Below the pieces are notes generated by a model. That model was not told where the DNA came from. It was given only the letters and a program-made list of their open reading frames with translations, and searched no databases. Made by a program: the position numbers and the translations under genes. Shown here one piece after another: positions 1 through 38,241 of a stretch of DNA of 38,241 nt. The stretch's first letter is position 1, and each line of letters starts with the position of its first letter. The stretch spans positions 1-38,241 of the IMG/VR virus record IMGVR_UViG_3300027785_000056, one strand, 5' to 3'. Source of the stretch: a virus. Lineage: Duplodnaviria; Caudoviricetes.

Positions 1-1977
1 AGGACCTTCCACTCCAGTAGCACCAGTCAGTCCTGTTGGCCCAAGTGGTCCAGTAGCACCAATCGGACCAGTAGCGCCTGTAGCGCCGTCTAGTCCTTGG
101 AGACCGCTTGCCCCTGTTGCACCTGTTGGGCCTTCTAGCCCAGTTGGTCCTGTGACTCCCTGGATGCCCGTAGGGCCTGTGTCTCCAGTGGCACCAACTG
201 GGCCCGTAGCGCCAGTAGGACCAGTTGGTCCAAGTGGCTGGGGGCCTACTTCAACCCATACAAAATCGTAATAAATAAAAGTGATACCAGTATCGGACTC
301 AAACCACAGGTCACCTTCAGCGGGACTTAGCGGCGGTTCATCAGAAACAGTCACATAAGCAACTCCAGTGGCTCCAGCAGGTCCTGTGGCTCCAGTGGGG
401 CCAGTAGCACCAGTAGCGCCATCTAATCCGACATATCCGTCTGCACCGCTTGGGCCAGTAGCCCCAGTTGGTCCAGTTGCTCCGTCTGAACCGACATAAC
501 CATCTGCACCGCTTGCGCCAGTCGCTCCCGTTGGGCCTTCTGGGCCGACAGGACCTGTAGCACCCATTGAACCAGTCGGACCTTCAATGCCAGTAGCGCC
601 AGTTGCGCCATCAGCACCAGTAACCCCAGTTGCTCCAGCGGGTCCAGTTGGCCCCTCAATACCAGTGGCACCAGTGTCGCCTGTTAATCCAGTTGCTCCC
701 GTTAGTCCTGTAGGGCCCGTCGCTCCAGCATCTCCAGTTAAACCAGTCGCACCCGTAGGTCCAGTCAAGCCTGTCGGTCCAATATCTCCAGGAACTCCCT
801 GAATACCATCCACACCTGTCGGGCCAGTTGCACCTGTCGCACCGACTGAAACAATCATTGTCCAGTCGGTTGGTGGGGCTACTCCTGCGACTCCAAAATT
901 AGATGTACGAACCCATACTGAGCCTTCGTATGTTACGGAATCACGAAATACATAAGGATAAATAGCGCTATAAACACCTAAGTAGTTTGTTGCTAACGGT
1001 CCTGTTGCACCAGTTAGGCCAGTTGGTCCTGTTGGTCCAACTACATACCCGACTTCTGTCCATCCATAGCCAGCACCACTTGGACCGTAAGTGTAAAAAC
1101 TTCCTTCGCTTGTTACAAAACGAATTTCAGCCAATGAGCCATATATTGCAGTGAGGTCTTCATAGGTTGCAACTTCTGCCCCAATGCTTACAGAGATTCC
1201 ACTGGGACCAGTTGCACCCGATGGTCCTTCTGGACCTGTTGGACCTGTTGGACCTGTTGGACCTGGGTCTCCGTTTGCCCCACTTGCGCCACTTACTCCA
1301 CGGAGTCCTACAACGCTAAAAAACCAATCCGAATGCTCTGTGTTATTTCCAACAAAAGACGGATATACGGTTATCGAAACATCCGTTATTACCTCTATTG
1401 GTCCCTCAATGAAATCATTGACAGGGTTTGTTTCAGAAGCAACTCTTACATATTGACCAGTTTGGTATGCGCCAGTATCTGTTGTTCCAAAAACAAACGG
1501 TCCGCTCGGTCCAGGACTTATCGTGCTATCTGAATAAACGAGATAACTTGGGCCAGTAGCCCCAGTTGGTCCAGTTGCTCCATCTGAACCGACATATCCA
1601 TCTGCACCGCTTGGACCTGTTGCACCCGCAGGGCCTGTGGGTCCAGTCGCACCAGTTGGTCCAGCATCACCTGTATACGGAACAAACTTTGTTCCATCAA
1701 AACGAAGAATCTGGCCTGGCTCAGCAGTGGTCGTATCAATTTCAATACCATCAACAAAAATCGCTGATACTTTTACAATTCCGTCGCTCTTTAGAGTTCC
1801 AGCCTCATCGCGATAAAGATTGACATCACCTGGAGCGCCACCGCCACCCCATACAATTTTTCCACCAGCCTCAATATGTAGACGCGCGTCTGAATCACCG
1901 TCAACAACAACATCGATTGCCGTTGAAGCCGCTGAGCCTAGTTTATCTAGGCGTAAACGCTCTCTAAATTTTGGCAT
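1..1977 (-). CDS. Collagen-like (Gly-X-Y) tail fibre/virion protein, runs off the left edge
   Basis: ATG at 1975-1977 ([14 protein letters not shown]...). Long GPTGATGPT repeats alternate with globular blocks. Absent from the ORF track because it is open-ended; the + strand PVAPV ORFs are its antisense shadow. Confidence 0.88.
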
Positions 1978-2017
1978 GGCCGCGACCAGTCCTTATCTGC
2001 GCCCTCAAGCGCTTCTA

Positions 2018-3688
2018 CTATTCTGCTGCGATTACAACAATGCGATATTGCTGATTTGTTGGTGCTGTGGAGAATACCAGGTTTACAACATCTGTGCTAT
2101 AGCGAACCACATCACAGTAAACAGTGCTTCCGCTTGATACTTCATAAATCTCAACTGTTACATCGGTTGTTCCGAGGCTGTGAGTTACTACTGCAGTAGT
2201 TGAACCAGCAGGAACATAAGCCTTGTACTTGGTTGGTACAGCGAGTGCGCTACGAGCATCTGCTGCCGTAGTTGAGTTAGTACCACCATTGGCGATTGGA
2301 AGAACACCAGTAACTGCAGAAGTTGAAGCAAGGTTGATTGCTCCGAAACTTGGAGTTCCATCAGAACCAGCCTGAAGTACTTGATACTGGGTTCCAGCAG
2401 CAGTTACTTGAAGTGGGTCTGTGGTATTTCCATAAATAATACCGTTAGTTGTAAAGGTTGCAGCACCTGTACCGCCATAACCCACAACAACCGTATCTGC
2501 TGTCCATTCACCAGTTGTGATTGTTCCAAGGGTTGTAATGGTTGACTGACCAACATATGTAGAAGCAATATCTACTGCGTTGGCTGTTACATCAATACGG
2601 TCAGTGGTGCCACGAACATGAAGGGTATTTCCTTCTTTTTCAAGGCCATCTCCAGCCTCAATTGAACCAGCGCCAGAGAACTGAACCCATGCAATTGGGT
2701 CTGTCCCAACAGCGATTGCTCCGTTGCTTGATACAACCCATCCGCTATCAGCGTTTACATGACCTTCTTCGACGAAAGTAAATGTTCCACCAGATACTTC
2801 ACCAGTATCTACAGTTCCATCAGCATCAGTAGCACGAAGTGCAGCGCCTGAAGCCTGAACAACATAAATGCCGTTTTGAGAAGCAGTCGCTTGGTCCTTT
2901 ACGAGAACACGGTCACCAGCAACAAGTGTTACATCGGTATCAAGAACATCGCCAGGCTCAAGTCCAGAAGCGATAAGAACTGGTGCGGTTGTTGCAACTC
3001 GAACTGACTGCTTAACATCAAGACCCTGACGAGCAGCGTCTACATAGCCCTTATTGGCTGCATCGGTTGCATCTGTTGGGGTAGCGAGGTTAGTAATCTT
3101 TTGACTATTGAAGGATACAGAAGATGTCGGAACAGACATTTGGTCAAGACGATTTGCCTGAACACGAGTATCAAGGTAGTAAAGGTTTACATCACCTTCT
3201 TCAATTTCGTCAGTTGTGTGACCAGAGAGAGATGTAACGGTTCCAGCAGAACCGCTTACATTTCCAGTTACATCACCAGTGAGATTGGCAGAGATTGTAC
3301 CAGCAGCAAAATTACCATCACCATCACGCTTAACAATCGTGCTTGCGGTATTAAGATTAGTGGCATTATTGACCAATGTATAATGAGTCGAAGACATGGA
3401 ACCAGCATTGGAACCATCTGCTGCAGAAATGCTAATTGCTGGAGTTGAAGTTCCATCACTTACTTGAATTGGTGATGTTCCAGTAACGCTTGTTACTGTT
3501 CCAGGCTTTCCTAGGTCTTTCCATGCAGGAGCCGCACCGCCAACTGTGCAGACAAAGACTGTCTGGCTTACTGAGTTGTAGTAGAACTGTCCTTCTTTTG
3601 GAAGGGATGGAGGACCACTCAACACTTGAATTACGGCAGAGCGCAATTCATTTTGGTTAAGGTCTACATTGTTTACGAATTTTGGCAT
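2018..3688 (-). CDS. Tail fibre / virion structural protein
   Basis: 556 aa, Thr/Gly/Ser-rich. Motifs KITNLATPTDATDAANKGYVD, VKQSVRVATT and GDRVLVKDQ...QNGIYVV are typical of phage fibre proteins. Confidence 0.8.
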   Translation of the reverse strand: MPKFVNNVDLNQNELRSAVIQVLSGPPSLPKEGQFYYNSVSQTVFVCTVGGAAPAWKDLGKPGTVTSVTGTSPIQVSDGTSTPAISISAADGSNAGSMSSTHYTLVNNATNLNTASTIVKRDGDGNFAAGTISANLTGDVTGNVSGSAGTVTSLSGHTTDEIEEGDVNLYYLDTRVQANRLDQMSVPTSSVSFNSQKITNLATPTDATDAANKGYVDAARQGLDVKQSVRVATTAPVLIASGLEPGDVLDTDVTLVAGDRVLVKDQATASQNGIYVVQASGAALRATDADGTVDTGEVSGGTFTFVEEGHVNADSGWVVSSNGAIAVGTDPIAWVQFSGAGSIEAGDGLEKEGNTLHVRGTTDRIDVTANAVDIASTYVGQSTITTLGTITTGEWTADTVVVGYGGTGAATFTTNGIIYGNTTDPLQVTAAGTQYQVLQAGSDGTPSFGAINLASTSAVTGVLPIANGGTNSTTAADARSALAVPTKYKAYVPAGSTTAVVTHSLGTTDVTVEIYEVSSGSTVYCDVVRYSTDVVNLVFSTAPTNQQYRIVVIAAE

Positions 3689-3711
3689 TGTTCCTCCAGA
3701 ACTATTCTATA

Positions 3712-4380
3712 TTAAGAAAGATACGCTTTTCCAGCGAACGAGTGTGCGAAGGTCACGATTAAGTTGTTTGAATCAATATATTCAACATCTCCGATTACTG
3801 AATTATCTCCAGAGTCGACAACCGTCACATTTGGATAAAACCTTAAATTATGAGTAATATACCATATTGTTGTAGCAGAATACTGCTCAAAAACAAACTT
3901 TGACTTTTCTCTTACTTCTACAATTGCATCCTGAACATTTGTTGAAAATATTTCGGTTGTTGGGGTAAATTCAATAGACTCAGCACCGAATAGTTCTAAT
4001 GAATCTACATATTCTTTTGTGGCATAGTTTTGAGTAATAACTGTTTGAATATTTGGAACAAGGTCTGCTAGGTCAACTGCACCATCTACGGCACCCTTGT
4101 TGATTGCAATGAAGTACTTATTTTCATTGGAATCGTTAATTCTCTCAGTGACTTCATAGGTAACACCACGAGGGGTTGTGAAATCACCATTTGTGGCAGC
4201 GAGATTTACACTTATATATCCAGTTTCATCCAATACGGCAACTAGTTCGATTGGTGAAATGCTTTCGTTAGTAACCGTGTCGCGCATTGTCTCTGTTGCA
4301 ATGAAGGTTACTGAGCCAGTTGCTGGTGAAGAATCAGGCTTTAAGTATGTTGCTGTGACTTCTATGATAGTGAATGCCAT
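3712..4380 (-). CDS. Virion structural protein (fibre/collar associated)
   Basis: 222 aa; C-terminal WYITHNL..YPNVTVVDS motif common in fibre-associated proteins; gene context. Confidence 0.6.
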   Translation of the reverse strand: MAFTIIEVTATYLKPDSSPATGSVTFIATETMRDTVTNESISPIELVAVLDETGYISVNLAATNGDFTTPRGVTYEVTERINDSNENKYFIAINKGAVDGAVDLADLVPNIQTVITQNYATKEYVDSLELFGAESIEFTPTTEIFSTNVQDAIVEVREKSKFVFEQYSATTIWYITHNLRFYPNVTVVDSGDNSVIGDVEYIDSNNLIVTFAHSFAGKAYLS

Positions 4381-4381
4381 A

Positions 4382-4771
4382 TTAAACCTTACGATAAATA
4401 TTCAGGGTAAGTGCATGATGGATTATTCCATCATCAAATTGAACGATTCTTTGAGTATCTATTAGTCTACATCTAAATACTTTATTATCTGAACCAGTTA
4501 AAGAAGCAGTATCGAGTCCAGTTATTAAAGAACTAATAATCGAATCGTTTTCTTCTGTTCTTTTTTCCCACAAATCAACTTGAACCATATAATTTCTTGC
4601 AAGAATTTTTTTATCTCCAGTTAGCGCAACTCTGTCATTTAGTCTGTCGGCATATGTGACATAAGGATAAGCGGTTGTTGGTGGAGCGAAATCTTTAAAT
4701 ACTTTAGATTCTATCTCTGCTATGGCAAGTGAAAGTATCTTGGTTCTTAGTGCTGATGCTATTGAAGACAT
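4382..4771 (-). CDS. Tail terminator / tail completion protein (DUF3168-like)
   Basis: 129 aa; PYVTY...VQVDLW pattern; follows the neck genes. Confidence 0.7.
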   Translation of the reverse strand: MSSIASALRTKILSLAIAEIESKVFKDFAPPTTAYPYVTYADRLNDRVALTGDKKILARNYMVQVDLWEKRTEENDSIISSLITGLDTASLTGSDNKVFRCRLIDTQRIVQFDDGIIHHALTLNIYRKV

Positions 4772-5214
4772 TACTTATTACCCAAATTCTTAAATCCATT
4801 AGCGCTTCTTTGTATTGAATCTCGCCACCTATTGGCAACAGTATTTGTAATAAATTTATGGAAGTCGGCATCGGCGGCTAGTTTTCGCATAAAAGGATGA
4901 GGAGCGGCTTTGTTCTTTCCGCCATGACCAAACTCTACTGATGCCGCATATGGCGCTGTGGGTCCATATGCGGCTACTGCTGGGTTTCCAGGCCTTGCAG
5001 GAACAGTTATGACAGAATCCCTCAAAAAGCCTGTTTTTAATGCTGGCGGCTTTCCTGGAGCAGACTTAGATGTACTGCTTACAATCTGCCTGACTCTCTT
5101 ATTTCCTTCATTTGCGCAATCGGTTGCAGATTCAGCATTTTTTTTAATAGCCGCATCTATTGCTCGTTGAATTTCTTTTTCTCTCATCTTCATTTGGTGC
5201 TGTAAAGTAGCCAT
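4771..5214 (-). CDS. HK97 gp10-like neck/tail component
   Basis: SAPGKPPALKTGFLRDS...YAASVEFG...PHPFMR motif. Confidence 0.75.
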   Translation of the reverse strand: MATLQHQMKMREKEIQRAIDAAIKKNAESATDCANEGNKRVRQIVSSTSKSAPGKPPALKTGFLRDSVITVPARPGNPAVAAYGPTAPYAASVEFGHGGKNKAAPHPFMRKLAADADFHKFITNTVANRWRDSIQRSANGFKNLGNK

Positions 5215-5550
5215 TTAGACCCTGATTATTCTTACTTGAGCACGGAGATGGCTAGGAGTATAAATCACGGCATCGACTTCATAGATTCCATCTTCAGTCT
5301 GATTTTTACCGCTTATGACAATTTGGTCACCTTGGGAGATATTGGTGTTTTTAGGAAGTCTTGCGAAAGCCACAATGCGCTCTCCATATTGACCTCCAAT
5401 TTCTGGATTTCTGTCATACATAAGAGTGTGATGGAATGAACCACGGACAGTCGTGTCTACTTCATCAGCAATCCACAGTCCATCTTCCCGAACAATAACT
5501 TCAGGTGCTGTAACTTTTCTGACAATAATTTTGTCTCGAAAGCCCCTCAT
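5215..5550 (-). CDS. Head closure / head-tail adaptor protein
   Basis: 111 aa; ISQGDQIVI..G.YEV pattern; synteny. Confidence 0.6.
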   Translation of the reverse strand: MRGFRDKIIVRKVTAPEVIVREDGLWIADEVDTTVRGSFHHTLMYDRNPEIGGQYGERIVAFARLPKNTNISQGDQIVISGKNQTEDGIYEVDAVIYTPSHLRAQVRIIRV

Positions 5551-5552
5551 AA

Positions 5553-6113
5553 TTAAATGATTACTCTTCGTTTAAATTTGTTTGCCATTTTCAGTTCTGC
5601 TTCTGTAAAACCTGAAGCACCCTGTTCGGACATGTAGTACTGGCTGTTCTCAACATTCATACGCATTAGGCCTTGAGCATCGAGAAGGACTTTATTCATT
5701 TCTCGTCCTGCTGCTGCAAGCATAATGAAGGACAGACTTTCCATATCTTGTGAAACTGGTCCAGCGGTATAACTTACTATCGCACGATAACCATCTCCAG
5801 AAATTAAAATGTTATCGATTCCCCAAGGATAGATATCAAAATCTACAAGATTCTGTTCTACTTCAGTTCCAGCAAGACCAATATAAAAACTAGTAACTTC
5901 AATTACTGGTGCCTTATAGAGAAATATTTGTTTTTGGCTTACTTTTAAGCGATGAACTTCGTCAATAACTTGAACGGGAGAAATTGGAATATTTAGATAC
6001 ATTGACAAATAGCGCTCTAGGCTAGAGATGATTGTCGTTGCGGCAGCCCTTTGTCCAGTATCAAATTCGTGATTCATATACCTTTGAAGGTCTGTATAAG
6101 TGATGACTGCCAT
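5553..6113 (-). CDS. Head-tail connector (gp6/gp15-like)
   Basis: ITYTDLQRYM N-terminus and VSYTAG motif; follows the capsid gene; TAAAAT -10 (6120-6125) 6 nt before the ATG. Confidence 0.7.
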   Translation of the reverse strand: MAVITYTDLQRYMNHEFDTGQRAAATTIISSLERYLSMYLNIPISPVQVIDEVHRLKVSQKQIFLYKAPVIEVTSFYIGLAGTEVEQNLVDFDIYPWGIDNILISGDGYRAIVSYTAGPVSQDMESLSFIMLAAAGREMNKVLLDAQGLMRMNVENSQYYMSEQGASGFTEAELKMANKFKRRVII

Positions 6114-6154
6114 AGCGCTATTTTACATCCGATTGTCTGAGGGTGGTGAGGGGT

Positions 6155-6541
6155 CTAATCTGCTTCCTCTAACCAGAATATTTTTTTATATGGGAAAGCA
6201 GTCAGTGAATTAGATTCATCAGATTTTATAATAAATCCAAGTTCTTCATCATTTATACTGACATCAGTATACAAAACTTTACCAGATAGTGAATATATTA
6301 CAATATTGTCATCTAGCGGTTCCCACTTGTAGTTGACGCTTATTGTTCGATTGGTTTTTAATGCGTTTACCACAAGAACTTTTGTGGTAATTGTATTAAA
6401 AACTTCGTCATTTGGATACTCTGGATACAGTTCATCATTATGAATAGACTGCATATATAATGCTGCTTTTATGTAATTAAAAGGTTGTCCAGAATCCCAT
6501 GCTTTTGCATAGTCGTGACTAGCAAAATTATCAGAATCCAT
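6155..6541 (-). CDS. Hypothetical protein
   Basis: 128 aa ORF in operon orientation. Confidence 0.65.
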   Translation of the reverse strand: MDSDNFASHDYAKAWDSGQPFNYIKAALYMQSIHNDELYPEYPNDEVFNTITTKVLVVNALKTNRTISVNYKWEPLDDNIVIYSLSGKVLYTDVSINDEELGFIIKSDESNSLTAFPYKKIFWLEEAD

Positions 6542-6543
6542 TA

Positions 6544-6708
6544 TTACTTTGTTTCTGTTACACCAAATGAAGAACTGCCGATAGGCATTACCTTGTACTT
6601 CATCGCTTGCTCAAGAGTCATGCGCTCACCCTTACGGGCTACAAGTGTTTGCTTACCATCTATGTCTTCCCAAATATCTTTTGGGGCAACGACTGAAATA
6701 TCTGCCAT
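6544..6708 (-). CDS. Small protein (54 aa) after the capsid gene, not in ORF track
   Basis: MADISVVAPKDIWEDIDGKQTLVARKGERMTLEQAMKYKVMPIGSSSFGVTETK; TACAAT (6715-6720) 6 nt before the ATG suggests a leaderless start. Confidence 0.7.
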   Translation of the reverse strand: MADISVVAPKDIWEDIDGKQTLVARKGERMTLEQAMKYKVMPIGSSSFGVTETK

Positions 6709-6724
6709 GTTGAAATTGTACCAT

Positions 6725-6757
6725 AAAAAGCAAAAGAGCGGGTATTTCTACCCGCTC
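6725..6757 (-). terminator. Intrinsic terminator after the major capsid gene
   Basis: 9-bp stem GAGCGGGTA/TACCCGCTC followed by a U-rich run on the - strand. Confidence 0.8.
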
Positions 6758-6782
6758 CAATGCAATTATTTGCTGACTGTTA

Positions 6783-8075
6783 TCAGACAGGTGCGCCGTC
6801 GAAGTTGACTTCAACGAACGACTCTGGACGCTTAACAGCAAGTGCGAGACGCTCTTCAGCGAGTACTGCAATTGCGTTGCGAACAAAGAAGTCGCTGTGC
6901 TGCTCGGAAACACGAATGGTTCCTTGCATGCGGTCAAACAAAGTTGCTCCGATACCGAACGAACCGACAAGAGCGTAGCCCTCTTCGATTGCTGGTGTCT
7001 CAACAACTGGCAAACGCCACATACGGGCTTCTGCACCGATTGCAACAGACATAACCATGAGGTAGTTCTGAATGCCGTCTTTGCTGAGTTCGATTGCCTC
7101 GTAGTCATTCGGGTGAATGATTACGCCTGTTGGCTCGTAGTAAGCAAGCAGTGACTTGGTGATGGCGCGACGAACTGCGTCAATACGGGTATCGTACTGT
7201 GCTCCAGCGCTCCAGTCGTAGGTCTGAACACCAGAGGTGTTACGGATGCCTGTCAAGTTGGTGCCAGTACCGTCACCGTTAAGGATTTGGTCATCTTCCG
7301 TGAGGCGCAAACCGTAAAGAAGTTCGTTGTCGATGATGCCGCGAAGGGTTGGTTCATCGTCAAGAACATTGCGGTGAGCAACTTCATAATGAGCAATCGT
7401 GCGCACTGGAGCCTGAACACCAGTAACTGAAAGCGAGGACTGTGGCTTGGCTGCGAATGCAGAACCGTCACGCTCGGCAACAGTTGCTGAGTTGTTGGTG
7501 AAACCAGTTACACGGAAATACTCAATCATGTTGGTATTTGTCTGCTGAATGTCGAACAAGTCACGAACACGGCTGGTGCGCTTTGCGCGCTCAACAATGC
7601 CCAAACGCTGTGGGGTACCGAAGTCGGTTGGTGTTCCACTTGGCAAGCCAGTGTAAACATCCTTGACTCCGTAACGCGAACCCAGGTCTCCCGTTACCGA
7701 GAAAGGTGTGTTCATCGTGTAGCCAGCCTTGCCGCCCATGAGCGCCTTGAACTCGCCAGAATCAATGAATTCCTGACCGAGGGACTTGAAGCCTGAAGTC
7801 TGAGGAGTAAAGAGGCTTGGTGCCGACTGAGGTGTTTCCACACCCTGTGCCCATGCTTTTACTTCGTCAAAACCTTCAAGGGCTTCAATTTCTGAACGGA
7901 TTTCGCGAGCCTTTGCGAGGTTAGAGCGGAATGCTTCAACATGCTTGACTTGTGCTTGAATCTCAGGGCCACCCTCTTCGCGGTTTGCATCAACATGATT
8001 AACGATTGTGTCGTTTTCGTTGAGGACCGTTTTGAGGGCTGACTTGAGTTCCTGAATGCGGCTGTTATAAGCCAT
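6783..8075 (-). CDS. Major capsid protein, HK97 fold
   Basis: 430 aa; N-terminal coiled-coil delta domain; EDDQILNGDGTG and FVRNAIAVLAEERLALAVKRPESF motifs; strong SD AAGGAG. Confidence 0.95.
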   Translation of the reverse strand: MAYNSRIQELKSALKTVLNENDTIVNHVDANREEGGPEIQAQVKHVEAFRSNLAKAREIRSEIEALEGFDEVKAWAQGVETPQSAPSLFTPQTSGFKSLGQEFIDSGEFKALMGGKAGYTMNTPFSVTGDLGSRYGVKDVYTGLPSGTPTDFGTPQRLGIVERAKRTSRVRDLFDIQQTNTNMIEYFRVTGFTNNSATVAERDGSAFAAKPQSSLSVTGVQAPVRTIAHYEVAHRNVLDDEPTLRGIIDNELLYGLRLTEDDQILNGDGTGTNLTGIRNTSGVQTYDWSAGAQYDTRIDAVRRAITKSLLAYYEPTGVIIHPNDYEAIELSKDGIQNYLMVMSVAIGAEARMWRLPVVETPAIEEGYALVGSFGIGATLFDRMQGTIRVSEQHSDFFVRNAIAVLAEERLALAVKRPESFVEVNFDGAPV

Positions 8076-8135
8076 AATTTACTTCTCCTTAGAAGTTGTG
8101 GGAACGGTTGACAAGGTAAGCACCTCGTTGATGCA

Positions 8136-8165
8136 ATTATGCACCCGTTGGGCTTACTTTGTCAA
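8136..8165 (-). promoter_or_regulatory. Capsid gene promoter
   Basis: TTGACA (8160-8165), 18 nt, CATAAT (8136-8141); the leader contains hairpin AGGT-GCTT-ACCT. Confidence 0.6.
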
Positions 8166-8185
8166 GTAGGGTATTATTGTAATTC

Positions 8186-8473
8186 TTAATTAATATCATC
8201 GTTGTCGTCATCAGTATTGAATTCAAAGTCTAAATCACTATAAATCGAATCTGCCTCAATAAGAGTAACGCCATTTAATGTGACCTTTGGCCCAATTTTT
8301 AAATCCTCCATAGAATCCAAAATTTGCTCAAAGATTGCACTTGCTATAAACGGTGGCACTGAGCCCAAATCAACATGAATTGGTTCATTGGGGTCATCGT
8401 AAGATAGTGAAATTGTGATAACTGGAAATTTCATATTCATATCGTTGGCGAAGATATCTTTATTATCAGGCAC
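8186..8473 (-). CDS. Hypothetical acidic protein
   Basis: 95 aa; overlaps the end of the upstream gene. Confidence 0.7.
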   Translation of the reverse strand: MPDNKDIFANDMNMKFPVITISLSYDDPNEPIHVDLGSVPPFIASAIFEQILDSMEDLKIGPKVTLNGVTLIEADSIYSDLDFEFNTDDDNDDIN

Positions 8474-9626
8474 TTTCCTTGCTCCAGAATTTTCCTCTGT
8501 AAAACATTTTTCCAGAACGAATAGGAATCATCTCAAGGTGAAACTCTTTGTCTCCATCTTGATATGTGACAACGCATAGGCCTTGCTGCCAGTTCTCGGT
8601 AACAGTCATTGGGCGACCATTAAGGTCGATTCCACCTCTTGTTGATGGTACAGCACCATCACAACGCGCCAGACAGCCAGCAGAAGCCGCCAAAATGGTT
8701 TTAGGGCCATCGTAGTCATCGCGAGTAAGTTCTGCCCATTCACGCCTATGGATATGACCATACAGAACACTGGTCTTTTCTGTTGCCAGATAAGCATGAG
8801 CAGTGGAGCCACCAGACTTAACTTTTGTTCCGTGAATAACTTTAAGTTTTTCATTGACCCAATAGACTCCAGCAGGGTATCCAGGCACATAGGCAATACC
8901 GTATTCTTCGAATCGACAAAGATATGGGACGCTAAGCACTGGCCAAGACTCAGGAGAATTTCCTTTTTTAAGGCCAAATGCAGCGGCGGCATTATCAATT
9001 AAATAATTAACAAGACGCTCTTCGTGGTTACCAGCAAGCCAAACAATTTCAGAGTTTGGACTTGCGGCACGGAGACGAGCGACCATTGTGGTTGCGTAGT
9101 CAATAGATGCCTGAGTTGTTCTCTGGAATGCAGGAGAAAGACGATACTTGCCCATCTCTGGAAGGTCCAGGTTGTCTCCATGCATGATTACCCTTTTGGG
9201 CTTTACAGAAGCGACAAGACTAATTGCTAGGTCGATAGCATCTGGGTCATGACTTGGCTCAAGTTCGTTTTTCTCGTTATGAAAGAAACCAATCTGCATG
9301 TCTGGAAGAATTACAGCAGTATCCCACTCTGTTGATTTTTCAACAACGGTTGCAATTTTAGGCAACTTCACAGATGGTCCCTGTTGGATTACTGGCCATT
9401 CTGGTCCAGTATCCCAAGATGGAGAAATGATTACAGATACTCCACCAAGGTCATGAATTTCTGCAAGACCTTCTTCGTTTTTTGTAATTCCTTGCCATTC
9501 AGAAATGCGAATTTTTTCAATCCTGCCTACTTCTGCAACATCGATACCAGACTTTTCTAAAAGTGCTGAAATCTTTCCAAGTCGTGTCTTAGATATTTCT
9601 TCATTAAGTGCGTCGCTAATAGACAT
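8466..9626 (-). CDS. Calcineurin-like metallophosphoesterase
   Basis: Motifs PDMQ, GDNLD, GNHE, HG and GHIHR; likely start is MSISDAL at 9626. Confidence 0.9.
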   Translation of the reverse strand: MSISDALNEEISKTRLGKISALLEKSGIDVAEVGRIEKIRISEWQGITKNEEGLAEIHDLGGVSVIISPSWDTGPEWPVIQQGPSVKLPKIATVVEKSTEWDTAVILPDMQIGFFHNEKNELEPSHDPDAIDLAISLVASVKPKRVIMHGDNLDLPEMGKYRLSPAFQRTTQASIDYATTMVARLRAASPNSEIVWLAGNHEERLVNYLIDNAAAAFGLKKGNSPESWPVLSVPYLCRFEEYGIAYVPGYPAGVYWVNEKLKVIHGTKVKSGGSTAHAYLATEKTSVLYGHIHRREWAELTRDDYDGPKTILAASAGCLARCDGAVPSTRGGIDLNGRPMTVTENWQQGLCVVTYQDGDKEFHLEMIPIRSGKMFYRGKFWSKESA

Positions 9627-9862
9627 TATGCTTCCTTTTTGATATTTACACTGCGCCAAAGAGAAATAGCCTGTTTCCCAACAGGCTGTCCTCGCGTAGT
9701 TAATACTTCAGCAATTTTGCTTGCTGAAATTTTTGATTCGTGTAAAGCAGTAAGAAGAGATTCTCTATCTTGCTTATTCATTCCACTTAGGATTGAATCA
9801 ACTTTTCCGCCTCTTGGTGTCCCAGCAGTTTTATGCTTCAGACATTCTTCAAATATTCCCAT
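9626..9862 (-). CDS. Small helical protein, possibly DNA-binding
   Basis: 78 aa; SASKIAEVLT...ISLWR HTH-like segment; coupled to the phosphoesterase. Confidence 0.6.
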   Translation of the reverse strand: MGIFEECLKHKTAGTPRGGKVDSILSGMNKQDRESLLTALHESKISASKIAEVLTTRGQPVGKQAISLWRSVNIKKEA

Positions 9863-9896
9863 GATTCCTCCGTCGGCGTGTGTGCCGATACGGAGA

Positions 9897-10988
9897 CTAT
9901 AGCATATCTAGAAGGTCGCTGAACTCTTTCAAATCATTGAGGGTCAAGAATGCTGCTTTTTCTTCAGGCACTTCACAGCATCCATCGACATGCTCTTCAT
10001 TAGCGCATGCTGTAGGTGCTTCTTCGGCAACTGCTTCTTCGGCTGCTGCTTCTTCGACAACCTCGGTTGCTTCTTCGGCTGCGACCACTTCTTCTTCAGC
10101 AACTACTTCTTCGGCAACTTCTTCAGATTTAACTTCTGTTTCAATTGCTGGAGCATCAATCGCTGCTTCATCTGCTTGTTTTTCTTCAATTACTGTGGCA
10201 TCAATTTTGACACCAATTTCAGCAATTACCAATTTGGCAATGCTCTTAACGAGCACTTCAAAATCTTGTTCAGTCATTTCATAATCCTTCGATTTGGTGT
10301 TTGTAACATTATCAATACCTTCTGATTTTTCACCAGAGGGTACAACTTCTTCACTATATTCTTGCACATTATCTTCTAGACCCATTGTCAGGAAGTTTTC
10401 TTGTTTTGCTTCTTCTAGTGGAAAATCATAAACCGCATCGCTAGGGAGCCATTCTTCATCAGTAAATGTCCACTCGCGGATGGCTGCTTCATCACCATTA
10501 ATTTCCATAATGGTTCCATAGATAATACCTTCTACATTGTCAACAGATACAGTCTGTCCTACAGAAAGTTCACTTGACTTTGTTTCCACAAGGCTGTAGA
10601 TGCTATCAATTTCAGACTTTGCAAGAAGTGGTGGTGCCTGTCGACCAGCGTCTTCATAATGTGAAGCCAAATGACGGTGAACTGCGTTGCGACCAGAATC
10701 ATCAAGTACTGTTCCACTGCGAGAGCCATTAAGTGCGGCAATTCCAGCAGCGAGAGCGCGGAAGTTTGCTGCTCCAGGAGTTCCGTCAGCAGCCACCATG
10801 TGATGGATAAAGCGATAAGAAGACTTAACTGTCTCGTCTGAGCCATTGTCAAGCCATGCATAGATGCGACGGAAATATGCGCGGGTTGATGGGCTATCTA
10901 CACGGCGCTCATTTACACCATTGTCCCATGAAGAAGTCATATCTACTTCTGTCGAATGGCTTGGTAGACCCACTTTTGCTTCACTCAT
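9897..10988 (-). CDS. Head morphogenesis / scaffold-like protein
   Basis: N-terminal domain duplicates the protease C-terminal domain; Glu/Ala-rich low-complexity tail. Confidence 0.6.
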   Translation of the reverse strand: MSEAKVGLPSHSTEVDMTSSWDNGVNERRVDSPSTRAYFRRIYAWLDNGSDETVKSSYRFIHHMVAADGTPGAANFRALAAGIAALNGSRSGTVLDDSGRNAVHRHLASHYEDAGRQAPPLLAKSEIDSIYSLVETKSSELSVGQTVSVDNVEGIIYGTIMEINGDEAAIREWTFTDEEWLPSDAVYDFPLEEAKQENFLTMGLEDNVQEYSEEVVPSGEKSEGIDNVTNTKSKDYEMTEQDFEVLVKSIAKLVIAEIGVKIDATVIEEKQADEAAIDAPAIETEVKSEEVAEEVVAEEEVVAAEEATEVVEEAAAEEAVAEEAPTACANEEHVDGCCEVPEEKAAFLTLNDLKEFSDLLDML

Positions 10989-12900
10989 GTGTTTGTTCCT
11001 TGGTTGTTAGCGGCTCATCAATCAAGCCTTTTTCCATCATTATTTCATCTACTGCAAAATCGCTTTTAAGTTCTGGCGGTGTTCTGCCAAAATCAATATA
11101 GTGACGCTTGTAGTGATTGTACATCTTCTGACGCTCTTCGCCTCGCAAACGAGTTCCACTACGCCCACCATTAAGCAGTGACATTGTGTTCATTAGCGCA
11201 GGCCAAGATGCTGCTCCAGGAGTTCCGTCAGCCCCAACAAAATGATGCACATAGGTATAATGCGTTTTCATTGTTCCGTCTGTTCCAGGAGTCTGGTATC
11301 CAAAAATCTTATCGTAGTAGGCCTTTGTGGCAGGAGATTTCATGCGGCGGAACTGAACAGTGTCTACCCAGTGTGAAGAATCGTCTACTGATGTTTTATG
11401 GATTGGAGATACATGACCTTTAAGTTCCAAAGAATGAATTGACTTTTCGTCTTCCATCTCATCTTCTTCATCATCCATTTCTTCCATATCAGGCTCTGAT
11501 TCAGGAGATGTCTCAATAAGTGTCTGGTCAATTACCCACAGTTTGCAAATTGCATCTGGAGCAATTTTGCCTTCTACAATATGGCAACCTTGTCCACCTT
11601 CGTAAAATACACAATTAGAGCACTTTAGGCCTTCTGCGACAAATGGATTTTCTTCTGCGTAATGAGCGCCATCTGCCATTGAAGACTGGTCAAACTTGCC
11701 AAACTCTCCGACAATCTCCACATAGTATTCGACCATTTCCACTTGACGCTCATTAAGGCCTTTTTCGGACACTTCATGAGGAGCCATAGGAACATCAGTT
11801 TCGTCTTCCATCTCGTCTGGCTCTTCTGGCATTGGCATTGGAGGGGCCATCTGCTTCATTGCTGGGCGTGGCTTGCGGATTGTACGAGCAGTTCTTGGCT
11901 GACGAGGAGTAATCCCAATACTTTGTGGTTCTCCAAAAGCACTAGGTGAGCCTTCTGGTGAATCAGTGAAGACATCTTTTTCTTCATCCCTAGCATTCAT
12001 TGCGGCTACAAGTTTATCTGACCACCTACGACCAGCATCTCCACCCCATAGTTTCCATGCGATGATTCCATTTCCTGGATATCCTTCTGCGCTTGGGTCA
12101 CTATTTTTAGGAAGAGACTGTTCGTTTTCATGACGAGGGAAGTAGCGAGCAATATGTCTTGCTTTTTCTGGAGATACTGTTGAGTTGGAAACGAGGTAAC
12201 TTGCGGTATTTTTGCCGACAGATGTTCCTCCACGACCATACTCTTTTGACCACTTCAGGCCAATTTCTGCTTGACTCTTTACGCCTTCAGGGATTGCAAA
12301 ACTAATATCTGAATAGCGAGAAACAAGTGCTTTTGATTCTTCGGTATCAGAAACTTCTTCGATGAAGTCATCAATGGTCTTAACATTGAGTGTGCGAGTA
12401 TGGGGGGCTGCACCAAAGATAACAGGACTATACTCATACAGTTCAAGTTCATTAATCTTGCGAATTCCAGTTTTTGAATCTGTTACAGACTTTGATTCTC
12501 CGACCGAGTAACCAATAGACCATTCTTGCTCAGGACCAAAGAATTGAACATCATGGAAAGCGTCACGACCGCGAGTTGTATTCAAGTTGAACTGCATACG
12601 CACAAGAAGCGCCCCAGCATTTTTGCCAATCAAGTCCATTGGGAGACGAGGGTCTCCAGGCATTAGTTCTTCTACGCGGAGAGTTTTTGCGACTGGGATA
12701 TTTGTGTCATGAGACCAAACACCCTTTGGGTTACGCTTTTTGAGCGTATTTTTATAGGCTCCTGGAACAATGATGTCGTTAACCGAGTCAACAATATTGG
12801 TTACAGAAACGATGGCTTCTGCCACACCCTCAATGGTGTCAACATTAATAACATCTGATACTTGTACTTGTTTATGTTCCAAAATGCCCTCCGCATGCAA
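10981..12900 (-). CDS. HK97-family prohead protease with extra domains
   Basis: DSVNDIIVPGAY, WSHD, EWSIGY and LYEYSPVIFGA protease motifs, then a WKLWGGD domain, a Cys-cluster domain and the duplicated C-terminal domain. Confidence 0.9.
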   Translation of the reverse strand: MHAEGILEHKQVQVSDVINVDTIEGVAEAIVSVTNIVDSVNDIIVPGAYKNTLKKRNPKGVWSHDTNIPVAKTLRVEELMPGDPRLPMDLIGKNAGALLVRMQFNLNTTRGRDAFHDVQFFGPEQEWSIGYSVGESKSVTDSKTGIRKINELELYEYSPVIFGAAPHTRTLNVKTIDDFIEEVSDTEESKALVSRYSDISFAIPEGVKSQAEIGLKWSKEYGRGGTSVGKNTASYLVSNSTVSPEKARHIARYFPRHENEQSLPKNSDPSAEGYPGNGIIAWKLWGGDAGRRWSDKLVAAMNARDEEKDVFTDSPEGSPSAFGEPQSIGITPRQPRTARTIRKPRPAMKQMAPPMPMPEEPDEMEDETDVPMAPHEVSEKGLNERQVEMVEYYVEIVGEFGKFDQSSMADGAHYAEENPFVAEGLKCSNCVFYEGGQGCHIVEGKIAPDAICKLWVIDQTLIETSPESEPDMEEMDDEEDEMEDEKSIHSLELKGHVSPIHKTSVDDSSHWVDTVQFRRMKSPATKAYYDKIFGYQTPGTDGTMKTHYTYVHHFVGADGTPGAASWPALMNTMSLLNGGRSGTRLRGEERQKMYNHYKRHYIDFGRTPPELKSDFAVDEIMMEKGLIDEPLTTKEQTHE

Positions 12901-12966
12901 TATAACTTATAAAACAACGCGATTGTTGTAGCGTAATCTTAGACTATACAAATATGTATAGATGAA

Positions 12967-15150
12967 CTATGAGAAGCGTAATGTGCAGCGACAGTTCACA
13001 ATTTCATCTGCGACACCATTGATGTCTCCAGGATATGAGATTGATTTGCCGTCAATGACGAATGACTCATCAATATCAATAATTGTGTTTTCAATTGATG
13101 TGTGATTATGGCGAGAACCATCGTCAGAAAGAGGAACCCAAGATTTTCTTGTAAATCCAGAATCCTTAGCGGCAATCATCATGCCACTATTGAAAGAACC
13201 AGACACTTCTGTTCTTGCAATCATTGCAATTCGTGATGCTGTTGAGAATGTAAGTCTTTCCTCAAGGTCTGAAATAAATTCGTTATGTGACTTGCTGGAA
13301 GATTTCTCTAGAACTGAATCAATGATTGATTTAGTTGTTTCATTGACAAGGGCCATTCTCATGCTTCTTTGTTCAATAATATCCAACACTTCTGGGTTAT
13401 TTTGATTTGCTGGGTTATTGATTGAACTCATACCAGAAATTTCAATAATTCCATCAATCACAGCAGATGTAATCCATGTATTGGCATCTTCAATAAATTG
13501 AGAATCCCATACTTCTTTATCAAATACTTCAGATGAAGAGATTTTTGCTTCGCTATCCCATTTATCTTTTACTTTGCGAGAAGAGGCTTTTTCCATGATG
13601 ACACGGCGCTGGCGCTTGAACATTGCACCCATCTGAAGAGCGACACTGCGCTCCATGCGCTGAATATGACGGTATCTACGCTCAGCAAGATTGTCTTCTT
13701 CTTTTGTCTCTGGGATATCAAACGCTAGTTGAGTTGAAGGAGATGCCTGCACGGCAATTGGAGCAGGTCCACTTGTCGAGTCTCTAGGGATATTGACATC
13801 GCTAGTAACTCCTTCGGAACTGTCACTTGGTTTTTTGGGAGGTCTGCCTGGCCTTTGGGCTGGATTTAGTCTTTGCCCAGTTCCATTAGCATCTGGACTT
13901 GCTTGTGCCGCTTCTGTGCTTGTTGAATCAACTTCAAGAACTACTGGAGAAAGGTTGGTTGGCACCAGAAGGTTATTAATTCCAACAGCATTGCGACCAG
14001 TAAGAATGCGATACTCATCAATTGAGATTGCACCCTGCTTTAGTTCCTCAAGGTGATATGCAGACCTCTCACGGTTGTCTCTATCAAGCGTAGCGACTGA
14101 AGAAAGGTCATGTGAGTAAAAGGTGCTTGGGTCATCATCTAGCCTGTCAAAAGCCCTCTCAATGAGTGTGATGTGGGGAAGCATTGTCTCACGCCAGAAA
14201 ATGTCTACTTCAACATCGGCATTAGCAAATGTTCGTCCAGCAGCATTGCCCAGAATCGCTTCAGGAACACCAAAGGCGATTAGGATTTCATCCTTGTTAA
14301 GTTGACGGGCTTCTGTATATTGAGCATCGCGCTGGCTAGTAGATGTATCAATCCATGTAGCGGCATCGGCAGACATCACTGTTGTGCGACCAGCGCCACC
14401 AATGTTGTTTCCAGTTGTACCCTGAAATCTGCGACTAATTTCTTCGGCTTCAACATCGCCCATTTCGCCATTAACAACAAGAATTCCGCCTGGACGGTTG
14501 TCATTGACCACGAAGTTGCGGTTATAAATCTTTGAATAGTAATCGTATTCAAGTGCAAGACCAGCAGACTCAAGTGGAGTTTGTCCCTTATATGGGTCCG
14601 TTGGGTGTGGAACTTTAATCCAGATAACTTGTTCGGGGGTAAGAATACGATTCTTTCCCTGTCCCATTTCGACTACATATCCAGTTACAAAATTAACTGG
14701 GTCTGGGATTGGGTATGTAATTGCTGGTGGCAAAAGATTAAAACTGATTACATCGCCAACTTTGTTCCTTACAACCTCTACAAATGCTCCCTTTTTTGAC
14801 AACAAGATTTGCTGTGAAAGCATAAATCTAAAGGTGAAAGCATCTTGATATTCATTTGCCTTGTGATTAAGCAAATGAATAATTGGAGTATGTGGGAGAA
14901 TCTCTCCGCTGCGAGGATTTTGCGAGCGAAGATTAATGCTCAATCTGGCGGCATTGGAGGCAATTGCGTATGCTGCCTTATAAGCCCATGTGACCTTTTC
15001 GAGAGCATCTTCAATGCCTCGGTCGACATCCCAGCCGTCCTTGTATGGCTTTCCTGACTGCGAATATCCATTAGTAGGAATATAGACAGAGCGCTTAGAT
15101 TCGAGAAAGCCATCAGATGTATGGCCAGAGAAAGAACTTAAAAATGGCAT
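12967..15150 (-). CDS. HK97-family portal fused to a Mu gpF-like minor head domain
   Basis: Portal motifs GQTPLE, PGGIL, ILIAFGVPEAILG and ISIDEYR; C-terminal RIAMIARTE...KSW...R.NH...YPGD...NCRC. Confidence 0.92.
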   Translation of the reverse strand: MPFLSSFSGHTSDGFLESKRSVYIPTNGYSQSGKPYKDGWDVDRGIEDALEKVTWAYKAAYAIASNAARLSINLRSQNPRSGEILPHTPIIHLLNHKANEYQDAFTFRFMLSQQILLSKKGAFVEVVRNKVGDVISFNLLPPAITYPIPDPVNFVTGYVVEMGQGKNRILTPEQVIWIKVPHPTDPYKGQTPLESAGLALEYDYYSKIYNRNFVVNDNRPGGILVVNGEMGDVEAEEISRRFQGTTGNNIGGAGRTTVMSADAATWIDTSTSQRDAQYTEARQLNKDEILIAFGVPEAILGNAAGRTFANADVEVDIFWRETMLPHITLIERAFDRLDDDPSTFYSHDLSSVATLDRDNRERSAYHLEELKQGAISIDEYRILTGRNAVGINNLLVPTNLSPVVLEVDSTSTEAAQASPDANGTGQRLNPAQRPGRPPKKPSDSSEGVTSDVNIPRDSTSGPAPIAVQASPSTQLAFDIPETKEEDNLAERRYRHIQRMERSVALQMGAMFKRQRRVIMEKASSRKVKDKWDSEAKISSSEVFDKEVWDSQFIEDANTWITSAVIDGIIEISGMSSINNPANQNNPEVLDIIEQRSMRMALVNETTKSIIDSVLEKSSSKSHNEFISDLEERLTFSTASRIAMIARTEVSGSFNSGMMIAAKDSGFTRKSWVPLSDDGSRHNHTSIENTIIDIDESFVIDGKSISYPGDINGVADEIVNCRCTLRFS

Positions 15151-15153
15151 TCA

Positions 15154-15435
15154 CTAACCTTTGTTGTCGTAGCCGAATAGTAGCGCAATAATTAACAATA
15201 CTGCCGAAAGGCACAAAAAGCCGATAGCCTCGTTAATTAAAAATCCACCCAATGCCAGAAATGAACATCCGCCAAACAGGCAAGAGAGTGCAATATTTGC
15301 TCTCCATCTTCCTGTAACTACTTTTGGTGACACTGCACCAATAATCATAAATACCAGACATGGTATAATATACAATAAATTAATCTTTGTTTCCATATGT
15401 TCTTTCACTTTTATTTCTAGTGAAATGGAAACCAA
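15154..15435 (-). CDS. Small membrane protein (start may be 15399)
   Basis: Three hydrophobic segments; lies immediately before the portal. Confidence 0.7.
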   Translation of the reverse strand: MVSISLEIKVKEHMETKINLLYIIPCLVFMIIGAVSPKVVTGRWRANIALSCLFGGCSFLALGGFLINEAIGFLCLSAVLLIIALLFGYDNKG

Positions 15436-15464
15436 CTAGTACGCATTGAACTAGTTGGTTTCCA
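15426..15464 (-). terminator. Perfect 15-bp inverted repeat, probable terminator downstream of ssb
   Basis: TGGAAACCAACTAGT-9 nt-ACTAGTTGGTTTCCA. Confidence 0.7.
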
Positions 15465-15558
15465 CTCACCGAGATAGTTCACCTCCTAGCCATTGCTATA
15501 CCGTTTAACGGGTTAATGCAACAGTAAAAGGCTTTCACTGCCTAGGAAGAGTAATCTC

Positions 15559-15990
15559 CTAGAAAGGCTCTTCTTGGTCGTCCCATACTGGTTGCTTTGG
15601 TGCTTCTGAACGAGAATAGTTCCCGTTAGATTCATTCTTAACAATTTCAGGGACAGTTGCAAGGCGAAGTGATACTCCGATATCTTCGGCAACAACAACG
15701 ATTTTATTTCGCTTATCGCCATTCTTGTCTTGCCATGACTCTTGCTTCAGACGACCAACCACTACTACGCGGTTACCCTTCTTTAGCGACTTGGTTGTAT
15801 TTTTACCAAGTTCTGACCATGCTGTGACATCAAAGTAGGAAGTTTCTTCTTCCCACTCATCATTCTTATTTTTCCAACGGCGGGAAGAGGCTACGGAGAA
15901 ACTTGTGATTGCTCCACCATTTCCTGTTGCCCGCTCTTCTGGGTCTCTTGTCAAGTTACCTACGATGGTAACGCTTGTTCCGTTGCTCAC
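15559..15990 (-). CDS. ssb: Single-stranded DNA-binding protein
   Basis: VTIVGNLTRDPE...KGNRVVVVGRLKQ, acidic DDQEEPF tail. Confidence 0.95.
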   Translation of the reverse strand: MSNGTSVTIVGNLTRDPEERATGNGGAITSFSVASSRRWKNKNDEWEEETSYFDVTAWSELGKNTTKSLKKGNRVVVVGRLKQESWQDKNGDKRNKIVVVAEDIGVSLRLATVPEIVKNESNGNYSRSEAPKQPVWDDQEEPF

Positions 15991-15999
15991 TTTGTTCTC

Positions 16000-16545
16000 C
16001 TAGTGGCTAGATGTGCTTGTGCTGTTTTGTTTTAATTGCAGTAAAAACCAGTCATGTATCCACATGATTGCTATTACTGAGTATCCAACAATATCAAGCC
16101 AAGTATCTTTGATTGGTTCAAAGAGGACTGGGCCATCATGATGTTGAAGATTTTTAAGGCGCTCGATTTTGTCGTTCAGCCTGATTACGATTCCTGGAAG
16201 TGCAAACCTAGCAATATTCTCTTGACCATACATTTTTTGCTTGGCTACAAGGGTATCGAAGATTTCATTAACAGCAATCCTTGTATTGGTTGCTGCTACT
16301 ATAGCATAACCATGCATAGCATATGCGGCAATACTGCTAATAAGTTCTTCAATGCTTTCTGAATCTTTTTCATTATTGGTGAAAATTTCTTCTACCAATT
16401 CATCAAACTGAGAAGAGATAACATCAAAGCAGTGTTCAATACCAGAGCAATCAGCGACTGCTGTTGATTTTGCAAGGTCAAAAGTTGAATCGATAACCAT
16501 CGAAGCCGCTGTTTGCCAATTTCTGGGATTAGGTACTGTACTCAT
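16000..16545 (-). CDS. Nucleotide-modification-associated domain 1 (Nmad1/DUF1599-like) protein
   Basis: KQKMYG...IRLNDKIERLKNL...EPIKDTWLDIVGY motif. Confidence 0.75.
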   Translation of the reverse strand: MSTVPNPRNWQTAASMVIDSTFDLAKSTAVADCSGIEHCFDVISSQFDELVEEIFTNNEKDSESIEELISSIAAYAMHGYAIVAATNTRIAVNEIFDTLVAKQKMYGQENIARFALPGIVIRLNDKIERLKNLQHHDGPVLFEPIKDTWLDIVGYSVIAIMWIHDWFLLQLKQNSTSTSSH

Positions 16546-17315
16546 AGAAGGCTTTTGTTAGCCACGGGAGCAAGTATAGCAGTTTTTGACTTGCGCTGCT
16601 CCCATTCAAAGATTCTCCTAAGGGACAAAAATGTATGAAATACATCATCATCAATTTTCAATGGCTGAAAAGCCCACTTGTCTGGACGAAGCCATAGTGC
16701 TGCTCCTGCATCAATGCGGGGCATTTCGATTTCTTCATTCTCATCATTAAACATGACATCTGCGCGAGCATAAGCAGCCAACTGCATTGCTACTTTTGAA
16801 GAGATTCCAGAGCGAGTTGTCTTAAAGTCGATAATGTAGTTCTTATCTTTAATTTTACAAATAGCATCAAAGGAACCTGCATATAGGTGGGTTACCGAAA
16901 AGATTGGGCGCTCGATAAATAGCCACTCAGGTTCAAATCTGTCACAAAACTGATAGAAGCCATCTACATATGGCATTAGGTCTTCTTCTACTTCAAACAA
17001 TGGGTCGTTGATGAGGTCCTCAAGAACCTTATGGACCCTATCTCCCATGTCAGCCGCTTTGCTAAGTTCCCTATCGGGAGCGCCCTTCAGCCACTCAATA
17101 GCACGAGTCTTAGACTTTGCCGCTACTTCATTCACATAATCAAGATTCTCTACTGCTGACATCGCCGTAATTTTGCTATTCCACTTGCGGAGGTAGGGAG
17201 CAGGCATCATGTCTAATACAGATGTGACGCTAGGCACTTTAAGATTCTTTTGTGTCGGGTGCTTGTAGAACCTTCGACCGTCAATGCTGACTGTTTCAAT
17301 TTTTGGTGTTGTCAT
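16542..17315 (-). CDS. PD-(D/E)XK exonuclease (Cas4/RecB-like)
   Basis: PSVTSVL, GDRVH, E..., YAGSFD, IIDFKT and QLAAY motifs. Confidence 0.9.
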   Translation of the reverse strand: MTTPKIETVSIDGRRFYKHPTQKNLKVPSVTSVLDMMPAPYLRKWNSKITAMSAVENLDYVNEVAAKSKTRAIEWLKGAPDRELSKAADMGDRVHKVLEDLINDPLFEVEEDLMPYVDGFYQFCDRFEPEWLFIERPIFSVTHLYAGSFDAICKIKDKNYIIDFKTTRSGISSKVAMQLAAYARADVMFNDENEEIEMPRIDAGAALWLRPDKWAFQPLKIDDDVFHTFLSLRRIFEWEQRKSKTAILAPVANKSLL

Positions 17316-17530
17316 TGTAATATTCCTTTGTGTTTAACTATTGACCAATCAGTGCTATAGACATAATGAGTACTTGATGTACCAATATACAGGCTTCTGC
17401 CCATATCTAATACATAATATTCCCATGTTGGGTAAGCAACATCCATAGTTTTTTTATCTAATGGACCGCCCGAAAGCGTAATTTCAATACTTGTTATTTT
17501 TTTTTCTTTATTAGATTTTGGTCTAACCAT
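17312..17530 (-). CDS. Hypothetical protein
   Basis: 72 aa; LSGGPLD motif; coupled to neighbours. Confidence 0.65.
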   Translation of the reverse strand: MVRPKSNKEKKITSIEITLSGGPLDKKTMDVAYPTWEYYVLDMGRSLYIGTSSTHYVYSTDWSIVKHKGILQ

Positions 17531-17532
17531 TA

Positions 17533-17742
17533 TTATTTATGTAGGTGCCAGTCAATATGACCGTCAAGCCTTTCAGACACAGAGTCTAGGCCTTCAACTA
17601 CATTATCCAACTTCTTCATTACTTGACCGTGGTCTTCACGGTTTTCCTTGTGCATTTTCTTAAATGTGGAAATCATTGCGATTCCGATTCCACTAATCCC
17701 TGTTATGAGTGAGGCAATTACCACCGACCATGCGTCATTCAT
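17533..17742 (-). CDS. Small membrane protein, holin-like
   Basis: N-terminal TM segment plus coiled coil ending RLDGHIDWH. Confidence 0.6.
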   Translation of the reverse strand: MNDAWSVVIASLITGISGIGIAMISTFKKMHKENREDHGQVMKKLDNVVEGLDSVSERLDGHIDWHLHK

Positions 17743-17758
17743 ATTACAGCCCTATTCG

Positions 17759-18088
17759 TTAATCAGTTGCTTTGAGTAGATTATCGAACGCTATACGCAG
17801 TTCTTCGGTAAGAGCGAGTATCCTTTTAAGGCCTTCAGCATGAAGAGTTACTGTTTCTGAATCCGAATCAATTACAAAAAGGGCGATTTCGTCATTAAGT
17901 GTCTTTAGTGCAGTTTGAGCACTTTTGGAATTTGTGTTGATTTGTTTAACTACTGCATCAAGATTCCTGCGATTAACGGAAGCAAATGGGTTAACAATTG
18001 TTTCGGCTGTATCTTTACCAGTCATCATTTTTCCTGGAATACTGAAAGGAGTATTCTCGTAATCCATGCCAGATATATTTTTCATCAT
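17759..18088 (-). CDS. Hypothetical protein
   Basis: 109 aa helical ORF. Confidence 0.65.
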   Translation of the reverse strand: MMKNISGMDYENTPFSIPGKMMTGKDTAETIVNPFASVNRRNLDAVVKQINTNSKSAQTALKTLNDEIALFVIDSDSETVTLHAEGLKRILALTEELRIAFDNLLKATD

Positions 18089-18099
18089 AATATTTAGTC

Positions 18100-18627
18100 C
18101 TAACTAAAAGGATTTCCTTCTGCCCATGCTACTAGCGCCCATCGTTCACCAGAAGTTACTGGAGAAACCTCATAAAGAGTCCATGATGGCCACACAACAG
18201 CAATTCCGCGTTCTGGAGTTATAGCAATACTATCTGCTCCAGTATGCAAAAACACATCACATCCAGAATAATCATCTTTTTCTGACAACTGAATTGTCAT
18301 AAAGAGTTTTCTGCGGTTTTTACCTGCTGACCAATCTGTATGCGCTTCTTCGTAGTCGCCATCCCTATAACGAATTATTTCAATAAATATATTGGTGTAG
18401 TAGAAATGAAGATAGTTTCCAACAACAAACACTTTTCTAATATGCTCATAGAGACCAGAAAACTTATTTTCGTCTATAGCAAATTTACGAGTCAAATTAT
18501 TTGACTTATATGATTCTTGAGACTGAAGGGCAAGGGATATGATTTGTTCACATTCTTCCGATGTGAATACAGATATCTCGCTTGCTATTCCTACTAAATT
18601 GGGATTTTTTCTGTGTGTATGATGCAT
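18100..18627 (-). CDS. 2OG-Fe(II) oxygenase (PKHD-type), distal His replaced by Tyr
   Basis: FTSEECEQII, HTD, RKL..IQLS...Y.G and VSPVTSGERWALVAW motifs. Confidence 0.85.
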   Translation of the reverse strand: MHHTHRKNPNLVGIASEISVFTSEECEQIISLALQSQESYKSNNLTRKFAIDENKFSGLYEHIRKVFVVGNYLHFYYTNIFIEIIRYRDGDYEEAHTDWSAGKNRRKLFMTIQLSEKDDYSGCDVFLHTGADSIAITPERGIAVVWPSWTLYEVSPVTSGERWALVAWAEGNPFS

Positions 18628-18974
18628 ATTGTTGGTATCGGTTCTGTTGTAAACCAGAGCATTGGAAGTCCTTCAAATGCTGCTAGTTGTGGTGCTTTAT
18701 TAGAATGCTCGTCTAGTAAATCTAAGTCAATACTGGCAATATAAAAGTGGTCGTAATCACCGATTACTGGTATTTTATGAGTTTCTCCATTGAGTTCCAT
18801 CTCAACAGTTTCATCAAAAATCTTAAATGTTCCTGCTTTTTTACCAGCATCACACGCATCTTCCTTTTCAACAAAGATTGCTATTCCTGAATCACCATAT
18901 TTTTTATAGATGCCACTTTCTATAACGGCATCATATTCCCATACTGGTACATGAACGAATCCATAGTTTGTCAC
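18594..18974 (-). CDS. Hypothetical protein
   Basis: 126 aa ORF overlapping its neighbours. Confidence 0.6.
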   Translation of the reverse strand: MTNYGFVHVPVWEYDAVIESGIYKKYGDSGIAIFVEKEDACDAGKKAGTFKIFDETVEMELNGETHKIPVIGDYDHFYIASIDLDLLDEHSNKAPQLAAFEGLPMLWFTTEPIPTICIIHTEKIPI

Positions 18975-20092
18975 TTATTCACCTTAAAACCCCAATTTGC
19001 AAGTCCACGGCCTTCATCATATAGAACTGCTGAAATTCTTACATTGCATTCAGGTTCTAACAAAGCGCTCATTTTTCCATATGGAGTATTGCATACTTGT
19101 GAGGTCAAAGTAGACCAAGTTGAATTAATTTGTAAAAGACCAGAGTCATATGAGGCAACCGCTTTACACTTCTTATAAATGTTTGCTGGTGCAAGTTTAC
19201 AGTTCCAGTGTCCACTTCCCTGCTTATAGTTCCATCCAATTGCTTTTGAAAGGCAACGAGATTCGCGATACATAATGTATGAGTAAAGTTGAACTGGAAG
19301 TTCATATTTTTTAAGTAGTGGCTCCCATTCAGGACAACGCATTGTCTTGTCTGAAGGAACCCGCTTCATGGCCTGTCGAATTCTATTTCTTTCTTCAGTG
19401 CTTCTTTTAACTTGCACAGAGTTTCCAATAGAACTTTTGCTTACAGAACTTTTTTTAACATTATTATTTTGTTTTGAGTTTTCTGTCGCAGTTGGGCGGG
19501 TCTTCAGCCACTCAGTCATTCCTGCTTGGGTGTACCTATCTCGTGCAGGTTTGCGTGTTTTCCAGTTCACACAATTCTTTCCCCAGTTCTTCATGCTTCT
19601 CCAACCAACTGCTGGTCGGAAGTAAGGATTTTTATTTAACTTGTCATCTAAAGTTCCAAAGGTATTCTTTGTCTGGAATCCAAAGAAAGCAGTACGGTTG
19701 GCAACAATAATCTGTTCTTCTTTAGTTGCCTTAGATGGGCGAGATGCAAACTGCTTGCCTCCGTAGTTCACCCATACTGACTGAGCCATGCCAAGTCCGC
19801 CTGAGTAATAGCCACCATCATTCCATTTATGGTTGGTCTCACACCAAGAGACTGCTTCCCAAAATTTAATTGAGCCACCCTTTTTCGATTTTAGTTGATG
19901 CTGAAGTTCAACGGGCAATTCGACTAGACCCATTTGTTTCACTTTCCCAGAAAAGTCATTCTTGACTGAAAGTGTTGAAACCTGTGTTGTTATTGGTGTT
20001 GTAATTTTTTGTTCGGGTTTGTCAAATACTCCAGAGAGTAAAGTCAAAGTAGCGGTTAAAAGGGCAATGATAGTACGGTAACTTAAAACCAT
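18971..20092 (-). CDS. Secreted or anchored muralytic enzyme with Rpf-like and SLT-like transglycosylase domains
   Basis: N-terminal hydrophobic signal; WEAVSWCET...GGL...W..YGG..FA..PS.ATKEEQI (Rpf-like); MYRESRC...DSGLLQIN...L.PECNV (SLT-like). Confidence 0.85.
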   Translation of the reverse strand: MVLSYRTIIALLTATLTLLSGVFDKPEQKITTPITTQVSTLSVKNDFSGKVKQMGLVELPVELQHQLKSKKGGSIKFWEAVSWCETNHKWNDGGYYSGGLGMAQSVWVNYGGKQFASRPSKATKEEQIIVANRTAFFGFQTKNTFGTLDDKLNKNPYFRPAVGWRSMKNWGKNCVNWKTRKPARDRYTQAGMTEWLKTRPTATENSKQNNNVKKSSVSKSSIGNSVQVKRSTEERNRIRQAMKRVPSDKTMRCPEWEPLLKKYELPVQLYSYIMYRESRCLSKAIGWNYKQGSGHWNCKLAPANIYKKCKAVASYDSGLLQINSTWSTLTSQVCNTPYGKMSALLEPECNVRISAVLYDEGRGLANWGFKVNK

Positions 20093-20106
20093 ATGTTCTC
20101 CTTGTC

Positions 20107-20544
20107 CTACTGCGGCGGCAACCTTTTGGTAAGATTGAGACGCTCTGCCTCAGCGGGATTATCGTGTTTCCAGGTGTGATGCGCTCGGCACAACACCTGA
20201 CAGTTGGATGCGTCTAAATGGGAACCGCCTCTGCCGCGTGGAATAATCTCATCGACATCTAATGGTCCCCAACATTCTATTAAGTTTACAATATGCTTTG
20301 CTTGACATTGCATATGGTCTCTCAATAGAACTTCTATTCTAACAACTTCCCTATCTCGCATTTGCGATTTAGTTTTTTTGCTAAACATGTTGACTGGACC
20401 CCTTTTCATAGAAGAGGGGCGGTCTTCACATTCATACACTCTAGCGATTCCATCCGAATAAACACGCAAAGAACCATAAATAGGGCAATTTTCTTTAGAA
20501 CAGTTCTCTTTTCTGCCTTCACATTCACCTTTTCTTTTATTCAC
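20107..20544 (-). CDS. HNH-like endonuclease
   Basis: RD..CQ...C..PLDVDEIIPRGRGGS..DASNCQVLCRAHH; adjacent to TerL. Confidence 0.75.
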   Translation of the reverse strand: MNKRKGECEGRKENCSKENCPIYGSLRVYSDGIARVYECEDRPSSMKRGPVNMFSKKTKSQMRDREVVRIEVLLRDHMQCQAKHIVNLIECWGPLDVDEIIPRGRGGSHLDASNCQVLCRAHHTWKHDNPAEAERLNLTKRLPPQ

Positions 20545-21869
20545 AATATGATTCTTACCTTTGTTTTGTTGTTTTTACCGACTAATGCCTGTATAGCGCC
20601 TGATACAGCATCAACTTGGTCATCGTGCGCACCATATGGGAATACTTCGCATTCGTCAATTAAAATGCTGTTCCATCCTGCTCGCATAACAAATACATTT
20701 CCAGATTCAGATGCTGAAGAAAATACTGAAGCGCGTTCTTGTTTAGAACCAGATGCTCTGATTCCGCGAAAGTTATAACCTTGTAAAACAGTTCGTGCGT
20801 AGTGGTCAATAACATTCACTCCAGATGAACCTGGTTCTTGCTCCATGATAATTGCTGTTCCAATTCCGTCACGAGATGCAGTTTGAGTAATCTTTTTTTC
20901 TACTTCGTATGGAGTACCACGCATACGCTCAATGTCCAAGATGAAGTATCTTCCATCCTTCATTCCAACAAGTGCGCCTACCGTCCAGTCAGGGTCATTG
21001 CTTTTTGTTTTTACAGTTGCCGCCAAGTCCCAGTATCTAACTGTTTTCATTCCTTCTGGAATATTGCCAGTGATTTGAAACCAGTCACCCTTAAACATTC
21101 CGCCTTCTTCGCGGATGTCCCAGTTACCATCAAGCAGTCGTGAACGCTCTACATAGTCAAGTTCATTAAGACCCTTGATATACGCTTCGGCATCAAGAGA
21201 TGGGTTATCACTAATTCTTGAAGGCATAAACTTTCGCTCTGTGCTTTTGTTAAGAATGAAACGCTCGTACACCCAGTTGTTTCCAGGACCACCTGGGTTT
21301 GTCGCTCCTCTTGTTCTAAGAGGAATGTCTGCTGCTGTTAATCCACAATCAGGACATGCTTTCATGTCTGCTTGGACTGCTGGCTTACGAACACGAGAGA
21401 ACCCAACATAGCGATAAACGCGGTCAGTCTTCCACTGTGTTAATTCGTCTACTCCAACAAAGTGATAAGCAAATGACTGGAACTTATAACGGTCCTCATC
21501 TCGTTCACAATGGTCAAAAGAAAGCATTGCTCCAGAGGGGAATGTCCAACGCTTATTGGTTACGGAATATGTAGCGCCACTTCCAGCAAGCCATTCGTTA
21601 CAACGGTCGATAAAACCGTCTGGTCCAGAAAGTTGTGGGTATGTCTGACGCAAAAGAAGCGCCGAATACCCAGGGATACATACATACTGAAGAGCACTTA
21701 GTAGGAGAGTGTCAGACTTTCCACCACCAGCGGCTCCACCAAATAGTGCTTCTCTAGTCGTTCCCCATGTCAGGAACGCTGTCTGCTTCGGGTGAGGCGT
21801 GTGGGGAAGCCTCAGTGCGCACGGCTGTTTCCAGTCCGTTAGTGTCGATAATTGGTCCCGTGATGTCAT
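20541..21869 (-). CDS. terL: Terminase large subunit
   Basis: Walker A GGAAGGGKS, Walker B VGVDE, ATNP, nuclease motifs YWDLA and HDDQVDA. Confidence 0.96.
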   Translation of the reverse strand: MTSRDQLSTLTDWKQPCALRLPHTPHPKQTAFLTWGTTREALFGGAAGGGKSDTLLLSALQYVCIPGYSALLLRQTYPQLSGPDGFIDRCNEWLAGSGATYSVTNKRWTFPSGAMLSFDHCERDEDRYKFQSFAYHFVGVDELTQWKTDRVYRYVGFSRVRKPAVQADMKACPDCGLTAADIPLRTRGATNPGGPGNNWVYERFILNKSTERKFMPSRISDNPSLDAEAYIKGLNELDYVERSRLLDGNWDIREEGGMFKGDWFQITGNIPEGMKTVRYWDLAATVKTKSNDPDWTVGALVGMKDGRYFILDIERMRGTPYEVEKKITQTASRDGIGTAIIMEQEPGSSGVNVIDHYARTVLQGYNFRGIRASGSKQERASVFSSASESGNVFVMRAGWNSILIDECEVFPYGAHDDQVDAVSGAIQALVGKNNKTKVRIIL

Positions 21870-22443
21870 CTATAACCTCTGCATCAATAGTGCCGTCCCA
21901 TGCATTAAGAACATTGTTTGGCAGGTCTCCTGCTTCGACAAGTGCTGCAAGTACGGCGCGTTTTCTATCTTCATCTTCAACAAGAGAATGTCTCATCTCT
22001 GTTTGTATTGCTCCACCGCCAAGGCCAGTAAGTTCTACCTTGAGGGTATTTGAGTCACCCCATTCATCAGGCCAGCGCTTAGCAAGGAATGCTTGAGCGG
22101 CTTTCCAGTCGCCTTGACGGGCTTCTCTAAACCAAGAGACCACAAGACCTGCTTGTGCTTCTGCTTCGGCCTTCATCATGCTTTGCACGAATTCAAGATA
22201 TGGGGCTTCTAGTTTGGTTGGTGCTTCACCTTGTTCGATGCGCCACTGTTCTTCTGAACCGCGCTTAACCCATCCTGATACTGCTGACTTAGAAATACCT
22301 GCTGCCTGCGCGGCCATTGAAGGACGCATGCCTGCACGAATCAAATCCACAATGGTTGGACCCAAGATTTCACAAGTTGTGACTTGAACTCCACCAATTT
22401 TTCGTGGTGCAGCATCACCGACAGCCTTTTTCCGCTCAGCCAT
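21754..22443 (-). CDS. Terminase small subunit
   Basis: HTH (AAQAAGISKSAVSGW) and DWKAAQAFLAKRWPDEWG motif; directly upstream of TerL with a 116-nt overlap. Confidence 0.8.
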   Translation of the reverse strand: MAERKKAVGDAAPRKIGGVQVTTCEILGPTIVDLIRAGMRPSMAAQAAGISKSAVSGWVKRGSEEQWRIEQGEAPTKLEAPYLEFVQSMMKAEAEAQAGLVVSWFREARQGDWKAAQAFLAKRWPDEWGDSNTLKVELTGLGGGAIQTEMRHSLVEDEDRKRAVLAALVEAGDLPNNVLNAWDGTIDAEVIDDITGPIIDTNGLETAVRTEASPHASPEADSVPDMGND

Positions 22444-22697
22444 TATTTATCCGAAAGTTTCTGAATATACATTAAATTTCGAGGCTTAGGGACATGCGTT
22501 CTAACTTTAATATTGTGACGGGCTGCAGCCATGTATACAGCAGACCTCATCGATTCAATATCTGCATCGAAATCTTCACCTTGTTTGAGAAGCCAGACGC
22601 TTCCATCAAACCATTTGCTCCACGGATACTTCTCTTCGTTTGCTCGTGGTGGGAATCTAAGTTCTCCTAGAATATCGTCACTCATCTTGTTCTCCAT
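22443..22697 (-). CDS. Phage hypothetical protein
   Basis: KYPWSKWFDGSVWLLKQGEDF motif recalled from actinophage proteins. Confidence 0.7.
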   Translation of the reverse strand: MENKMSDDILGELRFPPRANEEKYPWSKWFDGSVWLLKQGEDFDADIESMRSAVYMAAARHNIKVRTHVPKPRNLMYIQKLSDK

Positions 22698-23034
22698 ATT
22701 GTTTATCTAATTCGCCGTTTATTGGTTTCCCAGGATTTTCTTTCATCCACTCGGAAACTACCTCTTTAAGTTCTTCTTCATTATTTCTAATGTTGTCTAC
22801 GATTGTCGCAATCCATCCAGTAGTAAAACCAGTTGCCTGAGCAATTGCTTCCATAGAGCCACCACCAGTGCGCCATACATTAAAAATGTCCCACCTAAGT
22901 TTCTTAGTGGCAATGTCTGCCTGATTCCTAAGAACTTCTACTGCTTGCCTGCGCCGTCCTAAGCGTTCTAAGTCTTCTTTACGGACTTGTTTAACTCGCG
23001 ACACCTTTGGCATCTCGCTAACGCGCTTAGCCAT
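22678..23034 (-). CDS. Putative HTH DNA-binding protein
   Basis: SMEAIAQATGFTTGWIATIV HTH-like segment. Confidence 0.65.
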   Translation of the reverse strand: MAKRVSEMPKVSRVKQVRKEDLERLGRRRQAVEVLRNQADIATKKLRWDIFNVWRTGGGSMEAIAQATGFTTGWIATIVDNIRNNEEELKEVVSEWMKENPGKPINGELDKQYGEQDE

Positions 23035-23035
23035 G

Positions 23036-23260
23036 TCAGAGGCCTTGCGTCAGTTGCTTGTACACATCTGGACGATTTGTGATAATCCAGTCCAATGCAT
23101 CTCTCGCTACCTTTTGGAATTCGTACTGTGTTTCAGGCGAACCTGACCTACGGTACTTCTTCAGGTATTCACTATTGGCCCGCTTGCAGTCTGGACACCT
23201 ACACAGGTGCTTAATGTATGTAGTTCGATTGCCATGTCGAAGACTTTTATTAATATACAC
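23036..23260 (-). CDS. Small Zn-binding protein
   Basis: HGNRTTY..HLCRCPDCKRAN motif. Confidence 0.7.
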   Translation of the reverse strand: MYINKSLRHGNRTTYIKHLCRCPDCKRANSEYLKKYRRSGSPETQYEFQKVARDALDWIITNRPDVYKQLTQGL

Positions 23261-23262
23261 AA

Positions 23263-23667
23263 TTACGCTTCTAGATAGTTCTGAAGGTCACCATTGTATT
23301 CAGGACACAGATACATAATTGCTCCAGTAATTACTGCTGCGTACAATTCTCTGTCTGAAGTAGATTCTGCATAACTGTTAAGCAATGCAACTACCTTCTG
23401 TACAGAATTGCCAGCATCAAGAGACTGACAAACCAAGTCACCAAATTCAATAACATCCGCCTTTGATTCACTATTAGCCTGACCAGAGTTCTTGAGAACA
23501 TGAGCGTAATAGTCGTCATACTTGTTTGTTACTGGTTCTTGATATTCAACTACCGTTGTGGGTGCAGACACTTCTTTAATAATTGTCTTTGTTCCACATC
23601 CCAACAGCAAGATTGCTGTAAAGAAAGCGATTACTGCTAGTCCAGTGATTTTTACTAATTTTTTCAT
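23263..23667 (-). CDS. Lipoprotein, DUF732-like
   Basis: Lipobox LLLGC; GDLVCQSLDAG...AIMYLCPEY. Confidence 0.75.
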   Translation of the reverse strand: MKKLVKITGLAVIAFFTAILLLGCGTKTIIKEVSAPTTVVEYQEPVTNKYDDYYAHVLKNSGQANSESKADVIEFGDLVCQSLDAGNSVQKVVALLNSYAESTSDRELYAAVITGAIMYLCPEYNGDLQNYLEA

Positions 23668-23910
23668 TTATTTATCCTTACATTCGTAACAGGTGTTCAC
23701 AGTATCATTTTCGTAATCATGAACTGCATACATATCGAACAATGCAGTCACAATTTCTTTTAACCACATACTGTGTGGATGTGGTAGTTCTTTTTTGATT
23801 GGTGGTGGAGAAACAGCATGCCAGCCAAGCAACTGTTCTACTTCCATCTTTTCTAATAGGTCTGCTGGTGTGTAGACCACATTAGAAATTTTTTTTTGAA
23901 TTTGGTCCAT
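23668..23910 (-). CDS. Hypothetical protein
   Basis: 80 aa; C-terminal CxxC. Confidence 0.6.
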   Translation of the reverse strand: MDQIQKKISNVVYTPADLLEKMEVEQLLGWHAVSPPPIKKELPHPHSMWLKEIVTALFDMYAVHDYENDTVNTCYECKDK

Positions 23911-23939
23911 TGTATATAATTTCTATTCACCCATATTCA

Positions 23940-23959
23940 CCTCCCCCTTCGGGGGAAGG
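23940..23959. terminator. GC hairpin with cUUCGg/cGAAg loop
   Basis: CCTCCCCC-TTCG-GGGGAAGG just downstream of the HExxH gene. Confidence 0.55.
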
Positions 23960-23966
23960 TTCCTAT

Positions 23967-24416
23967 TTATTTCCCTCGGTATGTAGGAAATTCGTAATTT
24001 ATTCCTACCTGATTAAAGCACTCCTTGAGTCTGTTAGACCAGTGCTCTCCTGCGTACATCCGTACCAACTGTAGGTAAGTCCCTCTGAAGAGGTTCGTAT
24101 GCCCTCTCTGTGGACTGGTGTGATGTGCTAACTCATGTAGTACTACCCACACCTGTGCTTTCCTACCTAGTACTACTTCCTTAGTGTCATAGTAATAAGT
24201 AGACCTACTGCCCTTGTATGAGTTCTTCCATCTGAACTTGACATCTGTAATACCCAGGGTATGTGCAATGTCTTTAGCCTCTTGGAGAGTCTCTACTCTC
24301 TTACCTAGGTCTCTATTGGCCTTATTGGACTTATGGAAGCATAAGTGCTCTGCTGCGTAGGTTTTATTGGCAAAGAACGATGGCTCGGCCTCTTCTTGTA
24401 TCTTTAATTCGAACAT
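23967..24416 (-). CDS. Zn metallopeptidase-like protein (HExxH, SprT-like)
   Basis: VVLHELAHH...GHTNLF. Confidence 0.75.
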   Translation of the reverse strand: MFELKIQEEAEPSFFANKTYAAEHLCFHKSNKANRDLGKRVETLQEAKDIAHTLGITDVKFRWKNSYKGSRSTYYYDTKEVVLGRKAQVWVVLHELAHHTSPQRGHTNLFRGTYLQLVRMYAGEHWSNRLKECFNQVGINYEFPTYRGK

Positions 24417-24423
24417 ATGTTCA
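24410..24423. promoter_or_regulatory. LexA (SOS) box over a start codon
   Basis: CGAAC-ATAT-GTTCA versus the Gram-positive/actinobacterial consensus CGAAC-N4-GTTCG. Confidence 0.55.
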
Positions 24424-24846
24424 ATCTATCTCTTTCCCTCTGGACAGTTCTTCCTTTTTATCTGCCTCTCCATCACGAATTTCGAACTTTCCTCTTGCTA
24501 ACTTGCGAAAGGAGTTCGGATGGTCAGTAATGTATTTAACAGCAGTTGGGTATGAGAATCCTGAAATATCGGCAACTTCTTGTGTTGTTATCTCGCTACC
24601 TACATTTTCCTTAATGTACTTATCGATGCTTGCATACTTAGCGGAACGCTTTTCTTTTTTTTCTGAGATGACCACTTCGTCAAACTCATTCGCTCCTACT
24701 ACCTTGATGTCAATGTTGTAGAACTGAGCAGCCTTAGATAGGGGCATTCCATCTCGCCTAGCAACATCTTTTACATATCCCCACCGTCTTGCCTCGTGTT
24801 CAAGACGGATATTTTCGAATTTAGGGATGGATGATGAATCATTCAT
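24421..24846 (-). CDS. Putative winged-HTH DNA-binding protein
   Basis: Likely start MNDSSS at 24846; ITTQEVADISGFSYPTAVKYI...FRKLARGKFEIRD. Confidence 0.7.
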   Translation of the reverse strand: MNDSSSIPKFENIRLEHEARRWGYVKDVARRDGMPLSKAAQFYNIDIKVVGANEFDEVVISEKKEKRSAKYASIDKYIKENVGSEITTQEVADISGFSYPTAVKYITDHPNSFRKLARGKFEIRDGEADKKEELSRGKEID

Positions 24847-24874
24847 GGTAATTCCTTTCTTTTTATAAGTTATT

Positions 24875-25132
24875 TTACAGAGACGAACATATGTCGCACT
24901 GGCAATGAGCATATCGCCCACCAGATGCAACGGAGCCGTTTTCACAAAATTGTGAACCGTGGTGGTTTTGTGCCGAAGCCCACCCAATTTCACAAATTGC
25001 GCAGTGATTTGTGTGAGAACAATCAGTCTTTTGTACGCGAATTTCAGTTGAACTGTTACCTGATTGGATAACACGCTCACTTCCACACTTGCAGATTTCC
25101 ACTACTTTTGCGCCATCTAGTTTTATGACCAT
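24875..25132 (-). CDS. Cys/His-rich small protein
   Basis: GGAGG SD before ATG 25132; CKC, C...HCAIC, HCQCDIC; promoter TTTACA-17-TATATT at 25158-25186. Confidence 0.7.
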   Translation of the reverse strand: MVIKLDGAKVVEICKCGSERVIQSGNSSTEIRVQKTDCSHTNHCAICEIGWASAQNHHGSQFCENGSVASGGRYAHCQCDICSSL

Positions 25133-25277
25133 CTTTACACCTCCTGTTTGGGGTATGAATATAGCGTACCACAACGGGTGTGTAAAACCAACAGGGGTCA
25201 GGTGGATAGGACGGGTAGGGGACCTATACAGTGGTATTTCGTCAAAAATGTGTGTGGGACCCGCGGGCAGCGGGCGT

Positions 25278-25391
25278 TTGTAAGGTCAGCCTAACAAGGG
25301 TGGGGGGGGTATTAACCACGCAGAGTGATGGTAGGTCAGCCTAACAGAACAGGCGTTCGGTCACTTAGAGTGATGAACGAACAAGCGTTCG
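25278..25391. promoter_or_regulatory. Operator island D: IdeR/DtxR-like x2, BldD-like x2, LexA x2
   Basis: TAAGGTCAGCCTAAC 25281, ACCACGCAGAGTGAT 25315, GTAGGTCAGCCTAAC 25331, AGAACAGGCGTTCG 25346, GTCACTTAGAGTGAT 25360, CGAACAAGCGTTCG 25378. Confidence 0.75.
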
Positions 25392-25710
25392 CCAAGCGTG
25401 AGACGCTCTGTGTGGGCTTCTAAGACACGCTACCGATAGCCAGGCCTTGCCATAGCCTAGATACCGTGCAAGAGCGTAGGAGAGCGTTGGGGCGCGTGTG
25501 GTGGTGTCGCGTGTGTGCATGGTGGCACCGTGTCGGGTGCCGTGTGTGGCTCTGTTGTGTGCGCCTGTGTGCGCCTGTGTGCGGTGTCGCGGTGCGTGTG
25601 TGGCGCGTGTGTGCATTGTCGGGCATTGTCGGGCTTGTGGGGCGTTGTGGCGCGTGTGGTGGTGGCGTGTGTGTGGCGTGTCGCGTGTCGCGTGTGTGGG
25701 CAGATAGCAA

Positions 25711-25741
25711 ACGACCCACACGCGCGAGGCGTGTGGGTCGT
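25711..25741 (-). terminator. Hairpin terminator, paralogous to 26804-26836
   Basis: ACGACCCACACGC-GCGAG-GCGTGTGGGTCGT. Confidence 0.7.
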
Positions 25742-25772
25742 GTTGTGCGTGTCGGGTTGTGTGCGTGGTGTT

Positions 25773-26171
25773 CTAGATATCTTCTGACCAAGTAAGCGCG
25801 TAGTCAGTCCACATGGCTAGCGCGTCTTCACCAAGCGCGGTGGCGCGTGTGTGTTGTTCGTGTAGTGCATTGAACACCATCGCGCGTAGGTCGCTATCTT
25901 CGACAGTCGCCCAAGCGATAGCGAGAGCACCCGACATGGCGCGCGTGAGTTCGTCTGCCTTGCGTGTTGTGCGTGTGTTGTGTGCGCGTGTGTCTTGCGC
26001 GTTCAGGCTTGCGCGGTGTGCGTGTGTGCGTGAGTGGCGTACCGTGTCGCGTGGTGTGCGTGGTGTGCGTGTTCCGAATGTCTCGCGCAATGACCACGCG
26101 ACTAGCACGATAGAGAGCGCGAGCATCGCGAACGCGAACGCGAGTGAGAGTGTGAGTGTTACAAGTTCCAT
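25773..26171 (-). CDS. Membrane-anchored hypothetical protein
   Basis: Likely start MELVTL at 26171 after an A-rich leader; N-terminal TM segment. Confidence 0.65.
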   Translation of the reverse strand: MELVTLTLSLAFAFAMLALSIVLVAWSLRETFGTRTPRTPRDTVRHSRTHAHRASLNAQDTRAHNTRTTRKADELTRAMSGALAIAWATVEDSDLRAMVFNALHEQHTRATALGEDALAMWTDYALTWSEDI

Positions 26172-26285
26172 TTGTTTTTTTCTTTCGTTGTGTGCGGTGA
26201 GTACCACACGCTAGGCGCACCGATGCATGACCGATGCGCCTAGCGCGTGGTAGGCGCGCCGTGTGTGACGCGCCTACCGTGTGCG

Positions 26286-26621
26286 CTAGTTGGCGAGTAG
26301 TGCGCCTTCATAGTCGCGCTCTACCGAGCCGAACACATCGCTACGCTCTGACGCAAGGCGGGCGGTGGTTGCCTCTGCCATGAGTGACACGCGGAGCATT
26401 TCGCGCTCTGCAATGTTTGCCGAGTTGCGTTGTGCCTTCTTCGCAAGTGCGGTGAGTTGTTGCGTGGTGAATGTGACACCGCTAGCAAGTGCTAGGCGTT
26501 GCGTGTGGTTCATGCCTGCCGTTGGCAAGAATGACGCGCGGAGTGCCTCGCCTGCCGTGCTACTGATGCGAACCAGTACACCATTGCGGTACACCGTGAC
26601 TTTGTTGGTATTTGTGGACAT
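26286..26621 (-). CDS. Hypothetical early protein with RDYEGA C-terminus
   Basis: GAGGT SD before MSTNTNK; promoter TTGCCA-17-GACAAT at 26670-26698. Confidence 0.75.
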   Translation of the reverse strand: MSTNTNKVTVYRNGVLVRISSTAGEALRASFLPTAGMNHTQRLALASGVTFTTQQLTALAKKAQRNSANIAEREMLRVSLMAEATTARLASERSDVFGSVERDYEGALLAN

Positions 26622-26803
26622 GACAACCTCTTTCGTGGTTAGCGTTTCGGCGGGATTGCCGATTTGCATATTGTCAAACTATCGGGGATAAGTGGCAATG
26701 TGGTGGATTGTTTGAGATTATTTATTTGTAGTGTGCAAGTATCGGCTCTGAGCCTTATGGCATAAGGGTTTGCGCTCTCAGATTATTTTTCCCAATAACG
26801 ACA

Positions 26804-26836
26804 AAAGCCCCACACGCGCTAGGCGTGTGGGGCTTT
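26804..26836 (-). terminator. Hairpin terminator
   Basis: AAAGCCCCACACGC-GCTAG-GCGTGTGGGGCTTT. Confidence 0.75.
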
Positions 26837-26850
26837 CCGTGTGGGTTTGG

Positions 26851-27000
26851 TTAGTCGTATCGGTTCGAGTCCGTTTGGTCGTACTTGTCTTCTTCTTCCA
26901 TGTCGTAATCGCAACAACCACAATCGCAATCTTCGTTGATTATCTCGTCAAACTCTCCTGTAAGACATTCGCCAGTTTCGTAGTTCATAGTTCCCATTGT
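26851..27000 (-). CDS. Small acidic Cys-rich protein (start approximate)
   Basis: MGTMNYETGEC...DCDCGCCDY; GAGG SD. Confidence 0.6.
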   Translation of the reverse strand, partial: TMGTMNYETGECLTGEFDEIINEDCDCGCCDYDMEEEDKYDQTDSNRYD

Positions 27001-27129
27001 GTCGCCTCTTTCGTAGGTCACGGCGGAAGTGCCGTACTGACATACTAGGGCACACTCTCCCACATTCCACCATTCCACCCATGATTATTTTTCGGCGTGA
27101 TTATCGGGGGCGCGAGACGGGCGAGCCGA

Positions 27130-27337
27130 TACCCTGTGAGTGGGTAGCGTCACGGTAGGTGAGACCACACAGAGTGACGGCGTGGGTCGGTTGCGTTACG
27201 GTACGAGAAAACGCTGTGAGTGGTCGGAGTCGGTGGCATTATGCAACCTATTGGGTCGGTTTCATAAAAAGACCCGCATCCCCTGCGCGTGAAAAATGGT
27301 ATTAAATACATAATAATCCCAAGTAAAATGATTTCCA
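27130..27337. promoter_or_regulatory. Operator island A plus AT-rich 45-bp element
   Basis: BldD-like boxes at 27149 and 27164; GGCATTATGCAACC 27235; GGGTCGGTTTCATAA 27253; AAAAATGGTA...AGTAAAATGATTTCCA 27292-27337. Confidence 0.6.
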
Positions 27338-27676
27338 GACCTCGGTGTGGGCCTCCCCCGCTTGTGGGTGGGAGAGCCTTCGGTCCTTCCTGTGCCCGCG
27401 TGTCGCTTTAGCCCCGCAGTTTCTCGTTCCTAAGTTGGAGTCCTGGGTTCGTTTGGCTTTTACCGCGGGTTGAATCTCCCTCATCCCGCGTTTTTTTATT
27501 TCTCTTCCCGCGTTTTTGTTTTAAACCCGCAATCTTTATTTTAAAGTTGCCTCTCCACCGTCGGTCTGTCGATTTGTAATTGCTCTCAGGAGAGCGCCCT
27601 AGGCGATTGTCCTGCAATGTCTAATCCCTCAGTTGGCAAGTCCCTGAGTCGCTGTCCTCGTCCCTTTGGGATGGCT

Positions 27677-27754
27677 CTACAACTGCTTCACCCACCCATT
27701 GAAGGCGAAGATGGCGAAGGTCCAGGTTACGATATTGATTATAATGGTTGTCAT
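27677..27754 (-). CDS. 25-aa hydrophobic peptide, not in ORF track
   Basis: MTTIIINIVTWTFAIFAFNGWVKQL; own promoter TTGCAT-17-TATAAT at 27791-27819. Confidence 0.55.
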   Translation of the reverse strand: MTTIIINIVTWTFAIFAFNGWVKQL

Positions 27755-27922
27755 TTATTGTGAATGTTTTTCTGTTGTGTTGTTAATTATATTATAGCAT
27801 GCTCCGTGGCAGGATGCAACCTGTCCTTGGTTCTTTATTTAGTCCTCGTCCCGCCGCCCTTGGCTCCACCCGCTGTCAGTTGTGTTAGACAACGGGTGAA
27901 ACCGTTTGGCGAGAGAGTTTCG

Positions 27923-28105
27923 TTACAGTCCGCAGGCTGTGAGGAAGCGTGTGCGGTCGAAGGCTGGGTTGTCCTTCTTCAGCGTCACTGCAAGCGCGGT
28001 GACCACTGCGGTCATGCCCTCAACCTGTGAAGGGTTTGTGATGCGGTGGCAGTCAATCTCTGTCTTGATGTTCTCTGCCATTGCTACATAATCTTTGCGT
28101 GTCAT
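27923..28105 (-). CDS. Small phage protein (MTRKDY...FDR.RFL.AC type)
   Basis: Recognisable motif; promoter TTGACA-18-TACAAT at 28167-28196. Confidence 0.8.
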   Translation of the reverse strand: MTRKDYVAMAENIKTEIDCHRITNPSQVEGMTAVVTALAVTLKKDNPAFDRTRFLTACGL

Positions 28106-28466
28106 TTGATTGTTTCTTTCTCTGTTTGACCAAGGATGAATTTCCTAGGTCATTTCCTATAATTATATTGTATCACGCTCTGCCATGCTCTGTCAAGCCG
28201 AAAGGCGTGATTTGTGATTCTTTCTCTCGGGCATAGGTTTCGTTAAGCAACTCACTAAGTAGATTGGTTTGCCATTATCCCGCGCGACCCTCAGCCGAGA
28301 AATCCCTCTGCCCTTGGTCGGATAATCTTCCTCGGCCTCCAGATAGTTACGATGCCCTAGTTGGCAAGTCCGTGGCCCGAATCTCTCGGTGCCTCTCGGT
28401 GCGTATTACGGTATGCCCGCGAGCAGTGAGGGAGAGCCACCCCGCGGTGACCCTCCCTCGTTCGCC

Positions 28467-28802
28467 CTAGTCCTCGTAGTCGTAGCCCTCGTCTACCGCG
28501 TTCAAGTCCCAGTCCACTGACTTGACTCGTACGATTGCCCTCAGTTGTCCTACGACTGGTGCTGTCTCGCCCGCCTCCCATGAAAGGTTGTGGGAGAAAG
28601 TGAACGATAGTTCGCCCTCTGCTCCGTCTTCCATAGGAACACATGTGAGCCATCCCGTGCTCGGTGCGGTGAACTCTGTCGCGCCCGCTGCCTTGAGGAT
28701 TGCAACGATGTCGCCGTAAGCCGTGGCTCCGAGACGGTTGTCGTACCACTCCGCGGTGATGCTTGCCCTCAGTTTGTTTGTCGTTGTTGTTGTCATGACC
28801 AT
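28467..28802 (-). CDS. Hypothetical early protein
   Basis: Start MVMTTT after an AG-rich leader; TGCTATACT -10 at 28826-28834. Confidence 0.75.
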   Translation of the reverse strand: MVMTTTTTNKLRASITAEWYDNRLGATAYGDIVAILKAAGATEFTAPSTGWLTCVPMEDGAEGELSFTFSHNLSWEAGETAPVVGQLRAIVRVKSVDWDLNAVDEGYDYED

Positions 28803-28934
28803 ATTCTTTCTCTTGGTATATATACAGTATAGCACGGACTCGCATAGACCGTGCAACTTTTGGAACATTTCTTTATGAAACTTCCTCGTCCCCTTGGGGG
28901 GAGAGCCGACCCTGTGTCGACCCTCCCTTTCCCG

Positions 28935-29117
28935 TTAGAGTCCGTGGCGTGAGTACGCTTCTTCTTGGAGCCACTCCGCGATTTCCAGGAGTTCCTGTAG
29001 CGTTGCTTTGTTCAACTCGCGGGCGTTGTAGTAGTCCGCCATTTCTTGGATACCTAGGTCATCTTCCCATGACTGTGGTTTGTCGGGTGTTCCGTATGCG
29101 ATTTCCCAATCATTCAT
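28935..29117 (-). CDS. Small acidic protein, paralog of 31359-31454
   Basis: 60 aa; ends ATLQELLEIAEWLQEEAYSRH. Confidence 0.75.
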   Translation of the reverse strand: MNDWEIAYGTPDKPQSWEDDLGIQEMADYYNARELNKATLQELLEIAEWLQEEAYSRHGL

Positions 29118-29477
29118 TTTTTGTGCCTCTTTCGTTTGGCTAAGGGCTTCTCCCTTATGTATTTAAGTGTACACGCTATTGCACACTCTCCAACACGAAA
29201 AGGCAAGAAAGATAGTTGTAGTGTGCAAATAATTTCCCGCGCTTCTAAGCACCCGCGTCAGGACTAATAAGCCCGCAGTTGGCAATTCCCTTGGGCAAAC
29301 TTCCTGGGTCGCCCTGGTGCGTCTCAGCCCACCCCGCGATTGTTTAGGAGGCGCTTGCGGGGTGGGAGAGAGTTCTTTTATCTCTTGGTTCTTTTCTTCC
29401 CGCGGTGCGTGTCGGTGAGAACCGACATACAGAACGCAGGGAGAGCGATGACTCCCGCTAGGAGGTACATGAACCAC

Positions 29478-29696
29478 TCAAGAAGATACATTTGTGAGTT
29501 CCTCGCGGTCCGCGCGGTAAAGTTCGTGCATAACCGCTTCGACTGCCCGCAGTTGTTCAGGCGTGTCGAATGTCATTCGGAACTGCAATGAGTCCGTGGT
29601 TCCGCCCGTGGGGCTTTCCGTGAAGACTTCGATAGTGGTGTTGGTTATTCCCGCGTATCCGATGATTTTGTTTCCGTTTAGTGTTGCCATTTTCAT
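29478..29696 (-). CDS. Hypothetical early protein
   Basis: MKMATLNG...; AAAGGA SD; TACAAT at 29735. Confidence 0.7.
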   Translation of the reverse strand: MKMATLNGNKIIGYAGITNTTIEVFTESPTGGTTDSLQFRMTFDTPEQLRAVEAVMHELYRADREELTNVSS

Positions 29697-29813
29697 TTTT
29701 CCTTTTTCTCTATCAGGTATTTCCTGATACTTTAATTGTATCACACTCTTGCACAAAGCGGGCAAGATTTCGAGTCAGTTACTAAGTTTTTTTTAGCAAC
29801 TGACTCTCGGTCT

Positions 29814-29981
29814 TTAGGCTGCGACTTGGATGATTTCGAATCCCGTGATTGCGTGGTCACGGTCGTAGCCGACTTGGTTCTTGCGGTGTGTGTGAACCGC
29901 GGTCAATGCTTCCCCGTATGTTGGGAAAGTTCCCAAGAATCTCGCGGTGTTGCCTTGCATGTCGATTGCTTCGTATTTCAT
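29814..29981 (-). CDS. 55-aa protein, not in ORF track
   Basis: MKYEAIDMQGNTARFLGTFPTYGEALTAV...IQVAA; promoter TTGCAA-17-TATAAT at 30019-30047. Confidence 0.7.
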   Translation of the reverse strand: MKYEAIDMQGNTARFLGTFPTYGEALTAVHTHRKNQVGYDRDHAITGFEIIQVAA

Positions 29982-30065
29982 ATTTTTCCTTTTTCTCTCA
30001 GGTTTTCCTGATAGTTATATTATAGCATGACCTCTCGGTCGTTGCAAGTTATTAGAGAGTTTTGT

Positions 30066-30299
30066 TTAGAAACCCTCGCCGTTGTTATTCAGCCCGCAAG
30101 ACCCGCAACCGTCCCAGCAGATGCACTCCTCGGCAGGTGTGTCCTCGTCCCACAAGTCGCCTTCGGTTGCCCACTCCTCGGCATCAGCGCCCGCGAACCG
30201 CTTGCCCTGGATTGTCTGCGCACGGAGACGGCGACCGTCTGCGAACTCTCGGCGCTCATCTGCGCCCCAGCGATTTACTTGTTTTGTGTTCTTTCTCAT
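30066..30299 (-). CDS. Hypothetical protein, probably leaderless
   Basis: MRKNTKQ...ECICWDGCGSC; TATACT 6 nt before the ATG. Confidence 0.7.
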   Translation of the reverse strand: MRKNTKQVNRWGADERREFADGRRLRAQTIQGKRFAGADAEEWATEGDLWDEDTPAEECICWDGCGSCGLNNNGEGF

Positions 30300-30499
30300 A
30301 ATAACAGTATAGCACACACTTCCACGCATGAGACACCAAACAGCAACATTCGTAAGTTTTTTTTAGCAACTGACATCCCGCGTGACGCTTGGGGATTTGC
30401 TTTGCCCTAGTCTTTTAGTCCCGTGAGCCACGCCCTGGAGCCGTCCTGGTGCGCCTTAGAGCCCGCGGAAGTGTCTCATTCCGCGGGCTGGCGTTGTCC

Positions 30500-30706
30500 T
30501 TATGCTGCCACTTCTTCCCAGTTCCATTTTGCTGCTTCGGCTGGTGTGCACCAAAACTGCATGACGGATTTCGTTACGCCACCCTCTATGCCCATTTCGT
30601 AGCCTCTGACATAGACAGGTGAAAAGTCGCGCACTTCTATCACCATTACCGCCTGCGGGTCTTCCTTGTTCCAGTTGGTGACTGAATATCTAATATTTTT
30701 TTTCAT
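30500..30706 (-). CDS. Hypothetical early protein
   Basis: MKKNIRYS...; GAGAAAGAGA leader; TACACT -10 at 30833. Confidence 0.7.
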   Translation of the reverse strand: MKKNIRYSVTNWNKEDPQAVMVIEVRDFSPVYVRGYEMGIEGGVTKSVMQFWCTPAEAAKWNWEEVAA

Positions 30707-30896
30707 ATTTTCTCTTTCTCTTTGTTTTGGAATGTCTGCGCCCCGCCCTCTATGTAGCCTCCATCTTTCAACTTCAACAACTACTAGGTGACTAGGCAGT
30801 GGGCGCACTTTAGGTTCTTTGTCCTATAATCAAGTGTACACGCTCTGCAACAATATAGGACACAATTCCTCAAACTATTTTTAATTTCTTTTTGAG

Positions 30897-30925
30897 TTGC
30901 ATCCGACCCTAGTCCGTGCTATAAT
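30897..30925 (+). promoter_or_regulatory. The only rightward sigma70-type promoter seen in the early region
   Basis: TTGCAT-17-TATAAT with extended TG. Confidence 0.75.
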
Positions 30926-30931
30926 GTAATC

Positions 30932-31020
30932 AAGGGTGGGGACTGCCTTCGGTTCCTCATCCCTAGGGGGTCGGTGGCTCCTTCGGTCACTCCCGCCGCC
31001 CTCTTGCCTCTTTCTGTTTT
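30932..31020 (+). ncRNA. Candidate small structured RNA
   Basis: Follows the rightward promoter; two GC-rich hairpins with CCUUC-type loops; ends in a U-rich tail; no credible ORF. Confidence 0.55.
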
Positions 31021-31046
31021 ACGCGGCTCCCGCTCTTGCTGTTATC

Positions 31047-31226
31047 TCAGCAGAGTTCACACTCGAACTCTGCTGATTTTCCTGCCTCTTCGAAGTGGTA
31101 ACGCTCGCTCGTGGTTCCTTCTGCGATGTGTGCATCACACAGGCATGAATAGTTGCTTGGCTCCCCAGGCTCGTCGGACATTTTATAGATTGCAATGATT
31201 GTGTTCATTATTTGTTCCTTTCTCAT
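31047..31226 (-). CDS. Small Zn-finger-like protein
   Basis: CLCDAH...CELC; TATACT 6 nt before the ATG. Confidence 0.7.
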   Translation of the reverse strand: MRKEQIMNTIIAIYKMSDEPGEPSNYSCLCDAHIAEGTTSERYHFEEAGKSAEFECELC

Positions 31227-31358
31227 AATAATAGTATAGCATGCCCTTGCACGAAGCGGGCAACATTTCTTCCACATTCGTAAGTTTTTTTTAGCAACTT
31301 ACCTGCGGTGGGTTGGGGTGTCTTTGCCTGTCAGCCAGTTTCACCCCAGTTCCGCGTC

Positions 31359-31454
31359 CTAGTCCTCGTGCCGTTCGTGGGCTTCATCGGCCAGCCATTC
31401 GGCTAGTTGTGCGAGTTCTTCCTCGGTGGCGTTTTCCAATGTCTCTGGGTTCAT
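31359..31454 (-). CDS. 31-aa acidic peptide, not in ORF track
   Basis: MNPETLENATEEELAQLAEWLADEAHERHED; AAAGGA SD; promoter TTGCAA-17-TATAAT at 31485-31513. Confidence 0.7.
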   Translation of the reverse strand: MNPETLENATEEELAQLAEWLADEAHERHED

Positions 31455-31516
31455 GTTGTTTTCCTTTCTCAACCTGATAAGTATATTATAGCATGCCCTT
31501 GCGGGCTTTGCAACTC

Positions 31517-31705
31517 TTATTGAAGATTTGTTTTTGCGGAGATTTCCGCGACCAGTGAGGCGAGAACAGCCCAGCCGAAAAGCATCCCTACGGAAGCAAT
31601 TGGGTTGATGTCCCGCGATGCCATGAGCGCAATGACTCCTACGAGTACTCCCACGGTGGCAAGACTCCCTGCCACAATTCCCGCGATGATTAGAATATTT
31701 TTCAT
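31517..31705 (-). CDS. Small two-TM membrane protein
   Basis: 62 aa with two hydrophobic helices. Confidence 0.7.
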   Translation of the reverse strand: MKNILIIAGIVAGSLATVGVLVGVIALMASRDINPIASVGMLFGWAVLASLVAEISAKTNLQ

Positions 31706-31721
31706 TTTTTTCTTTCTTTCC

Positions 31722-31895
31722 TTAGCGCCGATTTGGCGCTAGTTGTTCCGCCAGCATTTGCTGAAAGAGTGTTTGACCGCTTGCGAAGTTTCCGCATTGG
31801 CACTCGGTCAAGACGCTCGGCATATTGTCGGGGACTTCGGTTGCCCAGTTGCGGAGGCAGTCATCGCAATGGAAGTGGAGGAGTGTTGTTGTCAT
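31722..31895 (-). CDS. Small Zn-ribbon protein
   Basis: FHCDDC...ECQCG; AAAGGA SD. Confidence 0.7.
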   Translation of the reverse strand: MTTTLLHFHCDDCLRNWATEVPDNMPSVLTECQCGNFASGQTLFQQMLAEQLAPNRR

Positions 31896-32140
31896 GTTGT
31901 TTCCTTTCTCAACTTGATAATAACAGTGTATCACATACTCGCACAGACCGTGCAACTTTTCAGACATTTCCCAACAATTTTTTGGGAGCGCCCTGAGCCG
32001 TTTAGTGGGGTTTGGCATCACGATGCCCTAGTTGGCAAGTTCCGCCCGCGTCGCTTAAAACGCCGTGTGGAGCCTCTCAGCCCGTTCCGCAGTGTCTCGT
32101 CCGCGGAACGGGCTTTGAGTGGTCTTACCTCTCCTTTGGC

Positions 32141-32455
32141 TTATCCGTAGACAAGTTCTCCAAAGAAGCCATACTGCCAAATGTTGTCATGGTCAAGGTG
32201 GTCTGTTTCGCATTCTGCGAGGTTTGACCAGTCGCCACCATTTTGGAGCCACAATTTAATTCCTCTAACAAGCGTTTCCGTGTTGAAGGTGAGTTTATCT
32301 TTTTCGTGCATGACTGTGATATCTCCGTTTTCGTCTGAGCCGACGGCATCAACTTCTACCCAGTAGCGGGTGCCGTTTTCTTCTTTGACATATTCGATGA
32401 TTTCGTCAGTGAGCATTACCGTGTAGGTAATTTCAATTGCTGTTGCTGTTTTCAT
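32141..32455 (-). CDS. Phage hypothetical protein
   Basis: C-terminal D.IWQYGFFGELVYG motif recalled from phage early proteins. Confidence 0.8.
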   Translation of the reverse strand: MKTATAIEITYTVMLTDEIIEYVKEENGTRYWVEVDAVGSDENGDITVMHEKDKLTFNTETLVRGIKLWLQNGGDWSNLAECETDHLDHDNIWQYGFFGELVYG

Positions 32456-32683
32456 TTTTTTCTTTCTACTTGGGCTTTCCCTTGTGTAATTAAGTGTACA
32501 GGATGAATATGCAATAATGACAGATTTAAGGGAGATATTTTAGATTTCTTTTTAGGGTGCGCGCTTTGCCCTAGTTGGCAAGTCTTTTGCGCATCGCTTA
32601 GAACGCGCCCTGGAGCGTCTCGCGGTTATTGGGCGAGCGGAGGAGCCGTGCAGGTGTCCACTCCCACACGGCTCCCGCCCTCG

Positions 32684-32857
32684 TTATTCTGCGATTATTT
32701 CGTTTTCGCAATTCGGGCATTGCGCGGTCTTGAACCATCCCTGAACGAAGCGAGTCTCTTGGTACTCCAGCGTCCCAGCGAATCCGCAGGTCCAGCCCAT
32801 AGTTTCGTCTTGCATCTCGCAAACGAATTCTTCTGTTTGGATATCTGTGTTTTGCAT
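32684..32857 (-). CDS. 57-aa acidic Zn-ribbon protein, not in ORF track
   Basis: MQNTDIQTEEFVCEMQDETMGWTCGF...AQCPNCENEIIAE; promoter TTGCAA-17-TATACT at 32887-32915. Confidence 0.72.
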   Translation of the reverse strand: MQNTDIQTEEFVCEMQDETMGWTCGFAGTLEYQETRFVQGWFKTAQCPNCENEIIAE

Positions 32858-33007
32858 TTTGTCCCTTTCTCGAACTCAATAATAATAGTATAGCACACCC
32901 TCTCACGCTTTGCAACTATTTGAGAAGGTTTTTTTTAGCAACTGTCCCTTGCGGCTCCCGCCCTCGCGGTTCGGGGGTGGTTGTGGGGCTTTCGCCCCAC
33001 TCGCTCC

Positions 33008-33232
33008 CTAGGCGTTTGCTCCCTCGTAATCGCGGGCGACTGTGCGGAAAGCGTTTGCGCGCTCGGTGGCAACACGGGCGCGGATTGCGTCAGCGTCAAT
33101 TACGATTTCAGCCTTTGAGCCGATTTCGTCAGGCAACCCACCCTGGCGGTCGAAGCGAAGAAACGCGCCTGTCGCGAGGTCGCTTACTTTGATTGTGGCG
33201 GTCTTGCCATATGGATATTTTGTGATATTCAT
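33008..33232 (-). CDS. Hypothetical early protein with RDYEGA C-terminus
   Basis: MNITKYP...; promoter TTGCAA-17-TAAGAT at 33262-33290. Confidence 0.75.
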   Translation of the reverse strand: MNITKYPYGKTATIKVSDLATGAFLRFDRQGGLPDEIGSKAEIVIDADAIRARVATERANAFRTVARDYEGANA

Positions 33233-33318
33233 CTTGTCCCTTTCTCGAACTTGATATATATATCTTACAACACTCTCCCACACTTTGCAACCTTATTTTC
33301 ATATTATTTTTAGAAAGT

Positions 33319-33577
33319 TACTTGTAGTGTGCAACTATATGTTTCACGGGAAACATTCCTAATCTTGCGGTCTAGCGGTCGGTTGTGTCAGAGTTATTAT
33401 GAAACTGACCCTCACCCTCAGTGGTTAGCGCCTACCCTCAGTGGTCGTCACTCTCGGTGGTCGCTCACTACTCTCGGTGACCGAACCCTTGTTCGTATCA
33501 TTGCATTATGCAACTGTCTGTCTCCTGGCCCTCAAAAATGGTAAGAAGTAATAAATAATCCCAGTAAAATGATTCCA
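33319..33577. promoter_or_regulatory. Operator island B: MarR-like, parS, 4 BldD-like, LexA, MarR-like, AT-rich element
   Basis: TACTTGTAGTGTGCAACTA 33319, TGTTTCACGGGAAACA 33340, boxes at 33411/33431/33447/33467, CGAACCCTTGTTCG 33482, TTGCATTATGCAA 33501, AAAAATGGTA... 33534-33577. Confidence 0.75.
33340..33355. promoter_or_regulatory. parS centromere-like site
   Basis: 15/16 match to the canonical TGTTTCACGTGAAACA. Confidence 0.75.
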
Positions 33578-33613
33578 TGATGCCCGTGGCCCCTGCTCTT
33601 GAGAATACGCAAT

Positions 33614-33645
33614 GCCCCGCAGGGAGAAAGAGATACCTGCGGGGC
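33614..33645. terminator. Hairpin with GAGAAAGAGATA loop (copy 1)
   Basis: GCCCCGCAGG/CCTGCGGGGC stem just after a stop codon. Confidence 0.7.
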
Positions 33646-33656
33646 TTTTCAGCGAA

Positions 33657-33884
33657 TTAAATTGTGAGTGAAAGTTTCTCGTGGTGTTTGTAAGCCCACT
33701 TGCGGGCGTACGACATTGAACTGAATCCCTTGGGGTGTTCGCTCTCTGTGGCGTTTTGACCGCCGTTGCGATAAATATCTGCTTGGATTGTCACATGCCA
33801 TTTAGCGTCACTGCCCTGGGATATTGTATAAACTCCGTTAATTGCGGGTGCTTCAAGTTCGACTGTTTTCATTGTTTCTTTCAT
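33657..33884 (-). CDS. Hypothetical protein, probably leaderless
   Basis: 75 aa; TATAAT 6 nt before the ATG. Confidence 0.7.
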   Translation of the reverse strand: MKETMKTVELEAPAINGVYTISQGSDAKWHVTIQADIYRNGGQNATESEHPKGFSSMSYARKWAYKHHEKLSLTI

Positions 33885-33908
33885 AGTTATATTATAGCAC
33901 GCTAATTG

Positions 33909-34100
33909 CTATTTTCCACCATGTTTTTGTTGCAATTCTTCCCATCGTGCCTTCGTCCCAATGAACCAGTGAGGCTTCGGTTCGTAAATCCCCTGCTCCT
34001 CAATTGCGTTATACAACTCATCGTCCGAGACTGTCGGCAGAAACTCCGTGCGCGACATAATTTCTTCGGCTTGTTCGTCTAGGTAATCTTCGTATTCCAT
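33909..34100 (-). CDS. Small acidic protein
   Basis: MEYEDYLDEQ...; promoter TTGCAA-17-TATACT at 34136-34164. Confidence 0.7.
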   Translation of the reverse strand: MEYEDYLDEQAEEIMSRTEFLPTVSDDELYNAIEEQGIYEPKPHWFIGTKARWEELQQKHGGK

Positions 34101-34170
34101 AATTTTCTTTCTCTTTGCTTGCGCCTTATATATACAGTATAGCATACCCTTGCACGCTTTGCAACTATAT

Positions 34171-34401
34171 TTAGCCCATTTCCTCAATTAGTTCATCGAG
34201 TGCGTCGTAGTCAAGCGCTTCGCTCAACCAGGCAACGCCGTCGGGCGTGGCTACTGATTGCATTGTTAGGAAACTCCTAGCAAAGTCGTGATAGCAAAGT
34301 TCTTTGCCATAAGCCATGACCATGTTGTAGAGACCCTCGTCATTTGACAGCCACAGATTTACATTCCATGTCTCGTAATTTTTCCAGCCGTTGTAAGTCA
34401 T
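34171..34401 (-). CDS. Phage protein of the YNGW.NYETW type
   Basis: MTYNGWKNYETWNVNLWLSNDEGLY; promoter TTGTAA-17-TATACT at 34440-34468. Confidence 0.82.
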   Translation of the reverse strand: MTYNGWKNYETWNVNLWLSNDEGLYNMVMAYGKELCYHDFARSFLTMQSVATPDGVAWLSEALDYDALDELIEEMG

Positions 34402-34470
34402 TTTTTCTCTTTCTCTTTTTGCTTTCGCTTTATATATACAGTATAGCACACTCTTGTATGCTTTACAACC

Positions 34471-34602
34471 TTATTCCGAATCTTCTTCTAGCCACTCTGC
34501 GTAATGATTTTTGCAGAAGATTTCATGTGTTGCTAGTTTTGGATTTTCTTCTTCGTAGCATCGCTCGCAATGTGCGTTTGTCCATTCGATTTTTGTGTTC
34601 AT
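34471..34602 (-). CDS. 43-aa Zn-finger-like peptide, not in ORF track
   Basis: MNTKIEWTNAHCERCYEEENPKLATHEIFCKNHYAEWLEEDSE; TACACT -10 near 34635. Confidence 0.65.
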   Translation of the reverse strand: MNTKIEWTNAHCERCYEEENPKLATHEIFCKNHYAEWLEEDSE

Positions 34603-34789
34603 TGTTTTTTCTCTCTGTTGTTCTTTCTATAATTAAGTGTACAAGCATATTGTAGAATACCAACATGAATTAGAACATTTCTTTACGAAACTTCCTCGGT
34701 GCTTGCCCCTGCTACTAGAAACTTGAGTGCCACGAGGCCTATCCCTGTTGCCAAAGAAAAAACCCCGTAGCCGATTAGTGCGTGTGCCA

Positions 34790-35077
34790 TTATGCCTCCG
34801 CTCCTTCCAGCAAAGACCAGCCGAGAGGCTCACAGCGGTACGACTTGCCGTCGATTGCGATTGTGTCGCCTACCGACAGTGCGGTATGGGTGCGACCCCA
34901 CGGGAGAACTTTTTCAAGCACATCCCAGATTGGGCCTGAGTAGAGATTGGTATCGTGAAACACCTGGTTGCAAATGTCAAGGTCGCTTCCCTCTGTTTCG
35001 ATTGCGATTGTTGTGAAGGTTGCTTTTCCGTAAGTTGCGTTACTGAACGCTTCCCAGATGATTGTTACATTTTTCAT
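34790..35077 (-). CDS. YodL-like domain protein
   Basis: HTALSVGDTIAIDGKSYRCEPLGW motif. Confidence 0.6.
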   Translation of the reverse strand: MKNVTIIWEAFSNATYGKATFTTIAIETEGSDLDICNQVFHDTNLYSGPIWDVLEKVLPWGRTHTALSVGDTIAIDGKSYRCEPLGWSLLEGAEA

Positions 35078-35190
35078 TTTTATTTCTTTCTGCTTGCGCT
35101 TATATGATTAAGTGTATCGACTATATTCTATAACACCAACCTGCGGAGCCAGGAAAGTTAATTTTATTCCTGGCTCCGTTGGCGGATTTC

Positions 35191-35427
35191 CTACTTCGCT
35201 GTTACCGCGTTGAGGTCGTGGATTAGGTACGACATGAACGCGCCGAGCACTGCTTGGGGATTGTCTCCGAAGGTTGCATCGGCTGGCATCTCGTCCCATG
35301 CTGTGAGAGCCGCTGAGAGCGTCACTGCGATGGTGTCGCCACTTGCGAGGTACGGCATTGCGCTCTCGCCTTGCTCGATGTACTTGTTCCAAATGAATTG
35401 AATTTTTTCTTGTGTTGTTAATTGCAT
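35191..35427 (-). CDS. Hypothetical early protein
   Basis: 78 aa; own TACACT promoter at 35473. Confidence 0.7.
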   Translation of the reverse strand: MQLTTQEKIQFIWNKYIEQGESAMPYLASGDTIAVTLSAALTAWDEMPADATFGDNPQAVLGAFMSYLIHDLNAVTAK

Positions 35428-35673
35428 GGCTACTCTTTTTCAGTGTTAAGGGCTTGTTCCCTTATGTAATCAAGTGTACAGGGTGAATATGCGAGAATGA
35501 CACATTTGGGCAAGGTATTTTAGATTTGTTTTTAGGGCAGTTACGATGCCCTAGTTGCATAGTCCTAGCGCGATGGCTCAGAACGGCTCTCGGTGCGGCT
35601 CAGGATTAGCCATCGTTCACTCGCTGATGGCTACCGCAGTTTTGGTTCTGCGGTAGCCCCTGCGTTAGGTCTT

Positions 35674-35886
35674 TTATTCGTAAGTGACTTCGTTAGTTGC
35701 TTTACAGTACGGGCACTCGCTGGCAAGTTTGTATTCTCCGCCTTTGGTGACAGTGAACTCCTCTGTCCATTCTGTGGAGCACTCTTCGTTGTCTCTCACA
35801 GTTTCGTCACAGAAGAATGATATTTCTACCTGTACTTCCTCGTCTTCATATTCGCTGATGGAATCCCCGTATTCGAAACTTCTCAT
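35674..35886 (-). CDS. Acidic Zn-ribbon protein
   Basis: FFCDE...EC...ECPYC; GAGGA SD. Confidence 0.72.
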   Translation of the reverse strand: MRSFEYGDSISEYEDEEVQVEISFFCDETVRDNEECSTEWTEEFTVTKGGEYKLASECPYCKATNEVTYE

Positions 35887-35947
35887 TTTTTCCTCTTTCT
35901 GCTTTCGCTTATATAATAAGTATAGCATGCTTTCGCATACTCTCCAC

Positions 35948-36130
35948 CTATATATACTGGATTTCTTTTATATCTTTTTGGTTGCGCCACTTGTTGCACA
36001 GGTCACACTGAACCTCAATCTCAAACTCCGTGTCGTTAATGTCGATTACTGTTTCGTGTTCGATGTCTTGGTAGCAACTCTCCCAGTCGCCACACTCGAA
36101 TGTGATTATTACTTTTTGCAGATTTTTCAT
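35948..36130 (-). CDS. Acidic Zn-ribbon protein
   Basis: FECGDWESC...QCDLC. Confidence 0.72.
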   Translation of the reverse strand: MKNLQKVIITFECGDWESCYQDIEHETVIDINDTEFEIEVQCDLCNKWRNQKDIKEIQYI

Positions 36131-36218
36131 TTTCTCTCTCTTTGCTCTCGCTTATATAATTAAGTGTATCGGGTGATTATGCGATAATGACACAATCACC
36201 CGATATTCTTTTATTTCT

Positions 36219-36485
36219 TTATTTGACTTTCACGCCATCGTACGAGTAGCGGATTTCGTCATTGAACTCACTGCCGACACTTTCAAGGTCGGTATGGGCG
36301 ATGAGCATTTTTAGTGCGTGGCTAATTGAAACCTTCTCGTAGGTGTAGACCGAACCGTTGCGAAACGAAACTTCCAAATCGCCATCGCGAGTGTTCAGGG
36401 CTACGAACTTGACCGACATTAGGTAACTGCTGTCGATGTCCGTAATCTCAAAACGGGTTTCGGGGAATACTAGGTGCTTGAGCAT
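36219..36485 (-). CDS. KTSC-domain protein
   Basis: DSSYL...LEVSFRNGSVYTYEKV...ESVGSEFNDEIR. Confidence 0.8.
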   Translation of the reverse strand: MLKHLVFPETRFEITDIDSSYLMSVKFVALNTRDGDLEVSFRNGSVYTYEKVSISHALKMLIAHTDLESVGSEFNDEIRYSYDGVKVK

Positions 36486-36568
36486 TTGATTTCTTTCTCT
36501 ATGGCTTGCGCTTGTATAATCAAGTGTATCAGGTCGGTGTGGCATAATGACGGATATTATGCTATTTC

Positions 36569-36721
36569 TTTTCCACAGAGTTTTCCACAGGGAAACCTTG
36601 ACACACCCCTTATTTGTTAGGTCAGCCTTACAGAGTAAGTAGTAAGACGCAACTAACCCTGCGATAGCCCCTAGACGAAAAAATGGTATTTAGTAATAAA
36701 AAATTCAAGTAAATGATTTCA
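36569..36721. promoter_or_regulatory. Operator island C: tandem DnaA boxes, IdeR/DtxR-like box, AT-rich element
   Basis: TTTTCCACA at 36569 and 36581; TTAGGTCAGCCTTAC at 36617; AAAAATGGTA...AGTAAATGATTTCA 36679-36721. Confidence 0.7.
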
Positions 36722-36746
36722 GGTTGGCCCCTGATGAACGCTTCAA

Positions 36747-36779
36747 GCCAGTAGGGAGAGAAAGAGATTCCCTACTGGC
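36747..36779. terminator. Hairpin with GAGAAAGAGAT loop (copy 2)
   Basis: GCCAGTAGGGA/TCCCTACTGGC stem. Confidence 0.7.
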
Positions 36780-36810
36780 GAGCGTTGTCTATGGGGGAAA
36801 AAGGAACCCC

Positions 36811-37227
36811 TTAGATTTTTGTGAGCATGTAATCGCGGTAGAGCGCCTGCGGCGTTTTGCCGTCAAAATCTTCGTGTAGGCGCATTGCGCCGATGAAACT
36901 ACTTACGATGCCGTACACGGACTCTGGACAGTCGTAGGAGGCACCGTCATACTCTCCGCTGGGAGAGATTGAGCCGAGAACGATTACGCGCCCGACAAGG
37001 TAGCGACCGAACAGAGCCGAAGCGATGGCGTTGTATTCCAAGCCGTGCATCAGTCCTTCATCATCTACATATCCAACGAAGTCTTCACCGCGAACGCAAT
37101 CCATCAGATTTCCGATGAGCGAGCGAAGCATTTTGCTTTGGTCTGCGAAAAGGGCTGGTGTGCCCGTTTCGACCTTTGCCCGAATTACTGTGCAGTTCGG
37201 GTCAATGATGAGTGCTGTATTTTCCAT
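36811..37227 (-). CDS. DUF3846-like protein
   Basis: LIG...YVDDEGL..GL.YN.IAS....LVG.VIVLG motif. Confidence 0.75.
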   Translation of the reverse strand: MENTALIIDPNCTVIRAKVETGTPALFADQSKMLRSLIGNLMDCVRGEDFVGYVDDEGLMHGLEYNAIASALFGRYLVGRVIVLGSISPSGEYDGASYDCPESVYGIVSSFIGAMRLHEDFDGKTPQALYRDYMLTKI

Positions 37228-37309
37228 TTTTTTGTTTCCTTTTTCTTGGGGTATGTAATAAGTATATCAGATTGTTATAGGTTATGTGCAACAATCTGAA
37301 AGTTTTTAA

Positions 37310-37557
37310 TAGCAACCCTCTAAGAAACACACAACGGAGAGAGCGACCCTCACCAATTCTTGCCCGTCGGCATGGTTGCACTTGAAGAGGAGGACGCATC
37401 GTCAGAAGAGGACGCATATTCGTGGAGGGAATCATAAAAACCCTAGGAGTTTTTAGAGGACTATCGCATGTCAGAGGCTTATCTTGGTGAGAGGCTTATC
37501 ATTCGTGGCAACCGAATCGGCTGTTATGTATTTCTTACAAGGTTGTTATTTCCTTAT
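37310..37557 (-). ncRNA. Candidate repeat-containing non-coding RNA
   Basis: Promoter TGCTATACT at 37564-37572 with no credible ORF downstream; six CCUC-containing repeats. Confidence 0.45.
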
Positions 37558-37611
37558 AAGTACAGTATAGCATGGACTCGCATGTTCCACAACTTATTCT
37601 GTAAGTTTTTT

Positions 37612-37899
37612 TTAGCAACTGACTCCTGGTTGAGTGGAGTCAGATTCCATTTCCCAGATGTACATGGCTTCACAACGGTTGCAGTGAATGATGCCATCTG
37701 TGGGTGTTGGTTCTACGAATAGAAAGTAGAACATTCTTTGGATAGCCATCTCTCCCAGGTCTTGGCTATCCCTGGAGGCGTAGGCTTCCTTGCGCATTTC
37801 CCAGGCGTGATATTCCTCGGTCTCAACGCAGGAACATAATCCCTCCGCCAGGACTTCGTGCATCCTTTGGGCAATTTCTTTGTAATCTGTTTCCTTCAT
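37612..37899 (-). CDS. Cys-containing hypothetical protein, probably leaderless
   Basis: CSC...HCNRC; TATAAT 6 nt before the ATG. Confidence 0.72.
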   Translation of the reverse strand: MKETDYKEIAQRMHEVLAEGLCSCVETEEYHAWEMRKEAYASRDSQDLGEMAIQRMFYFLFVEPTPTDGIIHCNRCEAMYIWEMESDSTQPGVSC

Positions 37900-37964
37900 A
37901 ACTATATTATAGCATGACCTCTCGGTCTTTCCAACTCCTTTGGGTTATTTGTTTGGGGGGGGTT

Positions 37965-38003
37965 GTGGGGGCGGTGGGGAGAAAGAGATACCCACCGCCC
38001 CAC
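37965..38003. terminator. Hairpin with GAGAAAGAGATA loop (copy 3)
   Basis: GGGGCGGTGGG/CCCACCGCCCC stem just after the KTSC stop codon. Confidence 0.7.
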
Positions 38004-38006
38004 GAA

Positions 38007-38234
38007 TTAAGCGGTAGCGACCCGACCGCTTACCTGCTCGAACGCGAATGCATTGCGGATGAACTTGTTAAAGAACGCTCCAGTGCTTCCTGCGCCGATG
38101 AGCGAGTAGACCATGCCTACTGGCACATTGTCGTAGCGATACGATGAGCCGTTCTTAAACACGATGTCAAGCGTGCTTCCTTCAGCGTGGTAGAAGAAAC
38201 TCTGAATGACACTACTGTCCATGACGAGTTGCAA
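38007..38234 (-). CDS. KTSC-domain protein (start may lie beyond the window)
   Basis: SSVIQSFFY....LDIVFKNGSSYRYDNVP....L..A.STGAFFNKFIR. Confidence 0.88.
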   Translation of the reverse strand: MQLVMDSSVIQSFFYHAEGSTLDIVFKNGSSYRYDNVPVGMVYSLIGAGSTGAFFNKFIRNAFAFEQVSGRVATA

Positions 38235-38241
38235 GATTGAA

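Follow-up and report, generated by a model that had tools for sequence, protein, structure and literature searches.

Clustered host-operator boxes beside phage landmarks in the early region of an actinobacterial lake phage

Four non-coding islands and their boxes

The window, that is, the whole 38,241-nt stretch of DNA that was analysed, carries four non-coding islands in the early region of an actinobacterial lake phage (25278-25391, 27130-27337, 33319-33577, and 36569-36721). Their parts and the neighbouring genes are collected in Table 1. An earlier note on this DNA had assigned the islands LexA, DtxR/IdeR, parS, DnaA, and BldD boxes, and all of these motifs were re-found in place by a direct check of the sequence. 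The likeness to IdeR held only in part: the partial box is present, but the full 19-nt IdeR box is unmatched, with 4-5 mismatches, and the iron-type box of the window is a 14-nt core, TWAGG-N4-CCTAA. The eight BldD copies of the earlier note were matched in number by matrices built from host genomes, which also gave eight BldD-type boxes in the islands. Islands 2-4 all close with one phage-specific motif, here called the closing motif, and island 1 flanks a G-run. Both features were absent from the remarks of the earlier note. For the protein encoded at 24421-24846 all atlas leads were below threshold, and the window stretch was found in none of the RNA runs listed.

Table 1. Features of the islands and of the neighbouring genes in the window.
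Feature	Position	Strand	Basis or remark
Likely terminase small subunit	21754-22443	-	position and weak HTH match
Terminase large subunit	20541-21869	-	terminase block 20541..22443, separated from island 1 by 2.9 kb
Left flank of island 1, CCTATAC then A-tract ending ATG	25223..25250	+	in 7/7 printed island-1 orthologues
DtxR/IdeR-type box, island 1	25281..25294	.	motif match (14/15) and matrix; host gene context
G-run then TATT, island 1, likely packaging cut or genome-end landmark	25302..25313	+	kept in 7/7 orthologues; Anedea genome opens with like motif
BldD-type box, island 1	25316..25328	.	matrix; host motif
DtxR/IdeR-type box, island 1	25331..25344	.	motif match (13/15) and matrix
LexA box, one mismatch, island 1	25346..25359	.	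motif match and matrix
BldD-type box, island 1	25361..25373	.	motif match and matrix
LexA box, perfect, island 1	25378..25391	.	motif match and matrix; host gene context
BldD-type boxes, island 2	27150..27223	.	matrix for 27164 and 27210, pattern alone for 27150
Closing motif, island 2, AAAATGGT then second AT-rich block; likely phage-specific	27292..27337	+	shared with islands 3 and 4
parS site, one mismatch, island 3	33340..33355	.	motif match (15/16); parS in 24/61 hosts
Four BldD-type boxes, island 3 (33412, 33432, 33447, 33467)	33412..33480	.	matrix
LexA box, perfect, island 3	33482..33495	.	motif match and matrix
Closing motif, island 3	33534..33577	+	shared with islands 2 and 4
DnaA box pair, island 4 (36569 and 36581), 3 nt apart	36569..36589	+	motif match; spacing as in T5 iss pairs
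DtxR/IdeR-type box, island 4	36617..36630	.	motif match (14/15) and matrix
Closing motif, island 4	36679..36721	+	shared with islands 2 and 3
Early region containing the islands, some 30 small genes, most with own sigma70-type promoter	25773..38222	-	

Enrichment, host operators, and relatives

The matrix scan gave 17 box matches in the 1,204 nt of islands. The remaining 11,937 nt of the 25.1-38.2 kb region gave 2, and window positions 1-25,100 gave 9 with the same matrices. In 600 dinucleotide shuffles the mean was 0.68 matches and the maximum 4, so that none reached 17. The boxes are enriched in the islands, which supports the interpretation of the earlier note, and chance is ruled out as the source of the clusters. 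The island bounds were set independently of the boxes, as 300 nt before the closing motif or 150 nt on each side of the G-run. The BldD matrix was fully independent of phage sequences, whereas the LexA and IdeR host sites were gathered with phage-derived patterns, so only their gene context is independent. Seven related sequences yielded 98 matches in 7,634 nt of anchor-defined islands compared with 44 in 72,997 nt outside. A first scan by tandem patterns had given nine matches, four of them due to chance and three of these four within one large gene.

The box types match operators of regulators encoded by the presumed hosts. In Ilumatobacteraceae genomes, the LexA motif precedes lexA, recA, and uvrB, the 14-nt DtxR-type core precedes the iron genes efeU and bfr, the BldD box precedes bldD, and parS is present too. 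The parS variant of the window occurs twice in the candidate host genome G016, and one DnaA box pair near a host dnaA (L681) has the same 3-nt spacing as the pair in the window. Plain pattern counts of BldD and IdeR in the hosts were no higher than in reversed controls (25 and 23 of 61 genomes), which leaves gene context and motifs discovered de novo as the usable evidence. Judged by that context, the boxes match real host operators, as had been claimed. Three other motifs were rejected as host sites: TTGCATTATGCAA (33501, with a variant near 27237) was present in 5 of 61 genomes with no common gene context, and neither ATTATGAAAC nor a CIRCE-like podophage motif had a regulon in five genomes.

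The relatives retain the cassettes but exchange the boxes, and FtsR-, TetR-, and GntR-type sites are added, giving up to eight box types over the cassettes. Conservation in related phage sequences, which the earlier note had proposed to look for, is therefore one of class, with order and content differing. At the position of island 1, where the window has IdeR boxes, L002, G001, and L114 have FtsR and DnaA boxes, G002, L096, and L112 have GntR-type boxes, and in a strain from run X4 position 25362 carries DnaA boxes (one contig). All seven island-1 orthologues retain LexA and BldD boxes, and thus box identity is not free. DnaA pairs 3 nt apart also occur in G001, G002, and G067, and cultured Streptomyces, Arthrobacter, and Microbacterium phages carry DnaA pairs as well. 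A replication origin mimicking oriC was discarded, since three of the four window islands have no DnaA box. The FtsR-type inverted repeat of the relatives had 22 of its 23 genome matches in Actinomycetota, and 13 matches adjoin ftsZ; it is absent before ftsZ in 5/5 small Ilumatobacteraceae genomes, although FtsR is encoded there. G001 carries 13 copies of the TGATATATCA box, which is absent from the window, and among the 54 proteins of this partial genome no candidate binder for it was found apart from WhiB. No clusters were seen in the 4-10 kb before TerL of TerL relatives at 68-70%, nor in the scanned 44 of 91 kb of Gordonia phage Chidiebere, and island 1 had no blastn match to cultured phages.

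The proteins expected on the boxes have no signal in common, and some are not repressors (ParB, DnaA, and the activator FtsR). Counter-silencing, in which any bound factor would disrupt Lsr2 filaments on the AT-rich promoters of the early genes, would account for exchangeable binders, and the principle has reportedly been described for CgpS. Lsr2 was found in only 6 of the 61 candidate host genomes, and we consider this explanation very improbable.

Promoters, closing motif, and G-run

The earlier note had said of most boxes that they avoid -10 and -35 elements, and in fact no box of the window overlaps one. Over the wider set, none of 51 boxes overlaps a credible promoter, a count that excludes 10 of 26 islands having no credible promoter and that was made after a strict promoter model, which missed real promoters, had been replaced. 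Relative to the best candidate promoter, 47 of 90 island boxes lie beyond -100, and the repressors are the farthest, with LexA boxes at -105 to -233. These distances speak against the cassettes being upstream control elements through which host regulators (responding to DNA damage, iron, c-di-GMP, acyl-CoA, or replication state) adjust the output of the following early promoter, or of one formed by the closing motif, so that the phage reads the state of its host. Such wiring is also at odds with the differing box identity at orthologous positions and with the presence of cassettes in just 4 of some 30 early spacers of the window. On the other hand, TGATATATCA lies at -59 to -61 in seven islands of three related genomes, a classic activator position that speaks against an absence of regulation, and the first DnaA box lies at -53 to -79 in four islands; both positions suggest promoter control. 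In addition, one TGATATATCA-type box is located within a promoter spacer outside the islands (L251:7303), in four islands the distance between LexA box and closing motif is 41-43 nt, and LexA, Spo0A, and CtrA provide precedents (PMC9437464). Taken together, we regard promoter wiring as possible, albeit doubtful.

The closing motif repeats every 2-6 kb across about 25 kb, reaching seven copies in G067, and the boxes are on a fixed side of it. As a host site it was rejected, the form found in the relatives being present in 0 of 61 host genomes. A Zur box was dismissed likewise: the pattern occurred in 8 of 61 genomes, and one site before a znuA-like gene mismatches the closing motif. Neither a structured RNA (no consensus fold in 25 elements on either strand and no Rfam match) nor a minigene (copies in G002 and G067 have lost the in-frame stop) fitted. 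A viral scan by the closing motif returned mostly chance matches, with islands at 2 of 121 loci, both already in the compared set.

The earlier note had interpreted the islands as a docking or decoy system. The match to host operators, the enrichment, the conservation as a class, and the lack of promoter overlap stand, while titration alone is a poorer fit, given that the boxes keep to one side of a closing motif specific to the phage. As a decoy, the replicated genomes would soak up regulators; SOS, iron uptake, and fatty-acid genes would be derepressed, and ftsZ, oriC, and parS would be deprived of their proteins. The sites are near consensus (IdeR 23.9 of 28.6 bits) and partly tandem (four IdeR boxes in one L112 island) or numerous, as with the 13 boxes in G001, and the affected host regulons would benefit the phage. 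However, titration requires neither the fixed-side motif nor the location by the G-run, and three LexA boxes per genome would do little before replication. We therefore consider titration unlikely.

The G-run resembles the start of a cultured Streptomyces phage genome, Anedea, which begins at a GGGGGTAT motif. A DnaA pair lies just before the second copy of that motif, next to the cut site and 10.4 kb inward of the right end, and phage Faja has three DnaA boxes in its final 100 nt. Boxes next to a G-run are also present in a podophage family of separate lineage, where they lie between the early genes and the terminase, with 60 matches in 12,210 nt of islands compared with 18 in 89,268 nt elsewhere; 18 of its 37 islands are without any match, and the anchor is missing at 26 of 73 loci. 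Two Streptomyces podophages had no dense island with these matrices. In the window phage, contigs cross island 1, and neither a genome end nor doubled depth was seen there, coverage being even in five runs (X1, X2, X3, X6, and X8; contigs only, with an uncertain sample fraction); a long terminal repeat thus gains no support.

IHF assists at lambda cos, and host proteins beside the G-run could similarly aid terminase cutting or terminal-repeat duplication, and the closing motifs would then be sites of nicking or of secondary cuts. In favor of this, the window clade, the podophages, Anedea, and Faja all have boxes next to the G-run, and DtxR-type arrays adjoin G-runs in unrelated phages too. This role nevertheless leaves 3-8 internal cassettes per genome unexplained, and variable binders are a poor fit to a geometric function at a cut site, making a packaging aid quite improbable.

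Proposed docking of host proteins and comparison with known systems

Based on these sequence comparisons, the islands may well be modular host-operator cassettes tied to phage landmarks that dock host proteins on the first-entering DNA, a reading that we favor tentatively. In its favor are the exchangeable box identity, the lack of a common signal among the binders, the absence of promoter overlap, and the boxes near G-runs or genome ends in the podophages, Anedea, and Faja. Against it are the LexA and BldD boxes retained in every island-1 orthologue, the promoter distances of TGATATATCA and DnaA, the internal position of the DnaA pair in Anedea, the podophage islands lacking matches, and the relatives lacking clusters. 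The cassettes would load whatever host DNA-binding proteins are available onto DNA predicted to enter first, and these proteins, once bound, would anchor the genome or make its entry pause, in the manner of the T5 injection-stop region. The DNA packaged last is the first to be ejected. If the G-run is a packaging cut or genome end, the early region with its islands would be injected first; host proteins would then bind the boxes, a phage factor would read the closing motif, and the bound proteins would keep the DNA from slipping back or control its further entry. In an unstressed, growing cell most of these host proteins are DNA-bound, and docking could thus double as a check of host state. 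In a bolder form, at least two unrelated actinobacterial phage lineages would have evolved plug-and-play cassettes, in which occupancy by any mix of LexA, IdeR, BldD, DnaA, ParB, FtsR, TetR, and GntR proteins would hold the DNA in place and permit its stepwise entry only where the cell is healthy and growing; we find this conceivable but doubtful. If true, it would generalise the T5 injection-stop signal and make a long-open question testable by box swaps. Docking as such, if correct, would amount to a cis-acting device of general use in genome entry or commitment, and would open a route to the T5 injection-stop mechanism. On any reading, the cassettes catalogue regulons of uncultured freshwater actinobacteria and may aid host assignment.

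Known phages make use of single host regulators, and the literature searched describes such phage sites for one host protein at a time, whereas here up to eight unrelated operators, tiled and reshuffled, adjoin phage landmarks in two unrelated lineages. Phage phi29 is similar in being a lytic phage with sites for more than one host protein, a partition protein included (Spo0A boxes and Spo0J/parS; PMC9437464); its Spo0A sites are promoter-associated with a known outcome, unlike the boxes of the window clade, which lie outside promoters and belong to unrelated regulons. The LexA-controlled GIL01, 186, and CTXphi and the CtrA sites of alphaproteobacterial phages (PMC9437464) are also cases of host boxes conserved in phage non-coding DNA, but of one regulator and in promoter regions, while here LexA boxes lie 105-233 nt upstream among other boxes. 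The FtsR operator of Corynebacterium glutamicum (PMC6683498) is the same inverted repeat as in the islands of the relatives, although it is absent from the window itself.

The closest parallel is T5. T5-like phages have DnaA pairs 3 nt apart in non-coding repeat regions of the first-transferred DNA (10.1101/866236), and the DnaA model for T5 itself is a hypothesis. The injection-stop and repeat regions described there are several non-coding islands amid small early genes at variable kb spacing, as in the window, where DnaA pairs 3 nt apart occur in one of four islands. They differ in having the box of one host protein, in fixed order, within a 10-kb terminal repeat (10.1101/866236). Pfam matches to T5 A1/A2 were absent from the 54 proteins of the window and the 54 of G001, both genomes being partial. 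The docking reading and the comparison with T5 gain support from the G-run context and the 3-nt DnaA spacing, and in contrast to T5 this phage clade has up to eight box types, reshuffled, together with a closing motif of the phage.

Boxes and islands in the window

The window belongs to the genome of a tailed phage and encodes capsid, portal, prohead protease, SSB, Rpf-type transglycosylase, DUF732 and terminase proteins on the minus strand; its sequence is present in freshwater and lake metagenomes. From ~25.7 kb rightwards extends an early region of ~30 small minus-strand genes, the majority with their own sigma70-type promoter. The earlier note had placed matches to host operator motifs (boxes) in four non-coding islands, and all the motif positions it gave were borne out. 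For the counts, matrices for LexA, IdeR, BldD, FtsR, TetR, and GntR were derived from host loci, DnaA and parS were searched with short patterns, and the island limits were set by anchors independent of the boxes. There were 17 matches in the 1,204 nt of the islands; the rest of the early region (11,937 nt) had 2, and the 25,100 nt at the start of the window had 9. Dinucleotide shuffles (n = 600) gave a mean of 0.68 and a maximum of 4 matches, and none reached 17.

Coordinates of features in the window and in other phages (L251, related phage G001; L535, Streptomyces phage Karp)
Feature	Position	Remark
Island 1	25278-25391	G-run at 25302-25313
Island 2	27130-27337	closing motif at 27292
Island 3	33319-33577	closing motif at 33534
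Island 4	36569-36721	closing motif at 36679
Second repeated intergenic motif, GCCCTAGTTGGCAA type, early region	27617, 28345, 29271, 30404, 32016, 32559, 35539	similar forms in relatives G001 and G002
Plus-strand sigma70-like promoter, then short hairpin	30896-30990	orientation opposite to all genes
LexA-type box overlapping start codon of gene 23967-24416	24410	also in relative L002
Strong G/T skew in repeats right of island 1	25480-26260	likewise in L002 and past the G-run in podophages
Two KTSC-domain genes, early region	36219-36545, 38007-38222	one also in G001
WhiB, past early region of G001	L251:3614-3985	
Subtilisin-like and ferredoxin-like proteins, past early region of G001	L251:12449-14167, 15380-15625	read from sequence
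1.4-kb non-coding stretch of Karp	L535:10900-12400	three DnaA boxes, BldD-like box, TTAC-type near-palindromes

The GCCCTAGTTGGCAA-type motif could be a nick site or the site of a phage protein. The promoter and hairpin unit is possibly a small RNA; a similar unit in the related phage L112 carries a LexA box inside the hairpin. At window 27323, sequencing runs X1, X2, X6, and X8 gave a contig with a further copy of the closing motif, running into DNA beyond the window, so additional islands are likely to lie outside it.

Host operators and related phages

The SSB of the window is 50% identical to those of two Ilumatobacteraceae-family genomes versus 36-46% to those of three other actinobacteria. 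Because of this identity, and because the boxes match operators of that family, we infer an acidimicrobiian host. The boxes are not confined to the Ilumatobacteraceae: in another actinobacterial order, 29 of 61 genomes carry the TetR box as well.

As judged from sequence, the boxes match host operators; the host sites of all types except BldD were gathered using phage-derived patterns, so that their independent value lies in gene context alone. All five LexA sites, from two genomes, were upstream of lexA, recA, uvrB, dnaE2, and imuA'. The DtxR-type box had matches in 23 of the 61 candidate host genomes, which is not above the reversed control; 22 of the 23 retrieved sites were intergenic, with efeU (7), ABC substrate-binding proteins (5) and bacterioferritin (1) among the annotated neighbours, and all five small genomes encode a DtxR-family protein. 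A BldD homologue, scoring below the equivalog cut-off, was present in 50/61 genomes. When the DNA upstream of 30 of these genes was searched de novo for motifs, CCAC-N5-GTG emerged, which is the phage box, and as a fixed pattern it occurred in 15 of the 30. parS was found in 24/61 genomes versus 1 in the control, the exact phage variant twice in one genome (G016), and for DnaA the count was 5/5 genomes, with boxes close to dnaA.

Island 1 has orthologues in six related sequences (L002, G001, G002, L114, L096, and L112). All seven versions, window included, have retained the G-run together with LexA and BldD boxes; other content varies. Three box types are new in the relatives: the published FtsR operator (PMC6683498), GTTAC-N6-GTAAC, and TGATATATCA. 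A genome scan with the FtsR operator gave 23 matches, 22 in Actinomycetota and 13 adjoining ftsZ. No such box was found upstream of ftsZ in five small Ilumatobacteraceae genomes, and in two acidimicrobiian genomes (L269 and L270) it was upstream of non-ftsZ genes, where a rewired regulon is suggested. GTTAC-N6-GTAAC, found upstream of a TetR gene and beta-oxidation genes, occurred in 51/61 host genomes versus 19 for the reversed control; TGATATATCA occurred in 4/61, in two of them upstream of a GntR-family gene. The regulators behind these TetR and GntR boxes may be named in a Streptomyces regulon atlas (10.64898/2026.06.06.730586).

The closing motif, which is probably phage-specific, is repeated 7-8 times across 22-26 kb in each of G001, G002, and G067, mostly at 2-6 kb spacing and invariably right of the boxes, and the series terminates in a doubled copy. 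Pooled over seven related sequences including the window, kin whose counts are not independent, 98 matches fell in 7,634 nt inside islands versus 44 in 72,997 nt outside. TerL relatives at 68-70% identity had no box clusters before TerL, and the related phage G003 carries four LexA boxes elsewhere. The islands are a conserved, real feature.

A second lineage and genome ends

A tandem-pattern search led to podophage-like contigs, whose kinship to the window is limited to the Rpf domain. Upstream DNA was available for 73 of 79 loci, the anchor was present in 47, and 37 were non-redundant and sufficiently long. Their islands, located between the first early promoter and a GGGGGTAT motif, contained matches in 19/37 cases, with 60 matches in 12,210 nt versus 18 in 89,268 nt deeper into the early genes; the terminase side had 22 in 34,682 nt. 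In the nearest cultured TerL relatives (~25% identity), the island's place is taken by 264-nt terminal repeats, and G-runs lie at the right end. That the islands aid packaging seems to us very unlikely.

Another box lay within 200 nt at 13 of 41 FtsR-box loci (10 of these 13 from the window's clade) and at 8 of 68 tandem DtxR-type loci. A G-run was present at seven of the 68, in some cases in phages of non-actinobacterial appearance, and therefore the DtxR-type motif beside G-runs may have other binders elsewhere. TTAGG-N4-CCTAA pairs adjoin G-runs in six loci of such phages (L602, L616, L627, L636, L639, and L653); these may be a packaging motif, or else the same device working with DtxR-family proteins of other hosts.

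Among cultured phages, Karp, Anedea, and Zooman have DnaA pairs in non-coding DNA, the Karp stretch being a candidate island, and Faja has three DnaA boxes within the final 100 nt of its genome. The Anedea genome starts with a GGGGGTAT motif opening a repeat of 10.4 kb that consists of small minus-strand genes, and the DnaA pair is immediately left of the second copy, a layout matching that of the window. Read depth gave no sign of a long repeat in the window. Among cultured phages, its TerL is matched best by psiM2 and Gordonia phages, which are headful packagers. With a long repeat or headful packaging alike, the early region would enter the cell first.

Box position and possible function

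The boxes could be wired into promoters, which we regard as doubtful: in 16 islands having a credible promoter, none of 51 boxes overlapped it. The closest in the window were DnaA at -56 and -68 (where the promoter call is weak) and parS at -92; for LexA, IdeR, and BldD, wherever a promoter was callable, the positions were -107 to -233. On the other hand, TGATATATCA is located at -59 to -61 in seven islands of relatives, which suggests such wiring and counts against a purely architectural role. Titration is unlikely, and counter-silencing is barely credible.

We tentatively favour a reading in which host DNA-binding proteins would dock at the boxes on the phage DNA predicted to enter first, because the putative binders are exchangeable and have unrelated signals, the boxes are tied in a fixed way to phage landmarks, an end is likely adjacent, and the DnaA geometry is T5-like. 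More than one of these readings may hold, such as docking at island 1 and activation at -60.

The DnaA pairs resemble the box geometry of T5, for which the DnaA-pair model is itself a hypothesis (10.1101/866236). Narrow many-term queries of the open-access literature found no multi-regulator or decoy arrays in phages, and phage use of single host regulators is already described (PMC9437464). Compared with these systems, the islands appear from their sequence to represent host-site co-option in a new form, with the mechanism as a proposal.
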